A DNA stretch of 64,000 nt, from positions 12,414 to 76,413 of the forward strand of contig DASYZL010000019.1 in the NCBI GenBank assembly GCA_035946335.1. The letters are read 5' to 3'. Positions 1 to 64,000 of this stretch are shown here, piece after piece (within the stretch, counting starts at the first letter, position 1; each line of letters opens with the position of its first letter). A model generated the notes under the pieces. The model had not been told where the DNA came from and ran no database searches. It worked only from the letters and a program-made list of their open reading frames with translations. A program made the translations under genes and the position numbers. Source of the stretch: Patescibacteria group bacterium (GTDB lineage: Bacteria; Patescibacteriota; Microgenomatia; Levybacterales; UBA12049).

Positions 1-581
<581 letters not shown>

Positions 582-780
582 TTACTCGTTACTCATTTTC
601 AGCGATACGATCAGAAATAATATAATAGATGAAAAATCTTCCAAACGCTTGAAGTGCCATCTCTGAACTATATCAAAATATTCTATATCTATATCATCTG
701 CACCTAAATGAGATATATTCATTATAGTAACCTGCGTGTTGTCTTGCAACTCTTTTCACGCAGCGATATAATACTCGTAC

Positions 781-1986
781 ATGGGGAAACAGATTCTCAT
801 TTCTCTGGGCATTCTCACCTTTCTTGTTTTAGGAACCGTTGCTGTCGTTTTATACGGCACGGGATATCGTTTTGGATTTGCCAAGAACGGCACGTTTGTT
901 GTAGGCACAGGACTTCTTGTGGCAACAAGTACTCCAGACGGCGCACAGGTTATTATCAATGGACATTTAAGTACTGCTACTGACAACACGATTAACCTCG
1001 CCCCCGGAGAATACGATGTCAAAATTTTTAAAGACGGTTATTTCGCATGGCAAAAGAAAATTACGGTACAACAGGAAGTTGTATCAAAGGCTGATGCAAC
1101 GCTTTTTCCTGTTACACCAAATCTTGAGAGTATTACCGATACCGGCGTATTAAACCCTATCCTGGATCCTTCTGAGACAAAGATTGCTTATGTCATCGCT
1201 TCGCAATCTGCAACAGTAAATGGCATCTATGTATTAGATATGGGGAGCAGATCGCTTCTTACCTTACAAAGCAACGCAAAACAAATTCTTGTTGATGCTA
1301 CAGGCTTATTTTCTCAGGCAACATTATCGTGGTCGCCGGATGGACAAAGTATTCTTGCAAGCATTCCTTCCGCGTTGAATCCGCAAAAACCTACCCTTTA
1401 TCTCCTTGATGCAAACAATATGAATACAGCCCCTCAAGATGTCACCGAAACGTTTACAACAACAATTCAACCCACCTGGACAAAGGAAATTACTGACAAG
1501 GAACATGCGCAGATCAATTCACTTCCTCCTACGCTTGCAAAATTAGCTACTGCTGATTGGCACATCCTGAGCTGGTCTGCTGATGGAACAAAGATCCTCT
1601 ATCAGGCGTCTAGTTCCGCGACCATACCACAAATTATCAAACCAGCTCTTATTGGAACGGATTCAGCGCCTGAGGAGCGAATGCTGCAACAGAGTGGCAT
1701 ATACGTGTACGATACCAAGGAAGATAAAAATTTCAGTGTTATTGCTGCTGACAAAACAAGCGCAGATTATAAAATTACCTGGCTTCCTGATTCAAAGCAT
1801 CTGCTCTATGTATACAACAAGCAAATTGTCATCATGGACTATGATGGGCTTAATCCGATTATCGTCTATGCAGGGCCGTTTATTGACAGTTCTGTATTCC
1901 CCTGGGCTGATCCAACGAAGATTGTCATTCTGACAAATTTGAATAATCCCGATATTAATCCTAACCTATATACTGTCGGCTTGTGA
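781..1986 (+). CDS. Membrane-anchored PEGA-domain protein with a C-terminal TolB/WD40-like beta-propeller region (hypothetical).
   Basis: 401-aa ORF with an N-terminal TM helix (ILISLGILTFLVLGTVAVVLY). It has a PEGA-like segment (PDGAQVIINGHLSTATDNTINLAPGEYDVKIFKDGY) followed by W/D-rich repeats (WSPDGQSI, WSADGTKI, WLPDSKHL). Confidence 0.55.
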   Translation: MGKQILISLGILTFLVLGTVAVVLYGTGYRFGFAKNGTFVVGTGLLVATSTPDGAQVIINGHLSTATDNTINLAPGEYDVKIFKDGYFAWQKKITVQQEVVSKADATLFPVTPNLESITDTGVLNPILDPSETKIAYVIASQSATVNGIYVLDMGSRSLLTLQSNAKQILVDATGLFSQATLSWSPDGQSILASIPSALNPQKPTLYLLDANNMNTAPQDVTETFTTTIQPTWTKEITDKEHAQINSLPPTLAKLATADWHILSWSADGTKILYQASSSATIPQIIKPALIGTDSAPEERMLQQSGIYVYDTKEDKNFSVIAADKTSADYKITWLPDSKHLLYVYNKQIVIMDYDGLNPIIVYAGPFIDSSVFPWADPTKIVILTNLNNPDINPNLYTVGL

Positions 1987-2016
1987 TGGATGAAGATACC
2001 CATTCTCCAAAATTCC

Positions 2017-2718
2017 CTACTTCGGTTTTGCAATCACGAGTAACCGTTTCCAGGTCGTTCCCGGAGGCCAGCAGGTTTGAAGGATAAGTTGCTTTGGACT
2101 ACTCCTACTATTTGTCAGATAACTTACATCTGATGGCTCAACAATTTTGCTACCTATAACTGCATAGTCGTACCGCTTTCCTTTATAGAATAAGGTCACA
2201 CCATCTCCTATTTGCAAATCTTTTAATAGGTAAAATACCGCATTATACAATCCAACATCCCAAAAACTATCTGTAGAGTGTGCAAAGAGAAAAATTGATC
2301 CGTTCTCATTGGGCAACGCGCTTCCAGCCGCTTGCGCAACTCCTTTTTTAAGAATAGGCAGATAGGCATTTTCATCTGCTGTATTTACATTGGCAAACAC
2401 AATCGAATTTGCGCCTATTTTCGGTATCAAAATATCAAAATTGGTATCTTTCGGTATCATCACTTGTTGATTCTGGTCAAAAGTAAAAAGATTCGCGTTT
2501 GTATTCTGTGAACGTAATAACTTGCCGAATCCGGAAATATCGCCAGATTGTGGATTGACAACCACATATTTCACTCCACGCCACTGGTCAATATGGAACA
2601 GTACCTCAAAGTACAACGCGGGACCGAATGTAGCACAGACGCCGAATATTGCAAAGAGGATCAAAAAATTACCGATGGTCTTAAGTAACAAAAAGCGGAC
2701 AATTTGGCTATGCGTCAT
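2017..2718 (-). CDS. Sortase-family transpeptidase (membrane anchored).
   Basis: 233 aa with an N-terminal TM. The C-terminal motif QLILQTCWPPGTTWKRLLVIA matches the sortase catalytic TLxTC...R signature (compare S. aureus SrtA QLTLITCDDY..WEKRKIFVA). There is an upstream His (LFAHSTD). Confidence 0.7.
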   Translation of the reverse strand: MTHSQIVRFLLLKTIGNFLILFAIFGVCATFGPALYFEVLFHIDQWRGVKYVVVNPQSGDISGFGKLLRSQNTNANLFTFDQNQQVMIPKDTNFDILIPKIGANSIVFANVNTADENAYLPILKKGVAQAAGSALPNENGSIFLFAHSTDSFWDVGLYNAVFYLLKDLQIGDGVTLFYKGKRYDYAVIGSKIVEPSDVSYLTNSRSSPKQLILQTCWPPGTTWKRLLVIAKPK

Positions 2719-2763
2719 ACTGTTATTGTAGCAGGTTTCAAAACAGGACCAATAATGTTTAAG

Positions 2764-2835
2764 TACCCTTGAGCAGAATCGAACTGCTATCTACGCGTTA
2801 GGACTGCGTTGCTCTATCCATTGAGCTACAAGGGC
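2764..2835 (-). tRNA. tRNA-Arg, anticodon CCT.
   Basis: The manual cloverleaf is GCCCTTG-TA-GCTC-AATGGATA-GAGC-A-ACGCA-GTCCTAA-CGCGT-AGAT-AGCAG-TTCGATT-CTGCT-CAAGGGT-A. The T-loop TTCGATT is canonical. There is a G1·U72 pair and an A31·C39 pair. Confidence 0.6.
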
Positions 2836-2876
2836 GTGTTTGAATTTTACCACAAAAGAAGCTAGAATGAGTTGCA

Positions 2877-2948
2877 CGGGGTGTGGTGCATCGGTAGCAC
2901 GCAGCGTTCGGGACGCTGAGGTACAGGGTCCAATTCCCTGCACCCCGA
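2877..2948 (+). tRNA. tRNA-Pro, anticodon CGG.
   Basis: The manual cloverleaf is CGGGGTG-TG-GTGC-ATCGGTA-GCAC-G-CAGCG-TTCGGGA-CGCTG-AGGTA-CAGGG-TCCAATT-CCCTG-CACCCCG-A. The acceptor stem is perfect. The T-loop TCCAATT is atypical. Confidence 0.55.
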
Positions 2949-2997
2949 CAGAACATTATTTATCAAAGCTGCATTCTGAAAAAATATTAACGCAGTT

Positions 2998-5900
2998 TTA
3001 ATTCACAATCCACCAGTCAACAAAAATGCTTTGTGTTGCTGGCTTATCAAGTGTTATTGAAAATGATTTACCTGCAATTTTATTGCTTACGCCTATGTTT
3101 ACAGGGCTACTTGCCGTTACAAATATCTTTGATCCACCAGTCACAGCGGTAGTTTGTACAACAACATTTGTTGTTCCTTGTGAGATAGTTACAGTACCAA
3201 GAGATGCACTTGCTGTATTGGAAGTATCCACGTCATATTTCTGTACTGTCATTGCTGCATGTATTTGTATATTCCCACTCGTATCAATCGTCACTTTCCC
3301 ATTCTCGAAGTCTACTCCTGCTTGCGCAAGAGACTGCACTTTCAGTAATGTTGATAGGGTGTTGATGGTTGCGCTTGCTGTACCAGTTGAGGTATCCATG
3401 CCATTGATACTTAATAATCCTGTATCGATGGCTCCTGTTACGCCAAGATCTGAGAGAACTGTCCGTCCTAAAACACTCAGACTTCCTGAAACTGTTGCAT
3501 CCTCTGTTGCAACACCCAACACTGCCTGCATTGCACTGCTTGATGCAAGAGCCTGATTGAGATTTATCTGTTGTTGCACCTGTGCAAGCTGCTTTGACAG
3601 ATCAGCAATTTTTCCAATCTGTGCAGAGAGAGAAGCTGTTTCAGTTTGTAATTGCGATACTGTTGCAGAAAGACTGTTGAATGTATCCGGTGTTATGCCA
3701 TTTTCTGTACCTGCGTTTTGCTGAGATGTTGTTGCAATAATACCTGTACTTGGTTGATTATTCACCGCCAAATTGAATGACGTTGTACTCAGTGGTTGAC
3801 CATTGACTGAAAGATTACCACTATCTGTAAGTTGTATACTTGGGTCGAACCAGCTCAGATTCACAAAAACCAAGATTTTTCCAACAGCTTGTGGATCAGA
3901 ATCAGTATAATTTTCTAATGCTCTCCCAATTGTCCATCCTGATTTAGTTGCTTTCATGGCAACACCAGGGATAGATGATGCAGTTAACATATCTCCAACT
4001 GCAATAGGTCCATTGATGGTTGAAACCTTGGTTGGGACTCTCCCTGAAAGTGCTACGGGTTTAGGATGAATTAAATCTGTTTTTCCTCCGTCTTCAGAAA
4101 TATCAGTGAGTAAGAATCCCGGTTGGGTCGAAATTATACCGATCACGTTACCTCCATTGAACGTGGTTTTTTGGACTCCTTTATTTACAGTTGCGTCAAG
4201 AGAGACAACATCTCCTGGTTCGAGCACATTATTTTTATCAGAATAATTTTCAGCAAGGTCTGTCGAACTGGCGGTAAATGCATTTGCCCAATATACTAAA
4301 TTGCCGCCAGCGGTAATACACGTATGGCCAACTTGAGTTCCTGCGTTATTTTGAATAATGATTCCTTTTGGGCTTCCATTTGCGCAAGCTGAGGTTCCAG
4401 GTAATTTCCATATAATGGTATTGTCAGTTGCGCCGCTTGCCCAATCAAATGTTTGACCTGATGTTCCCCACTTAATACCCCCATTGTCTATTTCTAATTT
4501 ATCTCCTGGTGTCGTCGTGCCTATCCCAACGTTCCCGTTCTGAGTGATGACAAACCGGTTCAAACCGGAGGAGGAAGCAGTGAACAGATCTCCTACTCCT
4601 GAGTTGTCATCAACCAGAGAAGCAAAGGAGGTTTTGCCAGATATGGAGGCAACAGATATTGTTCCGGAGTTTGCTCGAATATCCAATGTTGCCAGTGGAG
4701 ACGTATTGTTTGGTCCTATTCCGATATTGCCTCCATTATCAATATAGAGTCTAGGGGTGTTAAGACCTCCAGTATAAAATTGTAAATTTCCACTCACCTG
4801 ATCTGCGCCTATTGAATTAGTTCCGTTTCTACTTAATCGTAATACTGGACTACTTGCTGATGTATCTAGAGAAATATTTCCCCCTGAGCCCGCTGCAACT
4901 AAAGTGTATCCCGGTGTCGTCGTGCCAACACCTATGTTTCCATTCTGGGTGATGACAAATCTGCTCAAGCCACTGGAAGAAGCAGTGAAGAGATCACCTG
5001 TTCCGGAATTATCTACTACTAATCCGGCCAAGGAGGTTGTTCCGGAAAGAGAAGCAATAGGAACTGTACCAATCGCTGAAGAGATATTTATCTGTCCCTG
5101 TAGGGATAGATTGCCATTGATTCCCGCACTGCCAAACAGCTGGGTATTGCCGGTAACTTCCAAATTACCATTACTAAAAATATTGCCTGCATAAATACTG
5201 CCACCTGCACTGCCTAACCCTCCTCCGCTTGCAGACGCAGAAGCGAGAGACTGCCCTGTCAATCCGATTAAATCCAGGTTTCCCGCAATAGACACTCTGG
5301 CAGTTGAAGCATAATACACGGTTGTTGAGAAATTACCCCCCTGTGGACCACCACCAATGACGTAGAAATACCCATTTGCCGTAACTGCAGACGTAAAGTC
5401 TCTTGCTGCGAGGACTGGAGTTGCATTGGTATTCCATGTTCCGACAGATCCATCACTGTTAAGTTTCGCGTAGTAGATCGTTGTCTGATCATTAGTGCCA
5501 TCGTCTCCGGTAAGCCAGTAAATATACCCATCAGCAACCAGGGATGCTCCTGCAGATCTGGCGGTAGGCATTGAGTTTGCATTTAACCACGCTCCGGTAG
5601 ATCCATCACTGTTAAGTTTCGCGTAGTAAACACTTGAGGAAGCTGAAACGCCATTAAATCCTCCTAAAACATAGAGAAACCCATTAGCAACAACTGCCAT
5701 CGGCTCTTGCAAATTTTGTGCTAGATTATTTGCGCTATTCCATGCCCCAAGTGACCCGTCAGGATTGAATTTTGCGTAGTAGACGGTATTTCTTTGATTA
5801 CCAGCACTAAGAGATCCTGCAATCACATATGCATATCCATTGGCAGCAACTGCTGCGGACATTTCTCTGGTAAATGGCAGTGCGTTGCTATTGGTAATCC

Positions 5901-8166
5901 ACGTTCCGATGGTTCCATTCGCATTCAATTTCGCATAGTACACGGTTGATTGAGAACTCCCTGCGTTATTACGACCTCCGAACACATAAACATAGCCATT
6001 ATTAACAACCGAAGAATTGAAGCGTAGTGTTTGAGGCAAGGCAGTAGTGGGAATCCAGTTACCGGTAGACCCGTCAGCATTCAATTTCGCGTAGTTTACC
6101 GTCGCTACTACGCCCCCTGCAGTATTTCCACCGATATAGTAGACATAACCGTTTGCTTCAACTGTTGAGCCTGCAGCGGCTGCTGTTGGCAGACTGTTGG
6201 TGCTTGTTGACCAGGAACCAATTGAGCCATCCTGGCCTGAATTGAATGCTGCTGTTTTCTGATTGACATCCAATCCGTAGGCTGGTGTCGTCGTGCCGAT
6301 TCCAACATTCCCAGCTTGGGTAATAACAAATCTATTTTGCCCTGATGAAGAAGCGGTGAACAAATCACCAGCTCCTGAGTTGTCAACGACGAGACCTGCA
6401 AATGATGTTGCGCCCGAGATACTTGCTGTTGGTTCAGTACCGTTTAAGCTTCTTACATCAAGTGTTCCCAGAGATCCAGTTGCACCAATAGATAAGGTGT
6501 TCGTTTGTGTTGCCGGAGAGAGTACGCCACTGTTTAACTGCCAGAAGCCGTTCTGACCGCTTGACGCTGAGGTGATGAGATTTTTGACATATAAATTATT
6601 CCATTCCAGAGATGAAGAACCTAAGTTATAGGTATCTGTCACGTTTGGCCCTATATTACCCGCAGTTTGCAGAATAAATGAAGATGGATTTGTTGTACCG
6701 ATCCCAACATTTCCATTCTGATTAATGACAAATCTATTCAGTCCGGAAGAGGAAGCGGTAAAAAGATCACCCTTTCCTGAATTATCGACCACCAATCCAG
6801 CAAATGAAGTTTGCCCAGAGATGGAAGCAACAGCAAGCGTACCTGAGTTTGCCCGAACATCAAGCGTACCTGACAGCGTGTTTGTTCCTGTTCCTATGCC
6901 TACACCGCCGGAATTGGGTTGTAGCGCTAATATGGAACTTGTCAACGTAGAACTTGCTGTCACTTGAGATACTGTTCCATTTTGGAAGAGTTGCAGCGCA
7001 TTGCTACTGTTACTACCATCAATTTGTAATTTCTCATTATTAACAGCATCATATAACAGGAGTAACCCGCTGTCAGGTAGTATCTTTGTATAGTTACTAG
7101 GATTGTCAACAAAGGTAAGATTATTGTTGAAATAAATTCCTGTCGCGAGTCCATTTACATCTCCTATCCCTACTTTGATACTTCCGTCAGTTCCTAGTAC
7201 CTGGAATTTTGCAGAACTTGTTGCTGTCCCACCTATGAGTAGATCGTTTGATATATTTGTCGGAGAGAGAGCACCGGAGTTGAGTTGCCAGTAACTTGCA
7301 CTTAAACTTGTAGATGCTACCCACGATGGTGCTAATCCTGTTCCATTGGATTGAAGCACATAACCGCTAGTACCAGGGGAAAGAGAAGTGAAGGAAGAGG
7401 TACTGTTTGCATACAGAACTCCATTCGCAGTGAACGAACTCGGTGCAAAGCTATCGGTAAGGGTAAGTTTCTTGTTGCTGGTGTCCGAGGAAATACTGAT
7501 GCCGCTTCCTGCGTTAATCGTCAGAGTATCTGAGTTGCTTCCTGCTGAGAAGCTTGTTCCGCCACTGGTTATGGTCTTGAAGATATTCTGACTTGAACCG
7601 GTATCGCTATTGGCGATGGTCAGTCCACTGATGGAAATACCACTACCTTGGGTAAAAGTGAGTGCACCGGTACTCCCTTGCAGGGACAGGACACCGCTAT
7701 TTGTAATGGTTGGATTCTGACCACCGCTGGATGTAATACCGCTCCCTGCTTTGATGGTATAGAGAATATTTGCTGCAGTGAGGGAACCTGATCCAAGATT
7801 CAATCCTTTATTTTTTATGTACACATTACCGTTGAAATTCGAATCGCCATTGACCGTTAATCCCTGGCTGAATTCTGAGGGGTAATTAAATATTAATTTT
7901 GCGTTTATGGGCTGACGTGTCGTACTTGAAGCAGCAAGGACAGATTGATCGTTTTGTTGCTCTGTGGGTTGCGAAGTATTGTTTATAATTCTTGGCGCAA
8001 GGATTGTATAACCGAAATAGCCCGCAGTACCGAAGGAGACAAATAACACAAAAATAACCGATGCAAATGCAAGATGTAATTTCATTCCCTCCAGAACGCG
8101 TATCACCTTTACAGGCAGAAATAAGTTCATTTTGTTCTCTCCAAATACACAGAAGTTACCACCCAT
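2998..8166 (-). CDS. Giant secreted/cell-surface repeat protein of 1722 aa. It has a signal-anchor, four copies of a ~50-aa SISG..[20 protein letters not shown] module, a six-blade Kelch-like propeller, a conserved ~100-aa GD.VS...IPGV domain, a coiled-coil and a C-terminal FVDWWIVN tail.
   Basis: Single 5.2-kb ORF. N-terminal TM: [24 protein letters not shown]. Alternative in-frame starts lie at 8130 and 8085. Module repeats: [60 protein letters not shown], four times. Kelch-like repeats: [10 protein letters not shown]...[16 protein letters not shown], six times. ORFs on the opposite strand inside it are low-complexity artefacts. Confidence 0.8.
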   Translation of the reverse strand: [1722 protein letters not shown]

Positions 8167-8331
8167 CGTGAGTGGCGTTTATTCTTCTATATATAGAAAA
8201 ACAGGTCTTGTGAAAAATTGCAATGGGTAAACTGCAATAGTCTATTCCATAGTGGAGATAACGCTCTATTGATGAGAATTTATGAACGTTTATACAAATA
8301 AATACAGGGAGGGCAAACGCAAATGCTTCAT

Positions 8332-8598
8332 TTATACCGATTCTATATCAAGAAAAATAGAGACTTTATTTTTTAGTACTTTTATAACTCCCCTTTGAAT
8401 AGGTATCGTTTTTTTGTCAACCTTTGTTATAGATAATATCACCTGATTTTTTATTAAACAGATAAAATTTGCGTGCAACGGTAATACATCGAACACCCCT
8501 CGTTCATTGTATGACGTTACCGCATAGACACTCCCCTGAAAAAGAGTATTCTCCGGATTTTTAATAGTAACAGATAGATTATTGCTATCTATTTGCAT
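8332..8598 (-). CDS. atpC: F-type ATP synthase epsilon subunit.
   Basis: 88 aa. ...GVFDVLPLHANFICLI... resembles the epsilon N-terminal beta-sandwich. It is the last gene of the atp operon, directly after atpD. Confidence 0.7.
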   Translation of the reverse strand: MQIDSNNLSVTIKNPENTLFQGSVYAVTSYNERGVFDVLPLHANFICLIKNQVILSITKVDKKTIPIQRGVIKVLKNKVSIFLDIESV

Positions 8599-8606
8599 AT
8601 AGTACT

Positions 8607-10839
<2,233 letters not shown>

Positions 10840-10852
<13 letters not shown>

Positions 10853-12306
10853 AAATTCTGAAGTTTATTTCCTTCTTTTTTAATCACGCTGAGAAATTCG
10901 TCAATTGTTTGTAGTGACATAAATGATGCAAACAATTCTTGATACGTTTTTTCTTGTGCTTTTTCAATCAATATTTTCTCGGTAGAACGAACATGCTCCT
11001 TGTCGCCTTGGAGCATTCCGTTTAACAGTAATCCTATCATAACAAGCTGGATTTCAAGCGGAATGAGAAGGTGTTCTGACTGATCAAACAGGGTAAGAAT
11101 TTGCTCGCCGCGCTGAAGTGTTATTTTTGCATCTTCGGATAATTCCTGACCAAAATATGACAACGACTTGACCCGATTATAATCAGCCAGGTGTGCTGAA
11201 ATACGACTGGCAAGCTGAGATGAAAGTTTATTCTGTGTTTGTTTTCCTACACGGGTTATAGAAAGCTCAATATTGATACTCGGCCGTCTTCCCTCATAGA
11301 AAATATCAGTGTCAAAAAACAAATGGCCGTCAGTAATGCTCATGAGATTTGTTGTCAAATAATCACTCACATCTCCCTCAAGCGTTTCAACGACAGGAAG
11401 ACATGTTATAGCAACTTCTCCTTTTTCTTTATGCGTAAAGTTCCCTGCCCGCTCAAGCAAACGGGCATATGTATAGAAAATATTACCTGGGTACGAGTCA
11501 CGTCCGGGATATTTTTTGGCAATCAATGAGAATTCACGATAATACTTTGCGTGCGTCAACAAATCATCGAGCACGAGAACAACATCACTTCCTTTACTCG
11601 CAAAGTATTCCGCAATAGTCATCGCACTAAACGGTGTCAAATAGATAAGCCCAGGTGAATCAAGAGCATAAGAAGCAACGATAACCATGTTTTTTGCCAT
11701 TTTATTCTTGCTTATTATGCTCTCAACAAGAGCAATATCGCTCTTCTTTTTTCCAATTGCGCCATAGACAATTATTGCTCCTTCCGCTGCCTGTTCCTGC
11801 ATTGCGTTAAGAACAAATGAACTTTTCCCTGTTTTTCTGTCGCCGAGAATTAACTCTTTTTGTCCCTTGCCAAAGGGCAAAAGCATGTCAACTACAGTAA
11901 CGCCAGTCAGGAGCGGACGGGTAATCCGTTTTCGCCCTAAAATACCCTCAGGAACTGTGTGAACCGGAAACAAATCAGGAAGAGATGGTATGGGAGTAGA
12001 AAATGAGAGAGACCTACCAAGCGGTGAAATTGTTTGCCCTAAAAGGGCTTCTCCAGCAGGAATTTGTAATGCTTCATTCGTTCTGACGAGTCTGCTGCCA
12101 ACAGAGACTGGTTCCGAAGAAAATACGAGAACGCTTGCTTCATCTTTATACAATGTGAATACTTCACCTATTTGTCCGTCTTCAAATAATACTATTTCTT
12201 TTATTCTTAACCCGGGTAAACCTCTTACCGCAACGACCGGGTGATTAATCCGGATTACCTCACCGTACTCCTCATATGTATTAAGATAGTGAGAAAATGT
12301 CTGCAT
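10840..12306 (-). CDS. atpA: F-type ATP synthase alpha subunit.
   Basis: 488 aa with GDRKTGKSSFVLNAMQEQ (alpha P-loop) and the LLRPPGREAYPGD-like motif (REFSLIAKKYPGRDSYPGNIFYTYARLLERA). Confidence 0.92.
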
Positions 12307-12312
12307 AGCATT

Positions 12313-12558
12313 TTATTCTGCAATCCCAAGTTTTTTTGCAATAGTATAGTCCTTATGTTTTCCATTGTACTCGATAATTGCTCCTGCAATAAGATTTGTA
12401 TCTATGGTAATATCCAGTTGCACTGGCTGATGGATTTCTTCTGTAAACCAGTCTCTGATTGATGCAAGCTGTTTTTCCGTTGGATGAAACGCCAAAGTGA
12501 TATGTGCTACTTGTGGCATTGCTTTACCTGTTTGAGGAGGTTTTTCTATAACAGTCAT
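12313..12558 (-). CDS. atpH: Truncated ATP synthase delta (OSCP) subunit. Only the C-terminal domain is present.
   Basis: 81 aa. ...QLDITIDTNLIAGAIIEYNGKHKDYTIAKKLGIAE aligns to the delta C-terminal domain (..[27 protein letters not shown]..). Its start overlaps the atpF stop in an ATGA arrangement, which suggests translational coupling. Confidence 0.65.
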   Translation of the reverse strand: MTVIEKPPQTGKAMPQVAHITLAFHPTEKQLASIRDWFTEEIHQPVQLDITIDTNLIAGAIIEYNGKHKDYTIAKKLGIAE

Positions 12559-13220
12559 AGGAAAATACCATCTTCCTTGGCTTCTTCTAATGCTTCCTGG
12601 AGTAATGCCTGGTGATAGGAGGCAGGAATACTCTTTTTCATTACTTCCCGATACGATTTTACCACCAGCTCATTTACCTCAGCTGCTGCTTTTGATACTT
12701 GATCCTTTTTGTATTGTTCAATCATAGTGCGCGCTTCGGCCAACTCCTCATCGATAAATTGTTGTAGTGAACTTTTATTATCTATGGTTTCTTTTTGTAA
12801 ATCAGCGAGAGCGGCTGCAAGCAATACCTGACTTTTTTCCTGTATGGACTGTAAGGTAACAGTGAGGTTTCTCTTGTATGCCTTCAGATATTCTGCTGAA
12901 ACAAGAGAAAGTGAGTCTATGTCTTTCTGTAATAATTCCTGAACTGCTTTATCGAGTGTATTATGCACATCTGTTTTTGTCTGACCTGTTGCTGCGAGCA
13001 TTTGAGCAGATAAATCAGCTGCTTTTTCCACTATATTTTCTGCCTGATTCTGCCCGCTTTGAAGAATAGATTGGTAGTTATTTAATGCATGTGCTTCTTT
13101 ATCCTGAAACGTTTTCTCTTTTTTTAATAAAACGTAGACAAATAAACCTAAAGAAACGAGAACAATTAATCCAAAAAAGAAAAAAATATCCGTAATAAGC
13201 GGTGAAGTAAAAATATTCAT
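12555..13220 (-). CDS. atpF: ATP synthase b subunit (one N-terminal TM plus a long helix).
   Basis: 221 aa. N-terminal TM: IFFFFGLIVLVSLGLFVYVLL. The remainder is predicted coiled-coil, in the usual position between c and delta. Confidence 0.7.
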   Translation of the reverse strand: MNIFTSPLITDIFFFFGLIVLVSLGLFVYVLLKKEKTFQDKEAHALNNYQSILQSGQNQAENIVEKAADLSAQMLAATGQTKTDVHNTLDKAVQELLQKDIDSLSLVSAEYLKAYKRNLTVTLQSIQEKSQVLLAAALADLQKETIDNKSSLQQFIDEELAEARTMIEQYKKDQVSKAAAEVNELVVKSYREVMKKSIPASYHQALLQEALEEAKEDGIFL

Positions 13221-13984
13221 ATCCGTAATATCAGGTATCCCATGAAGATACCTGTTAATAATATTATGATAACCATAATGACGTTTAGCAATATAGAAAG
13301 TTCAATCATTTGGCCAGCTAAAGGGTTTCTACCGATTGCTTCAATACCCCGATGGATAGTTTTTGAAAAAATAAGAAATCCAAGACCAAACGATGCTAAT
13401 ATAACAAGAAGAGCAACGAGTAGCTTCAGTGCGACAACGGGATCTTCATATGTTGCAATTTCGCTTAGATTAAGCACATCGAGAAACGGTATGACAACAG
13501 GACTGGCAAATTGTTGGAAATGAATATTTATGCTTACCGTAATCTGCCTGACCTCATTTTTAGATGCGAAGGAAACAGGGTTGACAGACGCTCCGATAAC
13601 ATATCCACTTGTCACTGCTTTCTGACCTACTCCAGGAATTGTTGACGTCGTAATGAAATCACCTTTTTTTAGGTTACCATTGATTCCCGATACGTTAACG
13701 ACAGCATCACCAATATTAATAACCGGATAAGTTTTTGTTGCTCCAGGAACTTCAATGGTAATTGCAGGATTGGCTATAATCACACCTGTTATTAGCTGAT
13801 CATAAGCTTTATTACTCAAGTGATATCCTTGGGGTGAAAAGGAAACTATATCTCCAACGGCGATATTTTTATCGGCTAAAGGGAAATAGTTTGCGATACC
13901 TATTGAAGAAGCAAGTATTTGAACTGGTAGAATAAAACTTAACAACAGAATAAATAAAAGACATAAACCAATACGTTTTCCCAT
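13217..13984 (-). CDS. atpE: ATP synthase c-subunit (C-terminal ~65 aa hairpin) fused to a ~190-aa N-terminal signal peptide plus extracytoplasmic domain.
   Basis: The C-terminal LIFSKTIHRGIEAIGRNPLAGQ...LLTGIFMGYLIL aligns with c-subunit TM1-loop-TM2 (PS3: LIVSRTIEGIARQPE...). The N-terminal part has a signal peptide (MGKRIGLCLLFILLLSFILPVQILA) and the GD.VS...IPGVG domain also found in the two giant proteins. Confidence 0.65.
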   Translation of the reverse strand: MGKRIGLCLLFILLLSFILPVQILASSIGIANYFPLADKNIAVGDIVSFSPQGYHLSNKAYDQLITGVIIANPAITIEVPGATKTYPVINIGDAVVNVSGINGNLKKGDFITTSTIPGVGQKAVTSGYVIGASVNPVSFASKNEVRQITVSINIHFQQFASPVVIPFLDVLNLSEIATYEDPVVALKLLVALLVILASFGLGFLIFSKTIHRGIEAIGRNPLAGQMIELSILLNVIMVIIILLTGIFMGYLILRI

Positions 13985-14299
13985 AGGCAGAAAGGAAAGA
14001 CAACAATAGTGTTCTTCCTTTTTCAGTTTGGGTTAATTTGACTGAAAAGTCAATGTTTTTCAGAGTGAGCAATCCGCATTATGTTGTAGCTACAATCACT
14101 TTTCTTCTTCCATCAGGAGAATCAATGCTCGCTAATCTTCTTCCATTTTTCACATTTACATTAAATGTCCAGTTAACAGTCTCTCCTGATTTTCCAGACA
14201 GATTTGACATCGTAATATCAACTTCACCTATTCCCTCCTGACCATAAACTACAGGAATAGCTCTCACTTTTTTTCTGTTCCCTGAAATGGATCACCGAC

Positions 14300-14581
14300 T
14301 TAATTCAGAAGTCCGGGAAGATCAGTCGTTGTAAAATCAAATGAATACAAACGCCAACCTGCTTGATAAGAACTGTCTGAAATAATTGCGCGTACGGCAA
14401 GACGAACTTTGTCAGTAACTTGTCCTTCTTCAGGCGATTGCCAATTCGCTGCACTAAGTGAGAAATTTTCCTGGCTCGAACGATATTGTAAAACGAGATT
14501 TATTCCTTCTACAAGTAAACCTCCTCCTATTACTGCTCCAACACACCTTGCTCTTTCTTTTAATATTTCCTTTTTTTGCAA
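14300..14581 (-). CDS. Hypothetical small protein upstream of the atp operon.
   Basis: 93-aa ORF only. There is no recognisable motif, and it is not an a-subunit (not polytopic). Confidence 0.3.
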   Translation of the reverse strand: MQKKEILKERARCVGAVIGGGLLVEGINLVLQYRSSQENFSLSAANWQSPEEGQVTDKVRLAVRAIISDSSYQAGWRLYSFDFTTTDLPGLLN

Positions 14582-14728
14582 CGCTTTGGCTGCGACAATT
14601 CAGTCATACAATAAAATCATATATCACAATAATATGTATGCATCAAGTCAAATTTCTATATTGAATTTGCAAGACATTTTTAAGAAAAATCCCTTGCAAT
14701 TCTGCTCTTTATTTGGGAGAATACCTGT

Positions 14729-15478
14729 ATGGAAGATAGCCTCACAAAAGATGAGAAGAAGAAACTCCGTCAGGAAGAATGGAAAGAAAAACTGCAAAAA
14801 GAAGAGCAAAAAAAGCGAATGACAAAGATGAGCTGGTGGATAGGTGGATTTATCCTTTTGGGGTTAAGTGTATGGTTCTTGTATGCAGTTGTTAATGGAT
14901 CGAATGGAAGTACTGGTTCGGCAACGGCAACTGCAACCGTTAGTGTTCCTGCTGTAGGTAATGATGACATGACCAGTGGACCAATAAACGCAAAAGTGGT
15001 TTTCATCGAATATGCCGACTTTCAATGCCCGGCATGCCTTGCAGCATATCCTCTTATCAAACAGCTGATGCAAAGTTATAATGGGAAAGTGCTTTTTGTT
15101 TACCGATTCTTTCCACTAGAAAACATCCACCAGAATGCACTCATTTCGGCACAGGCCGGATATGCTGCTTCCAAACAAGGGAAATTTTGGGAAATGCACG
15201 ACGTACTATTTGATCATCAGAATGATTGGGCAACAATGAGCAACCCCCAGGCTACATTTGTCAGTTATGCAAAAAATCTTGGGTTAAATACTGATCAATT
15301 TAGAAAAAATATGACAGATCCAAAAACCGCATTATATATCAAAACACAAGAGCAAAAAGCTTTGCAAATTGGATTAAATGCTACACCAATGTTTTTTATC
15401 AACGGGAAGCAGATTGAAGGAGCAGGAGTATACAGTGATTTTAAAAAATTGATTGATCAGGCATTGATGGGAAAATAG
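14729..15478 (+). CDS. DsbA-like thiol:disulfide oxidoreductase (membrane-anchored thioredoxin fold).
   Basis: 249 aa. It has a charged N-terminus, a TM segment (WWIGGFILLGLSVWFLYAVV), a CPAC active site in ..FIEYADFQCPACLAAYP.., and a DsbA-type fold signature. Confidence 0.8.
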   Translation: MEDSLTKDEKKKLRQEEWKEKLQKEEQKKRMTKMSWWIGGFILLGLSVWFLYAVVNGSNGSTGSATATATVSVPAVGNDDMTSGPINAKVVFIEYADFQCPACLAAYPLIKQLMQSYNGKVLFVYRFFPLENIHQNALISAQAGYAASKQGKFWEMHDVLFDHQNDWATMSNPQATFVSYAKNLGLNTDQFRKNMTDPKTALYIKTQEQKALQIGLNATPMFFINGKQIEGAGVYSDFKKLIDQALMGK

Positions 15479-15479
15479 T

Positions 15480-15977
15480 ATGGCAATAACGGGAAGTAAT
15501 TATTCTCTGCAAAAAGCGCTTAACAGATTTTCCTCTTTTTTATCTTCATCTGTTCTTTTTACATTCTCCTTGCTCCTTGCATTTGTGGGTTTTCTTGACG
15601 CAACATATTTAACCATTACGCACTACAAGCATATTATCCCCCCCTGTACAGTCAGTGGCGGTGGTTGCGAAACAGTTTTAACGAGCCAGTTTGCAACTAT
15701 CTTCGGAATTCCTATTGCAATATTTGGCGCACTCTATTATATAGCTCTTCTTATGTTTCTTCTGCTATATCAGCAGAAGAAACAGTCACAATTATTATTC
15801 CTTAGTTTACTTCTTGTTTCTGTTGGACTTTTTGTCTCAATTGTCTTAATTATTATTCAGGGATTTGTATTGCATGCATTTTGTCAATATTGTTTAGTAT
15901 CAGAAGTAGTCACATTTATCCTTTTTGATACTGTTTGGTGGTTACGGAGAAAAAGTATCGTACACAAGCAAGCTTAG
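15480..15977 (+). CDS. Vitamin K epoxide reductase (VKOR) family protein, the DsbB-functional analogue.
   Basis: 165 aa, polytopic. Conserved Cys pairs are present (..PPCTVSGGGCETV.. and C-terminal CQYC). It sits immediately downstream of dsbA in the same orientation with a 1-nt gap. Confidence 0.75.
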   Translation: MAITGSNYSLQKALNRFSSFLSSSVLFTFSLLLAFVGFLDATYLTITHYKHIIPPCTVSGGGCETVLTSQFATIFGIPIAIFGALYYIALLMFLLLYQQKKQSQLLFLSLLLVSVGLFVSIVLIIIQGFVLHAFCQYCLVSEVVTFILFDTVWWLRRKSIVHKQA

Positions 15978-16438
15978 ACAAGTTCTTCTTCAGTGTAAAT
16001 TTGGGGAAGGTCTAGTTTCTCCCAGGAGAAAATTTCTCTATCAGAAAAAATAAGATTTGTTTCTTTTTCTGCAGCTTCTTTCGTTTCTGAAGCGTGAATT
16101 AAATTATATTGCTGACTCATAGCAAAATCACCACGAATTGTTCCAGGATTAGCCTTTCGCGCGAGCGTAAGCCCGATCATTGAGCGCACCGTTTCCGCTG
16201 CGTCATTCCCTTCCCAAAGCATGGCAACAACTGGATAAGATTTCATGTATGCTTTGAGGCCTGGAAAAAATGGCTTATCTTTGTGGTGCGCGTACCAAAT
16301 ATCTAATGTTGCATCATTCAGTGACACCATTTTAAGCCCAACAAGATGCAGACCTTTTTGCTCAAACCGCTCAATAATTTTACCAATAAGACTTCTCTGT
16401 ACACCATCAGGTTTTACTAATACAACTGTTTTTTCCAT
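15974..16438 (-). CDS. ndk: Nucleoside diphosphate kinase.
   Basis: 154 aa with ..TVVLVKPDGVQR.. and NLIHASETKEAAEKE (the NxxHGSD active-site His region). Confidence 0.9.
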   Translation of the reverse strand: MEKTVVLVKPDGVQRSLIGKIIERFEQKGLHLVGLKMVSLNDATLDIWYAHHKDKPFFPGLKAYMKSYPVVAMLWEGNDAAETVRSMIGLTLARKANPGTIRGDFAMSQQYNLIHASETKEAAEKETNLIFSDREIFSWEKLDLPQIYTEEELV

Positions 16439-16484
16439 ATTCTTATTTTACCAAGGACACCTAAGATTGTCCATAAGATTTTAT

Positions 16485-17750
16485 TTATTGGAGTAACTTT
16501 TTAAGTCGCTGCGCATCCGGAATGTTACCAATGAGTGCAAGATTTAACGGTCTTTCTAAATATTCTCTTGCTACTGCCTTGACTTCTTCTGCAGTAACTT
16601 TGTCAATATGACGAAGTACTTCTTCAGGTGTTTCCACTTTGCTTTCCAGAATTTCCTGGTGAGCGTAAAAAGACGCGACTGAACGGCTATCTTCGAGTTC
16701 CAGTACCAAATGTCCTTTAATCATTTCTTTTGCGCGCTCAATTTCTTCTTTTGTTATATTCTCTTTTTTCATCATCCTACGTGTTTCAGCAATGATTACC
16801 TTTACTGCCTCTTCAACCCGTCCAAGATCAACGCCTGCACTTGTCACCAGTGTCCCACAGTCAACATAATTATCAGAAGATGTACGTACGTAATAGGCAA
16901 GTCCGCGCTTTTCTCTAACTTCATAAAAAAGCCTGCTGCTTGTTCCCCCGCCCATTATCGCTGCCAATATATCCAATGCATAACGATCTTTGTGTTCAAT
17001 GGGAACTGTACGAAGTCCCAATGCAATGTGCGCTTGCTCTATTTTTTTCTTTTTGAAAAGCATTTCGGGCTTTGTTTGGTTTTCAGTAACGCGTAGAGCC
17101 TTGAGCGTCGGAAACGATTTCATTTTACCAAAATGTTTTTCAATGAGATTTTGCACGTTTTTTTCATGTATTCCTCCTGTTACCACAATGGTAATATTAT
17201 TTGCGCTGTAGAAACTTTGCATGTACCTGATGAAATCTTCACGCTTGACGTTTCGGATTACTTCTTTTGTACCAGAGATATCCCAACCCATTGGGGTATC
17301 TCCGTACAAAAGCGTATCGTACATATCGCCGATTTTTCGCATAGGATTATCTTCATACATATTCATTTCTTCAATGATAACCCCTTTTTCTTTTTCTATT
17401 TCTTCTCTGTCCAAGAGCGGATGTTGCAATAAGTCAGCGAGCAGTTCTGTTGTAACATGCAAATGTGTTGAGGCAGATTTGATATAGTATCCTATTACTT
17501 CCTTACCGGTAAATGCGTTCCATTCCCCGCCTATCCCGTCGAGAATTTTTGCAATAATCATCGGACTGGGCTTACTTATTGTTCCTTTGTAGGGCATGTG
17601 TTCGAGAAAGTGAGAAATACCATTGTTCCTCTTATTCTCATATCTACTACCTACCCCAACCATAACTAAAACCGTTGCGCTCTCTAACGAGTCCATTGGA
17701 ACAGTAATAAGACGAAGACCATTTGAAAGAAGTGTTTTATTGAATTGCAT
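16485..17750 (-). CDS. M16-family (pitrilysin/insulinase-like) zinc peptidase.
   Basis: 421 aa. It carries the inverted zinc-binding motif HFLEH (GISHFLEHMPYKGT) near the N-terminus and has the M16 two-domain length. Confidence 0.8.
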   Translation of the reverse strand: MQFNKTLLSNGLRLITVPMDSLESATVLVMVGVGSRYENKRNNGISHFLEHMPYKGTISKPSPMIIAKILDGIGGEWNAFTGKEVIGYYIKSASTHLHVTTELLADLLQHPLLDREEIEKEKGVIIEEMNMYEDNPMRKIGDMYDTLLYGDTPMGWDISGTKEVIRNVKREDFIRYMQSFYSANNITIVVTGGIHEKNVQNLIEKHFGKMKSFPTLKALRVTENQTKPEMLFKKKKIEQAHIALGLRTVPIEHKDRYALDILAAIMGGGTSSRLFYEVREKRGLAYYVRTSSDNYVDCGTLVTSAGVDLGRVEEAVKVIIAETRRMMKKENITKEEIERAKEMIKGHLVLELEDSRSVASFYAHQEILESKVETPEEVLRHIDKVTAEEVKAVAREYLERPLNLALIGNIPDAQRLKKLLQ

Positions 17751-17788
17751 ATGGAGAATATTTCTATCTCAAACTGCTAATTATTCTA

Positions 17789-19642
17789 TCACATGTGAGC
17801 AGGTGTAGCAATGCCCAAAAGCCCTAATCCCTGGTGCAAAATCACTCCGATTGCTTGCGTCAAAAGTAAGCGAAACTCTTTTTCAATTTGCCTTGTTGCG
17901 TTGAGAATACGATATTTTTGATAAAACAAATTATATTGCTGAGAAAGAGAAAATAGATACTCACAAACGATGTTCGGACCATAGGTTATTGCCGCCTGCT
18001 GAACTATTGACGGGAATTGGTAAAGCTTGCGCAGGAGCTGCATTTCATCCACATTGAGTTCAATATCCTGAAATACCGAGTTAACAGAAAACTCTTTATT
18101 TACTCCAGTAGTATGGCTTTTTGCCAAAATACTCTGAGTCCTTACGTATGAATATTGTATATATGGTCCTGAATTACCCTGAAGCGAAATAGATTCATTG
18201 ATATCAAATGATATTCTCGCTTTTGGATTGTGTTTCAAAAGTGCCCACTTAATGCTTCCAATAGCAATTTGCTCAGCAATTTCATCAGAAACATCTGCAA
18301 AAAGCTTTTTTATTTGTCCTTTAACAAAATCCATCAAATCATCAGCTGTAATAACATTGCCCTCACGAGAAGACATTTTTTGACCCCCTTTTAAGTCTAA
18401 AAATCCGTAGGCCAAATGTAAAAGATGTTTTTTGGGCGCAATTTTTAGCGCATCAACAATTGCAAAAACTTGCTTCCAGTATAGATCCTGTTCATCAGCA
18501 ACGACATGGGCAATCAAGTCTGCTTTATCGATTTGACTCATTTGACGGGCTTCTTCTAAATCAAACGTGATGTACAACGAACTTCCATCACTGCGAATTG
18601 TCACTTTGTCAGGTAAATTGTATTTTTTCAGATCCGCCATGATAACACCATCCTCCCTTTTATAGAACAATCCTTTGCCGATATTGTCCAGAATTATTTG
18701 CTTACCTGCTTCGTACAGCTCACTTTCGTAATATTCTTTATCAAATTGTTTGTCTTTTGGGCTAATGCCAAGAAATCGTGCGTGTGTTTGACGAAACCCA
18801 TCATAGAAAAAATCATTCATCACACGCCATAAAAGTCTTACTTGTTTATTCCCTGCTTCCCATGCCAACAGCATTGCTTTCATTTGGTTTGTCGCCGTTT
18901 GAGCAAATACTTTCTCCGCTTTGTCACCTAGAATATAATAAAAACCCAAAAAATGGTCAGACTTTTGCTTTGTGTTTTGGGGAGTTCGCCAATTTTCATG
19001 CCACAACGCATTATTATAATCCTGGATCCAAGCATTAAGGAGATCCTCCCAGCTCTCTGGCTCTGTAACCTGATACGCCAATAATGTTTTTTTATCTTCA
19101 AACACAATTTTCCCATATTGGAGGTATCCCCACATAGCCTTAATAATTGCTATTCCTCTATCGTTATTAATGTTCACTGACCAAACTTTATTGCCCAACG
19201 ATTTTCTCAGAGTGACAACAGATTCGCCATATGCAGTATTCCTCAAATGGCCAATGTGAAGGGGTTTATTGGTATTTGGTCCTACGTTTTCATATTCTTC
19301 AAACTGCGGTACTTTTACTTTTTCCATAGCAACTATTTTTTCCGGACTTTCTGTTATGTTTTGAGCTCGTTTTATAAGCATTTCTTTTGCCAAGTAAAAG
19401 TTTATAAAACCCGGGGTAACTATTTCAGTTTTTTCTACTCCTTTTATATCACCTATCTGTTTACTAATTTCCTGTGCAATTTCCAAAGGATTTCTACCTA
19501 TTTTTTTAGCAAACTGTAGCGCAACATTTGTTGTATAGTCTCCATGATTATTGTCTTTTGGGACAGCTATATCTACTACAACTTCTTCATTTGTTAAATT
19601 ATTAACGATATTTCGGATTTTTTCTAAAATGGTTTTTTTCAT
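17789..19642 (-). CDS. argS: Arginyl-tRNA synthetase.
   Basis: It has PNTNKPLHIGHLRNTAYGESV (HIGH motif), KMSSREGNV (a KMSKS variant), a DALR-type C-terminus and ends with ...M. The ORF track starts at 19663 (MCYNIYIMKKT); the start at the second Met (19642) is preferred. Confidence 0.85.
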   Translation of the reverse strand: MKKTILEKIRNIVNNLTNEEVVVDIAVPKDNNHGDYTTNVALQFAKKIGRNPLEIAQEISKQIGDIKGVEKTEIVTPGFINFYLAKEMLIKRAQNITESPEKIVAMEKVKVPQFEEYENVGPNTNKPLHIGHLRNTAYGESVVTLRKSLGNKVWSVNINNDRGIAIIKAMWGYLQYGKIVFEDKKTLLAYQVTEPESWEDLLNAWIQDYNNALWHENWRTPQNTKQKSDHFLGFYYILGDKAEKVFAQTATNQMKAMLLAWEAGNKQVRLLWRVMNDFFYDGFRQTHARFLGISPKDKQFDKEYYESELYEAGKQIILDNIGKGLFYKREDGVIMADLKKYNLPDKVTIRSDGSSLYITFDLEEARQMSQIDKADLIAHVVADEQDLYWKQVFAIVDALKIAPKKHLLHLAYGFLDLKGGQKMSSREGNVITADDLMDFVKGQIKKLFADVSDEIAEQIAIGSIKWALLKHNPKARISFDINESISLQGNSGPYIQYSYVRTQSILAKSHTTGVNKEFSVNSVFQDIELNVDEMQLLRKLYQFPSIVQQAAITYGPNIVCEYLFSLSQQYNLFYQKYRILNATRQIEKEFRLLLTQAIGVILHQGLGLLGIATPAHM

Positions 19643-19666
19643 AATATAAATATTGTAGCACATGGG

Positions 19667-20548
19667 CTATAAAGATAAGTAATGTGCATACGGATAAAAA
19701 CTTGGCCATAAATGAGATAATAAGAGCTTTCTGTATATGTTCTTTTCTATCTTCTTAAAAACTTTTCTATTTAGTTCAATAATCTCTAGAGAGAACTCTG
19801 TTATCGTTGCTGCAGGAATATTTATCCGTATGCATGGATTAATAAATGGCAACATATACGGCGCACGAACAGATTGATTTCCCAGCTTCACTGCTAATCC
19901 TCCTTCATATGAACCAATTAAAAAATCGCGTGGATCGGCAATATTGATTACAGAATGTGTTTGAAACCTATGTATTGATTGTATTGGAATGGCAAGATTT
20001 TCCGGTTCTCCAACTTGGATACCTGCAATAATTTCTGTAATGACACATTTATTTTTTAGCAATTTTTCACAAATGAATTTCACAGTCGACCCAGTGAAAA
20101 TGTCGTCGTCAATTAGCACCAATGGTTTTATATTGCTTAACTGTAACATTTTTATTTGTTGGTCTAGAGATATATATCCTGGTCTTGCTGCTATGGCTAA
20201 CTGTACCTCACCCTTAGTAGTAAAAATTCTCGATACGCCTAGTTTTATTGCGTCAATTTGCGAATAGGCATCAAGAGTAATTGCCCTTTTGCCTCTAAGC
20301 AAATCTGCTTTTTTCTTTTCTTCTTTGTACAAATCTGTGACGAGAACAGTTGCACTGGGAAAATCTTTTCTTAAGTATTTGATGAGAATTACAATAAGAC
20401 CAGTCAGAAAGAAATTCGAAATATTTTGATAAAAAACATCATACGTTTTATCCATCGTTTCTGTTTTTCTCCGAATGTCCTGAAAAATCAGTTGACCTTC
20501 GTTGCGAAGAAGAAATAGATATGGTTTTTGTATTTTCTGTTTTGCCAT
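19667..20548 (-). CDS. Phosphoribosyltransferase-domain protein (type I PRTase fold, specificity unknown).
   Basis: 293 aa. It has the PRPP-binding motif VLIDDDIFTGSTV, preceded by a hydrophobic segment. Confidence 0.6.
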   Translation of the reverse strand: MAKQKIQKPYLFLLRNEGQLIFQDIRRKTETMDKTYDVFYQNISNFFLTGLIVILIKYLRKDFPSATVLVTDLYKEEKKKADLLRGKRAITLDAYSQIDAIKLGVSRIFTTKGEVQLAIAARPGYISLDQQIKMLQLSNIKPLVLIDDDIFTGSTVKFICEKLLKNKCVITEIIAGIQVGEPENLAIPIQSIHRFQTHSVINIADPRDFLIGSYEGGLAVKLGNQSVRAPYMLPFINPCIRINIPAATITEFSLEIIELNRKVFKKIEKNIYRKLLLSHLWPSFYPYAHYLSL

Positions 20549-20550
20549 AA

Positions 20551-20612
20551 AAAAATCCGCCTCTTCATAGCCCTCCTTACTGAGGGCATGAAGCGACGGA
20601 CTTCCGTGGTAC
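20551..20612 (-). terminator. Strong rho-independent terminator on the minus strand.
   Basis: The minus strand reads TCCGTCGCTTCATGCCCTC-AGTAAGG-AGGGCTATGAAGAGGCGGA followed by TTTTTTT. This is a ~19-bp GC-rich stem and a 7-U tail, ending 3 nt upstream of the PRTase start codon. Confidence 0.7.
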
Positions 20613-21365
20613 CACGCTTCTTTCTAGCTTAAAATCTCTGTTTTTTGCCTTCACAGAAAGTAAGGCAACTCGTTTATGTTACCTACTTTCCTTGCGGATT
20701 TTTTCTGTAACTTGCTCCGGAGCTCGAGGGAGATCATTGCTGAATCCTTTCTCCATCAACGCGAACTAATTGTGAGAGTAATTTACTACAAGCTTTTTGA
20801 TTTGTCAAGTGGCTGGTTTCTTCGTAGGTCAAGTAGTTATTCCATGTAGACAGCTAAACCCTATCACTCGCCTTCGGCATGAATCGATGACATTTATAAG
20901 GAATATCAAAAATCTTATAGTATATAACCGTGATATTACCTTAATCTTGGTAAAAATCTGGAAGCTTTTCGTTGATATAGCGACTTAATGCTTAATAGTA
21001 AAAATGGCAGAAAAAATTTATGATTGCTAATAAATATTGCTAGGAGCAGTAAATTTTGCGCTTCAAAAACAGCCTTGATATTACTAGAAAACACAGTCAA
21101 ATTGACCTTTTTATTACGTATCACTTATCTTTTCACTGTGCTAAATATATACCTGCTGCCAACTGCTGTACAAAGCATTTCATAGAAAGGACTTGTGTCA
21201 ATTTTGTTTTGAACCTATACAGTCAAAAAAAGAATTATCTTGAGTGGTAAGACAAAATCATCTTTATTAATGATTATCCTTGTGAAAAGCAAAAATCTAT
21301 TGTTTGAGATACATTTTGATATTAAAAAATAGGAGAAAACTCGTGAATAATTAGTTAAAAATAAC

Positions 21366-21386
21366 TGTGAAAATTTTATTTTCACA
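21366..21386. promoter_or_regulatory. Perfect 9-3-9 palindrome TGTGAAAAT-TTT-ATTTTCACA in a long non-coding gap (candidate operator).
   Basis: Read directly from the sequence. It lies in the AT-rich 1.2-kb gap between the PRTase gene and leuS. Confidence 0.35.
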
Positions 21387-21776
21387 AAGCTGAGTCAGCT
21401 AAAAATTAGCAATTCATAAAAGGTTTTAAGCAAGCTTTCTCACCCATGAGAACATTACATGTATCTTTTCCCAACAAAAAAGAATCCAGATTTTTCCTTA
21501 GTTCTATTTGCATTAGCACTCAAAAATACCAAGCGTTAATTTGCTCCATATTCTTTCTGTGCTTTACCAATCTTTTCAACCCTTTTCTTTAATTTCAATA
21601 GAACCACAGAACATTAAGTGATGTTTTCTCTTGTCTGATCGGTGAAAATTTGTCTTGTGAAATTTTATTTGTGGTGCCTAAACGAAACTAGTATATAAGA
21701 TATCAGCAAGGATATCTTTAACGCCAGGAGAAACTACCTGGAGAATAAACTTTTTGAAATCTTAAGATCAAAGCAT

Positions 21777-24284
21777 TTACTGTATGACAAAGTTAATAAT
21801 TTTTCCTCGTACGTAAATTTCTTTTTTAATCTGCTTTCCCGTAAAGTACTTTACAACATTTTCGTGCAATTTTGCTTGAGAAATAATTCTTGCTTTGTCA
21901 TCTATTTGGGCCATTGGAACAAGAAGCGTATCCCGAGTTTTTCCATTAATTTGTATAACAATCGTAACTTGTTCTTCTTTTAATGCAGATGCATCATATC
22001 TTGGCCATAAGTATTCATGGATAGAAATAAATCCTTTGTCACTTCCATAATTTAATTGCCAAAGTTCTTCTGTTATGTGTGGAGCAAACGGCGATAAGAT
22101 AAGCAACAAAGTCTTATATTCTTCATTTGATACTCCTTCTTTACTCTCCAAATAATTCACCCATTTCATGATTGTAGAAACAGCAGTATTGAATTTTGTA
22201 CTGATAACGTCATCAGCAACTTTTTTAATTGTTTTATGCATTTCGCGAAGCTCAGTTCTTTTTAAATCATTCTGTGTCTGAGAATGAATTGATGGATTAT
22301 TTTCGTCATCTTTTACCTTTTCTTGCATTTCCCAAACTCGCTTTAATAACCTGAATACTCCCCACATTCCACGAGGATTCCATGGAGCAGTTGCATCATA
22401 AGGCATCATAAAAGCCAAGTACAATCGGACCGAATCAGCGCCAAACTCTCTTACCATATCATCGGGATTCACTACATTTCCTCTTGATTTACTCATCCGA
22501 TTGCCATCCGGTCCTAAAATAACTCCATGTTGGACCCGTCGGAGAGCAAATTCTTTAAAATTCACTAAACCCAGGTCATGGAAGAACATTGTAAAAAATC
22601 TTGCATATAAGGTATGGCCAACAGTATGCTCAGCACCGCCAAAATAAATATCCAATGGCATGAGTTTTGTAACTATCTCTTTGGGAAAAGGTCCATCTGC
22701 AAAGAGTGGGTCGAGATATCGATAGAAATACCAGGACGAGTCAAAGAATGTATCCAAGGTCTCTGGATCACGTTTTGCTTCTCCCTCGCATCTTGGACAA
22801 GTGGTTATCATCCATTCTGTCGCTGTTGCAAGGGGCGCTTTACCTTTCGGAGAAAAGTCCACATCGTACGGAAGCTCTATTGGCAAGTCTTTTTCCGGAA
22901 CCGGAACTATTCCACATTGCTTACAATGAATCATAGGAACAGGCGTTCCCCAATACCTTTGACGTGATATCGACCAGTCACGGATATGATAGGTTGTGAC
23001 TCGTCTCCCCCAACCTTTTTCTACAAAATAATTCATTGTTTTTTCCATTGCCTCAACAAACTCTATGCCATCAAGGAATTCTGAATTTACCATTTTTCCT
23101 CTGCTCTCTCCGACGATAAGCTGCTCTGGATTCACCAACGATCCAGTCTCCCCGTGTGGACCTGTAACTACTCTTTTGATTGATAATCCAAACTTCTTGG
23201 CAAAAGCAAAATCTCGTTCATCATGACCAGGACAACCTTGGACTGCTCCTGTTCCATAATTCATTAATACGTAATCTGTAACCCAGACAGGAATATTTTC
23301 TCCAGTCAAGTGATTCTTGACATAGTAACCGGTAAAAACACCTGTTTTATTTTTTACATTTTCGAGTCGTTCGCGCTGGGTATTTTTTTCTGCCTGATGA
23401 ACGTAGTCTCTGATTGCTTGATAGGTTCCTTTTGGAACTTGTAGTTTTCTGTCTAAAATTTTTTTCACGAATGGATGTTCAGGTGCGACAACGAGAAATG
23501 TCGCGCCAAAATTAATGGGTGTTGTTGTAAAGACGGCAATTCTTTCCTGTGAGTCAACGACATCAAAATATATCTCAATACCTCTCTTTGGTCCAATCCA
23601 CTGATTCTGCGCAATACGCACTGAGTTTGGCCAGTCAACTTCAGGTTTATCCTTCCAGTATAACCTGTCTGCATAAGCTGTAATTTTCAGAAACCATTGC
23701 TCTACTTCTTTTTGTATAACTTCTGTTCCGCACCGCCAACATTTTCCATTTTCAACGTGTTCATTCGCCAAAACCGTCATGTCTTTTGGGCACCAGTTAC
23801 TCAACAATCTACCCCGGTAAGCCAAGCCCTTTTCATACATCTTTAGAAAAATCCATTGATTCCACCGGTAATATTCGGGCAAGCAGGTAACCGTCTCATG
23901 ACTCCAATCTATCATTGATCCCATGGTTGCAAACTGCTTCTTCATGGTTGCGATATTAGACAATGTCCAGTCCCTGGGATGAATCCCACGCTTAATCGCA
24001 GCGTTTTCAGCAGGCAATCCAAATGCATCAAATCCATTCGTGAAGAATACATTTCTTCCTAACATCCTCATGACACGGGCATGTATATCTGCCATTGCAA
24101 AGGTAAACCAATGTCCCAAATGTAAATCTCCTGACGGATACGGAAGTTCTACAAGCGGATAGTATTGTTCTTTTTTCGAATCGAATTCAAATTTGTAGGT
24201 TTGCTCTTTGTCCCACTTTTGCTGCCATTTTTTCTCAATCACTTCAGGCAGATAACGATTGATTTTTTTTGCAGTATTTTTCAT
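21777..24284 (-). CDS. leuS: Leucyl-tRNA synthetase.
   Basis: It has ..YPSGDLHLGHWFTFAMADIHARV.. (HIGH), RMSKSRGNVV (KMSKS) and a CP1 editing domain. The ORF track start at 24350 adds 22 non-conserved residues, so the internal Met at 24284 is preferred. Confidence 0.9.
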   Translation of the reverse strand: MKNTAKKINRYLPEVIEKKWQQKWDKEQTYKFEFDSKKEQYYPLVELPYPSGDLHLGHWFTFAMADIHARVMRMLGRNVFFTNGFDAFGLPAENAAIKRGIHPRDWTLSNIATMKKQFATMGSMIDWSHETVTCLPEYYRWNQWIFLKMYEKGLAYRGRLLSNWCPKDMTVLANEHVENGKCWRCGTEVIQKEVEQWFLKITAYADRLYWKDKPEVDWPNSVRIAQNQWIGPKRGIEIYFDVVDSQERIAVFTTTPINFGATFLVVAPEHPFVKKILDRKLQVPKGTYQAIRDYVHQAEKNTQRERLENVKNKTGVFTGYYVKNHLTGENIPVWVTDYVLMNYGTGAVQGCPGHDERDFAFAKKFGLSIKRVVTGPHGETGSLVNPEQLIVGESRGKMVNSEFLDGIEFVEAMEKTMNYFVEKGWGRRVTTYHIRDWSISRQRYWGTPVPMIHCKQCGIVPVPEKDLPIELPYDVDFSPKGKAPLATATEWMITTCPRCEGEAKRDPETLDTFFDSSWYFYRYLDPLFADGPFPKEIVTKLMPLDIYFGGAEHTVGHTLYARFFTMFFHDLGLVNFKEFALRRVQHGVILGPDGNRMSKSRGNVVNPDDMVREFGADSVRLYLAFMMPYDATAPWNPRGMWGVFRLLKRVWEMQEKVKDDENNPSIHSQTQNDLKRTELREMHKTIKKVADDVISTKFNTAVSTIMKWVNYLESKEGVSNEEYKTLLLILSPFAPHITEELWQLNYGSDKGFISIHEYLWPRYDASALKEEQVTIVIQINGKTRDTLLVPMAQIDDKARIISQAKLHENVVKYFTGKQIKKEIYVRGKIINFVIQ

Positions 24285-24410
24285 GAAATGAGTATACCAT
24301 AGGAAGATCTTGTTGTCATGGAAAAACTGCAGAATAAAGACTATTCCCATAGAAACTTAATGTAAAAATTCTTGCTTTCTTTTGTTCATTTTCATACTAT
24401 ATAAATACCT

Positions 24411-25049
24411 ATGAAGTTTATTCTCCAGTCTCTTGTACTCGTTTCTTCATTTTGTCTTGTTTTCATGTGGGAACGAACCAACCTTTCTAATTACTCTATC
24501 CAAGCTCTATCAATCCTTATTATTGCCTATATTCTTCTTACTGCGATCCGCCATAGAAAAAATCCTCAAGCAAATTTTGGAGGTATGACAGATATTTTTA
24601 TTCTCAATACTGCAATCTTTTTATTGATTTTCTTGACTAATGATATTATTTCTCCGCTTTTCTTTTTACTATACTTTCTTGGTTTTGGTATTACGTTTAT
24701 TTTTGAACCTGTAACTGTTTTTGTTTATACGCTTGGGGCAATTGCAATTTTCCTTCCGGTTGTATTGAAAAACGGAGCGATGGATAGTTACTTAAAACTT
24801 GGATCGCTCCTGCTTATTACACCCCTGGCTTTTTTCTTCGGGCAAACGTACAAAGATAGAGACAAAGAGCTAACCCAGATGGAGGCACTGGAAGAGCGCA
24901 GTAAAAATGCTGCTGATACAATTGCCCAGGAAGTAAAAGAAATCATTGTCACTGAGAAGAAAAACCTACAAGGAAAAAACCTTGAGAAGCTTAATGAGAT
25001 CCTCGAAGAAACAGAAGACTTGCGTGAAGAAACAAAAGAGTCTCTATGA
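24411..25049 (+). CDS. Polytopic membrane protein with a C-terminal cytoplasmic coiled-coil (hypothetical). First gene of the surface-protein cluster.
   Basis: 212 aa with about five hydrophobic helices, then an E/K-rich helix (EALEERSKNAADTIAQEVKEI...). Confidence 0.5.
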   Translation: MKFILQSLVLVSSFCLVFMWERTNLSNYSIQALSILIIAYILLTAIRHRKNPQANFGGMTDIFILNTAIFLLIFLTNDIISPLFFLLYFLGFGITFIFEPVTVFVYTLGAIAIFLPVVLKNGAMDSYLKLGSLLLITPLAFFFGQTYKDRDKELTQMEALEERSKNAADTIAQEVKEIIVTEKKNLQGKNLEKLNEILEETEDLREETKESL

Positions 25050-25798
25050 GAAAAATTCTCCTGCCTTTTGTCAGTATTCTTCTTTTTGGAATGGTTTTTA
25101 CCCAACACGTTAAAGCATTTACCATGAGTAACCTCCTTTACATTCTCAGTTTGGGAAACCTTAACAGCATTGCCGGTGAATCAACCAGCCCCAGTAATAA
25201 ATTGAGACTGACTGTCGGGCAAACAGGGGCTGGTTATTATTCCGGTACAAATTATATCCTATGCGCGGGATTCTATGGGGGTGTTCGCTGCGCTAAACAA
25301 ACGCATGTGTTTTCTTTTACAATTTCCTCAACGTTTATTGACTTCGGCGGCCTAACACCAAATACACCGGTTAGCAGAACAAATACACTAACCGTTAGCG
25401 ATACTGGTGAGGCAGGTGCGAGTTATATTGTAACGGTCAATGAAAATCATCAACTCGCTTTATACAGCAATTCATCATGGATTCCTGATACTACTTGTGA
25501 TGACGGACTTTGCACACCATCGTCACCCAGTCCATGGGTAATCCATTCCGGCACATCTCTTACCTATGGATTTGGCTATCGATGCGATAACCTGTCAGGA
25601 AGCGAATGTCTAAGTGGATTTTCTACTGCAACTTATTTTGCACCGTTCATTGCTTCTCCAAGCGCCCAAACGGTGATGTCCGGCACAACAGGAACAAACC
25701 AGCAGGTACAGATTACCTATCGGGCAAATGCTTCTGCTTCTCAGCCTCCAGGATTGTATAGTAATATCATTACTTATATTGCTGTACCAACGTATTAA
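25046..25798 (+). CDS. Secreted beta-rich protein ending in the PPGLYSNIITYIAVPTY tail (WxL-like candidate).
   Basis: 250 aa with a Sec signal (MRKILLPFVSILLFGMVFTQHVKA). The C-terminus resembles that of the 26798 gene. Confidence 0.5.
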   Translation: MRKILLPFVSILLFGMVFTQHVKAFTMSNLLYILSLGNLNSIAGESTSPSNKLRLTVGQTGAGYYSGTNYILCAGFYGGVRCAKQTHVFSFTISSTFIDFGGLTPNTPVSRTNTLTVSDTGEAGASYIVTVNENHQLALYSNSSWIPDTTCDDGLCTPSSPSPWVIHSGTSLTYGFGYRCDNLSGSECLSGFSTATYFAPFIASPSAQTVMSGTTGTNQQVQITYRANASASQPPGLYSNIITYIAVPTY

Positions 25799-25799
25799 T

Positions 25800-26744
25800 A
25801 TGAGAAAAAGCATATATTTTTTATTTACAGGTGTTTTTTTGTTTTTTCTAGCAAAAAATGCTTTTGCGCAAACAGTTTCCCTTGGTATTACCCCAACGAT
25901 TTTCCAAATTAATGCAAAGGCACCAAGTGACATTAAATCAACCCTGACTATTATCAATCAAACAAACCAATCAGTTTCAGTTAATATCCTCATAAGGCCT
26001 TTCCGTGCTTCTAATAACAATGATGGAACAGTCTCATTTATTGACAAAAATGGAATAACTGGCGCTGATCCATTGCTCCTGAACAAGGTAAGCATTTTTG
26101 ATAGAAATAATCCAGTAAGTTCCATTACTCTATCTCCCGCAGAAAAAAAACAATTGAGACTTCATATTACTATCCCTCTAGATGAACCACCTTCTGACTA
26201 CTATTTTTCTATAATATTTCTATCAAATGGCATAGGAAACGATCAATCCTCTATATCCGCTCTTTCAGGAGGAATAGCGGCAAATGTTTTGCTTTCAATT
26301 GGACCCCAAGATCAAACGAGAGGGACAATTGAAAAATTTTCAACATCGTTTTTTAAGCAAGCAGGACCGGTCTCCTTTAGGATAGAAGTAAACAATCAAA
26401 GCTCCCACTATATTGTTCCACGGGGAGGGATACTCATAAGCAACATGTTTAACCAGACAGTTGGTATAGTGAATCTGTCTCAAGTGAATGTGCTTGAAAA
26501 TAGTAGCCGTTACATACCAGACGATAAAAACGGAAATACTATTGAAGCCATATGGGGTGAGAAGGTATTATTTGGGCTCTATAAAGCAACACTAACGATG
26601 GCGCTTTCATCTGATGGCCCAGTTTTTCAGCGAACCGTTTACTTTCTTGCCGTTCCTGCATACGTCATTTTTGGAGTATTTTTTGCTGTCTTTATAGCCC
26701 TCATTATTGCAGAGCGCGTAAAAAGACGAATGAAGACAGGTTAA
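25800..26744 (+). CDS. DUF916/DUF3324-like cell-surface protein with a C-terminal TM anchor.
   Basis: Start preferred at ATG 25800 (MRKSIYFLFTGVFLFFLAKNAFA signal) rather than 25728. It has the ..QTVSLGITPTIFQINAKAPSDIKSTLTIINQTNQSVSV.. beta-sandwich pattern and a C-terminal TM plus KRRMK tail. Confidence 0.55.
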   Translation: MRKSIYFLFTGVFLFFLAKNAFAQTVSLGITPTIFQINAKAPSDIKSTLTIINQTNQSVSVNILIRPFRASNNNDGTVSFIDKNGITGADPLLLNKVSIFDRNNPVSSITLSPAEKKQLRLHITIPLDEPPSDYYFSIIFLSNGIGNDQSSISALSGGIAANVLLSIGPQDQTRGTIEKFSTSFFKQAGPVSFRIEVNNQSSHYIVPRGGILISNMFNQTVGIVNLSQVNVLENSSRYIPDDKNGNTIEAIWGEKVLFGLYKATLTMALSSDGPVFQRTVYFLAVPAYVIFGVFFAVFIALIIAERVKRRMKTG

Positions 26745-26797
26745 CCATCGTATTGACATTTCATGTGTTTTTCCTGCAGTATAAATAAAGGTATTAT

Positions 26798-28225
26798 ATG
26801 AAATTAAAAGCACTTACTCGTTGTGTTGTTTTTTTATTTGTTTTTATTACACTTCTTGCTTTTGGAGCAAAACAATCTCATGCTGCAACATTAACTTCTG
26901 TCTCTGATACCCTTACTACTTCCCGCCCCTCCCCCTCAACGCCACTTTCTGCTGATGCTCTTGTAGGCTCAGGACAGGTAACTGTTGTTAATAATGGATC
27001 AACATTTTTAGCCTCAGACAGTGCAGAACTCTTTGTTGATAACACCTATGAGACACAGCCAATTGCAACCGTCGCTGCCATTGCATCAACCTATAATGTT
27101 TTCTTCACCGGAACAACTGCTAATTTTCATCACGCAGGCACAGTTTTAGCGGTTCCCATTACCGCGATGCATACAGCGAAGTTTACAACTGTTACATCGA
27201 TTCCTGCAGCCGGTAGTATCCAGATAGCTTTCCCTAAATCTGCTTCTACTGATTCAAATCAGGCTTCTCCTTCTGCATCCACTTTTATGCCGAATGGATT
27301 GGCTAGCGCGAACGTCGTCACCAATCAAGGTGGTATTAGCTCATGCTCATTAGTGGCATATGCAGCAGGTAATGCTCCAACAGTTAATTGTAACCTTTCA
27401 GCAACAATTTCAGGAAACACTACTATTGATATATTAATAGGGTGTAAATCTGGTAGTTCTTCCTGTACACCGAGCAATCAGGTTCCCACCTTGATCAATC
27501 CGACAAAAACTGCAATAAGCGGGCTTGCAGACACATGGAAGGTTAATATAAATACCTATAGCGGTGCGAGTGGAACCGGATCTATTCTTGATTCAGGATC
27601 AACCCTTGCAGGCACAATAGAATCAGTGAATGTCTACGCGCATATTGATCCGACATTTACGTTTCAGATTTTCGGAGTTGCCAATGGCACATCGATGAAT
27701 ACTGTTTGTACATCAAACGGCACAACGACCCAATTCGGAACTGACACAACACCTACAGCAGTCTATTTAGGATCATTACTCTCTACGAATATAAATTATG
27801 AAGCTCAGGAAATGAAAATCACGACAAATTCCGGTACAGGCTATACTGTTACTGCAACTTCATCAGGGCATTTGATTAATCCAGCAAATGGTTACTTCAT
27901 TGCAAATGCACAGGGAGATCCGACCAATAATGATACTCCTGTTCCGGTAACGGTCAGCGCAGGCAGTAACCAGTTTGGTATCAGCCCTTGTTCGAAAAGT
28001 GCAAATACAAATAATTTACCTTCAGCCGGAACCTGGGGACAAGGTGGAACACCAAAATTCGCAAATCCTTCTAATCTTTATTACTATACACTTATCAACG
28101 CAACAAGTGCGCCTTTAAGTACCGGAGACATTTTTTATGTGGAGTATGCAGCTACACCCCAGGGCAATACCCCTCCTGGGGATTATCGTACAATCATGAC
28201 ATATGTTGCCTCGGCAATATTCTAA
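26798..28225 (+). CDS. Secreted Thr/Ser/Gly-rich surface protein ending in PPGDYRTIMTYVASAIF (WxL-like candidate).
   Basis: 475 aa with a signal peptide (..FGAKQSHA). It is low-complexity and beta-rich, and shares its C-terminal motif with the 25046 gene. Confidence 0.5.
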   Translation: MKLKALTRCVVFLFVFITLLAFGAKQSHAATLTSVSDTLTTSRPSPSTPLSADALVGSGQVTVVNNGSTFLASDSAELFVDNTYETQPIATVAAIASTYNVFFTGTTANFHHAGTVLAVPITAMHTAKFTTVTSIPAAGSIQIAFPKSASTDSNQASPSASTFMPNGLASANVVTNQGGISSCSLVAYAAGNAPTVNCNLSATISGNTTIDILIGCKSGSSSCTPSNQVPTLINPTKTAISGLADTWKVNINTYSGASGTGSILDSGSTLAGTIESVNVYAHIDPTFTFQIFGVANGTSMNTVCTSNGTTTQFGTDTTPTAVYLGSLLSTNINYEAQEMKITTNSGTGYTVTATSSGHLINPANGYFIANAQGDPTNNDTPVPVTVSAGSNQFGISPCSKSANTNNLPSAGTWGQGGTPKFANPSNLYYYTLINATSAPLSTGDIFYVEYAATPQGNTPPGDYRTIMTYVASAIF

Positions 28226-28238
28226 GATTTTTATAGAT

Positions 28239-29285
28239 ATGATAATAACGAATCAAAAGAAAGATATTCGTGCAAAGACACTTATTGCTTTAGCTCTATG
28301 TAGCCTTATTTATTTACTGATTCTTCCCTCAGTTAAAGCGCAACTACAGCAGGAATCTATTACTATTTCTCCCCCCTCTCTTTCCCTCACGGTAAATCCA
28401 GGAGACAAAAAAGAAGGAACATTAGGACTCATTAATGATTCAGATGCTACCCTTACCTTTGCAACAAGTTTATTTGATTTTATCGTTCAGGATAAACATG
28501 GGACAGCAGAGATTTTACCGAGAGGAACTATAACAAATAATAAGTACAGTGGCTCAAATTGGCTCGCAGTCTATCCTCAAACACTTACTTTAAAACCTCA
28601 TGAAAGAGGACAACTACAGTATTTTATACAAGTTCCGCCTGATGCAAGACCAGGAGGACATTATGCAGCAATTGTGTATCAGCCCATTGTACCTGGTCAG
28701 AGTGCCGGAAGCGGCGCATCAATAAAAACTCAGCTTGCAACACTTGTTTATATAACTGTTGCAGGGGTTGTAAATGAAAACGCCAAGGTGACAGAATTTA
28801 GCGCACCGAAATTAAGCGAATATGGTCCAGTAGCTCTTACAACCGAAATTCAAAATAACAGTGATGTACATATTCGCCCAATAGGCACTATTATCGTGAA
28901 AGATATGCTTAGAAGAACTATTGATGTAGAAAATCTTGAACAGCAAAACATTTTTCCCGGAAATGTGGCGCTTGATTACACGAACAATGTTGGCAGTAAA
29001 TGGATGATCGGGAGATTTTCTGCCACACTTATGGCAACGTACGGTACAAACAATAATCTCCCCTTATCGGCCGTTGTATATTTTTGGGTTATTCCATGGA
29101 AGGTAATTACCATTAGTATTCTTGTATTGATCGCTATCATTCTCTTTATCCTTATCTTACTAAAGCGAAGAAAAAACAAAGTTCCACCTATAAAACACGT
29201 GCTTAATACAAATCCTGGATTACTAGAAAATCACGAATCTCCTACTAGATCAATCCACTTGGCAAAAAATTCCGAAGGTGTCTAG
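28239..29285 (+). CDS. DUF916/DUF3324-like cell-surface protein with a C-terminal TM anchor. Paralog of the 25800 gene.
   Basis: Start at ATG 28239 (MIITNQKKDIRAKTLIALALCSLIYLLILPSVKA). It has ..SITISPPSLSLTVNPGDKKEGTLGLINDSDATLTFATSLFDF.., a C-terminal TM and a KRRKNK tail. Confidence 0.55.
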   Translation: MIITNQKKDIRAKTLIALALCSLIYLLILPSVKAQLQQESITISPPSLSLTVNPGDKKEGTLGLINDSDATLTFATSLFDFIVQDKHGTAEILPRGTITNNKYSGSNWLAVYPQTLTLKPHERGQLQYFIQVPPDARPGGHYAAIVYQPIVPGQSAGSGASIKTQLATLVYITVAGVVNENAKVTEFSAPKLSEYGPVALTTEIQNNSDVHIRPIGTIIVKDMLRRTIDVENLEQQNIFPGNVALDYTNNVGSKWMIGRFSATLMATYGTNNNLPLSAVVYFWVIPWKVITISILVLIAIILFILILLKRRKNKVPPIKHVLNTNPGLLENHESPTRSIHLAKNSEGV

Positions 29286-30117
29286 GAACAGCACTGGTAA
29301 TTAGTTGACGACGTGAAAAAGTTTCCTCATTGCCGCGAAATGGTATGCCTCCTACGTAATTTCCATTTTGTTGATCAATACACTCGCCTGAGCCAACTAA
29401 AGCCAATGCAACTAAAATACCGTAAGCTTCATTGGTTAACCTGCCTTTCCAGTCACGCCTGCGAAAAGAACTACCACTGAAACCAGGACATGCTTCACCG
29501 CTCACAAATGATAAATTCATCACGCCATGTTCGAGTCCATTGTACTGTAATACAGTGTCTCCTTTTAACGAATCAGAAAGAATAACCTGTTCCCCAACTT
29601 CCAATAAATCAAACGGGAGTACAATGAGAGGAGTAAGTTTATTTTGCGATACTGCTTCGTTTACTAATTCAAGGGTTGTTTCAGGTATCTCAGCGGCGAC
29701 ACATGCATCATGCACAATCCCGCTGGATATAGGATAGGTTGCTTTTGTGCCTTCAATTTCTTTCCAGTCCAAAGCGGGGGTAAAGTTAATTGGAAGATTA
29801 TCATTGACTCCAGGTATTGTTATGTCATTTCTTGTAGTACCATCAATGACATGTTTTGCGGTTATGAAACGCAGTCTAGTTAATGAATTCGTTTTTCTAT
29901 AAATTCCTACACGTGCAGAACCTTTATTCGTTTTAATGAGTACCTCGGAACTTCTCCTTAAAGGATCACTAATACCAGTAATTGCTCTTTCGTATTCCTC
30001 ATAGCTCGGTGTTGATAAACCAGTCCTTTCGTCACCCTGACTGAAAAAGACTCCGGCTATCGCAGCGGTCGTCAATCCGCCAATAAATTCTTTCCTATTC
30101 ATGATGGGACTTTTCAA
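29245..30117 (-). CDS. Secreted trypsin-like (chymotrypsin-fold) serine protease, putative.
   Basis: 290 aa with an N-terminal hydrophobic region (GGLTTAAIAGVFF). Candidate catalytic residues are His in TAKHVIDG and Ser in GEACPGFSGSSF (a GDSGGP-like motif). Confidence 0.45.
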   Translation of the reverse strand: MKSPIMNRKEFIGGLTTAAIAGVFFSQGDERTGLSTPSYEEYERAITGISDPLRRSSEVLIKTNKGSARVGIYRKTNSLTRLRFITAKHVIDGTTRNDITIPGVNDNLPINFTPALDWKEIEGTKATYPISSGIVHDACVAAEIPETTLELVNEAVSQNKLTPLIVLPFDLLEVGEQVILSDSLKGDTVLQYNGLEHGVMNLSFVSGEACPGFSGSSFRRRDWKGRLTNEAYGILVALALVGSGECIDQQNGNYVGGIPFRGNEETFSRRQLITSAVPRHLRNFLPSGLI

Positions 30118-30171
30118 GGCATGTAAGTATATAAATCTTTTTTTACTCTGTCAATGCTACCTTCAATAAAC

Positions 30172-31044
30172 TTAATATCCCACAAACCATGCGTGATGCA
30201 ATTTCTTGTTCCTAAAAAATCTATCGAAAAATTGTTTATCTTCTTTTGCAGGATTTGGGAAACCTGTAGTTTTTTCATTAAACTTTTTCCAAAGTATAAG
30301 AATAAGGATAAAGATTGCAATGATAAGTAAAAGAAAAATAAACCACCAAGTCGTTAAAAGTCCTATAAGTTTCTTCAGGAGATCATTCAAACTATTCCTT
30401 ACCTGTTCTTGAACGCCTAAAACCAAAATGGTTGCTTTATTTAATGGCTCTTGTGATTTTTTGCTTTGATAAACAGCGTCAGCAAAGAACTGGTATATTC
30501 CTGCTTTTGCCAGAAGTACGTGAATTTCATAATACCCGGTATTATCAGCTATTACTGTATAGGTTTTACCGTTATTGATATGTATTGTTACTCTAGCTCC
30601 CGACATGCTATAGCCAAAAATGATTGCATTGCTTCCAGCATTGATTTGCGTTCGATAGACGCCGATTGTGGGAGGAAGATAGAGGTCGCGAATGTCTCTA
30701 CTCACCATTACTGGCTGAATATCAAAACAGCTCTGCGACTCACCTAATCGCTTAACATCAACTGCATCAAAACATAACTTATTAAATCCTTTTCCTACAA
30801 CTAAGTTTAGGAAAGAAAAATAGCCATTGGCATCTGATACTGTTGATGCAAGGACATTATCATTATAGATAAGACTTATCGAAGCAAATCGTGCAATATA
30901 TCCATATATATTGATATAAAATGAGCCGATAATTGCAGAAACTTGTGTCTTGCCTGTCTCTTGGGTTTGATATGCTAAAACGTCCTTACAAAAAAATAAA
31001 GCGAGGCAAGAAATAATAACCAGTAAAGGCAGAATCTTTTTCAT
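30172..31044 (-). CDS. Secreted protein with two carboxypeptidase-regulatory-like (Cna-B-like) beta-sandwich domains and a C-terminal TM anchor.
   Basis: Signal peptide MKKILPLLVIISCLALFFC. Two ..SDANGYFSF.. / ..ADNTGYYEIH.. motifs. TM WWFIFLLLIIAIFILILILW. Confidence 0.5.
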   Translation of the reverse strand: MKKILPLLVIISCLALFFCKDVLAYQTQETGKTQVSAIIGSFYINIYGYIARFASISLIYNDNVLASTVSDANGYFSFLNLVVGKGFNKLCFDAVDVKRLGESQSCFDIQPVMVSRDIRDLYLPPTIGVYRTQINAGSNAIIFGYSMSGARVTIHINNGKTYTVIADNTGYYEIHVLLAKAGIYQFFADAVYQSKKSQEPLNKATILVLGVQEQVRNSLNDLLKKLIGLLTTWWFIFLLLIIAIFILILILWKKFNEKTTGFPNPAKEDKQFFDRFFRNKKLHHAWFVGY

Positions 31045-31770
31045 CGCGATTTCAGATTACTCATAAGGATAGCTATTACGATGCAACGAGAATCTACTCT
31101 TGATTGTATAAAGAGAAAAAGAAATACACAAGTAATAGCTTTGTGTCTATTTCTAGACCGGGAATCTATAGGAAGGAACATCATCGGAAATGCACAGCGA
31201 GAATAATGTCATTTTCATTCATCTTTAATCACAAATCGAGCATCGAGTGAATACCTGAAGCTGCTTTTTTGTTGGATGTCGCACTTAGAAGAAGATTATT
31301 AATCATTTAACAACGCAGTCAATCTAAATTAGGAGTTAATTTACATGACAGACTGATTTGACAGTCTAAAATAAATTAAAAATATGCTAGCACTAAGGTA
31401 TTTCAGTTGCTAATCTCAGTTTTAGGCATTATCTCATGCCTAGATAATTAGAGTATTCGTATTTTATTCATGTCTTTTCTCTGCTTTTGGAAGAAAATTT
31501 TATAGTAAGAGTATACATATATATTTTTCCAAAGATATATATTTATATAAAAAGATATATTATAACTTATTAAATTTTTTCATACTTCCTGAAAAGTTTG
31601 TTTTACTACTCTTTTTAACTACCTTTTTCACATTAATATTTCTCAAGTTTTCCTTATTACTTCCTGTGAAAATTTTCTTTTATTACCGTAAGAAATAAAC
31701 TCTAGGCCATTGACAAGTTATTGTATTATAACTAGTCTAAATATAGTAGTACTTATTTGTTGATAAACCG

Positions 31771-31785
31771 TATAATTTGTATAAT
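31771..31785 (+). promoter_or_regulatory. Tandem -10-like hexamers (TATAATttgTATAAT) upstream of the giant gene.
   Basis: Read from the sequence. They lie in a 700-nt AT-rich leader region and overlap the TTG start (31777) used by the ORF track. Confidence 0.35.
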
Positions 31786-31836
31786 CTCGAGGCTAAAGAA
31801 CAAATTTCACGGATTTCACAACTACTAATCAGACGA

Positions 31837-34800
31837 ATGGAAATTATTCAAAAATTTAAAGCTTATTTGCTTTCGCAGAGATCTGTTCCCTCAAAGGCAA
31901 CGGTAAAAAACTATATTGCTGATATTCATCACTTTATTGAATTCTGTGAAAACTCACTTCATCAGACGTTTTTACCTTCTGAAATACATGCGGAACAACT
32001 GGAAGCGTTCAAAATTAAAAAACTACAAGATTTATCAGCAAGTTCTGTTGAACGCCACTTCTCTTCACTTCGAAAATTCTTTATTTTCCTTAAACTCGAA
32101 GGATATATCGCTGTTACTCCGTTTGAAAAAGCCGAGATTGAAGCTCCTGTTTCAGTTGACCCGTTTCATTTAAAAGAATTTAAAGATTATCTCTATATCT
32201 ATAACGCATCGCATCTTACAATAAAAAACTACCTCATTGACATTAAGCAATTTCTCCATTGGGCAGAGGAAGTAACTAAAGTAAAAGATAATTATCAAAT
32301 AAGTGAGCAGAATGTCATGCATCTTGTGAATGATAAATTCATTGAGGAATATCGTGACAGATTACTCCGCGAGCAGATATTCTCTCCTGCTTCAATTAAC
32401 CGGAAACTTTCATCGCTTCGGAAATATCTTGCGTGGGCATCTGAACAGGGTTTATTGCAGTCGAGAACTCCTTTTATTACAAATATTACCGAAGATTTGC
32501 ATATTCTCCCACATACTGAAGCAGCAAATCTAACAGAATTCCCGATAAAATCAGGCTCATATTCAAAAATTCCTCCGGTGAGACTTTTTCAGAAAATACA
32601 TGAAGGATTCGATCTTATATTTGAGTATAGCGTTATTGTTCCTCTTGCAAAAGCTGCAGGAACATTCGGATACCACTTCTGGGTTATGAAAGGTAAACCA
32701 TTATTCGTGACAACAGCGCATATTGGTTTTTCACGTCTAAAAAATCCAGTACGATTTCGTAATATATCAAAAGCTGTCTATGAACCTCTTTCTCTTTCAA
32801 CAAAGCATTTTCCGCTGCATAAAAAAATAATGCATCATATCCGTTATTCAAGGCCGGACTGGTATCGCAATTATCGCTCTAATGCTGTAAGTGCTTATTT
32901 TAACTTAGCGATAATTGGAATTTTTATCCTTGCAATAGGATTCAGTGGCTATCTTGCCTTCGGCAGAAGATCACAATCAACGTTAGCAGCTCTCCCTACT
33001 GCTCCGCCAAGAATTTTATCTTTTCAAGGTAGACTGACAGACCAAAATAACAACGCAATAACAATAAACTCGAATTTGCGTTTTGCTATTTATAATGACA
33101 CGTCCGCCACTGGCTCCGGGCACATACTGTGGCAAGAAGTTGACAAGGTTACTCCCGACAGTGATGGCGTGTTTTCAGTTTTATTAGGTAATGGCTCTTC
33201 CTGCGGAGCTGATCCTACTGTGGTTGCTACTGGACCATGCCAGATTCCCTCAACACTTTTCACGCAGAATGCAACGCTTTACCTTGGTGTTACCATTGAA
33301 GCAACCTCAGAACTTACTCCGCGACAGCAACTTGCTACCGTTGCCTATGCCACAAATGCTGAAACCTTACAAGGACTTCCCCCAATCACTGCTGCTGGCG
33401 CAGGAACAAATAATGTCGTACTCGCACTTGATGGTTCGGGAAATTTATCTATTGGTGCTTCAACAACGTTTCAATCAACTTCCGGACAATTTACTCTTTC
33501 GGGAAATTCTATTGTACTCAATACAAATGCGGCTTCTAACGGCAACATTGTTTTAGCGCCAAATGGTTCGGGATTTATTGACCTTCAAAAACCACTACAT
33601 AATAGTACTTTAAATAACAATATCACTTCTGCTGCGGGGGCAGTAGAAGTGGATGGTCTCCTCGCAATATTAGCCACAAGCAGCGGGCAATCAGCTTTCA
33701 CTATCAATCAAAACGGAGCGGGTCCTATCATTAGCGCAAGTAGTAGTGGGAATGCTAAATTCACTGTTGATAATAGTGGAAACGTTACGGCGAACTGGTA
33801 CTATACAGGACTCGGTAATACTTACTATATCAATAACGCTACATCTAACCTTAACTCACTCACTTTAGCAGGAAACTTTAGTCTTTCGGGAAATGTCACG
33901 AGCAACCTTATTCCTTCAGCAGCGGACACATATAACCTAGGATCTTTGGGGAACGAATGGAATACGTTATACGCAAAAAACATCATCACTTCTTCATCTG
34001 CTGGTATTGGAACAGGTTTGTTTGGCAATGCAGAGCTGGTTGTGAATCAACCAAATGCTGCGGGAGATATTTTCACAGCTTCACAATCAGGAAACACCAA
34101 ATTTACCGTCGGTAACTCCGGTTCTCTCACCGCTGCCACCTTTAATACTGCAAACGGTGTCATATATAGTACCAATACATCAGGACTTCTCTCAGAAACA
34201 GCTGCGGGAACAACAGGACAGTGTTTTACCGGAAACACAGGGAGTGCACCGACATGGTCATCCTGCTCCTCTGCTGCATCAAACTTCTGGCAACTCAACT
34301 CCGGTGCGCTTGCTCCACTCAACATTACCAATGACCTCCTGATCGGTGGTGTCTCAACAGGCAGCGCAACCACTTCCTTCCAGGTATTTGCCAAAGCATA
34401 CAGCAATGATCAGGGCACTGTTCCTGCAGGAACAGCAACAACCAGCGGAAATATTGTGTTCAACGGAACTGGAACACAAGCATACAACCTTCTCAATAAC
34501 TCCTCCCTAGGTTTTTACACTTCCTACGGTGGAGACAAAGGACTCAGTGCCACCCCATCCCTGTTCATTGCCAACAGCGGAAGTAACGGGAATGGGAGTG
34601 GCTTTGTTGGGGTAGGGACAAACAGTCCAGGAGCAACACTTGATGTGAATGGCAACCTGCTCCTTGGTGCAAACAGCACCATTGATGCAAGATCCTCAGG
34701 AACCCTTACCATTGGTAACGGAGCAAATACATCAGGATTAACCCTTGGCAAATCAGGGGTAACAACAACATTCAACTCAACCTCATGGACTGCAACACCA

Positions 34801-37800
34801 ACCATTAGTGGACTCATCACGGCAAACGGAGGGTTAACAGTTGCATCAGGAAAGAACCTGATCCTTTCAGAACTGACTGCTGGCTCCGTACCGTTTGTTG
34901 GTGCCAGTAACATACTTTCCCAGGATAACAGTAACCTGTTCTGGAATTCCGGAAGTAAACAGCTTGGTATTGGCGCAAATAGTAACCTGGCAGGAACACT
35001 GGACGTGAGGACAACATCAGGAACCCTTTCTGTGGCTTCCATCTCAGGAGCTACCTCTTTTGCTGGACTTGTGGTTGATAACTCAGGTGTCGGTGATCTG
35101 TTCACTGCGTCATCATCAGGACTCAATCGATTTACCATTAAACAGAACGGAAACATTACTGATACAACTGCAACCAGCGTAAACTTCTCTGGTGCTGCGC
35201 TCACTGTTTCTTCGTGTACTGGATGCGGTGGAGGATCTAGTACATGGACGACCTTTACTAACAATTCCAATACAATCATCGATCCGAATCCTTTGACTGA
35301 TGCCCTGTCCATCGGGAACGCTGGAACAGGCAATTATCTTCCCTTCTCGAGTTTCTATGTTGAACCCTCCTTTAATTCTAAAGGCAATGCATTAGTAGGC
35401 ATTAATCAGACAGGTGGAGGCCCAATCTTTACTGCTTCGCAGTCAGGGAATACAAAGTTTGTTATTGACAACGCTGGCAACGTTGGGATAGGGACGACGA
35501 TACCATCTCAATCTTTACAAATTGCAGGAGGAAGTGTTTTGCTAGATAATGCCCAGTTTTACGAATTTAAAGACCATGCATCTGGAGCAACAAGAGGCAT
35601 ATTGACTTTAACCTCAGCGGATAATGTACAACTAAACAATGGAGCCGGAACCAATGGAGGAAATATACAAATAGGCATCACAAACTCTGCTAATACTACA
35701 GGTAAGATTGAGTTTTTAAATATAAATTCTGGAGGCACAGAGGTAGAAAGGATGCGACTTGATCCAAATGGACTTCTCGGTATTAATACAACATCTCCTC
35801 TAGGAATTCTTGATATAAGAGGAAACAATGTTAATGGGACGAACCCAATGAATGGCACCATCCCAATTGCCTCTTTCTCCGGTCAGACTTCTTTCGCCGG
35901 ATTGGTTGTTGACAACTCCGGAGTTGGAGATCTATTTACTGCATCATCGTCAGGATTGAATCGGTTTGTTATAACTCAGAACGGGAACGTTGGGGTGGGC
36001 ACAAGCACCCCAGCTCAACCGTTGACGATTAGCGGTACCAATAACTTCCTCGCACAATTAAATAACACCTCTGATTATGCCAGACTAAGACTAAATGGAG
36101 CTATCAATAAAGGAAGTGATTATATTTTTGGTTCTAATGGCAGTTCTCAGTTTGGTATGTATACGCAGGGCGGGAGTGGCGGCAATAATGATTTAGGATT
36201 TTTTCCTAACGATGGATCAATACCCGACTTATATATAACAAATAATACAACTAGCTCAAATACTATCGCAATGGGTGGCGGATTGAGTCAAGGAATGACT
36301 CCACTTGGCACGCTTGATTTGAGAGCTGCTTCTGCAACTCTTCCCGTTGCCTCAGTTTCTGGTAATACCACTTTTGCTTCTCTAGTCGTTGACAACTCGG
36401 GAGTTGGCGATATATTTACTGCTTCATCCAGCGGGCTGTCACGATTTACCATCCAGCAAAATGGTAATATCGTGCTTGGTGCTGATATATCAACACCCTC
36501 TGCGCTCACTGTTCGAGGCGGAATAGCTTCAGGTACCAACACTACAGGAGGAAATCTCACGTTTAATGCTTCCAATGGCACAGGTACAGGTGGATCAGGT
36601 TCTGTGATCTTCCAGACTGCGCCAGGAGGGGTGACTGTTGACTCGACAGCATATACTGTCACGGCAGCGGGTCCCTCCACGGTAAGCTGGAAACATACAG
36701 TCGGAACGGAAAATAATATGCTCTTGATTGTCAATGTCGGGTTGAGTACGGGTGCAGTCACGGTTTCGGGTGTAACGTACAATGGTGTCAGTTTATCTCA
36801 TATGACTTCAGCACCGGAACCTTGTACCGTCAACACGAGCTGCACTGCGGACATGTGGTATCTCAAGGCACCTGCAAGCGGGACAAACAGTGTCATTGTG
36901 ACACTGAGCGGAATAACTGCCAATGTCGTTGGCTCATCGATCTCACTATATAATGTTGATCAATCAAGTAATACTTTTGGAACCGCGGTGGTAGCGCAAA
37001 ATAGCAGTACCGGCACGGTGACGAACACAGTTACAACAGTCGCAAATCAGCTTGTTGTTGATTCCTTTTCAGCCCATGGAAGCGGCATCTGGAACAACGT
37101 CAGTCCCCAATCCGGATATGGCGAAGATAACAGCCATGGCTGGGGAGCTTCCTCTTATCAGGCAGCAACCGGAACAAGCACAGCAATGTCATGGAATAAT
37201 ACCGGGACATTGGATAAATGGGCGGATATTGCTGTGCCTATCAACCCGGTCTCAACGACCAGCGATAGCTTAGTTAACTCCCTATCCATAAATCCAGACG
37301 GAAATATAACCATAGGGTCTGCCTCTGCCCAGGAGCGTTCGCTTGCCGTCACCGGCACGTGGGGTGGCAATGTCGTTGTTGATGCACAGTCAGAAACAGG
37401 CGGAACAACACTTATCAACGAGTCAACGCCCGCTCTCGTGTATGATTTATCAAACAATCAGGGAACAAATGCAAACAACAGTACTGTTACGTTCAATATT
37501 ACCGCTTTGCCTAATGTTGATGGCACGTTCGCATTTATCCGTTCGCACGCTACTAAAGGAGTGACAGGATCAAACCAGAAAGATACTGTTGTGGTGCAAA
37601 TCAATGGAACAGAAATTACCTCAATTACAACAACAGCAAACACTACTGCGCAAGATGCATCAGGGAACTATGTGGTTTTTCGCTCAAACGGCGCGTGGCA
37701 TCTGGAGCTTGGGACCAACCAAAGTTCCAGTGACACTACCGATCTTGCTGAATGGATTCCGTTTGCTGGAGTTAAGCCACAACCTGGAGAGCTCGTCAGT

Positions 37801-39792
37801 GCTGCAACGCAATCAGGAGTTACTGTGCAAAAAACACAGGGTGCATATGACAGTAAGGTTTTAGGCATTATCACGACGAATCCGAATACGGTGTACGGAA
37901 AAGAAACGGCAGATTCAATTGTACTAGCCCTTGCCGGACGGGTTCCCACCATTGTTACGTCACTTTCCGGGAATATCGGACTGGGTGACGCGATTGTTTC
38001 CTCTCCTATTCCGGGTGTTGGTATGATTCCACAGCAAGCTTCAGAATCAGTCGGAAAAGCACTGGAATCATTTACTCCTACTGCTTCCACTTGCCAGACG
38101 GTATCTTCCTATGATGCCATTTCCTGGCCGGATGATAATGGCACAAACCAAAACCATCCGTGCTATGGCATTCCTGTTTCAGGATTTGACCAGCAAACGC
38201 AACAGACACTGATAAAACAATACGCTCTACTTCCTACAGACATTGTCTATGTGGGGAAAATTATGGCACTTACTAATCTTTCATATACCAGTCCTGTTAT
38301 CGCCTTAACAAATGCGGGAGACCTTACCATTGAACCAATTGCTTTAAGTGGTAACGGTATTGAAACGCAATATGGGGTTAAGACTACCCAAGGAAATCTT
38401 CTTACAGAGATCGGTTCTTTTGCAACAGCAGTCATTGGCAATATTCGTGCAGGTGGCATTTCAGCATCTGCTATTGCAACTAATTCCCTTTCCGTTGCTA
38501 CAGATAACGTTTCCATTAGCGGACAACCTCTTCGTGACTATATCATTGGGGTCGTGACTCAGGCAAACTTACTTGCGCAAAATAGTATTACTTCTCCTCT
38601 GGTAAGCGTTAGCACGATCCATACGAATATTATTTCACCGTTAACGAATACATCTCATATTGCTCTTGACCTTTCAAACTCTAGGTTAGAAATCAAAAAA
38701 GACGCAAGCGGTTCTGCTGTGGCTAGTATTGATACTAATGGCAATGCATCATTTTCAGGAACACTTAACTCGGAAAATATTGCAGTCAATAACGATGCAA
38801 CTGTTTCCGGAACACTCCATGTCCATAAAATCGTGGCTGATGAAATACTTGGGCAATCGGAAAATGTGAGTACAATTGCTGCGCAAAATATTACGAATGT
38901 TACGAATATTTATTTCGCAACACCCTCTGGGACACCTGCTGCTGAAAATATCGCTACAGGACTTGGCAATACAAGCACTCAATCAGGTGATTTGCTAGCA
39001 TCAGGCTTTTCACAGGCTTCACAATTCATGAATATTGCATCTTTTTCAGGTGAATTTGCCTATATCCCCAATCTCCACGCAACAACAGGATTGTTTGAAG
39101 AAGGACTTGCAGCGTTGGGACCGACAAGCCTGACGGATACCTCTATCAATGGACAGCTTACTATCGGCAAGCAACTCCTGCTTGCTGATACCAGCATTAA
39201 CGTCTTGGGTGGAGATCTGGAAATTCAACCACTGAAACAAGGTGGCGTATCGTTTGCAGATGGAACTATTTATATTGATAATAATGGCAATATCAAATTC
39301 AACGGCACAGCTACATTTAATGGTAAACTCGCAGTAAACATCATTTCCCCTTTAGGGAATGATAAAAATCTTAATCTGCAACTAGGAAAAAATGCAAGCG
39401 GCTCCGCCATTGCAATATCTGATTTGTCTGTAAACAATGCTTCAGGTTCAGGAATCTTTACTATTGACCAGCTAGGTAATCTGGTTGCTTCAGGAGCGGC
39501 AACTATTGCAAAGCTGAATTTTAATCTTGTACAACCGGCGCAGGCGTTATCTGATACAGAAGTTGTCGCGACCGGCTCAGCAGGAACAGCAGCAATTGCA
39601 CCCTATCAAACAGAAGTAACCATTGATAATCCTAATGTCACAGAAAATTCACTGATTTATATCAGTCCTGTTGGCAATATTTCCGGACAAACTCCCTATC
39701 TACGAAGGCAGGTTGCCGGTAGTTCATTTACCGTTGGTATCCCGCAAGACACACAATCACAAACATACTTTAACTGGTTAATCGTCAACTGA
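31837..39792 (+). CDS. Giant surface repeat protein of ~2650 aa. From N to C: two tandem phage-integrase-type SAM-like core-binding domains (cytoplasmic), a TM signal-anchor, SISG..[20 protein letters not shown] modules, the GD.VS...IPGVG domain and a C-terminal YFNWLIVN tail.
   Basis: 8-kb ORF. ATG at 31837 preferred ([11 protein letters not shown]...); the ORF track uses TTG 31777. The SAM-like repeats are [15 protein letters not shown]...[29 protein letters not shown] and [15 protein letters not shown]...[52 protein letters not shown]. Modules are shared with the 2998..8166 protein. Confidence 0.8.
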   Translation: [2651 protein letters not shown]

Positions 39793-39861
39793 ATGAGGCT
39801 ATTATTATTCCTTGACATTATACTTTTTACACTTGTATAGTAAGATAATCTCTATCAGCAC

Positions 39862-41958
39862 ATGTTTATGGAAACGGAAACATTTATAATAAAAAATAGA
39901 AAAAGAATCACTCTCATGCTTTCTCAAGCAACTATTTTTGTGTGGGGCATATTTTTTCTTTTCTTCCCGCTTCTGTTTCTGACGAATTTTACGGATGTAT
40001 TTGTCATACCCAAGCAAATCCTGCTTTGTCTTGCCGCGCTGTTGAGTATGGTTTTATGGGCAGCGCGTCTTTTTGTTAGCGGTAAAGTATCTATTCGAAG
40101 AACTTTCTTTGATGTTCCGCTGCTTTTGTTCGCAGCTGCACTGCTTCTTTCAGCAATTTTCTCAATTGACCGGTTCGATTCATTAACAGCAGTAGCACCT
40201 GTGCTATTTGGAGTGATCGGATTCTTCAGTATCACCAATGTTGTGCGAAAAGAGAATGCGGCACTCTTTCTACTCGCGTCATTTGTATTAAGTGCAATTA
40301 TTTGTTCACTTTTAATAATCTTCTCCTTTGTTAAGGTATATCCGCTCCCACTTGCCGCAACACATTTTAGGCAGTTTACCCCTTTTGGTTCCCTCCTTGA
40401 ACAGTTTGTGTATCTTCTTGTTGTCTTACTTATCACGCTATATTTTGCACTCCCGGTAATAAAAGGTAAAACAGATGCAAAAACGATTAGCGCAGTTATC
40501 GCAACACTAATCCTTTTTGCGGGAATAATAATAACAGGCATTAATATGGTACAAAATCCTCCGGTATTATTACCCTTTGAAACTGGTTTTCAAACAGCAT
40601 TTGCCGCGATTTCCCAAGACAGTGGACGAATAGCGCAAGGATTTTTCTTCGGAAGCGGGTACGGAACCTATGATACCGATTTTACAAGGTTTAAACAGCC
40701 AGCTTTCAATGCAAACCAAACGCTATGGACTGTTCCGTTTTCAAATTCTTCAAGCTATATCCTTGAGCTTTTAGCAACAGGAGGCTTTCTGGGTATTATG
40801 ACTTTTCTCTTTTTGCTTTTCCGTATTGTGGTTAATCCGAGTAAGAAATTTGCCAATCCAATCTTTTTGTCATTACTTACGCTTGCTTTAGCAACCTTTC
40901 TTTTACCATTCTCTTTCATAGAAGTAACGTTGTTACTTATGGTTTTGGGTTTGTTCGCAAACTTCGATGGATTACGACACACAAATAAGTACTTTGATGT
41001 CGAGTTACATGTTGTTGCATTGAAAAAAGGCCTATTATCTTTTGAGCAGGAAAGGGACGCATACGAAAATACAAACATTGTAGCCTATGGCATTGGTATC
41101 GTCTTTCTTGTACTCGTTGGGCTGCTGGGATATCTTGCTGGAACATATGTGATCGCTAATGCATATTTTCAACGGTCTCTGATAGAAGCAGCAATGAACA
41201 ATGGCAGTGCAACCTATCAGGATGAAGCTACTGCCATCAATATATTTCCATATCAAAGTATATATTACCGTATTTTTTCACAAACAAATATAGCACTGGC
41301 AAATGCGTTGAGCTCCTCGTTTACAAAAAACGGGAGTAAGCCAACACAACAGCAACAAAATACACTGTATCAATTTATTCAACAAGCAATTACCACAGGA
41401 AAACAAGCAACAATACTTTCTCCTCTTTCTGCTGCTGATTGGCAAAATCTTTCATCAGTCTACCGGTCATTAATCGGGGTTGGACAGAATGCGGACAGTT
41501 TTGCTGTACTTGCTTCACAACAGGCAGCGATACTTGATCCGTCGAATCCACAGGAATATATTGCACTTGGAGGTATTTACTACCAACTTGGACAATATGA
41601 TAGTGCAATCAGGCAATTTCAAACAGCTACCAATCTTAATCCAAGCTACCCAAATGCGTACTACAATTTGGGTCATGCGTACGAGCAAAAAGGAGATTTC
41701 CAAAATGCACTGAGCCAATACCAGATTGTCAAATCTTTAGTAACCTCACAAACTGATAAAAACCAAATCACTGCGGATATAAATACTATTCAGTCAAAAA
41801 TAAAAAATAATACGCAGCAACAAGCGCCAACAGCACAGCAAAACCAGTCATTAACAACACCCGTTGCAAATCCAACAAGCACGATTCTAAAACCCACGAA
41901 AAAACTTGATTTAACTGCTTCAACATCAGCTCCAATCAGTATATCCCCAACTCCTTAA
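39862..41958 (+). CDS. O-antigen ligase/polymerase-like polytopic membrane protein with C-terminal TPR repeats.
   Basis: 698 aa with about 12 TM helices, then TPR-like repeats (..YIALGGIYYQLGQYDSAIRQFQTATNLNPSYPNAYYNLGHAYEQKGDFQNALSQYQ..) and a Q/T/P-rich tail. Alternative start at 39916. Confidence 0.6.
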   Translation: MFMETETFIIKNRKRITLMLSQATIFVWGIFFLFFPLLFLTNFTDVFVIPKQILLCLAALLSMVLWAARLFVSGKVSIRRTFFDVPLLLFAAALLLSAIFSIDRFDSLTAVAPVLFGVIGFFSITNVVRKENAALFLLASFVLSAIICSLLIIFSFVKVYPLPLAATHFRQFTPFGSLLEQFVYLLVVLLITLYFALPVIKGKTDAKTISAVIATLILFAGIIITGINMVQNPPVLLPFETGFQTAFAAISQDSGRIAQGFFFGSGYGTYDTDFTRFKQPAFNANQTLWTVPFSNSSSYILELLATGGFLGIMTFLFLLFRIVVNPSKKFANPIFLSLLTLALATFLLPFSFIEVTLLLMVLGLFANFDGLRHTNKYFDVELHVVALKKGLLSFEQERDAYENTNIVAYGIGIVFLVLVGLLGYLAGTYVIANAYFQRSLIEAAMNNGSATYQDEATAINIFPYQSIYYRIFSQTNIALANALSSSFTKNGSKPTQQQQNTLYQFIQQAITTGKQATILSPLSAADWQNLSSVYRSLIGVGQNADSFAVLASQQAAILDPSNPQEYIALGGIYYQLGQYDSAIRQFQTATNLNPSYPNAYYNLGHAYEQKGDFQNALSQYQIVKSLVTSQTDKNQITADINTIQSKIKNNTQQQAPTAQQNQSLTTPVANPTSTILKPTKKLDLTASTSAPISISPTP

Positions 41959-42171
41959 AAGGATATAGTGGTAACCTGTGCAACTTTCCGTAATAGTCTC
42001 AGTAGATTTTCTTTATAATAATTCATGAACTGTAGTCTACTTTAGTACTCCATTGCAAATATGGATGAGTCTCATCAAGCATGCCGAACACTTTCCGTGC
42101 GAAACTGCGCCTTTCCCCCATATAGCATCAACAAGGTATTTGTGTGTAACTACGCATAAGACACAAAATAC

Positions 42172-44006
42172 CTATCCGCCTTTTTGAACGGATACTTCCC
42201 TCAAAAACTCGTTATAATCTCCCCCATCAACCTGTCCATCGTCATCAAGGATATCAGCTCCAGGTGAGAGCGTTGATGGACGGAACTGTGCTGGACAGAG
42301 TGAGGTATTGACTTGCGTACCGTAGCAGGAAACGAGAATATTATAATCGGTAAGATCAAGTTGGCCGACGTTCACTATATCACCATTCACCAGAGAGACA
42401 GACGGAAGGGTAATAGTCTGTCCTTGAGAAGCAGTAATAACCCCAGGTATCTGTTTGGAAAGAAATCCATCCATTTTCACCGTCACCGTGTACTGTCCTG
42501 AAGGAAGATTATTGGCTCCAACTGTTCCCTGGAAATTGCCACTTGTGGGAACATACTGAACGGTGCCTGTGACCGTAGCCACAGGTGCGCTTGTTGTTGT
42601 GAGGGTAACAGTGACAGCTCTTGCTGTGTGTAATGGTGCAGTATTCTTTCCAGAAGAAGATGATACATTGTCGCCACAGTTGCCTAACCCATGTGGACAA
42701 ATGGTTATATGGAATGTTGTTTGTCCTTGGGAAACTGTCGGTACTGGGGTAAGAGAAAAAGTTGGTGTTGGCTGTAGTGATGGCATACCTGCTGAACTTA
42801 TACGAAACAATCCGACACCGTGCGCTGCAATAGACGAGCTAATAGAATCCGTTGTGGTTGAAGTGGTATTTGTCCAAAGATTATGCATCGAATATGAACC
42901 AGCTTGTGTTATGCCAATTGCAGAAAGTGTTGTAGTAATTGTTGCGGTAGTTGTTCCTCCATTAAAAAGCAGTACTGCGTAGTCTCCATTTGCAAGCGGT
43001 CGCGCTAATACTTCTCCTGTTCCCTGAATATTTATTCGTTGTGCGGCTTTTCCTAATGGATCCTGATCAATTGCAATAACATCTTTATTGGTAAGTATTG
43101 CTTTTGTCGTTGCCGACATCGTACGTAAATCATTCCCTGCCAGCAGCGGGGCCGCAAGCATTGCCCATAAACTAAAATGGGTTTGATCTTCTATAACACT
43201 CATGCCGCCGTTTCCCACTTCCAGCATGTCAGGATCATTCCAATGCCCTGGTCCTGCGTGTGATGAGAGGGGTATCTCATCATGATAGAGAGTGGTTATA
43301 CTGGTAAAATTATCCTTAATATCCTGAAAAAACGCGCCATATTTGCGTATTGATACAGTGCGTCTATTTGTTTAAAGCCCGTATTTGCAACATGCATACT
43401 GATGACCATTGGACGGTTGTATTTTATAGAAAGATCAGAGAATAATTTTGCAGAGTTTATGATATCTTGTTCGGTTTTCCACGCACTGCAATTATCAATT
43501 TTCACAAAATCAACACCCCATGACGCGAACGTTTTCATGTCAATATCTTCATGCCCTAAACTTCCTAATAATCCACGACACGTTGTTAGTCCTTCTGTCG
43601 TATAGATGCCAAATTTTAATCCTTTTGCATGAACATAATTAATAAGATCAACAACACCATTTATACCGTTTACAGAAGGAAATCGTGTTTGATCAACACT
43701 AATTGTTCCATCTGGATTTCTTACCGTTCCTGCCCAGCTATCATCAACACTGAAATATATATATCCCGCGTCTTTTAAACCGCTATTCACCATAGCATCT
43801 GCTTCCTGTTTCAATATCTGTGAATTAACAGCATCATGAAAATGATTAAATTGATCCCATCCCATGGGAGGCGTTTGCGCAAGCTCGTTTGCCCCTATTG
43901 CCTGCTGTATGATTACCTGTTTTTGTTGGGTAAAGATGATGAGCAGAGGAAACGTGATTCCTAAAAACAAGAGACCAATAACTGATAAGAGCGATTTTGC
44001 TCGCAT
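42172..44006 (-). pseudogene. GH27 alpha-galactosidase with a C-terminal beta-sandwich and dockerin-like module, disrupted by a frameshift in a T6 homopolymer.
   Basis: The N-terminal ORF 43296..44006 has ..PPMGWDQFNHF.., KFGIYTTEGLTTC and DFVKIDNC. The C-terminal ORF 42172..43227 starts MLEVGNGGMS...SLWAMLAAPLLAGNDL, and its upstream in-frame sequence reads ..HAGPGHWNDPDMLEVGN. The frames switch at 43327-43332 (AAAAAA on the plus strand). The C-terminus has a dockerin-like DILDDDGQVDGGDYNEFL. Confidence 0.75.
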
Positions 44007-44111
44007 AGAAAGACGATATCTTTACTATAGCATAGCCATGTCAAAACTTGCTGTATTTGCCTGAGTTGAACTCTTGAGCCCTTTTTCACTTTTTCAAAGG
44101 ACACAAAGTCA

Positions 44112-45800
44112 TTACGGTTGTTGTGTTGCCTGGAAGAAAGTGTAGTTGATAGTTACACCTGATTGTTCACCGGTACGTATACCTGCGTGTCCCGATCCTG
44201 ATAGGGATGTATCTGTTACTGGTGTTGTTGTCCAGCCGGATGGTTCTATCATGCCAACCTGCCAGACTTTTGCATAGAGCGTAGAACCGATTATCCTGAA
44301 GCGGATAGTATAGAATGTATTTTTTATTGTGGTGAAAGCAGCAGAAGTCAAAACCTTCGTTGTCCCGGCAACTATTTTCTTTATCACCAATTGACTTCCG
44401 TTAAGGAAGGTATAATAGTAATTATTTGTATTCGTCTCCCGCAATACCAGTCCGACAGTATTGCCTGATGAGAACGCTGAGCTTTTAACTGTTGCAAGAA
44501 CTTCTGCATCTGTCACCGATGGTCCAAGCACACCAATATACGTTTTATTACTTGCGTTATACTCCTGTCCAGTATCATTTTTAATACTGAATACGTTGCT
44601 TGAACTCACGCTCCCACCCCATGTCAGCCCATCTGATGCCTTTCCCCAGTATGTTTGATTTGGTCTTTGAAAGGTATCTTGCGCAACGATTGTATTCACT
44701 GGTGTAGGTGTTGGGGTAGGAGTATTGGTTGGAGCAGAGGTTGGTGTGGGCGTCGAGTTAATAGCAGTAGTTAAATCACTCCAATGTTGCGTTGGATTAT
44801 CAGATTTTAAAACATCAAAATTGCTATACCAGAGGACAAGCCGCGGGGAAGCATTTTGCAACGTGAGGTTTAACATTGTCTCCAAATCAGAAAGAACTGG
44901 ATACGGACAGGTTGTAACACCAGGACACCGCCAGGCTTCATTCGGATATTCTGACCAGCTAAAGGACTGTAGCGTCATCGCAGATTGTTTACCATATTTG
45001 TTCGCAACAGCCTGCACAGCGGCAGCAATTGAGGCAGTCTGTGGGACTGACTCTCCTGCTCCCCATGAACCAACAGGATAATAGTCAACGCCAATGACAT
45101 CTGCGGTATCCTGAAAAGTTGTAAGTATAGACGTTGCGCCGGTTGCTCCTCCTCCTGTATTTTCTGTTGTCTCAATATTTAATCGGGGATGGCTGGGATC
45201 CAATTGGTGAACTAAATCGGTAAATGTTTTCAGAGCATCATGATTCGCTGGTTGAACTTCTTCAACATAATACCCCCACAGAGCAGGATTATTTTTTACA
45301 AGATTAACTACATAGGTAATAAAATCTGTGTTATTTTGGCAGGCTGTATTATCAGGACGAACACATGTTGCTGCAAGACCTTTATAGTAAGTTAGTAAAT
45401 TCGTTCCATTCCAAAGAGCAGAATCACTCATGCTAAAAATGACTTTCATGCCTAAAGAATTTGCGTAGTTGAGGTAATCTTCCATTCCTGCCGCATCTCC
45501 CCATAACTGGTCGTAATTAACAACCAATCTAACTCCTCCTTGCGATATTTTCAGTAATCTTGGTTTGCATCCGTTAGGATCAGCTGTTCCCCACGATGTA
45601 CATGATTCATATATTCCTTGCCCATATGAAGGCACACTCCCCGCTGCATGCTGTTGCAGTATAACCTTTTTTTGCAACTGAAACATTGTAAGAGGAAGTG
45701 CTACGATGATAAGAAAAAGGGAAAGAATACTAATTGTTTTTCCGGACTTTACGGAAAAAAAAGCATTAGCACGTTTCAGGTTTGATGTTTTCTTCTTCAT
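44112..45800 (-). CDS. Secreted TIM-barrel glycoside hydrolase (clan GH-A-like, family uncertain) with a Pro/Thr linker and a C-terminal jelly-roll/lectin-like domain.
   Basis: 562 aa with a signal-anchor. The catalytic-domain-like region is ..MKVIFSMSDSALWNG.., ..YYVEEVQPANHD.., ..VIGVDYYPVGSWG... It has a PTPTSAPTNTPTPTPTP linker and a beta-rich C-terminal ~190 aa. Confidence 0.5.
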   Translation of the reverse strand: MKKKTSNLKRANAFFSVKSGKTISILSLFLIIVALPLTMFQLQKKVILQQHAAGSVPSYGQGIYESCTSWGTADPNGCKPRLLKISQGGVRLVVNYDQLWGDAAGMEDYLNYANSLGMKVIFSMSDSALWNGTNLLTYYKGLAATCVRPDNTACQNNTDFITYVVNLVKNNPALWGYYVEEVQPANHDALKTFTDLVHQLDPSHPRLNIETTENTGGGATGATSILTTFQDTADVIGVDYYPVGSWGAGESVPQTASIAAAVQAVANKYGKQSAMTLQSFSWSEYPNEAWRCPGVTTCPYPVLSDLETMLNLTLQNASPRLVLWYSNFDVLKSDNPTQHWSDLTTAINSTPTPTSAPTNTPTPTPTPVNTIVAQDTFQRPNQTYWGKASDGLTWGGSVSSSNVFSIKNDTGQEYNASNKTYIGVLGPSVTDAEVLATVKSSAFSSGNTVGLVLRETNTNNYYYTFLNGSQLVIKKIVAGTTKVLTSAAFTTIKNTFYTIRFRIIGSTLYAKVWQVGMIEPSGWTTTPVTDTSLSGSGHAGIRTGEQSGVTINYTFFQATQQP

Positions 45801-45982
45801 TAATAGTATATTAGAGTAACTAACTATAAGTTAAACAGAACAGATAGAAATTGTCAATAATTTTCTATAAGCCTACTTAAACCCGAATCATTTCATGTAA
45901 TGAAGCAGCCCGTAAACAATTCTTTTCCGCAAAAAAAGATGTCCGTAATTTCCAAACCCATTCGTGACACCTTTTCTTGTTA

Positions 45983-46297
45983 TTATGCTGCTTTTTGTTT
46001 TCTGAAACAATCGCGGCACAACACAGGCCTGTCGCCTTTTGGCTGAAATGGTACTGTATCTTTTTTTCCGCACTCGGCGCAGGTAATTTCATATAATTGA
46101 CGTTGTCCGCCGGTATGATAACCACCGCCATTGTCACCCATTCTGTTTTTCTTTGCAGAACGACATTCAGGGCATCGTTTTGGCGCGTTCGTAAAACCTT
46201 TTTTGGCGTAAAATTCTTGCTCTGAAGCTGTCCAAACAAATTGTTTACCGCAATCAACGCAGGTTAAATTTTGATCTTGATATTGCATGGAGTTCAC
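45983..46297 (-). CDS. Small duplicated zinc-ribbon protein.
   Basis: 104 aa with two copies of C-x2-C...FYAKKGF...C-x2-C / C-x2-C...C-x2-C (CVDCGKQF...RCPECR; CAECGKKD...LCRDCF). Confidence 0.6.
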   Translation of the reverse strand: MNSMQYQDQNLTCVDCGKQFVWTASEQEFYAKKGFTNAPKRCPECRSAKKNRMGDNGGGYHTGGQRQLYEITCAECGKKDTVPFQPKGDRPVLCRDCFRKQKAA

Positions 46298-46404
46298 CTC
46301 CTCTCATTCTTCCAAAATGTTTCCTTTGCTCTTTATGAGAGAAAGTGAATTTGGAGTCCATAGCGATTATACCGAATCGTAAGGTAAAACACAAGGAATA
46401 GTTG

Positions 46405-46477
46405 TGGACCGTATCGGATTTGAACCGACAACCTTACGAATGCCATTCGCACGCTCTACCAATTGAGCTAACGGCCC
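46405..46477 (-). tRNA. tRNA-Ala, anticodon GGC.
   Basis: The minus-strand cloverleaf is GGGCCGT-TA-GCTC-AATTGGT-AGAGC-G-TGCGA-ATGGCAT-TCGTA-AGGTT-GTCGG-TTCAAAT-CCGAT-ACGGTCC-A. The G3·U70 alanine identity pair is present. Confidence 0.75.
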
Positions 46478-46500
46478 AAGTTATTAACTTTCCCCTTTTG

Positions 46501-46573
46501 TGGACTTGAGGAGATTCGAACTCCCGATCTCCGCAATGCGAATGCGGCGCTCTACCAACTGAGCTACAAGCCC
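46501..46573 (-). tRNA. tRNA-Ala, anticodon CGC.
   Basis: GGGCTTG-TA-GCTC-AGTTGGT-AGAGC-G-CCGCA-TTCGCAT-TGCGG-AGATC-GGGAG-TTCGAAT-CTCCT-CAAGTCC-A. G3·U70 is present. Confidence 0.8.
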
Positions 46574-46594
46574 GTGTGATCCATTATATAAAAA

Positions 46595-47560
46595 TTACGG
46601 CAGATACGAAAGCGGATTGAGGTATCCGTCGGGAGAACGGATTTCAAAGTGGGTGTGTGGTCCTGTTGAATTTCCTGTATCGCCACGATAACCAATCAGT
46701 TGTCCAGCGGTAATGGAATCTCCTGTTGCAACTGGCGGTTGACCAACCATATGTGCATACATGGTCGACCATCCCCCACCATTACTCAATAACACGTGGC
46801 ATCCATACCCATAATTCCAGCCACAATCAGCCTCCATAACAACACCTGCTTTTGCCGCATAAATAGGTGTTCCTATAGGACCAGCAATATCAATCGCTTT
46901 GTGATACCAAGAATACCCTTGGGTAATCAACCCTTGAATAGGCCAATTGAATCCTGTACCAGTAAAGGTAATCTGTGTTGGCGCTGATGCGATGAATGTT
47001 GGCGCTGTATATGTTGATTGTGCTGTTGGCGGAATACCGTCGGGAACAACCAGGTCCTGTCCGCTAACCAGAGAAAACGTTTCGGGATTAGCAAAATCAT
47101 TGAATGGAAAATCAACAATTTTCTGCGCATTTGTCTTGAGTTTATCTGCGATAGAGTAAACAGTATCGCCCGATTCCACTTTGTATAACACACCGGATAC
47201 TGGCAAAATTTGTAGTTGATCTCCTACTGAAACCTCATCACTTGTTAAATTATTTGCCCATTTGATGGTATCAACCGAAATATCAAACTTTTGCGCTATT
47301 GCAGTTAAGGTATCTCCATGTTCAACCGTATAGGTAATCACTTTACCTCTGTGACCGCTTGAAACGGTATTAAAAACATTTTCATCAACCGTGACAGACT
47401 GCGTACCACTTGCGGGAGACGGAATGCGCTGAATGGCATTAACGCTTGTTGAGAAAATGGGAAGCGTATCAGTCAGAACTGGCGCAATCATAACGCCAAG
47501 TCCTAACAAGCCAATAGTTGCAATGTGAAGAAATGTTCTGTTGTATTTTCCCCGCTTCAT
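46595..47560 (-). CDS. Secreted LysM-domain (two copies) M23-family metallopeptidase (peptidoglycan hydrolase).
   Basis: Two LysM repeats (YTVEHGDTLTAIAQKF..., YKVESGDTVYSIADKL...). The M23 motifs are HKAIDIAGP...GYGCHVLLSNGGGWSTMYAHM...GNSTGPHTHFEI. Start preferred at the Met at 47560 (MKRGKYNRTFLHIATIGLLGLGV signal-anchor) rather than 47728. Confidence 0.85.
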   Translation of the reverse strand: MKRGKYNRTFLHIATIGLLGLGVMIAPVLTDTLPIFSTSVNAIQRIPSPASGTQSVTVDENVFNTVSSGHRGKVITYTVEHGDTLTAIAQKFDISVDTIKWANNLTSDEVSVGDQLQILPVSGVLYKVESGDTVYSIADKLKTNAQKIVDFPFNDFANPETFSLVSGQDLVVPDGIPPTAQSTYTAPTFIASAPTQITFTGTGFNWPIQGLITQGYSWYHKAIDIAGPIGTPIYAAKAGVVMEADCGWNYGYGCHVLLSNGGGWSTMYAHMVGQPPVATGDSITAGQLIGYRGDTGNSTGPHTHFEIRSPDGYLNPLSYLP

Positions 47561-47793
47561 TAAAAGAAAGCGGACAAGTAAGTTTTTTTCTTTTTCAAAG
47601 AAAAGAAAAAAACCGTTGAGGTATTTTTTGGAGTAGAGAAAAAGAAATTCCGAGAAAGACGCAACTTCAAAAGCAAAATTCGTCAGATAAGAACGCGACA
47701 AAGGCAGCAAGCGTTTGATTATGTGCATGGGAGAATTTTATATTAGCAAAACACGCAGGATATGTCAAATTAACTTTCAGGAAGAATCTCTCT

Positions 47794-49008
47794 TTATTTT
47801 CCTAAACTTTCTAGAAAAGCGTTATTGTCATCTGTTTTCATCAGTCGTTCAATGAGGGTTTGCGTACGCTCCTCGGGTCCAAGCATTTCCAGCATGCGTC
47901 GCATGGTAATAACTTTCTTTAAAATTCCTTCCGAAAGGATAAGTTCTTCCTGGCGGGTTCCGGACTTACTGACATTGATTGCGGGAAAAATTCGTTTCTC
48001 CGCAAGCGAACGCTCCAAATGTAACTCCATGTTACCTGTACCCTTAAATTCTTCATAAATCAAGTCGTCCATCCTGCTTCCTGTTTCAACTAAAGCAGTA
48101 CCTATAATGGTAAGACTTCCCCCTTCCTGACAGCTTCTTGCTGCACCAAAAAACCGCTTTGCCGGAAAAAGAGCTGCAGGATCAAATCCACCGGAAAGTG
48201 TTCGACCACTTGGTGCAACCGCTAAATTATATGCGCGGGCGAGGCGCGTTATAGAATCAAGCAGGATGATAACATCTTTCCCCATCTCAACCAAACGTTT
48301 TGCCCGTTCAAGGGTAATTTCTGCTACGCGAATCTGGTTTTCGGGTGATTCATCAAAATTACTTGCAACAACTTCGCCTTTAACAGACATTGAAATATCG
48401 GTAACTTCCTCAGGACGCTCTGCAATAAGCGCTGCCATGAGGTGTACCTCTGGAAAATTCTTTGAGATCCCTGCAGCAATATCTTTAATAATTGTTGTTT
48501 TTCCGGCCTTTGGCGGAGAAACGATCATGCCACGCTGACCAAATCCAATCGGCGCAATCAGATCAATCATCCTGGTTGATAATGGTATCTTCCCTGTCGC
48601 AAGGATAATTTGTTTCTTTGGATACATTGCAGTTAGGTCGTCGAACCAAACACGTCGTTGTACCTGATCTGCCGGTGCATTATTGACTGTTTCAACCTTA
48701 AGTAGACCATAGTATCGTTCATTATCTTTTGGCGGACGCGCCACACCACTAACCAAATCTCCTGCGCGAAGCATGAATCTGCGAATTTGTGATTGAGAAA
48801 TGTAGATGTCTCGATTTGAAGGAACGAATTTCGGACGCAAAAAACCGTGTCCTTCAGGTTGCAAATCTAAAATCCCTTGTACTGTTTCTGTCGGACCCTG
48901 TAAGGCTGCAGGATTTGAAATACTATTGTTGTCTCCTTGAAACGGATGCGAGATCGGTTGACCAACAATATGTTCTGCTGAAGTTCTGTCAGATGATTTT
49001 ATAGGCAT
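47794..49008 (-). CDS. rho: Transcription termination factor Rho.
   Basis: 404 aa with an RNA-binding OB region and the ATPase core ..GFGQRGMIVSPPKAGKTTIIKDIA.., plus the Q- and R-loop context. Confidence 0.9.
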   Translation of the reverse strand: MPIKSSDRTSAEHIVGQPISHPFQGDNNSISNPAALQGPTETVQGILDLQPEGHGFLRPKFVPSNRDIYISQSQIRRFMLRAGDLVSGVARPPKDNERYYGLLKVETVNNAPADQVQRRVWFDDLTAMYPKKQIILATGKIPLSTRMIDLIAPIGFGQRGMIVSPPKAGKTTIIKDIAAGISKNFPEVHLMAALIAERPEEVTDISMSVKGEVVASNFDESPENQIRVAEITLERAKRLVEMGKDVIILLDSITRLARAYNLAVAPSGRTLSGGFDPAALFPAKRFFGAARSCQEGGSLTIIGTALVETGSRMDDLIYEEFKGTGNMELHLERSLAEKRIFPAINVSKSGTRQEELILSEGILKKVITMRRMLEMLGPEERTQTLIERLMKTDDNNAFLESLGK

Positions 49009-49262
49009 AAATTGGTTAATCAGTCATGTTTGGGAACTAAACAAAATTCGAAGAAAGAAAAAGATTACCGTTTGTATTATACACTATTGTCAATGTCACT
49101 TGTCAAGAGATGAAAATTGTGCGTAAAAAAGAAAGCAAATAAGCTGAAATACTATTTGGCTCGCTTATTTGACAGATCCCATAATCTTTGCTAAACTTTC
49201 TTCACAGTAAGCATACCTGCGCAACAGCATCGATAACCATATTACTTCTGCTCCATAGTCAT

Positions 49263-50024
49263 ATGAATACCCAAAACATAACACAACCATTTATTTCCAT
49301 TGTTCTTCCCGTTTTCAATGACGCATATTATCTCCCATCTTGCCTTGATAGTATACTCGCACAAAGCTACGATAATTTTGAAGTAATTGCTATTGATGAC
49401 TTTTCCCGCGATGACTCATGGAAGGTACTTCGGATCTACCGTTCATCTGATGAGCGTATCAAAATATATCGAAATGTAAAGCATTATGGCAAAGTACTGA
49501 CTATAAACAGAATTTTGAGAAAAGCAAAAGGACAGTATCTTGTCTTTATGGACCCAAAAGACAGGATGTATAAAGAGAAAGTCAAAAAACAACTACACTA
49601 CCTGCAACGCCATGAAAAAATTGTTGGGGTAGGCACGCAATGTAGCCTTGTAAATGAGCAAACAAAGCGCGTTGGTACAACTGGCTATCCCCACCATATA
49701 CTTTCTAGCTTTGAGGCACTCCGCATGGAACCTGGAACAATAATGATAAATAAACTGCTTCTTCCAAAAGACCTTTTATATTTCAGTGGCGATGAAGATT
49801 TTATGTATACCACTATGGTAATGAAATTATTTTCGTTCGGTATCCTAGCCAATCTTTTACAACCATTGCAATACCATTACATCGAAACAAGCGCAGTCAT
49901 GTCGCCGATTTCGCGTGTTGCATCTACAATTCGCCTGACTATGTTGTCTTTTTTTGAGCATAACCACCTCCCCTCTCCACGATATGTGTATTCACTTTTC
50001 TCCAGAGCAACAATGTTGTCCTAA
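49263..50024 (+). CDS. Family-2 glycosyltransferase.
   Basis: The N-terminal ISIVLPVFNDAYYLPSCLDSILAQSYDNFEVIAIDDFSRDDS is a classic GT2 (GT-A, DxD) signature. The ATG at 49263 is preferred over the ORF-track start at 49188. Confidence 0.75.
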   Translation: MNTQNITQPFISIVLPVFNDAYYLPSCLDSILAQSYDNFEVIAIDDFSRDDSWKVLRIYRSSDERIKIYRNVKHYGKVLTINRILRKAKGQYLVFMDPKDRMYKEKVKKQLHYLQRHEKIVGVGTQCSLVNEQTKRVGTTGYPHHILSSFEALRMEPGTIMINKLLLPKDLLYFSGDEDFMYTTMVMKLFSFGILANLLQPLQYHYIETSAVMSPISRVASTIRLTMLSFFEHNHLPSPRYVYSLFSRATMLS

Positions 50025-50160
50025 AACAACGTATCTTTTCCATAAGTTATCCACATTTTTTTTCTATATAATATTTTGCCTTTACAATAACCTAATCGTT
50101 ATATTGTTTGCTATAGGATATATGATATTTTCCGATATCATTGCTATGGGTTGACAACAA

Positions 50161-50349
50161 ATGTCCCACTATGCTACACTTTTTGTCGTTATGTTAGACC
50201 GACTTACCAGCCGAATCATGAAACGCTTTCAGAAAAAGCAACGAAAAACCCTTGAAACATATAAACGGGAAACATTAGTTGCGGTTGGCAGAACACAATT
50301 TCAAACGTTACTGAAGAAAAAATTACAGCTTCCTATTGGAATATGGTAA
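50161..50349 (+). CDS. Hypothetical small basic protein.
   Basis: 62 aa, K/R-rich. The ORF is immediately followed by an imperfect long hairpin (50363..50417). Confidence 0.2.
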   Translation: MSHYATLFVVMLDRLTSRIMKRFQKKQRKTLETYKRETLVAVGRTQFQTLLKKKLQLPIGIW

Positions 50350-51017
50350 ATTGATAAAAAAGAGCATCGCTTTCGTTACTTGGTGAATAAATTCGTACGA
50401 TAAGCAATGCTCTTGCAATTTGCAATTAGTCCTTTAGGCAGGAATAAACTAAGTGCAGAATTAATTAATACATAAAATTGCAATATATGTCAAGAAAAAT
50501 TGCTGAAGCTAAAAATGGTTATTTTTCTTGACAGGATAATATAAATGGAAAAGAGAAAATTGAGTCCATTTATTATTCGGAATTGTTTTTTTATTCTGAT
50601 AGGGTAAGAAAGTTGGGCAGGCTTTCTTACCCGCTTAGAGTAAATAAGCACTTACTGCTTTCCCAAAATAACAAGTATATCAGCAGCGTCTTTTGGCTCT
50701 ATTTCTCTCTTAGGTAAGCTCCCTACTGTTCTACCCAGCATGCACACAATCTCTGATGCGCTTGTAGATTGCTTCTCTGGTAGATCAATGGTCATGCTGT
50801 GTTTGTAGTCACTTTGACTGGCATTACTCTTATCAACTCTCACTCCAGTAATTTTTTCCACAAAATAAAACTGCTCGCTATGCTATAAGCAAGAATAAAA
50901 CTTCTCTTTTCCACTCTTGGAGAAAGTCGAATGAGAAGATATGAAGAAGAGCGAAGCCTAAAAAAGCAAAATATGCTTATAACACTATCCTATCTCCAAG
51001 AATGGCTGAGCTATCTT

Positions 51018-51386
51018 TTAGACAACATCGGTGACATACAGCAGAGCAACAGTACTTGTTGTTTCTCTCAGTTCCTGAAATAGTAACTGGTAAAGTTCTT
51101 GTAAGAACGTCATGGTAGTTTCACCCCCTTTCTTCTCAATCATCGAAATTATGGATATCAACGGGCTTATGGGTTTTTTGCTATGTACGGATGGCAGTAC
51201 AATCCATGAGAAGGAAATCAACTCCTGAGAATCTCTGTTACCTAGGAAGAAAAAACAATTTCTTCCGCCACGGGCAATGAGATAAAAGTTAGCGTATGGA
51301 GAATCAGCATGGATTAAACGAATAAGTAGGTCAACGATTTTTTGCCACAATGTTATTGGAGTATTTTGTTGGGCAGATATTTTCAT
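51018..51386 (-). CDS. Hypothetical protein (small ORF in an AT-rich accessory patch).
   Basis: 122-aa ORF only, with no motif recognised. Confidence 0.25.
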   Translation of the reverse strand: MKISAQQNTPITLWQKIVDLLIRLIHADSPYANFYLIARGGRNCFFFLGNRDSQELISFSWIVLPSVHSKKPISPLISIISMIEKKGGETTMTFLQELYQLLFQELRETTSTVALLYVTDVV

Positions 51387-51528
51387 AATCTTGGATAATA
51401 GTTTCTTATTTTAGTATGGCCTTGTGAAAAACATATGGTCAACTATTGACAAAAGTTGTATACAATTGCATACTATTGCTAATAATTGTATATTCTAAGA
51501 CGCATGGTTATGTGAAATTTTTATCGTT

Positions 51529-51804
51529 ATGGAAAACTTTCTCTCTGTCAGACAAATCGCGTATATATTAAAAGTGCATCCGTTAACAATTAGACGGTAT
51601 ATCCGTGAAGGCAAACTAAAAGCGGTCAGGATCGGTGGCACTGTACGAATCAAAGAAACAGAGCTGCAAAATTTCCATAAAGAACTTTCAGTCGCTACCC
51701 CGCAACAAAGTATTATCATAAAAGCAAAGCAGCACGCAGCGAGACCTTTTAGTGATGCTGATCCAATATTCCGGTTGCAAGGAAGGGGTGCTAGCTTAAA
51801 ATAA
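51529..51804 (+). CDS. Excisionase/MerR-like helix-turn-helix DNA-binding protein (putative antitoxin).
   Basis: 91 aa. LSVRQIAYILKVHPLTIRRYIREGKLKAVRIGGTVRIKETEL matches the HTH_17 excisionase-family DNA-binding domain. It lies 18 nt upstream of a PIN-like ORF. Confidence 0.6.
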   Translation: MENFLSVRQIAYILKVHPLTIRRYIREGKLKAVRIGGTVRIKETELQNFHKELSVATPQQSIIIKAKQHAARPFSDADPIFRLQGRGASLK

Positions 51805-51822
51805 GAATAATGAGAGAAGTAT

Positions 51823-52242
51823 ATGCAAAGTAAAAAAGTTTTTCTCTCTCCTGATGTTTTTGTGGCATATATTGATCGGGCTGACCCGAAACATTTACAT
51901 GCTACAGCATTATTCCGCTATTTTGCACAAGAACGGTATGTCCTCTACGTCAATCCAAATACCATAAGTACAGTATATCAAAAAGTATCACATACTATTA
52001 GCGCCTTTGTTGCCAAAGATTTTCTCAAAGCTATGTCCTTAAGCACGATCAACTTGCTTCACAGCGAAGAAAGTGACGTAAAGCTGGTATATAAAACGAT
52101 TATCAATTACCAATCAACAGAATTATCGTTTGACGAAACGCTTTTGTCTGTTATGGCAAGCCGAAGAAGTATCCCGTTTATTTGCACATTTTCATATTTG
52201 CATCCATTATTTGGACTATCTATTTTTTATTTACCAATATAA
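51823..52242 (+). CDS. PIN-domain-like protein (putative VapC-type toxin).
   Basis: 139 aa. The N-terminal ..VFLSPDVFVAYIDRADPKH.. carries the first PIN acidic residue and later D/E positions are present. It pairs with the upstream HTH gene. The last conserved Asp is not evident. Confidence 0.45.
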   Translation: MQSKKVFLSPDVFVAYIDRADPKHLHATALFRYFAQERYVLYVNPNTISTVYQKVSHTISAFVAKDFLKAMSLSTINLLHSEESDVKLVYKTIINYQSTELSFDETLLSVMASRRSIPFICTFSYLHPLFGLSIFYLPI

Positions 52243-52594
52243 GTCAACGTATAGTAAAGTGTGATTCCCGAAATGATATAAAAGATATCGTAAAGGGTGA
52301 ATATATAATTGAATATCATTCAATAGGTACATCAGTAAAAAAGTGAGTCATATTTATTTTTGCTAAAAATCTCTTTTTCAAACCAGGTAATGCAAATGCA
52401 TTAAGTAACATTCATTATTTTTTTTCAATTACTATATGGATATTCTTGGTAATACCTATACTTGAAGTTTTCTTCGCTTTCTCTTTATACTATTGAAGAT
52501 TTCATCTTACATACTAATCCAACACAAATTTTTACTCTCATTAGAAATGAATTCTATGAGTGCTATTGCTTACACAGAGCACACGAGCAGTATC

Positions 52595-53377
52595 TTAAAC
52601 TTTTTTTGCGAACAGTATCCGTCCACTTGAAGTAGCGATAACCCTAGTAATAACAACATTGATCGATTTTCCAACTTCAGCGGCAGCATATTCTACCACA
52701 ATCATTGTACCATCGGCTAAATATCCAACGCCTTGGGTCGGATCTTTTCCGACATGTTGCAAGGCGATATGAAGTGTCTCACCCGGTACCGCAATTACTT
52801 TCAACCGATTCGCAAGTTCATGGACATTAATGGCAACAACACCGCTAATGCTTGCTTTTTTTTCCAGATTGTAGTCGCAGGTGATAATTCGTCCTTTGAA
52901 TTTTTTAGCAAGTTGGATGAGCTGGTCATCTACTAGCATATCTTTCGTGTGATTCATTACTGTTTTTGAAAGGAACAAAAATTTTATATATTTTACTTTC
53001 TTTACTTTCTCAAGACTTGCTAACCCTCTTTGTCCCCTTTCCCGTTTGACCATATCCTGGGAATCGGCAATATGCTTTAGTTCTGATAAAATGCTCTCAG
53101 GAATTACCAACGATCCCCATAACACACCAAGTTCTATGACATCAAAGATTCTCCCGTCAATAATTGCCGATGTATCAAGAAAATAACCATTGTCAATTTT
53201 CTGCTCTTTTTTCTTCGCTGTTTTCCTTGGATGCGGAATCATTCCGGGCAATCGTTGAACAAGCGTTTTTGCAATTTCATCAGCCAAAACACCGATGAGC
53301 CGTTGTTGAGAAGGTTGTTCAGCTGTTGAAACTTTTTGTTGTTCGTTTTTCTTTATTTGTTCTTCTTTTTTAGCCAT
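52595..53377 (-). CDS. PIN/TRAM-domain protein (YacL-like).
   Basis: 260 aa. The PIN-like N-terminus is ..GYFLDTSAIIDGRIFDVIELG... The C-terminal TRAM-like segment is GETLHIALQHVGKDPTQGVGYLADGTMIVVEYAA. It is adjacent to radA as in many bacteria. Confidence 0.7.
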   Translation of the reverse strand: MAKKEEQIKKNEQQKVSTAEQPSQQRLIGVLADEIAKTLVQRLPGMIPHPRKTAKKKEQKIDNGYFLDTSAIIDGRIFDVIELGVLWGSLVIPESILSELKHIADSQDMVKRERGQRGLASLEKVKKVKYIKFLFLSKTVMNHTKDMLVDDQLIQLAKKFKGRIITCDYNLEKKASISGVVAINVHELANRLKVIAVPGETLHIALQHVGKDPTQGVGYLADGTMIVVEYAAAEVGKSINVVITRVIATSSGRILFAKKV

Positions 53378-53380
53378 ATC

Positions 53381-54763
53381 TTATTCGCTCTCTTTTGGCA
53401 ATTCAAAGTGTCGCTCGTCTTTCTGTTTCCATTCCTTCTCTCTTATTCCTCCAAAAGACTGCAATACATCTTTGAGCGTTGTAAAGTCTTGTGCACTGAT
53501 AATAGTTTGCAATCCTAATTTTTTTGCTTCTCTCACTCGTTTATCTAGCATGGAAACATTACGCAATTCTCCCAGTAAACCCACTTCAGCGATACCTACT
53601 GTTTTTGGCATTGCAATATTTTTCAAACTTGCATAAATTGCCAGACAGATACCAGCATCAGCTGCAGGATCAGTCACTTTGATTCCTCCGGCAACATTCA
53701 CAAACACATCGTACGTCTCTAAAGGCAAACGGCAATGTTTTTGTAACACTGCAAGTAACAATTCCACCCGCCGATTATCTACTCCGGAGGACACGCGCTT
53801 TGGGAATGGTAGTTTAGAATACACGACTAAGGCTTGAATTTCAATAAGAAAGGGGCGTGATCCTTCCACTATGACAACCATAATGGATCCTGGCGCGCTG
53901 ACACGGGCTTCAGAGAGAAAAATTTGTTCAGGATTTTTTACTTCTACCATTCCCACCGAATCCATGAGAAATACACCGACTTCATCAACCGGACCAAATC
54001 TGTTTTTCAAGCTTCGAAGGATCCGGGTTTTGGTAAATTTTTCCCCTTCCAGAAACAATACTGTATCAACCATATGCGATAACACCATTGGTCCTGCAAC
54101 CATTCCCTCTTTCGTTACATGCCCGACAAGCAAAATCGGGATGCTTAACGTTTTTGCTATACGTACAAACGTACTCGTAGCATATCGCACTTGCGAGACC
54201 GAACCTGATAATCCACCGGTATTTTCAGATGAAACCATTTGCACAGAGTCAATAATGACCAAATCAGGTTTTTCTTTTTCAATTCCCTTTGCAATACTGT
54301 CTGTATCGGTCAGAGAAAGAAGCAAAAGGGTTTCCAATGGTTTATTCAGTAATCCTATACGAAATGCTCTCAAGCTCACTTGCTCAAATGATTCTTCTGC
54401 AGAAACATACAAGACTTTTTTGCCTTCCAGCGCAAGATTGATGCAGAGTTGCAAAAGAAGAGTTGATTTGCCAATACCCGGATCTCCTGCAATTAACGTG
54501 ATCGACCCGGCCACAATACCCCCACCCAGCACTGTATCCATCTCAACAAATCCGGTATCCAATCGTTTCGCTGTCTTGTTTGTCACCGGTTGTAATGGTT
54601 GCGCTATCACTGTTTGTCCAACAACTCCACTGCTTACTTTTACGTCATTAACACGGATTTCTTTAAAGCTATTCCATACTCCGCATTCAGGACATTTTCC
54701 TAGATATGCAGGGCTATCATAACCACATTCTTGGCAAACAAATGCCGTACGTTGTTTTGGCAT
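53381..54763 (-). CDS. radA: DNA repair protein RadA/Sms.
   Basis: It has an N-terminal zinc ribbon (CQECGYDSPAYLGKCPECGVWNSF), a RecA-like Walker A (LIAGDPGIGKSTLLLQ), KNRFG and a Lon-protease-like C-terminal domain. The Met at 54763 is preferred over 54826. Confidence 0.9.
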   Translation of the reverse strand: MPKQRTAFVCQECGYDSPAYLGKCPECGVWNSFKEIRVNDVKVSSGVVGQTVIAQPLQPVTNKTAKRLDTGFVEMDTVLGGGIVAGSITLIAGDPGIGKSTLLLQLCINLALEGKKVLYVSAEESFEQVSLRAFRIGLLNKPLETLLLLSLTDTDSIAKGIEKEKPDLVIIDSVQMVSSENTGGLSGSVSQVRYATSTFVRIAKTLSIPILLVGHVTKEGMVAGPMVLSHMVDTVLFLEGEKFTKTRILRSLKNRFGPVDEVGVFLMDSVGMVEVKNPEQIFLSEARVSAPGSIMVVIVEGSRPFLIEIQALVVYSKLPFPKRVSSGVDNRRVELLLAVLQKHCRLPLETYDVFVNVAGGIKVTDPAADAGICLAIYASLKNIAMPKTVGIAEVGLLGELRNVSMLDKRVREAKKLGLQTIISAQDFTTLKDVLQSFGGIREKEWKQKDERHFELPKESE

Positions 54764-54884
54764 ATATGCATTTTTGAATCTCTTGTTTGACAGGTATTGA
54801 GTAGCAATAAGACTGTCCAGAATCACATCCTACACTTATTTTACTACTCGTAGCCGCACAGAACCAGTAAGCAGTTTATAACAA

Positions 54885-55976
54885 CTACCGGTACATGAGC
54901 GGTTTCTCCAGGAGTACCGGAGTTAATAATATTCTTCGTTTTCTACTATCTGCTTGCACAACCGTTGCCGTGATGCTTTGACCAACAGCATAGGTAGTTG
55001 TCGGTGGAATCTTTTCCTTACGGATCATTCCCTCTGCCGGCATGCTGCCAACAGAAGATAATGTCAGCAATATGCCCGCATCTTCTATCTTGGTTACAGT
55101 TCCGCTCACTTTCTTGTCAACCGGATATGCCCGCACTATTTCTTCAAACGGATCAGCTTTCAATCTCTTGAGAGAGAGGTCAATCCGCTTTGCTTTTTCG
55201 TCAGCACCAAGAACAACTGCTTCAACAGGCTGTCCTATTTGAAAGTGCGAACTAATATCATCGATTTTCTCCCATGAAATTTCGGAAATGTACACAAAAC
55301 CCTCAAGAGTCTTGTCATGCTTTGTTAGGGTAATAAAAAGACCAAATGACGTCATACCTGAAACAATACCATGCACTGTTTCACCCTTTTTGAGTAATGC
55401 GCTTATACTTTTAAATGCTTCTGTATTCAAGACGTCTTTTGCTGAAAAGATAACTTTTTTATGTTCGCGATTGAGATCAACAATGCTTGCTTTGATAGTC
55501 TTCCCTACCAGATTATCCATATCCTCGGTAAACGGAACGTGTGACTGAGGCAAAAACCCGCTAATGCCACTTTCTGCTTCGACAAGAAATCCACCTTTCG
55601 TACTGTCAGTAACAGTAATATTAATTTTCTCAGCAGTTACCAACAATTCTTCCAGAAGTTTCCATGTTGCGTTATCGGCAAACCGACGCAAAGAAACAAT
55701 CGGATATCCCATGTCGCCTTCCGGGGTTAACACTGATGCCTCAACAGTGTCGCCTACATGAAGAAGTCCTAGCAGGTGCCTGAGAATTTTCCTATCCTTT
55801 TCCAGAACAACCGCCTCTGTCTTAGCTCCAACATCCAGAAGAATCTCTGATGACGTAATCTTTGAAACCTTTGCCTTGATAACCTCACCTTTTTTCAGCA
55901 CGACAAATGATGCAGAGTGTTTTTGTAAAAGCTCTGCCATTGACTGAGCGGGTTTATTTCCAGATGCGGTACTCAC
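54885..55976 (-). CDS. rpsA: 30S ribosomal protein S1 (short, ~4 S1 domains).
   Basis: 363 aa with repeated S1/OB motifs (..GEVIKAKVSKITSSEILLDVG.., ..GKTIKASIVDLNREHKKVIF.., ..GETVHGIVSGMTSFGLFITL.., ..GQPVEAVVLGADEKAKRIDLSLK..). Confidence 0.8.
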   Translation of the reverse strand: MSTASGNKPAQSMAELLQKHSASFVVLKKGEVIKAKVSKITSSEILLDVGAKTEAVVLEKDRKILRHLLGLLHVGDTVEASVLTPEGDMGYPIVSLRRFADNATWKLLEELLVTAEKINITVTDSTKGGFLVEAESGISGFLPQSHVPFTEDMDNLVGKTIKASIVDLNREHKKVIFSAKDVLNTEAFKSISALLKKGETVHGIVSGMTSFGLFITLTKHDKTLEGFVYISEISWEKIDDISSHFQIGQPVEAVVLGADEKAKRIDLSLKRLKADPFEEIVRAYPVDKKVSGTVTKIEDAGILLTLSSVGSMPAEGMIRKEKIPPTTTYAVGQSITATVVQADSRKRRILLTPVLLEKPLMYR

Positions 55977-56216
55977 GAAGAAAATGTCCTTTCATACAAT
56001 ATGATTCCACTAGTATATCATGAGTCAGAAAGGTTGGCAATCGTTATACATAGCTACTGGCTATAAATAGTATTCAAAAAGAAATTATGCTTCCCCTTAC
56101 TAGGACAAAATATGTTCAACAAACCTCCGAGAGCTAAGAGCTCTCGGATAGTCGCTAGTTCATTCTAGTTGGAGCGTTATTGAGCGTTTGCGAGAGAATA
56201 AAGTATTTGTTTCTCA

Positions 56217-56242
56217 ACAAAAAATCCCGCTTATTGCGGGAT
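56217..56242 (-). terminator. Rho-independent terminator after the 5S rRNA.
   Basis: The minus strand reads ATCCCGC-AATAA-GCGGGAT followed by TTTTTTGTT. Confidence 0.65.
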
Positions 56243-56262
56243 TTATGCTGGTTTTGTATTCA

Positions 56263-56382
56263 AGTCTCCGGCCTTGACCCATTGTCCCGGAACATAAAGA
56301 TCCAGTATCGTAGGCGCTGAGATGTTTCACGACTCTGTTCGGAATGGGAAGAGGTGGTACCATCTCGCTTCAAAGACCGAAA
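56263..56382 (-). rRNA. rrf: 5S ribosomal RNA.
   Basis: The minus strand reads ..GATGGTACCACCTCTTCCCATTCCGAACAGAGTCGTGAAACATCTCAGCGCCTACGATACTGG.., matching the 5S consensus (CCCATxCCGAAC..GTGAAAC..AGCGCC.ATGGTACTG). The ends are approximate (±10 nt). Confidence 0.8.
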
Positions 56383-56565
56383 GCTTCAATACAAAACCAA
56401 ATTGTCAAATTGCATGTGAATGCGTTTAAACAAGTGAAGAGAAAAAGTTTTTATCTACTCTCGACCATTAGTACTGGTAAGCTTAATGCATTGCTGCACT
56501 TCTACTGCCAGCCTATCAACCTCGTGATCTGCAAGGGGTCTAAGTGAAACCTTATCTTGGAGTCT

Positions 56566-56596
<31 letters not shown>

Positions 56597-56715
56597 AGGA
56601 AAGAACATAGCTACCCGGCAATGCAATCTTATTAGATCACAACCGGCACACCAGGGGTTCCCTCAATCCAGTCCTCTCGTCATTACGTTTGCTCAGATTT
56701 CTCTGAGGATCAGAC

Positions 56716-57679
56716 TATATCTTTACCCTCGTATAAACGTAGGGTATCGGCATATAATAGAAGTTTATTTCCGGATTATCCGGTACCTTCTATGTAAGTC
56801 GTTACGGGGACTATTCCAAAGAATTTCTCTGCGAAGAAAAATAGTTATACGTTCGCATTTGTACAATCCAAGATGAAATATCTTGCTTTGTGAGCAATTT
56901 TTTCTGTAATCTTGGAATAAGATCGATTAGCAACTTCGCTTGTCTTTGCTTAAATCGTAAATATGGCTGAAGTTTCAAAAGCATATCATATACTCTTTGA
57001 AATCCTTCAATTCGTAATTCGCTGATATGATCATTACGAATGTACACATACCCACAACCGAGGATTTTTTGAATCCACTGAATTTCTTGATGATATTTAC
57101 TATCTTGGTAAAAACAAATAACCGTTTTTACCCGGAAAATTTCTTTTCCTTTCGCAGTGCGATGAAGTTGAAGCATAATGCTTCCATCGCCGTCAAGAAA
57201 CCCTGCAATATATGCAAGTTGTAATTGATTTTCTTTAGAAAGTCTTCCCACGGTATTATCCTTTGACCTTTATCTTGAATATATCATAGGACTAGCGATA
57301 TATTCAAAGTCACGGGGACTTCACCGTTATTAGCCGAATACACTTACCACATTACTGCGGTAAGGAGCAATTGCTTACTAGGATCGACCCTCCTCAAGTT
57401 TCGACGGATATGCAGGATAGAGACCGACAATTGTGTTACATTTTCATTCCTGAAAATGATACAACATTTCTGTTGTACTCTCTATGTCGCCATAGAGTTC
57501 GGACTATATCTTATCAAGTTATATTGATTCTAGCATATAGTCTCTGAGGGTTTCCAAAAAATGGATCTTCCCTGCTGATTGACTCCACCGAACAAATTAT
57601 TACTATTGCTTATAGTATTGTCGGATACAGAGTGTTTCCAGCATTTAGCTAGATTTATAGACAGCAACGGTCTATGTTT
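56716..57679 (-). mobile_element. Group I intron in 23S domain V (I-CreI-type site, near E. coli 2593) carrying a LAGLIDADG homing endonuclease.
   Basis: The exon sequence ..CGTCGTAAGACAGT is interrupted. Group-I core strands are present: P7 5' CAGAGACUAUAUGC, P7 3' GAUAUAGUCCGA, and a P9 hairpin with a GCGA tetraloop. The boundaries are approximate (±20 nt at the 3' side). Confidence 0.7.
56811..57251 (-). CDS. Single-motif LAGLIDADG homing endonuclease (I-CreI-like) encoded in a 23S intron.
   Basis: 146 aa. LAYIAGFLDGDGSIMLQL is the LAGLIDADG motif. The size is typical of homodimeric family members. Confidence 0.85.
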   Translation of the reverse strand: MGRLSKENQLQLAYIAGFLDGDGSIMLQLHRTAKGKEIFRVKTVICFYQDSKYHQEIQWIQKILGCGYVYIRNDHISELRIEGFQRVYDMLLKLQPYLRFKQRQAKLLIDLIPRLQKKLLTKQDISSWIVQMRTYNYFSSQRNSLE

Positions 57680-57687
57680 ACTGTCTT

Positions 57688-57722
<35 letters not shown>

Positions 57723-57783
57723 CCGGCGAACAGCCGGACCCTTGGGAGCTTCTCCACCCCCAGGATGTGATGAGCCGACATCG

Positions 57784-58085
57784 CTGTCGAAAATTCTGTT
57801 ACCAGAAAATGTTGACTATCCCTTCATCCTCTGTAATCAGAGGAGCTAGCCGTATGATAGAAACTATATATTTTATCATTAGATAAAAGTATTCTATCTC
57901 ATCGTGTAATACACGAATCAGTCGATACGGGGTCACGTCTTTTTTGACTGACTTCCCTCGGTATTGTCCAATTTTTACGTTGGAGTTTACCGATTTGAGC
58001 TAGTAAATTTTAATTCCATTGCATGGGTTAAATTCAATGGATACCCAGACTAAAACGTTACCGTTTCGGCGCCCCAATGTTATTA
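57784..58085 (-). mobile_element. ORF-less intron (~302 nt) in the 23S at the E. coli ~2500 site.
   Basis: The exon GGCACCU | ... | CGAUGUCGGCUCAUCACAUCC is split. The intron ends in G (..UUUUCGACAG) preceded by a GUAA-capped hairpin and a GAUAGUC (P7 3'-like) element. The 5' exon ends in U. Confidence 0.65.
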
Positions 58086-58128
58086 AGGTGCCAAACCGCA
58101 TCGTCGCTGTGGACGCTTGGATGCGATC

Positions 58129-58161
<33 letters not shown>

Positions 58162-58202
58162 AAGTTCCGCGCTTACCACTAAGCATCGGAAGATCACTAA
58201 CA

Positions 58203-58234
<32 letters not shown>

Positions 58235-58619
58235 CGCAGTTAAGCTGGCTTATGCGTTTGCGCTATCACCTTGATTTCTTTACAAGGTTAGCCAACCTTT
58301 GTACGACTCCGTTGCGTTGTAGGAGTCAATCGCCCCAGTTAAACTGCCCATCAAGCACTGTTCCGTTGCCAAATTTTTATGTGGCTCACGGTAATGGTTG
58401 CTCATTCCAAAGAGAGGTATTTCACTATCGCCAAAGCTCCCTCCTATTCTCAACATATAAAATGAACTCCCAAATGCCAAACTACAGTAAAGCTCCCGGG
58501 GTCTTTTTGTCCATGCATACCTAGGCCGCGTCTTCACGGCCATCTCAATTTCGCCGAGTAGATGGTCAAGACAGTTGCTCAGTCGTTCTACCTTTCGTGC
58601 GGGTCGGAACTCCACGATT

Positions 58620-59555
58620 CTCCTCAATTACGTGAGGCGTAGACTATATCTTCACCTAATACTTCTAGAAGTTCCTCTTTTTGATATCTTCTTGCTCCAA
58701 AACCATTCATTTGATATGAAAAATCCAAAATTTTCTTTAGAGTATCCTTTTGCAAATGTTTACGTTCATATACCATCCGGCATACTACCGCAAATAAATC
58801 AAAATCTTTCTTTTTTGAAGAAAGCAATGGATAATCTTGAAAATGTGGAATAACTTTCATTATCAAGTCTTTGATACTCCTCACCTCAAACTTGTGTGTT
58901 CGATCACTCGGATTCTTTCGAATAGTACCGCAATCAAGAAATGTTTTAAACAATGTTAAAACTTCTTGACGATCGCTATTTTGAGAAACCGAAAAACTCG
59001 GTCGAACTTCAAGTCCAGTTAAGAGTTTTGATCTTGGAGAAAAAGAAATACAGAAACTTCCTTCTCCATCAGCGTATCCTGAGAGATAACTACCGATGGA
59101 ATCCGTATTAAGCGCTGGCGTGTTAGGCATATTATAAGTATGCCTCTGATTCATAAATGAATCAAGTCGTTACGGGGAACTGTTTTGTTTACAAAACAGT
59201 TCTTACCCACGGTTTGACCCTCATTTTTGCATGCTACCTTGTTAGCACAACATGATAGGGCTTTACCGTTTTAAGCCAGTACGGGGTTTATTATCGCCCG
59301 ACAAGGAACTTCGCTACCATAGACTTATATTTATTATCCTGAATCTAACTACCAGGAATCCTTTATGTCGCCATAAAGATCGGACTATATCATCTCTGTC
59401 TAATGCAGAGTTTGGCGTATAGTCTCTGAGGATTTTCGCTAGTGCGAATCTTTCCTGCTGATTGACTCCACCAAACAGATTATTACTATTTCTAGTACTG
59501 TTGGATACTGAGTTATTCCAGCATATAGCCAAATTTTGTAACTGCCCTATAGTTT
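58620..59555 (-). mobile_element. Group I intron in 23S domain IV (I-CeuI-type site, E. coli ~1917-1931) carrying a LAGLIDADG homing endonuclease.
   Basis: The exon ..GTAACTATAACTGTC is interrupted. The core elements are homologous to the 56716..57679 intron (P7 5' GUAUAGUCUCUGAGG; P7 3' GAUAUAGUCCGAUC; a P9 hairpin with GCGA loop). The 3' boundary is approximate. Confidence 0.7.
58624..59154 (-). CDS. Single-motif LAGLIDADG homing endonuclease (I-CeuI/I-CreI family) encoded in a 23S intron.
   Basis: 176 aa. YLSGYADGEGSFCISF is the LAGLIDADG motif. The ORF runs to within a few nt of the 3' splice site. Confidence 0.85.
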   Translation of the reverse strand: MNQRHTYNMPNTPALNTDSIGSYLSGYADGEGSFCISFSPRSKLLTGLEVRPSFSVSQNSDRQEVLTLFKTFLDCGTIRKNPSDRTHKFEVRSIKDLIMKVIPHFQDYPLLSSKKKDFDLFAVVCRMVYERKHLQKDTLKKILDFSYQMNGFGARRYQKEELLEVLGEDIVYASRN

Positions 59556-60990
59556 GACAGTTATAGTTACTGCTGCCGTTTACTGGAGCTTATATCCTAG
59601 ACTGGTATTGCTACTTCATCAGAGATATTTGACTTACCAGCACTGGGCAGGTGTCAGCCCCTATACGTTGCTTTTCAGCTTTGCAGGGACCTGTGTTTTA
59701 GATAAACAGTCGCTAAGCAATCTTTTGTTGCAACCACGATGAACGTGGTAGGGCATCTCCCATAGGTTACGCCCAGCTTTTGTGCCTAGTTCCTTGGCCA
59801 TCTTTCTCTCGATCACCTTGGTCTGCTCGACCAGCCCACCTGTGTCGGTTATGCGGTACGGAAGTATGTAGCTTTGTCTGCACTTGCGTGAGACGTAATG
59901 AAACTTTTCCCGGAAACTGAAACCTATCAAATCAATCTGCCTTGCGACAAACTTTTTCATCACAGCTCAAATAAACAAAACAACGGATTTGCCTGTTGTC
60001 TCTTTCTTGCTGCTTAAACGCGCCTTACGGACGCCTGATTGTTCCAATTTCGTCATTCCCTTACACGATTCTACATCCTGTAGTCGAATTGTGACGACTT
60101 GTCCATCGGATTACACCCCATTACACGAGGCACATCCTTAGGGCCGACTAACCCTTCGCTGAATTACATTGCGAAGGAAACCTTGGGCATTCGGTGGTAC
60201 AGATTCTCACTGTACTCTCGCTACTCATACCGGCATTCTCACTTGTCAGCGCTCCACCAAACCTTATGGTTCCGCTTCGCCGCACTGACAACGCTCCCCT
60301 ACCAATTGCATTACTGCAAGTCTCTAATTTCGGCACATGGCTTGATCCTCCTGAATTTCCGGCGCCAAGAATCATCCGCCAGTGAGCTGTTACGCTATCT
60401 TTAAAAGGTGGCTGCTTCTAAGCCAACTTCCTGGGTGTCTATGAATCTTGACTTCCTTGTAAACTGAGCCATGATTTAGAGGCCTTAATTGAGAGTCTGG
60501 GTTGTTTCCCTCTAGACCCATCGGCTTAGCCCGACAGGACTGACTACTAAGACAAGATCGTATGTATTCGGAGTTTGATTGGTTGCTACCTCTTGCGAAG
60601 CAGAAAACCATTCAGTGCTCTACCCCATACTCCTTTTATCTTAGCGCTATACCTAAATATATTTCGGGGAGAACCAGCTATCTCCAGGTTCGTTTGGCAT
60701 ATTGCCTCTAACCTCAAGTCATCTCAAGTCATTGCTGCGACTACGAGTTCGGTCCTCCCCCTGGCTTTCGTCAGAGTTCAACCTGCTCAAGGTTAGCTCA
60801 CCTGGTTTCGGGTCTATTCCCATCGTCTAATGCCTAATTAGGGCACGCTTTCACTACGCCTTCGTAACCATTGTTACTGAGACTTGACGATGCAGAATAA
60901 CTCACCGGTTCATTCTTCAATAGGCACGACGTCACTTGCGCTTCGTCTGCTTGTCAGCCAACAATTTCAGTTCTCTTTCACTCCCCTTCC

Positions 60991-61021
<31 letters not shown>

Positions 61022-61660
61022 CGTTCACTATCGGTAGATTTTGGTATTTAGCCTTGGAGTGTGGACACCCCGAATTCCCACAGAGTTTTATCGTGCTCCA
61101 TGGTACTTAGGTACAAACTATCGGTGTTTTTAATTTTGCGTACACGCTTTTCACGTTCTTTGAGGAACCATTCCAGATTCTTCTGCTACTAAAAACACAT
61201 CAAATATCGTTTGCCCTGTAACCCCACAAAAAGTGGTTTAGGCTCTTCCGGTTTCGCTCACCGCTACTAACGGACTCTCATGTGATTTCTTTTCCTCGCG
61301 CTACTGAGATGTTTCAGTTGGCACGGTACCCTACCATACACTATACATAGTATTACTACCATACTTTTATATATGGTTGACCAAAAGGCCGGATTACTCC
61401 ATTCAGAAACCGCCGGATCGAAGGTTGATGGCACCTCCCCGACGAGTATCGCCGCCGTCTGCGTCTTTCCTCGGCCAAAATCTCCCAGGCATCCATTGCT
61501 GGCATTATGAGTAGATAATTAAAACCTTACTCCATCAGATCTTTCCGCGTATGCGCGGTTAGATGTGATGGAATCTCTTCACTTGTCAAAGAGCACTCAC
61601 GTTTTATCCTCTTGGATAAACCTCCTCTTTCTAGGAGGCTTGCCGAAAAGGACAAGCATG

Positions 61661-61733
61661 TGGACCTAAGCGGACTCGAACCGCTGACCTCTTCATTGCA
61701 AATGAAGCGCACTACCAGCTGTGCTATAGGCCC
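61661..61733 (-). tRNA. tRNA-Ala, anticodon TGC (rRNA-spacer type, upstream of 23S).
   Basis: GGGCCTA-TA-GCAC-AGCTGGT-AGTGC-G-CTTCA-TTTGCAA-TGAAG-AGGTC-AGCGG-TTCGAGT-CCGCT-TAGGTCC-A. G3·U70 is present. Confidence 0.8.
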
Positions 61734-61921
61734 GAATCCTGACTTTATTCCAAATATGATTTTACTAAACGTGCGGGAATGAAGAAAATCTACTTATGAA
61801 GACAAAAAATAAACTTTACGGAGTTTTCTGTACTGCTTTTTGGACGACTTTCATAAACGGATTTTCTTATTCCACAAACAATCTTATCACAGCCTCAAAG
61901 AGGTGTCAATACTGAAGAATA

Positions 61922-62857
61922 CTATTGTCTCTCTGCAAGATATCTTTCTATATCAAGTGCTGCCATGCAGCCGAATCCTGCGGCAGTTATCGCCTGCCGG
62001 TATCGCGCATCCTGCACATCTCCTGCGACAAAAACACCTTCCACATTTGTGCTGGTACTGTTTTTTTCCAAAATATATCCTCTTTCATTAACATCTATCC
62101 CCGGAAAAACCTTTGTATTTGGCGTGTGACCAATTGCAATAAATACCCCACTAACCGGTATTTCGCTTGTCTCATGTGTTTTGGCATGTATTACCTTAAT
62201 TTTTTCTACTGTTTGTTCCCCGATAATCTCCGTTATATCCGTGTTATACTGAATGCTGATTTTTTGATTTTTCTTCACTCTCTCCTGCATAATTTGGGAT
62301 GCGCGAAGCGTATCTCCACGATAGAGTATCGTTACATGAGAGGAAAAGTTAGCGAGAAAAATCGCTTCTTCCATAGCGCTGTCTCCACCACCGACAACGG
62401 CAACATGTTTGTTTTTGAAAAATGCCGCGTCACAGGTTGCACAGTACGAAACACCGTGGCCTGTCAGTTCTTTTTCGCCTGGAATACCCAGTGTTTTTGC
62501 ATCAGCGCCTGTTGCAATGAGTATTGTTTTCCCTGCTACTGCTTTTCCCCCAACAGTAATAGTAAATGGTGTACCTCTGGTTACGTCAGTCGGCGGTATG
62601 TCGTCGTCAAGAAAAACAGCGCCGAATTTTTCAGCCTGTTTACGCATTGCATGCATAAGCGCCGGTCCCTGAATACCATCAGGGAAACCGGGAAAATTTT
62701 CAACTTCAGTTGTCAACTGCAACTGTCCTCCCCACTTGCTTCCTGCAATAATAAGTGTCTTTAAGCAAGCCCGTGTGAGGTAAATCGCCGCAGTGAGCCC
62801 TGCGGGTCCGGAACCAATAATGATTACATCAAATAGTTCAGCCATAGAAGCATTCAT
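61922..62857 (-). CDS. trxB: Thioredoxin-disulfide reductase.
   Basis: 311 aa with FAD motif IIGSGPAGLTAA, redox CATCDAAFF and NADPH motif VVGGGDSAMEEA. Confidence 0.9.
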   Translation of the reverse strand: MNASMAELFDVIIIGSGPAGLTAAIYLTRACLKTLIIAGSKWGGQLQLTTEVENFPGFPDGIQGPALMHAMRKQAEKFGAVFLDDDIPPTDVTRGTPFTITVGGKAVAGKTILIATGADAKTLGIPGEKELTGHGVSYCATCDAAFFKNKHVAVVGGGDSAMEEAIFLANFSSHVTILYRGDTLRASQIMQERVKKNQKISIQYNTDITEIIGEQTVEKIKVIHAKTHETSEIPVSGVFIAIGHTPNTKVFPGIDVNERGYILEKNSTSTNVEGVFVAGDVQDARYRQAITAAGFGCMAALDIERYLAERQ

Positions 62858-63183
62858 GCGGCTAACACAGTATCGATAGTCTGCTTTATTGTCTCCTCAC
62901 TCTGCGCGCCAATAATTGATTTGACAACCTGACCTTTTTTGAAAAAAAGGAGAGTGGGTATACTCATGATACCGAATTGACCAGCAGTTTGTTGATTTTC
63001 ATCAACATTCAACTTGCCAACTTTAAGTTTTCCCTCATATATCGTTGCCATTTTTTCAACCAACGGGCTGATGATTTTACATGGACCGCACCAAGGTGCC
63101 CAAAAATCAACAAGCACCGGCAAGTCCTTTTCGTCTAATACCTGTTGTTTAAAAGTCTGGTCTGTCAATGTGATATCCGCCAT
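62854..63183 (-). CDS. trxA: Thioredoxin.
   Basis: 109 aa with WAPWCGPCK active site. Its stop overlaps the trxB start. Confidence 0.9.
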   Translation of the reverse strand: MADITLTDQTFKQQVLDEKDLPVLVDFWAPWCGPCKIISPLVEKMATIYEGKLKVGKLNVDENQQTAGQFGIMSIPTLLFFKKGQVVKSIIGAQSEETIKQTIDTVLAA

Positions 63184-63255
63184 GAGTCCATGGTAATACG
63201 GAAAGTATTTTTTTGCAAGAAGGTATTTTTAGGTAAGTAACTATAGAAAAAGTAC

Positions 63256-63930
63256 CTATTCTAGATCATCTCTTCGCGCATGCATATAAGAAAAGAACTG
63301 CTCTGAAAACATAAAAAGTGCTTTTAATGGCGCTTCGATAAGAAAATCAAAGATAAAAATGACAAAATTTACCTGCGAAATACCCTCTGTCAGATACATT
63401 CCGACCCGTACAATAGGAATAATAAGAAAGTCTACAAACGGAGTAAGTAATCCCTGCTTTTCATCAACTGAATAAGAGTGGGCTGTTAAATTGATTCTGT
63501 ACGACAGGAATGAAACAACGGTGAGGAAAAAGAGAAAGATCGCCTGGCTGACAGTGTCAAAATGTAAATCACGGAGAATTGAGATAACCAAACCAAAGCT
63601 TACTACAAACGCTAAAAGCCCCAAGAAACCAAAAATAATGGGAAGGAGCGACTTCTTTTTCGGTGGATGGACAAATAGTTTTAACGGAGGAATTATTTTC
63701 GGTTCTGATTCAAACAGGACCATGGATATTTTATCAAAAATCCGTTGTGAATTATCTTTGCCCGGTGTTTGAATAAATAAACTAGCAACTATCATCAGAA
63801 GTGGCGGGATTCCCATATTGATTCCCAGAGTTTCCCACATAAAATGACCATAACGCCACTTCTCATACGTTCCCTCCACACCAAAGGCAAAAACAGCTTT
63901 GGTTACAATAAGAAAAATGACGCTTCTCAC
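63256..63930 (-). CDS. Polytopic membrane protein (hypothetical).
   Basis: 224 aa with 5-6 hydrophobic helices and no recognisable catalytic motif. Confidence 0.4.
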   Translation of the reverse strand: MRSVIFLIVTKAVFAFGVEGTYEKWRYGHFMWETLGINMGIPPLLMIVASLFIQTPGKDNSQRIFDKISMVLFESEPKIIPPLKLFVHPPKKKSLLPIIFGFLGLLAFVVSFGLVISILRDLHFDTVSQAIFLFFLTVVSFLSYRINLTAHSYSVDEKQGLLTPFVDFLIIPIVRVGMYLTEGISQVNFVIFIFDFLIEAPLKALFMFSEQFFSYMHARRDDLE

Positions 63931-64000
63931 AATTGCTCTGTTTACTTTCGAGCGGACGCTTTTGTAACGGGCGTTGCATGCTGCGAAGACTTCTGCTTTG

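Follow-up and report, generated by a model that had tools for sequence, protein, structure and literature searches.

We describe a family of proteins in which a secreted domain is joined to a membrane hairpin of the type found in subunit c of the ATP synthase, and which are encoded at the head of an F-type ATPase operon that has neither the ion-binding carboxylate of its c subunit nor, at its locus, a gene for subunit a. The family was characterised starting from the window, i.e. the whole stretch of 64,000 nucleotides analysed here (Patescibacteria group bacterium, GCA_035946335.1, DASYZL010000019.1:12414-76413). There, the fusion gene heads, and is co-transcribed with, the genes of b, delta, alpha, gamma, beta, and epsilon. 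The machine that they encode probably uses ATP to do work at the surface of the cell and not to pump ions. Our best explanation, to which we give an even chance, is a non-ion-translocating F-type ATPase that passes the energy of ATP to an extracellular crown. The features on which the analysis is built are listed in Table 1.

Table 1. Features of the fusion gene, its operon, and related modules in the window
Feature	Position	Strand	Remarks
c-like fusion gene	13217..13984	-	255 aa: signal peptide, ectodomain, and c-type hairpin
Predicted Sec signal peptide	13910..13984	-	aa 1-25; MGKR followed by hydrophobic helix, ...ILA/SS
Extracellular beta domain	13508..13903	-	aa 28-159; pLDDT 91-98; phage cement/decoration-protein-like fold
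Linker and short helix (170-180) ahead of the membrane	13442..13507	-	linker pLDDT about 60
Hairpin helix 1	13328..13441	-	aa 182-219; S-F-x-x-G-F-x-x-F-G-R replaces GxGxGxG
Cytoplasmic loop AIGRNPLA	13316..13339	-	aa 216-223; G-R-N-P invariant in 108/108 homologues
Hairpin helix 2	13223..13324	-	aa 221-254
Ile239 codon (ATC)	13268..13270	-	canonical ion-binding Glu/Asp position, Pro221+18
Glu228 codon (GAA), the Glu of MIELS	13301..13303	-	not conserved across 108 homologues
b-like peripheral-stalk subunit	12555..13220	-	221 aa; one N-terminal TM helix and a long helix
Truncated delta/OSCP	12313..12558	-	81 aa, C-terminal domain only; Pfam OSCP 1.3e-7, profile positions 104-165
alpha subunit	10840..12306	-	
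gamma subunit	9977..10852	-	
beta subunit	8607..9986	-	P-loop GGAGVGKT and GVGERIREG intact
Short epsilon	8332..8598	-	88 aa, beta-sandwich only
Ectodomain module in 1722-aa surface protein	3847..4257	-	aa 1304-1440; BLASTP 1e-7, N-domain HMM 2.4e-26
Ectodomain module in 2671-aa protein	37744..38088	+	aa 1990-2104; N-domain HMM 4.6e-18

A secreted domain and a membrane hairpin in a single gene

The open reading frame of the fusion starts with ATG and runs intact to its end, with no internal stop or frameshift, which bears out the sequence-only reading that a secreted domain and a c-type hairpin are the product of one gene; its stop codon overlaps the start codon of the b-like gene (ATGA). The whole-protein AlphaFold model of the monomer has a pLDDT of 90.8. 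The N-terminus would fit a Sec signal peptide cleaved by SPase I: it has a basic n-region and, in the AlphaFold (AF2) model, a hydrophobic helix at residues 2-18, and Ala25, just N-terminal to the ectodomain, is nearly invariant in the alignment with 45 homologues. We also considered a lipoprotein signal and ruled it out, Cys8 having no preceding lipobox and not being conserved. A Sec-type signal followed by a beta-rich domain of about 170 residues had been read from the sequence; the signal is predicted here too, and the domain has about 130 residues. Because the protein starts with a signal peptide and basic residues cluster in the loop of the hairpin, the ectodomain is predicted to lie outside the cell and the loop inside, which agrees with the earlier proposal that the domain is displayed on the cell exterior and which would give the hairpin the normal orientation of a canonical c subunit. 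No NCBIfam model matches the fusion protein, which is annotated as 'hypothetical' or, by COG, as 'subunit c/K'.

The solved folds nearest to the ectodomain are capsid cement or decoration proteins of phages (Pam3, Borrelia BB1, TW1, XM1, and SHP). The best Foldseek match is 8hdt_G from Pam3 (E=2.2e-4), and 8pkh, 5wk1_K, and 7kmx_a are also found, as is the C-terminal auto-chaperone domain of the phi29 tail-spike gp12 (3suc/3gqh); E-values range from 2e-4 to 9e-3, with probabilities of 0.99-1.0 and identities of 9-19%. The similarity is fainter at the level of sequence profiles, where the fusion protein scores 14.5 bits against the phage cement families of Pfam (PF09956, PF23982), for a gathering threshold of 27, and its relatives have weak matches to XM1_gp53 (19 of 46) and Phage_cement_2 (6 of 46), with E-values down to 5.5e-6. 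The cement or decoration proteins of Pam3, BB1, TW1 (gp56), and XM1 (gp53) and gp12 of phi29 resemble the ectodomain in fold, but cement proteins are found in the context of the virion, whereas the domain described here is cellular and fused to a membrane hairpin. The same module is present, in one copy each, in two giant proteins of the window (Table 1) and also in giant proteins adjoining the operon at 10 other loci.

The hairpin is homologous to subunit c

The homology of the hairpin to subunit c of the ATP synthase is well supported by profile, fold, and gene position. First, a family profile made from the alignment of the fusion protein with 45 homologues was searched against all PDB sequences, and its top matches are c subunits only: the best are 9itj_H from Chloroflexus (E=0.0019), 2wie (0.0024), and 4bem (0.0031), the chloroplast c is also among them, and the alignment spans the entire hairpin in a single register. 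Second, hhalign aligns 108 family hairpins with eight canonical c subunits over 70 columns (87.6% probability, E=3.5e-6), and an HMM of the fusion hairpins recovers canonical c subunits too. Third, the structure predicted for the monomer has at this place a two-helix hairpin of c-like fold, which superposes on c subunits with TM-scores of 0.74-0.85 and rmsd of 1.5-2.3 Å. These approaches concur with the alignment to c-subunit helices that the sequence-only reading had made by hand. Its proposal to search the C-terminus with PF00137 had a mixed outcome: the protein alone has no match at E<=1 and 11 of 46 relatives match weakly (best E=0.022), whereas the family profile finds c subunits in the PDB at E=0.002. 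Searches with the hairpin only were less informative, as the single sequence returned no homologues and the alignment-based search returned mostly gene fragments.

The resemblance extends to details of sequence and to genetic organisation. The most conserved segment of the protein is the loop AIGRNPLA, in which Ala216 and Ala223 are near-invariant, in addition to the invariant G-R-N-P. Canonical c subunits (PF00137/COG0636, e.g. 9itj of Chloroflexus aurantiacus and the CPR-type proteins of L091-L097) have the same two-helix hairpin, its TM helices being connected by a short polar loop of the R-[QN]-P type on the cytoplasmic side; the CPR-type ones have a nearly identical loop, (G)LEAIGRNP, extended to GLEAIGRNPEA in the stand-alone c of related bacteria, and the Gly at Pro+24 that is invariant in the fusion family is conserved in both. 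In both cases the gene directly precedes those of b, delta, alpha, gamma, beta, and epsilon. Fusions differ from canonical c subunits by 1) the absence of Glu or Asp at Pro+18; 2) the absence of GxGxGxG; 3) the absence of an a gene upstream; and 4) about 180 additional N-terminal residues, which make up the signal peptide and the folded ectodomain. The consensus of helix 1 in the 108 homologues lacks the GxGxGxG motif, and for this reason the helices may be packed differently from those of known c-rings.

The ion-binding carboxylate is lost, not moved

In every alignment, whether with the PDB profile or with hhalign, the position of the canonical Glu/Asp is Pro221+18, which is Ile239 in this protein, the residue already assigned to it from the sequence. 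Across the 108 homologues this position is occupied by Ile (47), Val (21), Leu (17), Ala (11), Phe (4), Thr (3), or Gly (3), and by an acidic residue in none. The accompanying suggestion that the carboxylate had been displaced to the Glu of MIELS has to be abandoned: Glu228, at Pro+7, is idiosyncratic to this sequence, the homologues having Gln at this position in 74 cases out of 108 and Glu in 3, and no acidic residue of helix 2 is conserved among them. Since Pro+18 is never acidic and Glu228 is not conserved, the carboxylate is, on the evidence of these alignments, lost and not relocated. The contrast with canonical systems is binary in 60 metagenome loci, where stand-alone c subunits (71-85 aa) always have Glu at +18 and fusions (240-290 aa) always have a hydrophobic residue. 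Given that the canonical carboxylate is missing, conventional ion translocation by the fusion hairpin is unlikely, as had been suspected.

Helix 2 does have conserved polar residues, namely Gln at +7, Asn or His at +13 (95 and 9 of the 108 homologues), and Thr at +17 (65), and one could imagine that they form a non-carboxylate site through which the ring still carries ions with the help of an unrecognised stator protein. We find this highly improbable. The helix 1 position that has the Na+-site Gln in Na+-binding rings is Phe in 97 of the 108 homologues, and the loci compared have no polytopic membrane protein that is conserved alongside the operon. Moreover, known rotary ATPases all require an acidic residue; to our knowledge, every characterised one needs it to face the Arg of subunit a.

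Subunit a is missing from the loci of fusions

No gene for subunit a was found near the operon or elsewhere in the 64-kb window, and 33 polytopic ORFs from the vicinity of fusions have no match to PF00119 (the positive control has an E-value of 1.8e-32). We built an HMM from seven CPR-type a subunits and used it to search the six-frame translations of the loci (1.70 Mb). It finds subunit a in all 18 loci with a stand-alone, Glu-bearing c, where it is encoded directly upstream of c wherever the gene order was examined, and in none of 125 fusion loci, the window included, within about 10 kb on either side of the operon. A second c gene is also absent from all 125. A phmmer search with the a subunit of E. 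coli against all ORFs of the loci has no matches either, but it is insensitive and misses a genuine CPR-type a subunit too. Two polytopic proteins of the window (24411-25049 and 63256-63930) were considered as candidates for subunit a and rejected, having no Pfam match and no a-subunit motif.

These searches cover the loci and the 64-kb window. A normal a, and perhaps a normal c, might be encoded elsewhere in the genome. The c-ring would then be mixed, with the fusion as one of its accessory or less abundant components, or the fusion would regulate an enzyme that still translocates ions. Mixed rings containing carboxylate-less hairpins have a precedent in c1 of A. woodii, and such hairpins occur in multi-hairpin c/K subunits, to which A. 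woodii c1 and the V-type proteolipids belong. In addition, ProAD lists a few 'non-catalytic' c/K subunits that lack Glu/Asp (PMC11738941). All of these have a c-type hairpin devoid of the acidic residue, like the fusion, but other hairpins of their rings keep the carboxylate and a/I is present, whereas the fusion is the only c-type gene of its operon and occupies the very position of c. The sharp division between 18 of 18 canonical loci with a upstream of c and 0 of 125 fusion loci with a or a second c also goes against this explanation. Finally, the sole contig that seemed to associate a with a stand-alone carboxylate-less c (L088/P0280) was rejected as a chimera of the assembly, because it matches the DNA of L091 at 100% identity over the 305 nt that lead up to the GRNP codons, where the junction lies, and diverges from there on. 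We consider it improbable that the missing partners are encoded elsewhere.

The family is conserved across Microgenomates

Homologous fusions, for which the earlier reading had proposed to look in related genomes, turn out to form a conserved family. We obtained 110 word-index matches and, at E<=1e-30, about 887 cluster representatives (50% identity). The family is present in at least 378 of 185,579 species genomes, all of Microgenomates-type Patescibacteria, including Levy-, Roizman-, Woese-, and Shapirobacteria and WWE3. Microgenomates form a large group whose members are tiny and uncultured. The order c-like, b, delta, alpha, gamma, beta, epsilon is found in about 70 of 86 loci, and most fusion loci have kept both b and delta.

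Some loci depart from this organisation. One variant consists of c-like, gamma, and epsilon (L031) and another of c-like, alpha, gamma, beta, and epsilon, without b or delta (L068); in both, the fusion still adjoins rotor or F1 genes. A second type of fusion is encoded at L125. This protein of 756 aa starts with a signal peptide, continues with Ig-like domains (Big_1 and Invasin-D3), and ends in a c hairpin that scores 22.3 bits against PF00137 (E=1.6e-4, cut-off 24). This hairpin has a Gly-rich helix 1 in which GxGxGxG is present, the loop GLEAIGRNP, and a helix 2 with no acidic residue; downstream of its gene are delta, alpha, gamma, and beta, and the gene ahead of it encodes an aldolase, not subunit a. 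The ectodomain of L125 is unrelated to that of the window type. Since L125 pairs an Ig-like ectodomain with a carboxylate-less c, the association of an ectodomain with such a hairpin is not tied to one single ectodomain.

An F1 sector under selection

The operon of the window has all of alpha, beta, gamma, delta, epsilon, and b of the canonical F1Fo gene set, tightly packed on the same strand in the order c-like, b, delta, alpha, gamma, beta, epsilon; on the upstream side, only two small ORFs separate the fusion gene from a divergently oriented DsbA/VKOR pair. The identity of the b-like protein rests on position and synteny, its NCBIfam b matches being only faint. Across fusion-family loci, the P-loop GGAGVGKT of beta is kept in 59 of 61, GVGERxREG in 46 of 61, and the Arg-finger motif of alpha in 65 of 68. 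The retention of the P-loop and Arg-finger motifs indicates an F1 that is, to judge from its sequences, catalytically competent and under selection. This F1 has nevertheless diverged: the comparison of beta with the best solved beta yields 380 bits, all F1 subunits are below the NCBIfam equivalog cut-offs (e.g. 450.7 for 462.85 in beta and 61 for 194 in gamma), and alpha scores as well against the model of the gliding-ATPase alpha of Mycoplasma mobile as against atpA (NCBIfam). One might see in these low scores, and in the truncated delta of the window, an ATP synthase decaying into a functionless remnant, but this is hardly credible for a family with such a broad distribution, in the number of both species genomes and 50%-identity clusters, and with intact frames, catalytic motifs, and invariant loop residues.

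The C-terminal domain of epsilon, which inhibits hydrolysis in bacterial F-ATPases, is missing: epsilon ranges from 81 to 140 aa over the fusion loci and has 81-100 aa in most of them, for 139-142 aa in six canonical operons and 75 aa in that of L089. The delta of relatives has 138-238 aa, mostly 150-170, and that of the window 81.

The state of the stator bears on a further explanation, in which the hairpin would only be an oligomeric membrane anchor, used to show the ectodomain or to tether F1, with no rotation transmitted outward and with F1 acting as a membrane-bound ATPase in a regulatory or assembly role. It would account for the absence of the stator partner a at fusion loci, for the truncation of delta here, for the loss of b and delta in L068, and for an ectodomain that is a generic surface module also used by giant proteins. 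It does not account as easily for the invariance of G-R-N-P and for the persistent linkage with gamma, epsilon, and a complete F1. The conservation of b and delta in most loci argues instead for a coupled rotor-stator machine, and a cell that lives by fermentation and has a tiny genome could ill afford an ATPase without coupling. We regard a passive anchor as unlikely.

Discussion

In known enzymes, the loop of the c subunit contacts gamma and epsilon. Because this loop is invariant in the fusions while the ion site is gone and no a gene accompanies them at their loci, the simplest reading of the data is that F1 still drives a rotor ring, which has ceased to carry ions and exposes a folded domain on the outside. 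The coupled machine that we favour would work by 1) oligomerisation of the fusion protein into a c-ring-like assembly, which we infer from the invariance of AIGRNPLA and from the position of the gene next to gamma, epsilon, and other F-type genes; 2) binding of gamma/epsilon by the AIGRNPLA loops of this assembly; 3) exposure of the cement-protein-like domains, one per protomer, on the outside of the membrane, where they would form a crown; 4) ATP hydrolysis by F1, which would turn or strain the ring against the b/delta stator; and 5) transmission of the energy of ATP to the cell surface by mechanical means and not by an ion gradient. The work done there might serve adhesion or host contact, or it might move or remodel fibres of the surface. 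The truncated delta of the window and the absence of b and delta in some operons fit poorly with a strict coupling by torque. Without subunit a, the b stator would need something else to hold on to in the membrane.

The logic of such an export of energy would be that of the F1-like X0 ATPases of mycoplasmas, which are needed for the cleavage of antibodies at the cell surface or for gliding (PMC3369863, PMC12994834). Their Type 2/3 clusters include Protein 5 (MSC_0620, MMCAP2_0577, MMOB1650), which starts with a signal peptide, has large domains at the surface, and ends in two TM helices devoid of charges, and whose gene adjoins the F1-like genes (PMC3369863, PMC12994834). This layout, beside alpha-, beta-, gamma-, and epsilon-like genes, is also that of the fusion, and subunit a is absent from the mycoplasma systems as its gene is from the fusion loci; the resemblance is one of architecture only. 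The differences are several: mycoplasma clusters encode a 12-TM protein and a small cytoplasmic protein, neither of which is found in fusion loci; they lack b and delta, which fusion loci keep in most lineages; the hairpin of the fusion is still recognisably a c subunit; and its ectodomain is small, about 130 aa, except in the 756-aa protein of L125. Alpha and beta, for their part, score 404, 256, 368, and 341 bits against the NCBIfam models of MSC_0618/0619 and MMOB1660/1670, below cut-offs of 520-850. A bolder generalisation, possible but doubtful, is that the c-ring became a membrane-crossing shaft that spins or torques an extracellular crown made of adhesin-like or cement-like domains, beta-tulip-like here and Ig-like in L125, and that the hairpins of Protein 5 are the same invention, all these systems belonging to a general class of F-type machines that export mechanical energy.

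Previous works have noted that the complexes of CPR bacteria are often 'minimal' or incomplete (PMC10656485), and some Saccharimonadia were described as encoding 'only F1' (PMC9166423), in a study whose KEGG table is at the level of classes and too coarse to tell if subunit a is present. We found no description in the literature of the fusion family or of its link with the loss of subunit a. What appears to be novel is a derived F-type ATPase analogous to the F1-like X0 systems of mycoplasmas. A co-culture of Microgenomatia exists (bioRxiv 10.64898/2026.06.21.733656), and experimental work on the operon may be possible if the co-cultured strain carries it.

Rotary ATPases are understood as ion-coupled machines. 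The large lineage described here keeps F1, the stalks, and presumably a ring of c-type hairpins, but has dispensed with the carboxylate and, at the loci searched, with a, and has gained a domain predicted to face outward. If our explanation is correct, this would be the second independent case, after mycoplasmas, of an F-type motor rewired for work at the cell surface. Such an enzyme could neither make ATP from a proton gradient nor build one, and the statement 'ATP synthase present' in metabolic reconstructions of CPR bacteria would then have to be reread.

Organisation of the operon and of the c hairpin

The order of genes found in the window is not the only one in which the c-like gene, which encodes a predicted signal peptide, an ectodomain and a carboxylate-less c hairpin, occurs. 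Some lineages have a phosphoglycerate mutase (iPGM) gene inserted between it and b (loci L001 and L005), while reduced operons contain c-like, alpha, gamma, beta and epsilon without b and delta (L068), or solely c-like, gamma and epsilon (L031). Some c-like genes have no ATPase genes downstream: a WWE3 version of 340 aa (L048), and one followed on its contig by a toxin-antitoxin pair and a transposase (L090). Furthermore, a carboxylate-less c hairpin is also joined to another ectodomain: a soil metagenome contig (L125) has a 756-aa fusion with Ig-like domains as the first gene of an F-type operon lacking a.

One locus appeared to pair subunit a with a carboxylate-less c (L088, the contig encoding the c-type protein P0280). 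Compared over its positions 1-420 with L091 84-500, it is identical up to the codons of GRNP, the invariant cytoplasmic loop, and then continues into a fusion-type helix 2. The pair is an artefact of chimeric assembly at this conserved motif. Among loci L009-L084, public databases give many contigs of clear Patescibacteria origin the title 'uncultured Gammaproteobacteria bacterium' or 'Saccharibacteria'; they are probably mislabelled MAGs.

Coordinates of the features in the window and in the compared loci
Feature	Locus	Position	Strand	Description
c-hairpin fusion, 756 aa	L125	5928-8198	+	Signal peptide, Big_1/Invasin Ig-like ectodomain, carboxylate-less c hairpin
Reduced operon	L068	9923-14676
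Reduced operon	L031	689-2675
iPGM insertion	L001	10775-12469
iPGM insertion	L005	10784-12511
c-like gene	L048	2656-3678
c-like gene	L090	76-348
Sortase	Window	2017-2718
Giant protein, 1722 aa	Window	2998-8166	-	Contains the c-fusion ectodomain module once
Giant protein, 2671 aa	Window	31777-39792	+	Contains the c-fusion ectodomain module once
alpha	Window	10840-12306
delta/OSCP	Window	12313-12558	-	81 aa, C-terminal domain only
Small ORFs, 62 and 93 aa	Window	14079-14267, 14300-14581	-	Just 5' of the c-like gene
DsbA-like thioredoxin and VKOR pair	Window	14729-15977	+	Divergent from the ATPase operon

Shortened delta and alpha subunits

The delta/OSCP of the window is half-sized, whereas most relatives have 150-170 aa, and the same short gene is present in an independent assembly (L087). 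The usual binding site for delta is the N-terminal helix of alpha, and the window alpha lacks this helix because it starts at approximately position 23 of the atpA profile.

Shared ectodomain and neighbouring genes

The ectodomain module also occurs in two giant proteins of the window, one of which includes Kelch and fibre-like repeats. A sortase gene adjoins that of the 1722-aa protein. Upstream of the c-like gene, the two small ORFs are likewise called as genes in L087; they match no family and lack conservation in other loci. The neighbouring DsbA-like/VKOR pair suggests that disulphide bonds are formed outside the cytoplasm.

Follow-up and report, generated by a model that had tools for sequence, protein, structure and literature searches.

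T-boxes are textbook riboswitches of Gram-positive bacteria, in which a specifier codon on the 3' side of Stem I is followed by one purine and then by a closing helix. The class I (transcriptional) T-boxes (RF00230; e.g. Bacillus subtilis tyrS and glyQS) have much in common with the locus described here: a K-turn, a 3'-side specifier followed by a purine, a Stem II with an S-turn, a 7-nt UGGNACC bulge, A1 and A2 helices that overlap a terminator with a U-run, and an aminoacyl-tRNA synthetase gene downstream. Among the ileS T-boxes, forms with an intermediate or ultrashort Stem I have been described (Sherwood et al. 2015), and Stem II is needed in them when Stem I is short (summarised in PMC7583486). 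An Arg T-box is known upstream of one of the three argS genes of Bacillus cereus (PMC2494555), and Arg T-boxes favour specifiers ending in A or C according to TBDB (PMC7778990). Among open-access papers we found no report of T-boxes in Patescibacteria/CPR or in the lineages of the other uncultured bacteria concerned, such as that of L008 (below); the cell-cycle regulation of these bacteria has been called "virtually unknown", and riboswitches are mentioned just as prospective engineered tools (PMC11665869).

The window analysed here, a stretch of 64,000 nt from a Patescibacteria metagenome-assembled genome (MAG), contains a gap of 1,228 nt (20549-21776) between the start of an ORF for a PRTase-like protein (20548) and the stop of leuS (21777). 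It is the largest gap in the window once the rRNA region is set aside, and both the bounds and the size given in a preliminary description of this DNA were reproduced. That description saw no credible ORF in the gap, in agreement with ORF lengths, hexamer scores and stop counts, all of which are non-coding-like: the longest ORF anywhere in the gap has at most 68 codons, no gap ORF of at least 32 aa scores above -0.08 for in-frame hexamers, and a single ORF of 30 aa scores 0.057, at the 5th percentile (0.051) of the real coding pieces used as reference (mean 0.30). Each frame contains 20-33 stop codons, and reassignment of any one stop codon opened no long ORF in the gap. Windows centred on the gap core have a GC content of 27-34%; for leuS and the PRTase-like and argS genes on either side it is ~34-46%.

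In the Rfam scan that the preliminary description had proposed, the T-box (RF00230) is the sole family found at E <=0.05: model positions 1-219 match 20768-20589 on the minus strand with 37.4 bits (E-value 2.4e-6 in a 1.5-kb scan, and 1e-4 in a scan of the whole window, where it is the only T-box match). This score is below the gathering threshold of the family (93 bits). T-boxes were also found upstream of PRTase-like homologues in three other contigs (L001, L002/L003 and L008); they too fall under that threshold, so standard annotation would miss all four leaders. RNase P, tmRNA, SRP, 6S and all other Rfam families are absent at gathering score or E <=0.05 (the first four had not been matched by eye either), and weak gap matches to snoRNA, lncRNA and miRNA models (E 6-10) were attributed to chance. 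Given the RF00230 match and the homologous T-boxes upstream of homologous genes, we read the gap end nearest the downstream genes, on its sequence, as a T-box riboswitch of an unusual shortened form. The gap very probably consists of two parts, a promoter-like site with the T-box leader (20808-20549, minus strand) and a spacer (20809-21776). The earlier proposal that a riboswitch-type leader with terminator and antiterminator controls the PRTase gene was thus right for ~220 nt (20768-20549), while its other proposal, a separate RNA ending upstream of that gene, gives way to a leader of the gene itself.

Architecture of the T-box leader

The leader is preceded on the minus strand by a putative promoter at 20808-20780 (TTGACA at 20808-20803, 17 nt, and TAAATT at 20785-20780). 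It is the best consensus match in the region (10/12), and transcription predicted from it would start ~10 nt ahead of the T-box; -10-like boxes are also found directly upstream of the L001, L002 and L008 leaders. The truncated Stem I (20762-20714) combines a K-turn base with a small hairpin capped by GCAA (20743-20734) and an internal loop on its 3' side. Its K-turn (GA motif), GC-GUUGAU-GGAG ... CUCC-GGA-GC, aligns with model positions 7-18 and 95-103 at high posterior probability, and the Rfam alignment has 25 nt in place of the model's 72, for a total of ~49 nt. The AG bulge and distal loop (the tRNA-elbow platform) are absent from this Stem I, and the sequence has no AGAGA or GGUGNRA motif; Stem I is full-length, with the platform present, in L001 and L002. 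RNAfold favours an alternative pairing of Stem I (-11.7 versus -8.7 kcal/mol), which is permitted by a 5-nt insertion (CUCCC) beside the specifier and would bury CGA, so the exact fold of Stem I is not settled. No relative at >52% protein identity was found to carry the same truncated leader, and hence there is no covariation support for the window's own Stem I.

The alignment places CGA (20726-20724, minus strand) on the 3' side of Stem I as the proposed Arg specifier codon; a purine (G20723) and then CUCC (20722-20719), which forms the closing helix, come next. Arg codons are found at this position in all the leaders: CGA-G in the window aligns with U-CGC-G in both L001 and L008 (in the latter within the apical loop) and with GAA-CGC-U in L002. 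The specified amino acid agrees with the downstream argS. Stem II (20711-20678, minus strand) is formed by GUUAC ... GUAAC and has S-turn-like GAAA and AAGUAGG motifs in the Rfam alignment; its AAGUAGGUAA is common to the window and L001. No convincing compact Stem IIA/B pseudoknot or F-box was found (GCCUUA merely resembles the F-box CCGUUA).

A 7-bp hairpin, UUGCCUU-N10-AAGGCAA, lies at 20645-20668 on the minus strand; its arms (20645-20651 and 20662-20668) are where the preliminary description had them, and its spacer is 10 nt rather than the 9 nt given there. Its place in the leader and its flanks, AAACGAG ahead of it and AA behind it, suggest on comparison with the L001, L002 and L008 leaders that this hairpin corresponds to their Stem III, whose flank motif has been described as conserved (PMC7583486). 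The loop UUUCUGU (20659-20653) is complementary to ACAGAGA (20641-20635), and an H-type pseudoknot might form between them. Between the Stem III-like hairpin and the antiterminator is an A/U-rich insert of ~24 nt (20644-20621, minus strand); the same interval is 4-6 nt in the relatives.

The antiterminator, or discriminator (20620-20590, minus strand), was delineated by the Rfam alignment and by folding. It consists of helix A1 (GAAGCG at 20620-20615 with CGCUUC at 20595-20590), a 7-nt T-box bulge UGGUACC (20614-20608) of the form UGGNACC, and helix A2 (ACGG at 20607-20604 with CCGU at 20599-20596, loop AAGU). The core GTGGNACCRCG has exactly one site in the window, listed on both strands as it is palindromic. 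Several elements of the preliminary description are present here under other names: its CGTGGTACCACG palindrome, given one base off (it is at 20605-20616), is the T-box bulge; its GGAAGUCCG, noted as an unsupported resemblance to the P4 motif of RNase P, belongs to the A2 hairpin, ACGG-AAGU-CCGU, and takes in the A2 3' end, the loop AAGU and the first part of the returning strand; and its "GC stem plus U7" is the terminator. The antiterminator has the same architecture in L001, L002 and L008. Leader helices were compared explicitly, the MAFFT alignments, which misalign the variable loops, being excluded from pair counting; this comparison gave compensatory changes at two A1 pairs across the four leaders.

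The intrinsic terminator (20604-20549, minus strand) is a hairpin at 20604-20552 with U7 at 20555-20549, folding at -33.4 to -34.0 kcal/mol (the z-scores of windows covering it are -5.7 to -6.2). A "19-bp GC stem" with U7 had been claimed on this strand, which is approximately right: the stem is not perfect (besides ~17 core pairs it contains a single bulge and a single G-A mismatch), nor is it made up of G+C alone. Its 5' arm, which includes CCGUCGCUUC, holds the 3' strands of A2 and A1, so terminator and antiterminator exclude each other. Terminator sequences are unrelated among the homologous leaders, yet still pair. The U-run adjoins the ATG at 20548; the terminators of L001 and L008 are laid out alike, their U-runs directly before the start codon. 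The terminator 3' arm also contains a GAGG, 11 nt from the AUG. A platform that sequesters the Shine-Dalgarno site (class II, Actinobacterial ileS type) was rejected, the hairpin being followed by U7, and dual control of transcription and translation through GAGG was downgraded, as the genes of the window mostly lack Shine-Dalgarno motifs: a Shine-Dalgarno-like tetramer within 25 nt upstream was seen in only 8 of the 32 gene starts examined, at very scattered spacings.

Downstream genes, homologous leaders and proposed mechanism

The first gene of the proposed regulated operon (20548-19667, minus strand) encodes a 293-aa PRTase-like protein (type I) that is divergent and uncharacterised, and the second is argS (arginyl-tRNA synthetase; 19663-17789, minus strand), 3-24 nt past the PRTase-like stop. 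The minus strand of 19667-20548 yielded no promoter-like site. With none between the terminator and the essential argS, it can be argued that the switch must still open. The homologous T-boxes match RF00230 with 77.3 bits (L001; E 2e-15), 65.1 bits (L002/L003) and 42.2 bits (L008). In both the window and L001 argS follows, and the PRTase-like protein begins with MAKQ and MVKQ, respectively. No T-box was found before the more distant homologues (L005, L006, L007, L009, L014, L015 and L017). Close argS relatives without the PRTase-like gene have <80 nt upstream of argS and no T-box, from which we conclude that the T-box travels with the PRTase-like gene. In other lineages this family adjoins argS, ArgB/ArgE-like and Orn/Arg decarboxylase genes, and it is often fused or adjacent to a HAD-IIB phosphatase. 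Two of its members, in L014 and L006, have short upstream ORFs with RRRR or RRR runs (that of L014 is followed by a terminator-like hairpin with a U-run).

The UGGU of the bulge predicts A73 in the cognate tRNA. The window encodes a tRNA-Arg(CCU) whose A73 complements the U of this sequence; it is a different isoacceptor from the reader of CGA, and no cognate tRNA-Arg (anticodon ACG or UCG) is encoded there. The bulge sequence of L001, UGGC, does not fit A73 of the tRNA-Arg(CCU) of L001.

In the mechanism we propose, the anticodon of uncharged tRNA-Arg would pair with the specifier CGA (20726-20724) in the truncated Stem I, assisted by Stem II, and the free 3'-ACCA end of the tRNA would pair with the UGGU of the antiterminator (20620-20590), in its 7-nt bulge. 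The antiterminator, so held, would block the -34 kcal/mol terminator (20604-20552, then U7), and RNA polymerase would read into the ATG at 20548. Charged tRNA-Arg would be unable to stabilise the antiterminator, and transcription would stop in the U-run just before the start codon. A read-through transcript that refolded into the terminator would probably be poorly translated too, because the hairpin adjoins the AUG. Judged from the leader and its genes, the switch probably turns on the PRTase-like gene and argS when arginine is scarce.

The spacer and alternative readings

The remaining ~970 nt of the gap (20809-21776) are AT-rich, and coding, fold, Rfam, repeat and similarity searches of them were all negative. 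We found no significant repeats, either within the gap or in other parts of the window, and the spacer has no similarity to any other sequence of the window, to the fetched loci, or to phage or plasmid collections. A tblastn search of the gap with all ORFs of at least 60 aa from 13 related loci found no protein remnant in the spacer, the sole match below 1e-3 being a translation of the T-box region itself. About 60 nt past the leuS stop, an 8-bp hairpin, AAGAUAUC-N6-GAUAUCUU (21697-21718, minus strand), has a weak U-rich tail and is possibly a weak leuS terminator (z -1.4, not significant). A replication origin (no DnaA boxes in the gap, no GC-skew switch) and a mobile element or repeat (no repeats, no phage or plasmid match) were rejected, and a 20-nt imperfect direct repeat flanking the core (20790-20809 and 21747-21766, 75% identical) was judged to be due to chance. 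The gene order leuS ... argS-M16-NDK-VKOR-DsbA is conserved with L010, and the comEA-comEC-RR interval of L010 is missing from the entire window. As comEA-comEC and other genes separate leuS from argS in relatives, the spacer is most likely a non-coding, unstructured remnant or deletion scar, a reading based on the negative searches and on synteny.

The preliminary description had called the whole 1.2-kb gap a candidate structured ncRNA, and a strong terminator at the minus-strand end together with several hairpins might suggest one long structured RNA ending there. This is scarcely credible, however: structure is limited to 20549-20770, no other Rfam family matches, the promoter-like site (20808-20780) immediately precedes the T-box, and the homologous leaders are units of 240-300 nt, each with its own promoter-like box. 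By z-scores and Rfam, no excess or conserved structure extends along the 1.2 kb outside the T-box; outside 20500-20700 the fold z-scores of 120-nt windows on both strands range from -2.8 to +2.2 everywhere, and none outside the T-box is below -2.8. We see a small chance that the ~970-nt core holds an unseen functional element (a lineage-specific small RNA, small protein or regulatory region), as the genome is compact and this gap is the longest outside the rRNA region, z-scores fall to -2.4 to -2.8 in minus-strand windows at 21460-21620, and the lineage is sparsely sampled (the nearest ArgS found is 49% identical, and two metagenome scans yielded no closer relatives). The core also contains a perfect 9-3-9 palindrome, TGTGAAAAT-TTT-ATTTTCACA, exactly at 21366-21386 as previously described. 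But such z-scores are within the range expected for the many windows tested, and the palindrome alone is at chance level, since a perfect inverted repeat with arms of at least 9 occurs in 13% of Markov-resampled gaps; no Rfam match, coding signal or similarity to anything fetched points to an element, and the low GC is typical of unconstrained DNA.

For the leader itself, the sensing of another tRNA or codon by a real T-box is very improbable. leuS adjoins, and the 3' loop CUCGAG contains CUC (20728-20726), overlapping CGA, for tRNA-Leu; the asymmetric loop AAGGAU exposes AGG-A in the Stem I preferred by RNAfold, so that a 5'-side AGG (20748-20746) might be read by the tRNA-Arg(CCU) of the window. 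CGA-G, however, fits the layout of a 3'-side specifier, a purine and a closing helix, CGC occupies the aligned position in three homologous leaders, leuS is upstream and outside the control of the leader, and we know of no precedent for a 5'-side specifier in a T-box. The T-box could also be a decaying relic, in which the Stem I deletion and two insertions disabled tRNA sensing, with the operon expressed by constitutive leak beyond the terminator or from an unrecognised promoter. Such decay would fit the loss of the elbow platform, the alternative fold that buries CGA, the insert ahead of the antiterminator that relatives lack and the canonical long Stem I retained by the closest relative, L001; a long Stem I is generally required by transcriptional T-boxes (PMC7583486). 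We nevertheless consider it rather unlikely, because the leader still has an intact K-turn, Stem II, full T-box bulge and pair of antiterminator helices, an Arg codon where the specifier belongs, and an intact, very stable terminator, and with an essential argS behind it and no internal promoter seen, the terminator would be expected to be lost first. Moreover, L008 independently pairs an even shorter Stem I with a terminator and U7, which together with the window indicates that short-Stem-I, terminator-type T-boxes recur in the PRTase-like gene family, and Actinobacteria have functional short-Stem-I T-boxes that depend on Stem II (PMC7583486). The explanation that best joins these observations, and which we hold with good confidence, is a T-box leader that controls the PRTase-like and argS operon, the rest of the gap being spacer; the shortened Stem I would then still work.

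Comparison with known systems

The truncated Stem I and intrinsic terminator found together in two leaders test the view that transcriptional T-boxes need contact with the tRNA elbow for fast binding. It is a tentative proposal of ours, somewhat short of an even chance as a whole, that terminator-type T-boxes can work without the elbow platform and that the guarded PRTase family has a new function induced by arginine starvation; natural examples for the former would be the window and, from other uncultured bacteria, L008. The Arg specifier would offer a functional handle on a protein family without any annotation, and a model built from the four leaders could reveal amino-acid sensing in minimal, amino-acid-auxotrophic cells.

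Compared with class I T-boxes, the leader in the window has a Stem I of ~49 nt that lacks the platform for the tRNA elbow (AG bulge and distal loop), 24 extra nt ahead of the antiterminator, no clear IIA/B pseudoknot, and a score of 37 bits versus 93; its host is a Patescibacteria MAG and not a member of the Firmicutes, and its first regulated gene is an uncharacterised PRTase-like gene. A truncated Stem I without the platform, with Stem II kept, is shared with the Actinobacterial translational ileS T-boxes (Mycobacterium, Nocardia). The specifier of L008 is in the apical loop, like that of the ultrashort ileS T-boxes, whereas that of the window is in the 3' internal loop; unlike the ileS T-boxes, the window has a terminator with U7 in place of Shine-Dalgarno sequestering, and Arg instead of Ile. 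An Arg specifier and control of argS are common to the window and the Firmicutes argS T-boxes, but here the T-box travels with the PRTase-like gene and not with argS. Leader-peptide attenuators, as suggested by the RRRR and RRR ORFs of the family members in L014 and L006, would also sense charged tRNA-Arg; they differ in their mechanism, ribosome stalling, and the window has no such leader ORF with an Arg run. The leader would therefore be of a known kind, the T-box, in an unusual variant, and the PRTase(-HAD) family that it would place under Arg control is a more interesting lead.

T-box leaders of a PRTase-like gene

The 1,228-nt gap between leuS (24350–21777, minus strand) and a gene encoding a 293-aa PRTase-like protein (20548–19667, minus strand), which is followed by argS (19663–17789, minus strand), is the longest in the window outside the rRNA region according to a greedy ORF map. 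The preliminary description had called this gap AT-rich and devoid of credible ORFs, and both statements hold: the GC content is 27–34% in windows centred on the gap core (versus ∼34–46% in the flanking genes), no gap ORF exceeds 68 codons, each frame contains 20–33 stop codons, and a long ORF does not appear under any stop-codon reassignment. The in-frame hexamer score is −0.08 or lower for every gap ORF of at least 32 aa and 0.057 for a single 30-aa ORF (for comparison, the score is 0.30 ± 0.17 for real genes, whose 5th percentile is 0.051, and −0.47 for wrong frames).

A permissive Rfam scan of 20400–21900, a check suggested in that description, returned a single significant match, to the T-box leader (RF00230), at 20768–20589 on the minus strand (model positions 1–219, 37.4 bits, E = 2.4e-6); it was still the only T-box when the whole window was scanned (E = 1e-4). 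In the Rfam alignment, the 12-nt palindrome of the preliminary description, CGTGGTACCACG (corrected position 20605–20616), is the conserved T-box core, made up of the UGGUACC bulge and its flanks, and GGAAGUCCG, which that description had compared with the RNase P P4 motif, is a portion of antiterminator helix A2 with its loop (ACGG-AAGU-CCGU). The strong minus-strand terminator noted earlier as a GC stem plus U7 is confirmed (−33.4 to −34.0 kcal/mol, followed by U7; z about −6); the 3′ half of the antiterminator serves as its 5′ arm (CCGUCGCUUC...), so that the two structures are mutually exclusive. The U-run directly adjoins the ATG at 20548, and the best promoter consensus match of the region (TTGACA-17-TAAATT, 20808–20780, minus strand) lies directly upstream of the T-box. 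The element is a T-box riboswitch, an already known kind, and the proposed alternative of a riboswitch-type terminator/antiterminator leader was right for the 220 nt adjoining the gene. We found no report of T-boxes in Patescibacteria in the open-access literature.

Among the gene starts of the window (e.g. those at 781, 31777 and 49188), only eight of the 32 examined have a Shine-Dalgarno-like tetramer within 25 nt upstream, and several have TATAAT-like boxes a few bases ahead of the start codon, which suggests that this genome uses leaderless or non-Shine-Dalgarno initiation.

A single-sequence search with the 293-aa protein gave three relatives; 26 related clusters came from a profile search against 5.8 billion sequences. 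T-boxes were found directly upstream of the homologous gene on three relative-bearing contigs: L001 (77.3 bits, E = 2e-15), L002/L003 (65.1 bits; argS is absent downstream) and L008 (42.2 bits, 5678–5915; here the homologous protein forms a fusion with a HAD phosphatase). All T-box examples found here score below the Rfam threshold. L001 has the same gene–argS arrangement as the window and the same divergent tRNA-Pro(CGG)/tRNA-Arg(CCU) pair, and therefore belongs to the same lineage. The L008 T-box is in a MAG that bears the label ‘uncultured Gammaproteobacteria’. T-boxes are not a known feature of that class, so that either the label or the biology needs checking. In all four leaders, A1, UGGNACC and A2 are followed, in this order, by an overlapping terminator and a U-run. 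At two A1 pairs both bases change in a compensatory way (C-G to G-C and G-C to A-U), and the terminator stems differ in sequence but pair in every leader. By contrast, the closest argS genes without the PRTase-like gene lack a T-box and are preceded by <80 nt. It is therefore the PRTase-like gene that the T-box belongs to, and argS rides behind this gene in the window and L001.

The remaining spacer and other non-coding regions

The reading of the gap as a long structured ncRNA is unsupported: outside the T-box, 20809–21776 has no Rfam match, and none of its 120-nt fold windows has z < −2.8 on either strand. The 9-3-9 palindrome at 21366–21386 is indeed perfect, although palindromes of this type arise by chance in 13% of resampled gaps. 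Nor does the spacer (20809–21776) contain repeats or have copies elsewhere in the window or in the fetched loci, and searches for similarity to phages or plasmids, remnants of syntenic-locus proteins, DnaA boxes and a skew switch were all negative. Two small hairpins lie 3′ of the leuS stop, one of them (21718–21697) a weak candidate leuS terminator.

The order leuS ... argS–M16 peptidase–NDK–VKOR–DsbA is common to the window and L010, and the leuS–argS interval (24350 to 17789 in the window) is variable among relatives: in L010 (83–6839) it is filled by comEA, comEC and a response regulator gene, and in L001 (1–10744) comEA–comEC and another six genes precede the T-box. The whole 64-kb window lacks these genes. 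Synteny thus offers a plausible origin, and with the negative searches the spacer is best read as the leftover of a variable, gene-losing interval. The lineage is sparsely sampled (the nearest ArgS is 49% identical), and two metagenome scans gave no closer relatives. A 20-nt imperfect direct repeat (75% identical; 20790–20809 and 21747–21766) brackets the gap core almost exactly; it is probably a chance feature of AT-rich DNA, although an old recombination or deletion junction could account for it.

Another long gap is found at 50025–51017 (993 nt), with the window's only perfect DnaA-box consensus (TTATCCACA at 50047), a one-mismatch copy at 50854 and no GC-skew switch at 4-kb resolution. In the 23S rRNA gene region (56691–61518, minus strand), three group I introns of the 23S gene (57480–57689, 57792–58095 and 59361–59566) exceed the Rfam threshold, and a sub-threshold fourth match (56691–56847) lies beyond the aligned 23S 3′ end; several ORFs of 100–176 aa inside this region may encode homing endonucleases.

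A candidate arginine-limitation family

The 293-aa protein resembles known families weakly, around the PRPP-binding loop. Its AlphaFold (AF2) model from 26 sequences is confident (pLDDT 94, pTM 0.90), with purine and adenine PRTases as best PDB matches (E about 1e-3 to 1e-2), and we read the modelled protein as a putative divergent type I PRTase with extra helices. The family is rare and unannotated, and is represented in MAGs (CPR and other) and in Streptomyces and Kitasatospora; members are encoded at 8001–8933 of L001, 1263–2264 of L002 and ∼5920–7773 of L008, and in L006, L007, L009 and L014–L017. A HAD-IIB phosphatase often accompanies the protein: the two form a fusion in L006, L007, L008 and P0097, and the HAD is the following gene in Streptomyces (L009) and L015. 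Other neighbours include argS, M20 peptidase, amino-acid kinase and Orn/Arg decarboxylase genes.

Two members without a T-box have short ORFs with Arg-codon runs (RRRR or RRR) upstream: MTATASKKINKVIRRRRTLIMFEAVCQCLSL in L014 (site 2813–2908 and ∼2943–2969), after which come alternative hairpins and a hairpin plus U-run resembling a terminator, and MKKIQSNLIQRRRNNHYLLRLFVSV in L006 (188–265), downstream of which no clean terminator was resolved by eye. These leaders look like classical Arg leader-peptide attenuation. Since T-box and leader peptide are unrelated Arg-sensing leaders of one family, we argue that the family is a candidate for an arginine-limitation function; this Arg-regulated PRTase(-HAD) family is a more novel lead than the T-box itself.

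Specifier and unusual architecture of the T-box

The specifier loop is GAAU-CGC-G ahead of the closing helix in L001 and GAA-CGC-U in L002, and the ultrashort Stem I of L008, whose leader has a terminator and U7, ends in a 7-nt apical loop, GU-CGC-GA. Comparison of the Stem I 3′ strand in the window (AAUGA-U[CUCCC]U-CGA-G-CUCC-GGAGC) with that in L001 (AAUGA-A-U-CGC-G-CCCU-UGAGC) places CGA (20726–20724) and a G at the homologous position. CGC and CGA are both Arg codons. According to TBDB, Arg T-boxes favour specifiers with C or A as the last base (PMC7778990). The UGGU of the window predicts discriminator A73, which the window's only tRNA-Arg (CCU) has, but the CGA-reading isoacceptor is not in the window; the analogous UGGN/discriminator comparison does not fit in L001.

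Stem I of the window is ∼49 nt long (25 nt where the Rfam model has 72) and lacks the AG bulge and distal loop, which stack on the tRNA elbow and are retained in L001 and L002; that of L008 is even shorter. A 5-nt insertion beside the specifier makes an alternative Stem I fold possible, which RNAfold prefers (−11.7 versus −8.7 kcal/mol). The TTGCCTT...AAGGCAA hairpin of the preliminary description is present, with a spacer of 10 nt rather than 9; it is Stem III-like, with the AAACGAG and AA flanks that Stem III has in the relatives, and a 24-nt insert separates it from the antiterminator. ACAGAGA within this insert could base-pair with the hairpin loop, which would permit a pseudoknot. With such oddities (truncated Stem I, alternative fold and insert) the switch might, less probably, be a degenerate T-box; however, its core elements are all intact, and no promoter-like site separates the −34 kcal/mol terminator from argS, an essential gene downstream of it.

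The window T-box, in a Patescibacteria MAG, is a variant in which Stem I is truncated and the expression platform is of the terminator type. Transcriptional T-boxes generally need a long Stem I, and those with a short Stem I are mostly translational (Actinobacteria) and dependent on Stem II (PMC7583486). Stem II with S-turn-like motifs is kept in the window; unlike the short-Stem-I T-boxes of Actinobacteria, however, the window and L008 leaders couple a short Stem I to a strong terminator and U7.

Follow-up and report, generated by a model that had tools for sequence, protein, structure and literature searches.

What does a CPR bacterium build from a conserved cluster of secreted and membrane-anchored beta-rich proteins, every gene of which NCBI labels 'hypothetical'? 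The cluster lies within the 64-kb stretch of DNA analysed here (the window), and a preliminary description had likened it to the WxL/DUF916 (Csc-type) loci of Firmicutes. All seven open reading frames, G1 to G7, were confirmed at their coordinates and have the features assigned to them: a membrane coiled-coil protein, two secreted beta-rich proteins, two paralogues with signal peptides and TM helices, and two genes on the opposite strand. G1–G5 form a tight plus-strand operon, with a 4-nt overlap between the G1 stop and the G2 start followed by gaps of 1, 53 and 13 nt; G6 and G7 are on the minus strand. The genome had been rightly called CPR-like: NCBI lists the source as a Patescibacteria MAG, its nearest relatives are Levybacteria (Microgenomates), and its 23S rRNA contains three group I introns. 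The order LeuRS, G1–G5, G7 and a giant protein, G8, is kept in ~20 independent genomes. Retention of G1–G5 and G7 in this order places the cluster far beyond chance, and such strict synteny of six genes points to one functional unit.

A closer named match than WxL is the CPR Pam pilus of Candidatus Mycosynbacter amalyticus (Saccharimonadia), which comprises PamA/PamB/PamE pilins, a PamT tip, PamC/PamD chaperones and a PamR anchor, and whose pilins are filament subunits solved by cryo-EM (bioRxiv 10.64898/2026.03.03.709456). When compared with the NCBIfam Pam models (NF058579, NF058581), G2 (25046–25798, plus strand) matched both CPR_pilus_PamT (E 6.7e-6) and CPR_Pam_pilin_C (E 1.7e-5), as did 21/21 members of its family (best E 3.5e-13 and 4.6e-11, respectively). 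This PamT-like protein, a putative tip subunit, has a signal peptide, a conserved N-terminal segment of ~65 aa and one Pam-type C-terminal domain (~90–250); the family alignment contains two invariant Cys pairs, C151/C156 and C180/C188. G4 (26798–28225, plus strand) has the layout of a Pam-type major (shaft) pilin, with a signal peptide, an N-terminal beta domain (~30–273), a conserved linker and a C-terminal Pam_pilin_C domain (~287–475). It matched CPR_Pam_pilin_C over model positions 3–148 of 148 (E 3.1e-5), and 34/47 relatives did so with E values as low as 9.1e-14. Scores for the window proteins are far under the curated cut-offs (PamT, 25.7 vs 240 bits; Pam_pilin_C, 24–25 vs 55 bits). 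Among 436 G4 homologues, those with names are all Patescibacteria/Levybacteria hypothetical proteins, an invariant Phe is the last residue of the family, and in some relatives a second pilin copy occurs, either in tandem or at another site. At the level of profile matches, G2 and G4 are homologous to the Pam pilin models.

The C-terminal motif that G2 and G4 had been noted to share (G2 end, QPPGLYSNIITYIAVPTY; G4 end, TPPGDYRTIMTYVASAIF) is genuine, and it forms the tail of an entire homologous domain: HHalign aligns G2 90–250 with G4 314–475 at 97.7% (E 2e-12), while BLASTP detects the tail alone (E 0.002). With a Gly ~15 residues from the end and aromatics near the C-terminus, it resembles the C-terminal strand that is conserved in fimbrial subunits. 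A WxL domain was not found in these proteins. Neither G2 nor G4 nor any of 68 relatives matched PF13731, even at E ≤ 1; the pilin C-domain showed no significant similarity to WxL domains in HHalign comparisons (probability ≤ 3.3%), and G1–G7 contain no W-x-L motif. The WxL analogy holds for the overall architecture and the DUF916 component considered below, but is unproven for the secreted subunits.

G3 (25800–26744, plus strand) and G5 (28239–29285, plus strand) each begin with a signal peptide and carry two beta domains; a C-terminal TM helix follows, with a K/R tail that is longer in G5 (~40 aa). They are paralogues, as proposed (23% identity over 285 residues, BLASTP E 3e-20; HHalign 99.8%), and G5 was found in 16 syntenic loci. 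The true start of G3 is the Met of MRKS, giving a protein of 314 aa in agreement with the NCBI record, with beta domain 1 at ~28–168, beta domain 2 at ~176–285 and the TM helix at 288–314. Its AF2 model (pLDDT 92.7, pTM 0.80) reproduces both domains and the helix; a loop of low model confidence (141–160) leads into a strand (159–168), and together these are a candidate donor (G1-like) strand. PF06030 (DUF916) scored 24.6 bits for G3 and 17.8 bits for G5, both under the gathering score of 27.3, and was matched by 35/45 members of the G3 family and, weakly, by 12/17 of the G5 family. When the two families were compared by HHalign with a reference set of 21 bona fide WxLIPs drawn from WxL clusters, the G3 family reached 96.0% (E 4.9e-9); the G5 family reached 87.1% (E 4e-6), in an alignment of 235 columns that extends over both domains. 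Foldseek comparison of the G3 model with the PDB likewise placed an Enterococcus WxL-locus protein first (E. faecium WxLIP, 9i25_C/9i1y, E 1.6e-10), followed by CfaA, CsuC, DraB, SafB, Caf1M, FimC and PapD (E 4e-9 to 9e-7; target-normalised TM-scores 0.44–0.55). By profile and structure comparison, G3 and G5 are homologous to WxLIP, and they share fold similarity with chaperone-usher chaperones; neither the cluster proteins nor the G3 relatives gave a sequence-level match to the PapD_N or PapD_C families of Pfam. The DUF916 part of the original assignment therefore stands, whereas PF11797 (DUF3324) was never matched. A relationship between Pam-type chaperones and Gram-positive WxL-interacting proteins receives no mention in the literature searched.

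Ig-like folds match promiscuously, and it could be argued that these are unrelated CPR surface adhesins or envelope proteins whose likeness to Pam, WxLIP and chaperone-usher proteins reflects a common beta-sandwich architecture, not an assembly mechanism. RbmA, transglutaminase and CEP192 domains are also among the matches of the G3 model, the G4 model yielded only generic beta-domain matches in fold searches, including phage tail and EF-Tu beta-barrels, and the window proteins fail every curated-threshold test. We nonetheless regard this explanation as highly improbable: the Pam models and PF06030 are the sole profiles to recur family-wide (21/21, 34/47, 35/45 and 12/17 members), comparison with independently collected WxLIPs gives up to 96% in HHalign, and the six genes are strictly syntenic.

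Conservation within G4 bears on how its subunits might be joined. The inter-domain linker, residues 274–293 (27617–27676, plus strand; IESVNVYAHIDPTFTFQIFG), includes one of two segments in which conservation across the family is highest, AH[IV][DE]PTF[TS]F, a search pattern chosen by the tool; the other such pattern lies in the N-terminal domain. In the AF2 monomer model (pLDDT 87.5), residues 274–286 are coil with pLDDT 71–78. In PamA/PamB, conservation is reported to be highest in the donated linker and its binding site (bioRxiv 10.64898/2026.03.03.709456), and by analogy the G4 linker may act as a donated strand. A second putative donor lies in G7 (30172–31044, minus strand), which follows the operon immediately in 18 loci. 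In this protein, a signal peptide and a short N-terminal extension precede two prealbumin/Ig-like domains; a TM helix comes next, and the cytoplasmic tail, KKLHHxWFxGY, is conserved. Its description as a two-domain, anchored, 'Cna-B-like' protein is fair given the matches of its family to CarboxypepD_reg (17/17), Big_6, Big_1, SdrD_B and SpaA. The mature N-terminal extension, residues 31–43 (30916–30954, minus strand; GKTQVSAIIGSFY), has the family consensus VxVSAxVGEFY and shares the pattern V-x-V-x-A-x-[VI] with the G4 linker. The best HHalign match of the linker is exactly this extension; at 9 columns, E 0.02 and a probability of 2%, the match falls short of significance and offers no more than a hint that the extension could be a terminating donor strand.

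The Pam pilus system is already known, and the cluster in the window is a divergent variant of it. Probably, then, Levybacteria (Microgenomates) have in these genes their own form of the CPR Pam pilus operon, encoding a surface fibre made without usher or sortase. All subunits would be exported by Sec, cleavable signal peptides being visible by inspection. The C-terminal domains of G2 and G4 would be incomplete Ig-like folds, into which G3 and G5, held in the cytoplasmic membrane by their C-terminal helices, would insert a strand in the manner of PapD-type chaperones and WxLIP. G2, with an acceptor domain and without an N-terminal shaft domain, would begin the fibre at the tip; G4 subunits would then be added, each donating its conserved linker (~274–286) to the C-domain of the subunit before it. 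G7, a putative base or anchor of PamR-like architecture, would end growth by donating its N-terminal extension, with its TM helix tying the fibre to the membrane, and G1 would serve as a conserved membrane partner. Contact with a host cell or surface is the likely function. We infer polymerisation and the order of subunits, as well as the parts played by G7 and G1 and the biological target.

The same contacts can be accommodated without a polymerised fibre if G3 and G5 are permanent receptors that hold G2 and G4, non-covalently and strand-completed, in a static complex of the WxL/Csc type that would bind a ligand such as polysaccharide or host envelope; this is in essence the reading of the preliminary description. 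The homology of G3 and G5 to WxLIP fits such a complex, as does the composition of the cluster (a two-Ig TM protein together with a small and a large subunit that have a C-terminal domain in common), and two chaperone-like genes for two subunits would suit 1:1 pairing; moreover, the AF2-predicted WxLIP strand that completes the WxL beta-sandwich is the same contact without polymerisation. We consider this arrangement unlikely, however. G2 and G4 match models named after filament subunits and lack both PF13731 and W-x-L motifs, the conserved yet unstructured linker of G4 would make little sense if it had no intermolecular partner, and a dedicated anchor such as G7 also fits poorly with a static complex.

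The remaining genes differ in their ties to the Pam-like set. G1 (24411–25049, plus strand), a 212-aa polytopic membrane protein, is the first gene of the operon and lies directly upstream of G2 in 16 syntenic loci. Its family alignment has a mean column identity of 56%, its C-terminus is a conserved acidic coiled coil (KLNEILEETEDLREE), and Pfam and NCBIfam gave no meaningful match; it may be a platform for assembly at the membrane or for regulation. G6 (29245–30102/30117, minus strand) had been called a trypsin-like protease. H84, D132 and S209 (the last within C-x-G-[FY]-S-G) do not vary among five sequences, and from these motifs it may be a serine protease; neither Pfam nor PDB profiles gave a match. 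We rejected G6 as a member of the system; it is a near-orphan and is absent from every syntenic locus. G8 (31777–39792, plus strand; 2671 aa), named 'site-specific integrase' by NCBI, begins with two phage-integrase SAM-like domains (SAM_4/SAM_5 at 26–120; Phage_int_SAM_1 at 132–224, E 1.9e-18), followed by a huge Gly/Ser/Thr/Asn-rich region. Its homologues come after G7 in 14 loci, a synteny that suggests a functional tie to the cluster, and it may be the counterpart of the tail fibre-like protein found alongside pam operons (bioRxiv 10.64898/2026.03.03.709456). The suggested proximity to glycoside hydrolases is loose: the sole one seen is an alpha-galactosidase split over two ORFs, ~11 kb away and past two large genes, and neither this link nor a polysaccharide-binding role found support.

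Among known systems, WxL/Csc clusters of Firmicutes (Enterococcus, Listeria, Lactiplantibacillus) combine a short WxL protein, a long WxL protein and a WxLIP of DUF916-DUF3324-TM architecture (PMC10599100). The window cluster resembles them in its WxLIP homologues, with their signal peptide, two Ig-like domains, TM helix and basic tail, and in having a small subunit that consists of the common C-terminal domain only and a large one that adds N-terminal domains to it. In WxL and Pam systems alike, a strand of the two-Ig protein is predicted to complete the incomplete beta-sandwich of a subunit. The window cluster differs in having two WxLIP-like genes instead of the usual one and in its CPR host; WxL proteins are peptidoglycan-bound surface proteins for which the literature searched makes no mention of polymers or pili.

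Chaperone-usher pili of Gram-negative bacteria (Pap/Fim, archaic Csu, alternative CFA/I) share the chaperone fold seen in the G3 model, and there is a weak SCPU (Csu-type) match on the G2 tail and a Csu pilus match for G4 in fold searches. Unlike them, the window system has no outer membrane or usher, its chaperones are membrane-anchored instead of soluble, its pilins have an extra N-terminal domain, and the proposed donated strand is an inter-domain linker, not an N-terminal extension. Sortase-assembled Gram-positive pili also have Ig-like/Cna-B-like domains in surface fibre proteins, and G7 weakly matches SpaA and SdrD_B, as do 6/21 G2 relatives GBS104-like_Ig; G1–G7 contain neither sortase nor LPXTG sorting signal, however, and anchoring would use a TM helix.

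Several features set the window cluster apart from the Pam pilus. Sequence similarity is remote, the window has one shaft pilin where PamA/B/E are three, an additional conserved gene (G1) heads the operon, and the cluster is in fixed linkage to leuS. G7 matches prealbumin/CarboxypepD_reg-type families and sits on the opposite strand, whereas PamR is described as FnIII RbmA-like, having two beta-sandwich domains in tandem, an additional N-terminal strand and a TM helix at the C-terminus (bioRxiv 10.64898/2026.03.03.709456); sequence and fold searches of the PDB did not find the M. amalyticus Pam proteins or cryo-EM structures, and G7 was matched to PamR by the description of its architecture. 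Filaments have been seen for Pam; in this lineage the fibre is predicted from the genes. Microgenomatia are a major Pam carrier, detected by remote searches only, and PamC/PamD are FimC/PapD-like proteins with a C-terminal TM helix (bioRxiv 10.64898/2026.03.03.709456). Both systems occur in CPR hosts and have no usher, sortase or ATPase; an ATP synthase lies close by, as does a giant fibre-like protein. Both also pair a two-domain pilin carrying a Pam_pilin_C domain with a single-domain PamT-like protein, and share two paralogous two-domain TM chaperones (G3, G5), a TM protein in which an N-terminal extension precedes two beta domains (G7), paired cysteines (G2; PamA/PamB) and a highly conserved inter-domain linker in the pilin (G4; PamA/PamB).

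The cluster opens with five plus-strand genes, G1 (24411-25049), G2 (25046-25798), G3 (25800-26744), G4 (26798-28225) and G5 (28239-29285), whose spacing is operon-like: a 4-nt overlap is followed by gaps of 1, 53 and 13 nt. Behind them lie two minus-strand genes, G6 (29245-30102) and G7 (30172-31044). NCBI carries the cluster proteins (VGT05_04415 to VGT05_04445, Patescibacteria MAG, 88.7-kb contig) as "hypothetical protein" throughout. Using patterns built from 11 close sequences, we scanned one genome per species and recovered 29 loci with relatives of G4, from Levybacteria/Patescibacteria MAGs (Levyibacteriota being part of the Microgenomates group). When the window proteins were compared by BLASTP with all ORFs of these loci, the gene order leuS (-), G1-G2-G3-G4-G5 (+), G7 (-), G8 (+) recurred in essentially all of those with sufficient flank; G2, G3 and G4 were adjacent in 20 loci, G7 was found in 18 and G8 in 14. 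No additional pilin-type or chaperone-type genes were seen elsewhere within the window, and a promoter and terminator scan across the cluster gave nothing exceeding shuffled expectation.

Copy number of the pilin and chaperone genes differs within the lineage, because several related genomes hold a second shaft-pilin gene and one locus (L021) is without the second chaperone gene, G5. Lone G4 paralogues lie a few kb from an ArgRS gene in L003, L005, L006 and L007, each with the main cluster on the same contig, and in L022 tandem shaft-pilin copies sit inside the cluster (7578-8945 and 9977-11353). The informatively named records are Patescibacteria or Levybacteria. Several TPA records (L002, L005, L007, L008, L011, L015, L018, L020, L023, L026, L027 and L029) are titled "uncultured Gammaproteobacteria bacterium" and carry the Levybacteria-type cluster with leuS synteny; this label looks to be wrong or a placeholder.

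The two chaperone-like proteins of the operon, G3 and G5, are remote homologues of the DUF916/WxLIP proteins of Firmicutes WxL/Csc clusters. The preliminary description had called them paralogues of DUF916 type, and it was right on both counts. They match each other with a BLASTP E of 3e-20 and an HHalign probability of 99.8%, and the DUF916 assignment holds because family matches, profile comparison and fold all agree with it. PF06030 (DUF916, or WxLIP_PGBD) scores 24.6 bits in G3 and 17.8 bits in G5, both below the gathering score of 27.3, and matches 35/45 G3 relatives and 12/17 G5 relatives, some of which carry a precomputed call for it. As an independent test set, 29 true WxL clusters were fetched from metagenomes through the WxLIP motif NQIDKxxxYFDLK, and 21 WxLIPs were compared. 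The G3 family aligned with these at 96.0% (HHalign, E 4.9e-9) and the G5 family at 87.1% (E 4e-6), the latter along 235 columns over both domains (G5 25-271 to WxLIP 16-279). In the AF2 model of G3 (pLDDT 92.7), a pair of beta domains is followed by a TM helix (288-314), and within the first domain a flexible loop (141-160) leads into the final strand. Its top Foldseek match in the PDB was Enterococcus faecium WxLIP (9i25_C, 9i1y; E 1.6e-10), followed by CfaA, CsuC, DraB, SafB, Caf1M, FimC, PapD and EcpB, plus RbmA; chaperone-usher chaperones gave E-values of 4e-9 to 9e-7 and target-normalised TM-scores of 0.44-0.55. The chaperone-like proteins had no match to Pfam PapD_N/C, and PF11797 (DUF3324) was unmatched by G3, G5 or their relatives; the G3 model does show another Ig-like domain behind the first, together with a TM helix. 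Judging by the architecture described for PamC and PamD (signal peptide, two beta domains, C-terminal TM helix), G3 and G5 would also belong with these chaperones of the CPR pilus system Pam.

The secreted proteins G2 and G4 have a single domain in common, the C-domain (G2 90-250 against G4 314-475; HHalign 97.7%, E 2e-12), and the C-terminal motif that had earlier been noticed in both is indeed shared, as the end of this entire domain. The NCBIfam model Pam_pilin_C ("Pam pilus system pilin subunit") aligned from 3 to 148 of its 148 positions with G4 residues 319-475 (E 3.1e-5; 24.1 bits, below the curated 55), and it was matched by 34/47 G4 relatives with a best E of 9.1e-14. G2 matched the same model at E 1.7e-5 and the PamT model (NF058579, "CPR-type pilus protein PamT") at E 6.7e-6, with 25.7 bits against an equivalog cut-off of 240; both models were matched by all 21 G2 relatives. 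E-values across the two families reach 1e-13 and the signal is consistent, though the scores of the window proteins lie far below the curated cut-offs. G4 is thus a remote member of the Pam pilins that NCBI's cut-off would not name, and G2 a PamT-like single-domain protein, without the shaft N-domain and not an equivalog. Pfam gave nothing informative for G2 or G4. PDB sequence searches with both proteins and with family profiles A1 and A2 found no relevant match, PamA and PamB structures being apparently absent from the PDB copy searched. A profile search with the G2 family returned 1350 relatives, and the 120 best listed were all close, unnamed CPR proteins, with no named PamT among them.

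G4 was modelled by AF2 as two domains (pLDDT 87.5). Conservation in the family peaks in two stretches, and the linker between the domains contains one of them, AH[IV][DE]PTF[TS]F; residues 274-286 are coil of lowered confidence in the monomer model. A segment that is conserved yet coil is as expected of strand pairing with another subunit, and it lends indirect support to a donor-strand filament in the Levybacteria variant. In the assembly that we propose, all parts would be exported by Sec, and membrane-anchored G3 and G5 would cap the open C-domains of G2 and G4. The tip would be nucleated by G2, G4 would be polymerised through linker-strand exchange, and G7 would end and anchor the fibre. 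Homology and conservation of the operon were observed directly; we infer polymerisation, the order of subunits and the roles of G7 and G1 from the model of the Pam preprint together with the pattern of conservation.

The main rival to this scheme is a static WxL-like complex in which nothing polymerises. Set beside the linker of G4, which would fit strand exchange, is the WxLIP homology of G3 and G5, which a complex of that kind would share. The proposed resemblance to WxL loci did not extend to a WxL domain: PF13731 had no match at E <= 1 in G2, G4, the 47 G4 relatives or the 21 G2 relatives, and G1-G7 contain no W-x-L motif. WxL/Csc clusters are found in Firmicutes, whereas the present cluster belongs to a CPR bacterium. 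Against 48 WxL domains, the pilin C-domain gave HHalign probabilities of at most 3.3%, which are not significant. The top alignment in two of three runs (G2-family and combined C-domain profiles) was the same local block, G2 TVSDTGEAGASYIVTVNENHQL against WxL TDNRGTESGWTLNVRQNGQF, again not significant. The C-terminal motifs and strands of the Pam C-domain and of WxL are colinear and alike by eye, again without significance, and the WxL chain of 9i25 was absent among the G4 fold matches listed. Homology of the G2/G4 subunits to WxL domains is possible. The metagenomic WxL clusters (L032-L060; for example L032, 6564-13487) encode a long WxL protein (700-1600 aa), a protein of ~120 aa, two to four short WxL proteins (237-266 aa) and then a WxLIP (338-368 aa); many have a ~267-aa protein and more conserved genes downstream of the WxLIP. 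They are a useful set for comparison with the Pam operon.

G7, on which the proposed fibre would end, combines a signal peptide and a short N-terminal extension with two prealbumin/Ig-like domains, after which come a TM helix and a conserved tail; CarboxypepD_reg was matched by 17/17 of its relatives. Its N-terminal V-x-V-S-A-x-V-G-E-F resembles E-S-V-x-V-x-A-H-V-D-P-T-F of the G4 linker; the HHalign match (9 columns, E 0.02) is not significant, and the resemblance may hint that the N-terminus of G7 is a copy of the linker. The conserved membrane protein G1 is polytopic and carries an acidic coiled coil; Pfam and NCBIfam searches gave no informative family for it. The neighbouring plus-strand gene G8 (31777-39792) encodes 2671 aa, with two N-terminal phage-integrase SAM-like domains followed by a huge repetitive region rich in Gly, Ser, Thr and Asn. 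It is named "site-specific integrase" at NCBI and comes directly after G7 in 14 related loci; a DNA-binding-type domain fused to a giant, probable surface protein is an odd combination.

G6, which the preliminary description had included as a flanking secreted protease, does not belong to the system. BLASTP found no counterpart in any syntenic locus, and the protein is a near-orphan: 1.84 billion representative proteins contain only 5 relatives, the closest of which is located among glycosyltransferases. The gene also has a strong promoter-like site of its own at 30154-30126. On these grounds we rejected G6 as a component and take it to be an unrelated insertion between the operon and G7. That it encodes a secreted PA-clan serine protease is plausible as a prediction, because His84, Asp132 and Ser209 (in C-x-G-[FY]-S-G) are invariant across the five known relatives and most of these have an RR motif ahead of the N-terminal hydrophobic stretch, Tat-like by inspection; the window protein has RK. 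With no Pfam or PDB match, G6 possibly represents a new family of secreted chymotrypsin-fold proteases.

Other features of the window were recorded alongside the cluster. An F-type ATP synthase operon (8607-13984, minus strand), about 12 kb upstream of the pilus operon, comprises F1 beta (8607-9986), a 291-aa ORF between beta and alpha whose position suggests gamma (9977-10852) and F1 alpha (10840-12306), all on the minus strand, with smaller ORFs beyond alpha. Near the window start, beside tRNA-Arg and tRNA-Pro, a minus-strand ORF of 1722 aa (2998-8166) is the second giant in the window. Near the cluster we saw a single glycoside hydrolase, an alpha-galactosidase (Melibiase_2) about 11 kb off that is split over two adjoining minus-strand ORFs (42172-43227 and 43296-44006). 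The upstream ORF holds the N-terminal domain part and the downstream ORF the C-terminal part with Melibiase_C; a frameshift, a pseudogene or an error in sequencing could each account for the split. The minus-strand 23S rRNA gene (57643-61518; also 56266-56381) has three group I introns by Rfam (57480-57689, 57792-58095 and 59361-59566). Introns of this type often occur in the rRNA genes of CPR bacteria. A 176-aa ORF inside the gene (58624-59154) is possibly a homing endonuclease, and 5S rRNA and tRNA-Ala genes lie near.

CPR bacteria appear largely dependent on host-cell contact, yet only a small number of surface organelles are known from them. On our reading, the Pam pilus, so far solved in only one Saccharimonadia species, would have a strictly conserved six-gene form in Levybacteria, whose components (tip, shaft, anchor, two chaperones and a membrane protein of unassigned role) amount to a clean, minimal set of parts from which to attempt reconstitution. 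The link between Pam chaperones and WxLIP is the most interesting outcome, and it vindicates the preliminary description in part. With the Pam chaperones placed in the DUF916/WxLIP family, two bodies of literature without mutual citation become connected: the Pam preprint (10.64898/2026.03.03.709456) is silent on WxLIP homology and the WxL papers are silent on Pam, and our literature search found no paper tying DUF916 or WxL to CPR or to donor-strand assembly. The connection suggests a common chaperone-assisted, usher-free assembly of surface proteins in single-membrane bacteria and yields a specific, testable prediction about the mechanism behind the WxL clusters that serve virulence and adhesion in Enterococcus and Listeria.

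A further step, which we put forward tentatively and at slightly worse than even chances, is that Pam operons and WxL/Csc clusters both descend from a single ancient usher-less system of the monoderm envelope, of which they form two branches. A membrane-anchored two-Ig chaperone (WxLIP, equivalent to PamC/PamD) would complete the incomplete beta-sandwich of secreted subunits by strand donation; short WxL proteins would correspond to PamT, long WxL proteins to PamA, and W-x-L motifs to the G-Y-x-V and T-Y-x-A strands. Of this reading, the part on chaperones is supported, and the part on subunits is only hinted at, by the recurring local block and the colinear C-terminal motifs. Completion of the WxL beta-sandwich by a WxLIP strand would, in mechanistic terms, amount to donor-strand complementation. 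If the reading is true, either WxL proteins are able to form donor-strand fibres or Pam pili derive from a static WxL-like surface complex, and the "peptidoglycan/host-binding" model of WxLIP would be in need of revision.

Several features separate the cluster from other pilus systems. Chaperone-usher chaperones are soluble, whereas G3 and G5 are membrane-anchored, and the likeness is at the level of the fold only. No usher-like gene was found in the cluster or window; none of G1-G8 is usher-like, and a single "usher" match (12 bits, inside G3) was spurious. As for sortase-built pili, G1-G7 contain no LPXTG sorting signal and there is no sortase among the cluster genes. The kind of system is already known, from NCBIfam PamT and Pam_pilin_C models that stem from a 2026 preprint in which two filaments of Ca. 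Mycosynbacter amalyticus were solved by cryo-EM (10.64898/2026.03.03.709456). The same work describes a PamT tip made of one domain, chaperones PamC and PamD that carry a TM helix at the C-terminus, PamR as a TM anchor with two domains, and co-localisation of ATP synthase and pam genes (10.64898/2026.03.03.709456). The window shares this setting in its CPR host, the F1 ATPase genes near by and the giant G8 adjoining G7. The layout of G7 fits the description of PamR, for which a tandem pair of beta-sandwich domains, a TM helix at the C-terminus and an additional N-terminal strand are given; the G7 domains match prealbumin/CarboxypepD_reg-type families, whereas those of PamR are described as FnIII. 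The cluster is a divergent Microgenomates variant, which differs from the Pam system of M. amalyticus in its extra membrane protein G1, its one shaft pilin, its prealbumin-type anchor and its fixed linkage to leuS.

Follow-up and report, generated by a model that had tools for sequence, protein, structure and literature searches.

Two tandem recombinase core-binding domains precede the only transmembrane helix of a giant phage-fibre-like surface protein annotated as a site-specific integrase in Patescibacteria

Bacteria of the candidate phyla radiation (CPR, or Patescibacteria) are believed to spend their lives attached to host cells, and ultra-small episymbiotic bacteria have very few conventional regulators. 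To our knowledge, how members of the CPR recognise their hosts, and how they regulate their few genes, is largely unknown. Here, we focus on one gene in a window from this group (the whole stretch of DNA analysed, 64,000 nucleotides), the product of which is deposited as HEV2339978.1 and, like most of its homologues, is named 'site-specific integrase' by PGAP. A preliminary description of positions 31837–32980, which encode aa 1–381 of the 2,651-aa open reading frame (ORF), had noted recombinase-type domains at the N-terminus of what appeared to be a surface giant, and the locus raises the question of what such domains are doing there. The 2,651-residue product is a single-pass membrane protein in which two intact tyrosine-recombinase core-binding (CB) domains come before the only transmembrane (TM) helix, and the public annotation 'site-specific integrase' is wrong for this fibre protein. 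Read from the N-terminus, the protein consists of the two CB domains, a basic linker, one TM helix and an acidic ectodomain of ~2,270 aa (table 1). Hundreds of such genes have been deposited as 'site-specific integrase', often as 'partial', a misnaming that makes mobile elements and recombinases seem more numerous in CPR genomes than they are, and that conceals a major class of surface protein.

Table 1. Features of the fibre locus, with positions in the window and residues of the encoded protein.
Feature	Position	Strand	Residues	Details and basis
Conserved promoter	31699–31738	+		Read from sequence: ACTCTAGG 31699–31706; TTGACA 31710–31715; TAGTCT 31733–31738
Family-specific repeat array	31761–31796	+		9-bp units TGATAAACC / GTATAATTT / GTATAATCT, then tail CGAGGCTAA
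Fibre gene ORF	31837–39792	+	2,651 aa	ATG 31837; stop 39790–39792
CB domain 1 (CB1)	31837–32142	+	1–102	Pfam and NCBIfam; AlphaFold2 (AF2) pLDDT 94–97; fold matches
CB domain 2 (CB2)	32170–32448	+	112–204	Best Pfam stretch, PF02899 positions 1–82 of 83
Basic cytoplasmic juxtamembrane segment	32449–32904	+	205–356	Family alignment; pI 10.2
Single TM signal-anchor, LAIIGIFILAIGFSGYLAF	32905–32961	+	357–375	Kyte–Doolittle 2.34; AF2 helix 350–376
Conserved fibre base, starts LPTAPPRILSFQGRLTD	32989–33786	+	~385–650	tblastn match in 77–81 of 81 related loci
Hypervariable central shaft or tip, S/T/N/G-rich	33934–37653	+	~700–1939	tblastn
Putative Peptidase_G2-type (phi29 gp12 pre-neck appendage) intramolecular-chaperone autocleavage module	37654–38136	+		Family profile
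Conserved C-terminal ~550 aa and stop codon	38137–39792	+		Matched in ~47–49 loci (tblastn)
Downstream partner	39862–41958	+	698 aa	~11-helix WaaL/O-antigen-ligase-fold membrane domain and C-terminal TPR repeats

The reading of the N-terminus depends on where translation begins. The deposited protein starts 20 codons earlier than the ORF given here, at TTG 31777. A true start downstream of the two domains had been named in the preliminary description as a finding that would speak against them; ATG 31837 is instead supported by the family, in which conservation runs from residue 1 and not from the TM segment, the N-termini of homologues aligning to the M encoded at 31837.

Two tandem integrase-type CB domains had been proposed for this region, and a profile search for integrase SAM-like domains, named beforehand as a check that might refute them, gave strong matches. 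Residues 1–204 comprise two domains of Phage_int_SAM_1 (PF02899; E = 1.5e-20, 73.7 bits against a cutoff of 22.3), in stretches at ~aa 5–100 and 112–204, and the scores of SAM_4 and SAM_5 likewise exceed their own Pfam cutoffs. The NCBIfam models of XerC, XerD and XerA are matched twice, over model positions 2–94 of ~295 only, with 57–74 bits against cutoffs of ~330. CB1 and CB2 share 28% identity (E = 7e-9). The AF2 model has two four-helix bundles (pLDDT >90) for which the best PDB fold matches are the CB domains of IntI4, XerA, lambda Int and Brujita Int, and the proposed pair is thereby confirmed. The absence of a catalytic domain downstream, also claimed earlier, holds over the whole protein: with a limit as loose as E ≤ 10, none of the 2,651 aa match PF00589 (Pfam) or the catalytic part of the Xer models, and the R-K-H-R-H-Y residues are missing. 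The fibre protein thus shares with XerC, XerD and XerA the N-terminal four-helix CB fold and the signature T..Y..D...F, S..R.LS.LR.F, and differs from them in lacking the catalytic domain and in having the CB domain duplicated in tandem. Searched with the whole protein, PHROGs returned 'integrase' only, via the CB domain, and a PDB sequence search returned no match.

The signature residues of both CB domains are invariant or nearly so in homologues that are only 27–51% identical overall. CB1 carries the recognition helix T22-V-K24-N25-Y26 and, in helix D, S70..R73..SSLRKF; all 27 aligned homologues have its K24, N25, Y26, D29 and R73. The corresponding motifs of CB2 are T128-I-K130-N131-Y132 and S186..R189-K-L-S-S-L-R195-K-Y, with K130, D135, R189, S192 and S193 invariant (30/30). 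P0066, a genuine recombinase, has S-G at the positions where the fibre family has K-N, and its helix D is nearly identical to that of CB2. Two points tell against DNA binding: the CB domains are near-neutral and not strongly basic (pI 7.0 and 6.3), and recombinase CB domains separated from their catalytic domain are, as a rule, weak DNA binders.

The TM helix does follow the CB domains as the preliminary description had it, though not directly, since a basic segment of ~150 aa intervenes. This linker carries the motifs YSxFPPxRLxQK, KGKPxF, YAPLxIS and HHxRYxRPxWYxxY, and its R339, P340, W342, Y343 and Y346 are nearly invariant in the family alignment. AF2 predicts linker helices at aa 246–284, 327–337 and 341–348, of which the first is long and partly hydrophobic; within it, a second, moderately hydrophobic helix at aa 260–278 (Kyte–Doolittle 1.23) leaves some doubt about how the linker is arranged at the membrane. 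The segment at aa 357–375 is the only one with a Kyte–Doolittle score >2, and there is no N-terminal signal peptide. The side N-terminal to the TM helix is basic (pI 10.2) and the C-terminal side is acidic (pI 4.4) and rich in S, T, N and G. We infer an N-in/C-out topology in which the CB domains face the cytoplasm and everything past aa 376 is predicted to be extracellular; the N-in signal-anchor and giant extracellular part of the earlier account agree with this one strong TM segment and its charge asymmetry.

The extracellular part had been described as ~2,200 aa of repeats, and can now be described more specifically as phage tailspike- or fibre-like, with a putative Peptidase_G2 autocleavage module. 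As judged from sequence, the ~2,270-residue ectodomain resembles a phage tailspike or fibre with a conserved base, a hypervariable middle and a predicted autocleaving chaperone module of the phi29 gp12 type. By tblastn over 81 loci, the base is matched in ~80, the middle in 1–30 and the C-terminus in ~47–49. The base forms beta strands from aa 397 in the AF2 model. Cell-borne counterparts, also phage-fibre-like and also from a bacterium living on others, are the mosaic adhesive trimers (MAT) of Bdellovibrio, which are reportedly chimeric adhesive fibres; the fibre base is only weakly similar to the corresponding family, NF053851 (Bdello_MAT_N), its 14.2 bits (E = 0.029) falling far short of the family cutoff of 60. 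Pfam searches of six ectodomain segments gave nothing significant, and the central shaft has no Pfam, PHROG or PDB sequence match.

The resemblance to phi29 gp12 lies further downstream. The window's own Peptidase_G2 region falls below Pfam significance when searched alone, and the link emerged only from the family: a profile from 23 members matches phi29 gp12 (6qz9_A, E = 4e-9; 3suc_A; 3gqh_A) across its SDFAEY site, and PF11962 is matched by 8 of the 23 orthologous segments alone (best 1.2e-10). The D-x-A-E autocleavage motif corresponds to D1969-L-A-E1972 (nt 37741–37752), its D and E being invariant in the family, and cleavage is predicted at T1968|D1969. The two proteins are also organised alike, the anchor end being conserved and the shaft variable, with the chaperone module towards the C-terminus. 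They differ in that gp12 is attached to the virion whereas the fibre protein is held in the cell membrane by its N-terminal TM helix, and in the part past the predicted cleavage site, which is ~680 aa in the fibre protein and ~160 aa in gp12. The last ~550 aa, for which Pfam gives no family assignment, may form part of the released chaperone portion.

A survey of homologues, suggested in the preliminary description as a check on the architecture, found the same arrangement in ~195 sequence clusters, nearly all labelled Levybacteria (Microgenomates, CPR), in proteins of 1,300–6,000 aa; conservation on this scale means that the architecture is no accident. Usually encoded directly 3′ of the fibre gene is a WaaL-fold/TPR membrane protein. 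Its membrane domain has the WaaL-type multi-helix membrane fold and no Pfam (including Wzy_C) or NCBIfam match even at E ≤ 10; the partner differs from WaaL O-antigen ligase and from PglL-type O-oligosaccharyltransferases by its C-terminal TPR array and by the lack of a sequence-level family match. It may serve the fibre as a glycan transferase or as an assembly factor. We found no description of the family in the literature on giant surface proteins of Patescibacteria/CPR, on integrase/SAM-like/TM architectures or on tailspikes of Levybacteria.

The DNA upstream of the gene is also distinctive. The promoter has a -35 box (TTGACA), a 17-nt spacer and a -10 box (TAGTCT), and the arrangement ACTCTAGG..TTGACA-N17-TAnTCT recurs in most homologous loci. 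In essentially every locus, a canonical promoter is closely followed by an element of two to three 9-bp GTATAAT units and then CTCGAGGCTAA; in the window, this element spans approximately +17 to +52 from the inferred transcription start site (TSS) and ends 40 nt upstream of the ATG. The strict pattern is found in 76 of 80 related loci and is shifted or degenerate in the other 4. When metagenomes were scanned for the array by DNA only, 120 contigs were recovered: the family gene follows in 109, 7 are too short and 4 have none, so that the gene stands behind the array in 109 of the 113 assessable contigs. In the 64-kb window, the array occurs once against 0.06 expected. The consensus of 171 unique instances is ATAAtcnGTATAATcnGTATAATcTcGagGCTaaa, and TTGAC lies ≤110 nt upstream in 170 of them. 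Information content is high at positions that the search pattern had left free (the G before each box, T16, G18, G21, C22 and T23); this G and the 9-bp tail match the hexamers in their degree of conservation. The GTATAAT array is a dedicated cis-element, new here. Distances from the -35 box to the array cluster near 42, 52–53, 62–64, 71–72 and 78 nt; given that the loci share ancestry and differ in repeat number, no helical phasing is claimed. An invertible promoter or shufflon was considered and rejected, as the repeats in 30900–32100 are only short, AT-rich and attributable to chance, and no inverted repeats flank the promoter.

A precedent for CB domains that act on such DNA is FliZ of E. 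coli and Salmonella. It binds promoter sequences that resemble the -10 element, and one of its targets is a -10-like box that is no promoter and lies a short way past the start site of flhDC (PMC3367168). E. coli FliZ matches PF02899 only (E = 8e-15, aa 90–163) and, like the fibre protein, has the CB domain without a catalytic domain; FliZ binds -10-like DNA, and the fibre gene has perfect -10-like boxes downstream of its own promoter. In a MAFFT alignment, which together with the shared Pfam family is what the comparison rests on, T-V-R108-E-Y of FliZ aligns with T-I-K130-N-Y of CB2, and CB1 carries a motif of the same type, TVKNY (K24). R108 is required for DNA binding by FliZ, and the residue at its position is basic throughout the fibre family (K130 in 30/30, K24 in 27/27). 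An hhalign comparison of the family alignment with FliZ as a single sequence was set aside, its match being out of register and of low probability. FliZ differs in being a soluble global regulator of 183 aa with one CB domain; the fibre protein has two, is membrane-anchored, carries an extracellular fibre of >2,000 aa and has a candidate site dedicated to one gene.

On this analogy, we tentatively favour, at a little short of an even chance, the reading that the N-terminus of a host-contact fibre serves, tethered at the membrane, as an autoregulatory DNA-binding module of the FliZ type. The regulatory or DNA-tethering role suggested in the preliminary description thereby gains circumstantial support from the -10-like array before the gene and from the FliZ precedent. 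FliZ, a CB-only protein, represses by occupying -10-like boxes, and in the favoured reading the CB domains, by analogy, would still bind DNA and recognise the 9-bp-period GTATAAT array in the leader of their own gene, which is a candidate operator for them. A fuller proposal, in which a phage-derived host-contact fibre doubles as a transmembrane transcription factor and its state feeds back directly on transcription, is possible but rather unlikely; in both, the invariant T-[VI]-K-N-Y recognition helix common to the two CB domains fits identical direct repeats.

In the favoured reading, each fibre would show its CB domains to the cytoplasm, six of them if it is trimeric like gp12. With the array occupied, RNA polymerase would be blocked or would pause, providing feedback control of a costly 8-kb gene from a ToxR-like tethered position. 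Since the CB domains are translated first, they could leave the ribosome and act co-translationally, in cis, on the gene copy under transcription. Outside the cell, the fibre would trimerise and cleave itself at the predicted site, after which the variable region would be exposed as the distal host-recognition tip of the epibiotic cell, while the WaaL/TPR partner might glycosylate the fibre or aid its assembly. The state of the fibre (assembly, host contact, proteolytic release) could modulate this control; in the fuller proposal, assembly, attachment to the host or release would act directly on transcription, in the manner of a ToxR- or Notch-like signalling device.

The same observations may be divided differently, with the CB domains and the array unrelated and their co-occurrence a matter of coincidental co-inheritance of a promoter feature, as it could be. 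We regard this, too, as on the unlikely side, though worth serious weight. The array would then be a set of redundant -10 boxes or a sigma70-dependent promoter-proximal site for pausing or loading, for example of an antitermination factor needed to transcribe a gene of 8–20 kb. The CB domains would serve instead in non-specific nucleoid tethering of the fibre base, in docking of a full-length Xer recombinase or another partner, or in the handling of DNA taken up from the host, and their lack of strong basic charge suits such roles. The boxes are the exact sigma70 -10 consensus, and their place is in what should be the early transcribed region. Tandem -10-like elements in the initially transcribed region are known to cause sigma70-dependent pausing, as at lambdoid late promoters and lacUV5, and giant genes often need dedicated processivity factors. 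Such a division leaves unexplained why a recombinase-type fold with invariant recognition-helix residues stands at the N-terminus of every member. Recognition by sigma region 2 needs neither the G before the boxes nor the CGAGGCTAA tail, yet both are strongly conserved, and FliZ shows that a CB domain is able to read exactly such a sequence.

It is improbable that the array works as RNA, as a 5′-leader element for an RNA-binding protein, for translation or for stability, in which case the CB domains might bind RNA. With the TSS inferred here, the array does fall within the leader ahead of the start codon, its tail contains GAGG, and in a few loci the ATG is only 12–18 nt past it. The array and its flanks nevertheless have no consensus secondary structure (alifold 0.0 kcal/mol, equal to column shuffles), and the leader has no Rfam match. 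The distance from array to ATG ranges from 12 to >1,000 nt, with whole genes inserted between them in some loci, which makes a translational role unlikely.

Very little can be said for the CB domains as an inert evolutionary left-over from the fusion of a recombinase gene to an adhesin gene, at most a cytoplasmic stuffer before the signal-anchor. The missing catalytic domain and the P0066-like helix D of CB2 would be consistent with a Xer-like origin, and the preliminary description had raised a remnant of integrase-mediated gene assembly. Decay would look otherwise: the signature residues stay (nearly) invariant across the ~195 clusters in spite of the overall divergence, both domains are confidently modelled, and the duplication itself is conserved. 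The suggestion is thus not supported. A true site-specific recombinase, with catalysis elsewhere in the protein or in trans, has the PGAP name in its favour and is scarcely credible given the lack of any PF00589 or Xer catalytic match, the predicted extracellular location of residues past aa 376 and a promoter not flanked by invertible-segment repeats.

A tethered autoregulator of the kind favoured here would have counterparts in ToxR, CadC and TcpP, which likewise combine an N-terminal cytoplasmic DNA-binding module, one TM helix and an extracytoplasmic domain, the orientation of the fibre protein being predicted; ToxR also binds tandem direct repeats. Those proteins differ in relying on a winged helix of the OmpR type and on small sensor domains in the periplasm where the fibre protein has a CB fold and a giant phage-like fibre; in Pfam, only Phage_int_SAM families match, and an OmpR/PhoB-type winged helix is absent from the fibre protein. 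The family thus joins a hypervariable phage-like fibre, a cytoplasmic module of DNA-binding type and an extremely conserved cis-element in one operon-sized unit. If the autoregulatory reading is true, the family would supply the first case of a membrane-tethered regulator that uses a recombinase CB domain, as well as a concrete example of outside-in signalling or feedback in CPR/Patescibacteria.

Because the array and the recognition helix are both invariant, there is no covariation between them to exploit. A weak correlation is seen at the edges of the family: a distant variant (L206) keeps TVKNY and has the array, and a variant with a single CB domain and without the motif (L205) has only a degenerate trace of it.

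The giant fibre gene, whose codons 1–381 occupy positions 31837–32980, begins with two tandem phage-integrase SAM-like, or core-binding (CB), domains. The Phage_int_SAM profiles proposed as a check in the preliminary description bear this out: in Pfam, Phage_int_SAM_1 (PF02899) matches the protein at E=1.5e-20 in two stretches (CB1 and CB2, about aa 5–100 and 112–204), SAM_4 and SAM_5 are also above their cutoffs, and the NCBIfam models for XerC, XerD, XerA and XerS each match twice, over the first ~94 of their ~295 positions only. CB1 and CB2 are 28% identical (E=7e-9), and in an AlphaFold2 model built from 30 family sequences each forms a four-helix bundle (pLDDT >90), the best fold matches in the PDB being the CB domains of IntI4, XerA, lambda Int and Brujita Int. 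The profile and fold matches therefore make the tandem domains real, far beyond chance, and their N-terminal position and the lack of a catalytic domain downstream are as first described. No catalytic-domain family of Pfam or NCBIfam is found in the whole protein, even at E≤10; this domain defines tyrosine recombinases, and its absence excludes the protein from them. The N-terminus of PDB 9i5v chain 14 (401 aa), deposited as 'Ribosome-associated translation inhibitor RaiA', also aligns to CB1, in the manner of a Xer-type recombinase (E=0.002); the deposited molecule name seems odd.

The identical protein in GenBank, HEV2339978.1 (2,671 aa), carries the product name 'site-specific integrase', which looks wrong. 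Its start is called at TTG 31777, 20 codons upstream of ATG 31837, and is doubtful since it falls inside the upstream repeat array; the homologue alignment favours ATG 31837, and the TTG call is probably an error. The N-termini of homologues align at the M encoded at 31837 and family conservation is present from residue 1, so that the true start does not lie downstream of the CB repeats.

No N-terminal signal peptide is found in the giant protein, and its sole strongly hydrophobic segment is aa 357–375 (Kyte–Doolittle 2.34). The ~150 aa linker between CB2 and this helix has a pI of 10.2, and the 2,256 aa C-terminal to it have a pI of 4.4 and are 46% S/T/N/G. Given this charge asymmetry, the positive-inside rule predicts a single N-in/C-out signal-anchor with the CB domains toward the cytoplasm, in agreement with the topology suggested earlier. 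A second, weaker hydrophobic stretch (aa 260–278, score 1.23) lies within a long predicted linker helix and may sit on the membrane. The family alignment shows near-invariant linker motifs (YSxFPPxRLxQK, KGKPxF, YAPLxIS and RYxRPxWYxxY), which match no known family in Pfam.

A survey of homologues, also suggested in the preliminary description, recovered the same architecture widely. A search with aa 1–448 found 67 proteins, all of the same layout, most matches above E=1e-45 being 31–50% identical over the full query; the majority are named 'site-specific integrase, partial' and come from Patescibacteria or Levybacteria MAGs. When 1.84 billion cluster representatives were scanned exhaustively with HMMER, 195 clusters passed E≤1e-30, with proteins of about 1,300 to 6,048 aa. 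One genome per species was also scanned, giving at least 183 loci that encode a family gene; the complete ORFs in these loci span 1,272–3,710 aa (two truncated cases excepted). Credibly named records are almost all Levybacteria/Levyibacteriota. Dozens of MAG records (L004–L083) titled 'uncultured Gammaproteobacteria bacterium' carry this Levybacteria-type gene, its array and its synteny; these titles are taken to be placeholder mislabels from bulk submissions. In a closed 1.14-Mb Levybacteria chromosome (L001, 10001–14627) the family gene is split into ORFs of 677 and 868 aa with a 14-nt overlap, probably through a frameshift or sequencing error, and another gene with Peptidase_G2 is found ~3.5 kb upstream. 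Another locus (L002, 8001–15899) has a short (743 aa), divergent member preceded by boxes of the form GTATAAA-N4-GTATAAT at 11-bp spacing; after it come a 1,750-aa protein and a bAvd-like gene, a hint of a diversity-generating retroelement.

Overall identity among the aligned family sequences is merely 27–51%, yet T22, K24, N25, Y26, D29, R73 and S76 of CB1 occur in all sequences covering them, and K130, D135, R189, S192 and S193 of CB2 are invariant (30/30). Signature residues so nearly fixed at this level of identity indicate purifying selection on a working fold and speak against a decaying remnant, and the proposal that the domains are left over from integrase-mediated gene assembly is not supported. 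The recognition helix of both domains reads T-[VI]-K-N-Y. The same search also picked up a genuine, PF00589-bearing recombinase (P0066), which has T-V-S-G-Y at this position but a helix D (INRRLSSLRKYLAWA) almost the same as CB2's. Because helix D is shared and the recognition residues differ, the family probably arose from a Xer-like gene, after which residues particular to the family became fixed in the recognition helix.

The region upstream of the giant gene is unusually long and AT-rich (780 bp in the window, and likewise in most relatives). In k-mer counts over 59 upstream regions GTATAATC, CCGTATAAT and related words are strongly over-represented, and word-anchored alignment gives a single four-part architecture (listed in the table) in 76 of 80 loci, the other four being shifted or degenerate. 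The array has the consensus ATAAtcnGTATAATcnGTATAATcTcGagGCTaaa across 171 unique instances, with high information content at positions that the search pattern left free, and the ATG in the window lies 40 nt past it. The key test of specificity was a DNA-only pattern scan of a metagenome collection, which returned 120 contigs: a family gene lies downstream of the element in 109, seven are too short to judge and four have none. A single copy is present in the 64-kb window, where 0.06 would be expected. It is therefore dedicated, and essentially exclusive, to the giant-fibre gene family, and is not a general promoter feature.

Neither a consensus RNA structure nor an Rfam match was found for the element. 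The distance from array to ATG ranges from 12 to >1,000 nt, with whole genes sometimes inserted, which argues against a translational leader. The inserted genes encode a ~155-aa protein, GxxExxY-type by the appearance of its sequence (L023, L026), or a 234-aa protein (L024), and place the array 500–1,100 nt from the ATG. In a minority of loci (L033, L035, L038, L044, L024, L054, L080, L090, L182 and L206) a small peptide of 38–83 aa with a C-terminal TM helix (e.g. MKGFKVG...LSFVLSEAYLLFFTK) is encoded between array and giant gene; it is absent from the window. A second short motif, TTTCAC(A/G), recurs in 1–3 copies between array and start codon (31800–31830 in the window: ATTTCACGGATTTCACAAC), including in the leaders of L004, L015, L018, L027 and others, and upstream of the array in some loci.

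FliZ of E. coli represses transcription by binding to DNA resembling extended −10 promoter elements; among its sites is a −10-like box with no promoter function that lies a little past the flhDC start and serves feedback control, and R108 in its recognition helix is needed for binding (PMC3367168). FliZ has a CB domain (PF02899, E=8e-15) without a catalytic domain. In alignment, the T-V-R108-E-Y of FliZ falls on T-I-K130-N-Y in CB2, to which T-V-K24-N-Y in CB1 corresponds. FliZ is thus a precedent, established by experiment, in which a CB domain without a recombinase reads −10-like boxes just past a start site, and boxes so placed just past a promoter precede the family genes (76/80 strictly, four shifted or degenerate). 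Two identical recognition helices per chain would fit identical direct repeats. From precedent, placement and fit, we favour the cytoplasmic module as a membrane-tethered, FliZ-like autoregulator of ToxR-like topology, in which the CB domains are predicted to bind the −10-like array of their own gene. Two anecdotes lend this weak support: the array is present in a distant variant with TVKNY retained (L206), and a single-CB variant without the motif (L205) has merely a degenerate trace. The CB domains are not notably basic, which counts against DNA binding, and array and recognition helix are both invariant, leaving no covariation between them. In the chief alternative, the boxes would serve transcription of the giant gene as sigma70-dependent pause or loading sites, and the CB domains would play another role in the cytoplasm.

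By tblastn against related loci, the ectodomain is conserved at aa 396–650 (matches in nearly all loci) and aa 1950–2651 (about 48 loci), with matches to aa 700–1950 in almost none. The fibre base weakly resembles the Bdellovibrio MAT fibre N-domain, below threshold. In an alignment of aa ~1910–2130 from 23 loci, one D..E pair never varies (in the window, D1969-L-A-E1972). Taken individually, eight of these 23 segments match Pfam Peptidase_G2 (best E-value 1.2e-10); the window's own is below Pfam significance. Among PDB entries, the family profile matches 6qz9_A (E=4e-9), 3suc and 3gqh, which are of the pre-neck appendage protein gp12 of phage phi29, and the match spans exactly the SDFAEY autocleavage site of gp12. 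The C-terminal module of gp12 aids trimerisation, after which the protein cleaves itself. By homology, the fibre would trimerise with the aid of its C-terminal module and self-cleave between T1968 and D1969, after which the variable region would form its distal tip. The next gene encodes a WaaL-fold membrane protein with profile matches confined to its C-terminal TPR repeats; of 43 loci with room for it, 30 have an orthologue in the same orientation no more than 4 kb downstream of the giant gene, 25 of them within ~530 bp.

The giant protein resembles FliZ in domain content and likely type of DNA target, but has two CB domains, a membrane anchor and a fibre fused to them. It shares the topology of ToxR/CadC without their winged helix, and its ectodomain is related to phage gp12-type tailspikes, here anchored in the cell membrane instead. 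It would be at once a phage-like fibre carried by a cell, a CB-only regulator and a one-component regulator tethered to the membrane, its role in regulation being hypothetical. No description of this fibre family was found in the literature on Patescibacteria/CPR surface proteins or Levybacteria tailspikes; its sequences are already public, named as integrases.

Features of the window and of the upstream element
Feature	Position	Strand	Details
Second giant gene	2998–8166	−	1,721 aa; Kelch-repeat matches
Possible pilin-like protein	26798–28225		475 aa; 'Pam pilus system pilin' C-terminal domain (CPR, NF058581), sub-threshold
Upstream part 1	31699–31706		ACTCTAGG
Upstream part 2	31710–31738		conserved promoter: TTGACA, 17-nt spacer, TAnTCT
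Upstream part 3			spacer of 15–45 nt between TAnTCT and array
Upstream part 4 (array)	31761–31796		2–3 9-bp units [G/A]TATAAT-NN and tail CTCGAGGCTAA
Giant fibre ORF	ATG 31837 to stop 39790–39792	+	2,651 aa
Partner gene	39862–41958	+	698 aa
Alpha-galactosidase (Melibiase_2)	42172–44006	−	two adjacent ORFs
23S rRNA gene	57480–61518	−	group I introns 57480–57689, 57792–58095, 59361–59566

The second giant gene lacks both CB domains and the FQGRL fibre-base motif. The NF058581 match of the 475-aa protein has E=3e-5 and 24 bits against a cutoff of 55. In the alpha-galactosidase, ORF 43296–44006 covers Melibiase_2 profile positions 1–167 and ORF 42172–43227 covers 232–284 and the C-terminal domain; a frameshift, decay to a pseudogene or a gene that is truly split could each account for this. 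The window comes from a CPR bacterium whose 23S rRNA gene holds three group I introns, and a 176-aa ORF within the gene's span (58624–59154) could encode a homing endonuclease.

Follow-up and report, generated by a model that had tools for sequence, protein, structure and literature searches.

One-base changes in short A/T runs are common to pseudogenes that arise by homopolymer slippage and to the indel errors of draft or metagenome assemblies, and in both cases the two halves of the gene are fully homologous and are automatically annotated as two proteins. Poly(A)-tract transcriptional slippage rescues genes in endosymbionts. Low-level compensatory frameshifting on indels has also been documented, and a homopolymer indel of the 'savior' or problem type may still yield a little full-length product through slippage at the run (PMC5009743). 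In the known savior/problem-indel and poly(A)-slippage cases the runs are longer (7 G, or 9-10+ A), and the products were measured.

Sulfolobus solfataricus fucA1 is a precedent for a glycosidase made by -1 frameshifting: this archaeal gene, which encodes a GH29 alpha-L-fucosidase, is split by a -1 frameshift, and restoration of the frame gives the full-length enzyme (PMC1616953). Frameshifting in fucA1 was shown experimentally, with an efficiency of ~5% in E. coli, a product seen in the native host and dependence on the regulatory site (PMC1616953). Some IS elements make use of the slippery heptamer U_UU.U_UU.C, one of those on which unstimulated frameshifting exceeds 0.1% in E. coli (PMC4066793).

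Here we describe a GH27 alpha-galactosidase gene from the metagenome-assembled genome of an uncultured Patescibacteria bacterium, on the minus strand at 44006..42172 of a 64-kb window (the whole stretch of DNA that was analysed), that is split into two frames. In the nature of the change and in the state and annotation of its two halves, nothing distinctive separates the gene from homopolymer-slippage pseudogenes or draft-assembly indel errors. It resembles the savior and problem indels in that a little full-length product might still arise at the run, although the run is of 6 nt. It resembles fucA1 as a glycoside hydrolase gene split by a -1 frameshift, in which restoring the frame would give the full-length enzyme, but there is here neither stimulator nor conservation, and the comparison is between a GH27 gene in a bacterium and an archaeal fucosidase gene. 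With the GH27 enzymes of rice (1UAS) and human (GLA), the encoded protein has in common the full barrel and beta-sandwich and the K-x-D-x-C, R-x3-D-I and AGPGxWNDPDML motifs; it differs from them in that the open reading frame (ORF) is interrupted, and in the presence of a Patescibacteria-type C-terminal module with Ig-like and dockerin-like parts.

Results

The first of the two frames, ORF1 (minus strand, 44006..43296), comprises 236 codons and a TAA stop, and its product ends in YANMARFFRILRIILPV. The second, ORF2 (minus strand, 43371..42172), lies -1 relative to ORF1, has 399 open codons followed by a stop, and contains RKYGAFFQDIKDNFTSITTLYHDEIPLSSHAGPGHWNDPDMLEVGNGG; the two are both open over 73 nt (43371..43299). 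The frame changes at a T6 homopolymer (minus strand, 43332..43327; A6 at 43327-43332 of the plus strand), around which the minus strand reads CAA TAC GCA AAT ATG GCG CGT TTT TTC AGG ATA TTA AGG, and which is the sole homopolymer of at least 6 bases within the GH27 gene. The near-invariant Arg225 (CGT, whose T opens the run) is decoded in the ORF1 frame, and the invariant acid/base Asp229 (GAT, 43323..43321) in the ORF2 frame, three codons past the run. Because these two residues bracket the run in different frames, the frame change can be placed in the TTTTT-C stretch that separates them. The initial annotation had given the end of ORF1, the peptide of the other frame and the position of the A6 run correctly, and its main claim, that a GH27 alpha-galactosidase is broken by a single-base frameshift in a T6 run, is borne out by the frames, by Pfam and by the Arg225/Asp229 bracket.

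Addition of one nucleotide (T7) or removal of two (T4) rejoins the frames. A T5 run leads into a third frame full of stops, so that the earlier suggestion of an intact gene with either T5 or T7 holds for T7 and fails for T5. The T7 repair yields a protein of 611 aa, and the junction peptide obtained either by this repair or by a -1 slip is ANMARFFQDIKDNF, the counterpart of which in the ORF1 frame is ANMARFFRILR. T7 is the parsimonious ancestral state, since it keeps the universal R-x3-D spacing (RFFQD, compared with RTTGD, RNFAD and REFGD), and a T4 repair would remove one residue between two active-site residues.

Two other accounts of the interruption were tried and rejected. An alternative UGA code would not rescue ORF1, whose stop is TAA and beyond which many stops of all three kinds follow in the zero frame. 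Repeat-induced misassembly was discarded because 42100-44120 is not repeated, even in part, elsewhere in the window, where the C-terminal module is also present once. In a consensus scan, ORF2 ends in a terminator-like hairpin with a T-rich tail (minus strand, 42173..42194), whereas the same strand has no terminator-like site separating the two ORFs, as would be expected if both halves shared one transcript.

The Pfam family Melibiase_2 (PF16499) matches ORF1 over profile positions 1-167 (E 1.2e-34) and ORF2 over positions 191-284 (E 2.9e-24), and in the T7-repaired protein the two become one match covering positions 1-284 of 284 (E 3.8e-64). That the matches are split and then rejoin as one upon insertion of a T excludes a chance juxtaposition of the halves. 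As observed earlier, the other frame restores the GH27 AGPG.WNDPDML block. The repaired protein continues with the Melibiase_C beta-sandwich (PF17801) at residues 329-403 (E 1.6e-19; E 2.1e-19 for ORF2 alone). Rice alpha-galactosidase (1UAS) aligns to residues 40-401 with an E value of 4.6e-82 and without a gap at the junction, and the alignment to human GLA (1R46) is likewise gap-free there, RFFQDIKDNF of the repaired protein standing against RTTGDIADNW in rice and RNFADIDDSW in human.

Both catalytic residues can be assigned from these alignments. Asp171, in KIDNC (GAT, 43496..43494, in ORF1), aligns with rice KYDNC and human KFDGC in a column that is invariant among 24 sequences, and corresponds to human D170 and rice D130; Asp229, in R-x3-D-I, corresponds to human D231 and rice D185. 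In human GLA, D170 is the nucleophile and D231 the acid/base (PMC8234732). Over the alignment of 24 sequences the repaired protein retains all 76 invariant columns, of which 46 (D229 to G397) are encoded past the shift. The usual C-E-W-G loop of GH27 is replaced by MHVANTG or MHALDQF in the repaired protein and in its two nearest homologues, P0002 and P0003, and the W of W-R-T-T-G-D is replaced by A or S in the same three proteins. With these two elements replaced, the sugar specificity may differ from that usual in GH27.

The initial annotation had proposed a comparison with orthologues. Every one of the 23 aligned homologues is a single ORF, and at the site each has the spacing R-x3-D or G-x3-D. 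The nearest intact ones, P0002 (60% identity) and P0003 (56%), read MSREFGDIGD and MSREFRDIDD there, and the Patescibacteria homologues P0004 and P0039 (42-47% identity) are both single ORFs. Relative to its intact homologues, the ORF is disrupted. Three protein searches (with the full repaired protein, with the junction and C-terminus, and with the N-terminus and junction) returned nothing above 60% identity besides the source genome's own halves, which are the database entries P0001 and P0121 (~100% identical); recall was imperfect, the first of the searches having missed P0121, the entry of ORF1 itself. DNA scans that covered JGI metagenomes and a single genome for each GTDB species, with a pattern (GHWNDPDM) common to all GH27 genes, gave loci of 45-48% identity at best and no related locus with a variable T tract among the matches listed. 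The ORF1 and ORF2 products are singletons among ~15 billion proteins.

The repaired gene would encode a secreted or membrane-anchored GH27 retaining alpha-galactosidase, as judged from its domain layout. ORF1 begins with an N-terminal hydrophobic signal or anchor segment (minus strand, ~44006..43926) and contains about the first two thirds of the GH27 (beta/alpha)8 barrel, with the nucleophile Asp171 among its residues. The ORF2 frame encodes the acid/base Asp229, the AGPGHWNDPDMLEVGNGG block and the remaining parts of the barrel, together with the Melibiase_C beta-sandwich (minus strand, ~43023..42799) and, after a Pro/Thr linker, a C-terminal module of ~205 aa (minus strand, 42175..42789). 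This module consists of an Ig-like part, with a weak match to CarboxypepD_reg, and a dockerin-like tail that contains DILDDDGQVDGGDYNEF; it shares 59% identity with the C-terminal end of P0125, a GH5 'cellulase' from Patescibacteria.

In the public record the gene is listed as two proteins, and this listing is the one point in favour of a split enzyme, in which ORF1 and ORF2 would be translated separately and their products would assemble non-covalently into an active barrel. The entries match the two frames exactly: HEV2339981.1, 'glycoside hydrolase family 27 protein' (236 aa), for ORF1, and HEV2339980.1, 'hypothetical protein VGT05_04460' (392 aa), for ORF2, the latter with ATA at 43350 as its start. 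That ATA codon has no evident ribosome-binding site, and the first ATG, GTG or TTG in the ORF2 frame comes at 43227, 35 codons beyond the acid/base Asp. Moreover, the signal peptide is in ORF1, with none in ORF2, the frames overlap within a conserved active-site segment, and not one of the aligned homologues is split. We regard a split enzyme as scarcely credible.

Upstream, at 44112-45800, lies a gene for another secreted protein, and the GH27 gene is downstream of it. In other Patescibacteria the C-terminal domain of this neighbour occurs in direct fusion with GH27 (P0039, 47% identity). Its N-terminal domain gave no match in Pfam, NCBIfam or the PDB and does not resemble the GH5 protein P0125. 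The window also holds a 23S rRNA gene with group I introns and LAGLIDADG ORFs; such introns, with their LAGLIDADG ORFs, are a reported trait of CPR bacteria. Two overlapping ORF pairs, 14409/14729 and 25046/25728, were examined as further split genes and ruled out by Pfam, and the larger ORF-free gaps in the window contain no obvious gene fragments.

For an independent view of the locus we used the Logan assembly of SRA run SRR12347820, whose contigs were reached through the exact products of two neighbouring genes. Exact-product look-ups with ORF1, a 5'-extended ORF1, ORF2 in versions of 392, 351 and 343 aa, and variants of the neighbouring genes led to Logan contigs through those two neighbours only. 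One contig (L161) corresponds to 55800..43990 of the window, gap-free and differing only at the two neighbouring positions 49670-49671, and a second (L162) to 38500..42258 with 100% identity. Over the 15,570 nt of flank compared, which include 47 homopolymers of 6-8 nt (13 of them of 7-8 nt), there were 0 indels. The match extends 16 nt into ORF1 on one side and takes in the last 28 codons of ORF2 on the other, so that 42259-43989 is outside it.

These data bear on whether the missing base is a property of the genome or of its assembly. An artefact, in which the genome truly carries T7 and an intact gene, and the T was lost during read error correction, bubble popping or consensus calling in the metagenome assembly, is a serious possibility, though in our estimate a less probable one than a real deletion. 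The gene is otherwise perfect, with all 76 invariant columns and a downstream frame of 399 codons, and the lesion falls in its only homopolymer of at least 6 bases. In addition, when the same sequencing run was assembled independently, the contigs broke at either edge of just this GH27 gene. This double break, together with the dinucleotide variant at 49670-49671, suggests micro-heterogeneity or uneven coverage, conditions under which consensus errors arise, and is a hint of some heterogeneity or coverage problem at the GH27 locus. Against an artefact, two assemblers agree over 15.6 kb and 47 homopolymers without an indel, which indicates that the data set is not homopolymer-error-prone and disposes of the idea of an assembly riddled with homopolymer indels. 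The long, near-identical Logan contigs (k=31) also point to accurate short reads, which would rarely miscall a run of 6-7 nt, and no other broken gene was noticed in the 64 kb.

A real and very recent one-nucleotide deletion in the GH27 gene, presumably present in the cells themselves, is the explanation that we favour, at about an even chance. Neither half shows further decay: extra stops and lost conserved residues are absent from both, as the 399 open codons and the 76 of 76 invariant columns attest. Since nothing beyond the missing base has decayed, the lesion, if real, would be very young, although the same lack of decay is exactly what an artefact would show. Other points also weigh against a real deletion. 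The T run itself is outside the independent assembly match, where Logan breaks at 43990 and 42258, and both halves being singletons, there is no close orthologue for a test of relaxed selection or of whether the frameshift is conserved. Streamlined Patescibacteria genomes are, moreover, generally thought to be poor in pseudogenes.

The same observations were weighed for phase variation, one of three explanations offered in the initial annotation; the other two, recent pseudogenisation and an assembly or sequencing indel, are both viable. Here the T tract would be a contingency locus, with T7 cells of the population expressing the secreted glycosidase and T6 cells having it switched off. A homopolymer lesion in a gene for a surface or secreted protein, some population micro-diversity in the form of the dinucleotide variant, and the breaks of the independent assembly around the gene would be consistent with this. 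But there is nothing special about a tract of 6 nt: the window contains 176 homopolymers of at least 6 bases, 136 of them inside long ORFs and 46 of 7-8 nt, and this is one of the 176. A one-base polymorphism would produce a local bubble rather than contig breaks ~660 and 1070 nt away, and no related locus with a variable tract appeared among the matches listed. Typical contingency tracts are also far longer than 6-7 T. Slippage-prone phase variation is therefore unsupported, and we consider it very unlikely.

A further possibility is that the full-length enzyme is produced from the T6 gene as it stands, by -1 frameshifting on U_UUU_UUC or by transcriptional slippage that adds one U, either as a programmed event or with the indel tolerated as 'leaky'. 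A slippery heptamer, T_TTT_TTC, is present at 43332..43326 of the minus strand and has the form X_XXY_YYZ in the zero frame of ORF1; it went unnoticed in the initial annotation. The shift site of fucA1 is reportedly a slippery heptamer as well. The heptamer is perfect, and a -1 slip on it would give ..MARFFQDIKD.., identical to the T7 protein and with the conserved RFFQD. It is, however, not independent evidence, because it is the automatic product of losing a T from CGT TTT TTT CAG, and the long ORFs of the window contain 138 in-frame X_XXY_YYZ heptamers, 4 of them TTTTTTC, which counts against recoding.

The surroundings of the heptamer likewise offer little to a programmed event. No stimulatory RNA structure was found downstream in comparison with shuffled sequence (z -0.46 over 126 nt and z -1.23 over 66 nt), and the only downstream hairpin begins 44 nt past the heptamer, where a spacing of 5-9 nt is expected of a stimulator. 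An SD-like stimulator was sought upstream, and no GGAGG-like element occurs in AAATATGGCGCG. The frameshift is also not conserved, all 23 aligned homologues being single ORFs, and a run of 6 nt is short for efficient transcriptional slippage. Functional recoding in either form thus seems improbable. Programmed recoding is unsupported, and a trace of 'leaky' full-length product is plausible. That this CPR bacterium makes a functional, low-abundance secreted alpha-galactosidase from T6, by stimulator-independent -1 slippage or by insertion of one U, is less probable still.

Discussion

Our results are best explained by an ordinary single-base homopolymer frameshift, with no sign of a programmed mechanism. 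According to this explanation, a T7 tract would have lost one T, most likely by replication slippage, and CGT TTT TTT CAG would have become CGT TTT TTC AGG. Translation would then leave the conserved frame right after Arg225, continue through 11 out-of-frame codons and terminate at the TAA at 43298..43296. The resulting product of 236 aa would keep the nucleophile Asp171 but would have neither the acid/base Asp229 nor the NDPDM loop that binds the substrate. The final strands of the barrel and all that follows them would be missing too, and because of these losses it should be inactive. Unprogrammed -1 slippage on U_UUU_UUC might still give some full-length enzyme, in trace amounts at most.

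Publicly, a single broken alpha-galactosidase gene stands as two protein entries, so that proteins are overcounted and the complete domain architecture is obscured, and the consequence is mostly one of annotation hygiene. If the full-length enzyme were made from T6, the gene would be a second example of a glycosidase produced through -1 frameshifting, and a bacterial counterpart of the archaeal fucA1 fucosidase in which the level of the enzyme is set by recoding. Should the deletion be real, the loss of a secreted alpha-galactosidase from this lineage is under way or only just complete, and the locus would provide a small data point on the turnover of glycan scavenging in the reduced genomes of CPR bacteria.

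C-E-W-G loop and C-terminal module of the GH27 protein

In the alignment of 24 GH27 sequences (A1), the repaired protein groups with P0002 and P0003, the two homologues closest to it, in one subclade without the customary C-E-W-G loop (columns ~327–352), a region that corresponds to window positions 43380–43420 on the minus strand of the gene and whose counterpart in the human enzyme is the E203/W204 region. The Trp of the W-R-T-T-G-D motif is also absent from the subclade, with every catalytic residue retained. Judging from these sequences, the sugar specificity of the loop-less subclade may differ from that of classical alpha-galactosidases.

The protein ends in a module of 205 aa (42175–42789, minus strand), composed of an Ig-like part, with a weak match to CarboxypepD_reg, and a dockerin-like tail, DILDDDGQVDGGDYNEFLREVSVQKGG. 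This module shares 59% identity with the C-terminus of P0125, a GH5 'cellulase' from a different Patescibacteria MAG, and the module common to the two enzymes is predicted to be an anchoring or binding module. The independent Logan assembly of run SRR12347820 (contigs L161 and L162) has a contig break at each end of the GH27 gene: at 43990, which is 16 nt into ORF1, the N-terminal reading frame, and at 42258, exactly where the last 28 codons, encoding the conserved dockerin-like tail, begin. A single dinucleotide, at 49670–49671, distinguishes this assembly from the window. Taken together, the breaks and the dinucleotide difference hint that paralogous repeats exist in other parts of the genome or that this locus varies between strains.

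Genomic context

The 23S rRNA match (57480–61518, minus strand) spans 3.9 kb against a 2.9-kb model and includes three group I intron matches, at 59361–59566, 57792–58095 and 57480–57689. It is accompanied by a LAGLIDADG endonuclease ORF (58624–59154, E 3.4e-23), and a second lies past its 3′ end (56811–57251, E 6e-09). On the same strand, tRNA-Ala(TGC) is found upstream (61660–61733) and 5S rRNA downstream (56266–56381). Intron-rich rRNA arrangements of this sort have been reported in CPR bacteria.

Two giant ORFs are present, one of 1722 aa (2998–8166, minus strand) and one of 2671 aa (31777–39792, plus strand; HEV2339978.1), for which the public name 'site-specific integrase' looks doubtful given the length of the protein. 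Between a 293-aa ORF and a leuS-like gene (21777–24350) lies a 1.2-kb gap (20549–21776), where all ORFs are short (<65 aa) and searches for tRNA and Rfam matches found none; the stretch is apparently non-coding, which is atypical of a compact genome. A tandem tRNA-Ala pair (46404–46573, minus strand; anticodons GGC and CGC, 23-nt spacing) adjoins a treble-clef zinc-finger protein gene (45983–46297).

Upstream of the GH27 gene, HEV2339982.1 (44112–45800, minus strand) encodes a 'hypothetical' protein of 562 aa with a signal/anchor segment. Its N-terminal domain (~300 aa) had no match in Pfam, NCBIfam or PDB. The C-terminal domain (~200 aa) shares 47% identity with a domain that P0039 and P0004, GH27 alpha-galactosidases from other Patescibacteria, carry as a C-terminal fusion. 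It looks like an uncharacterised module, probably carbohydrate-binding, that is shuffled among CPR glycosidases.
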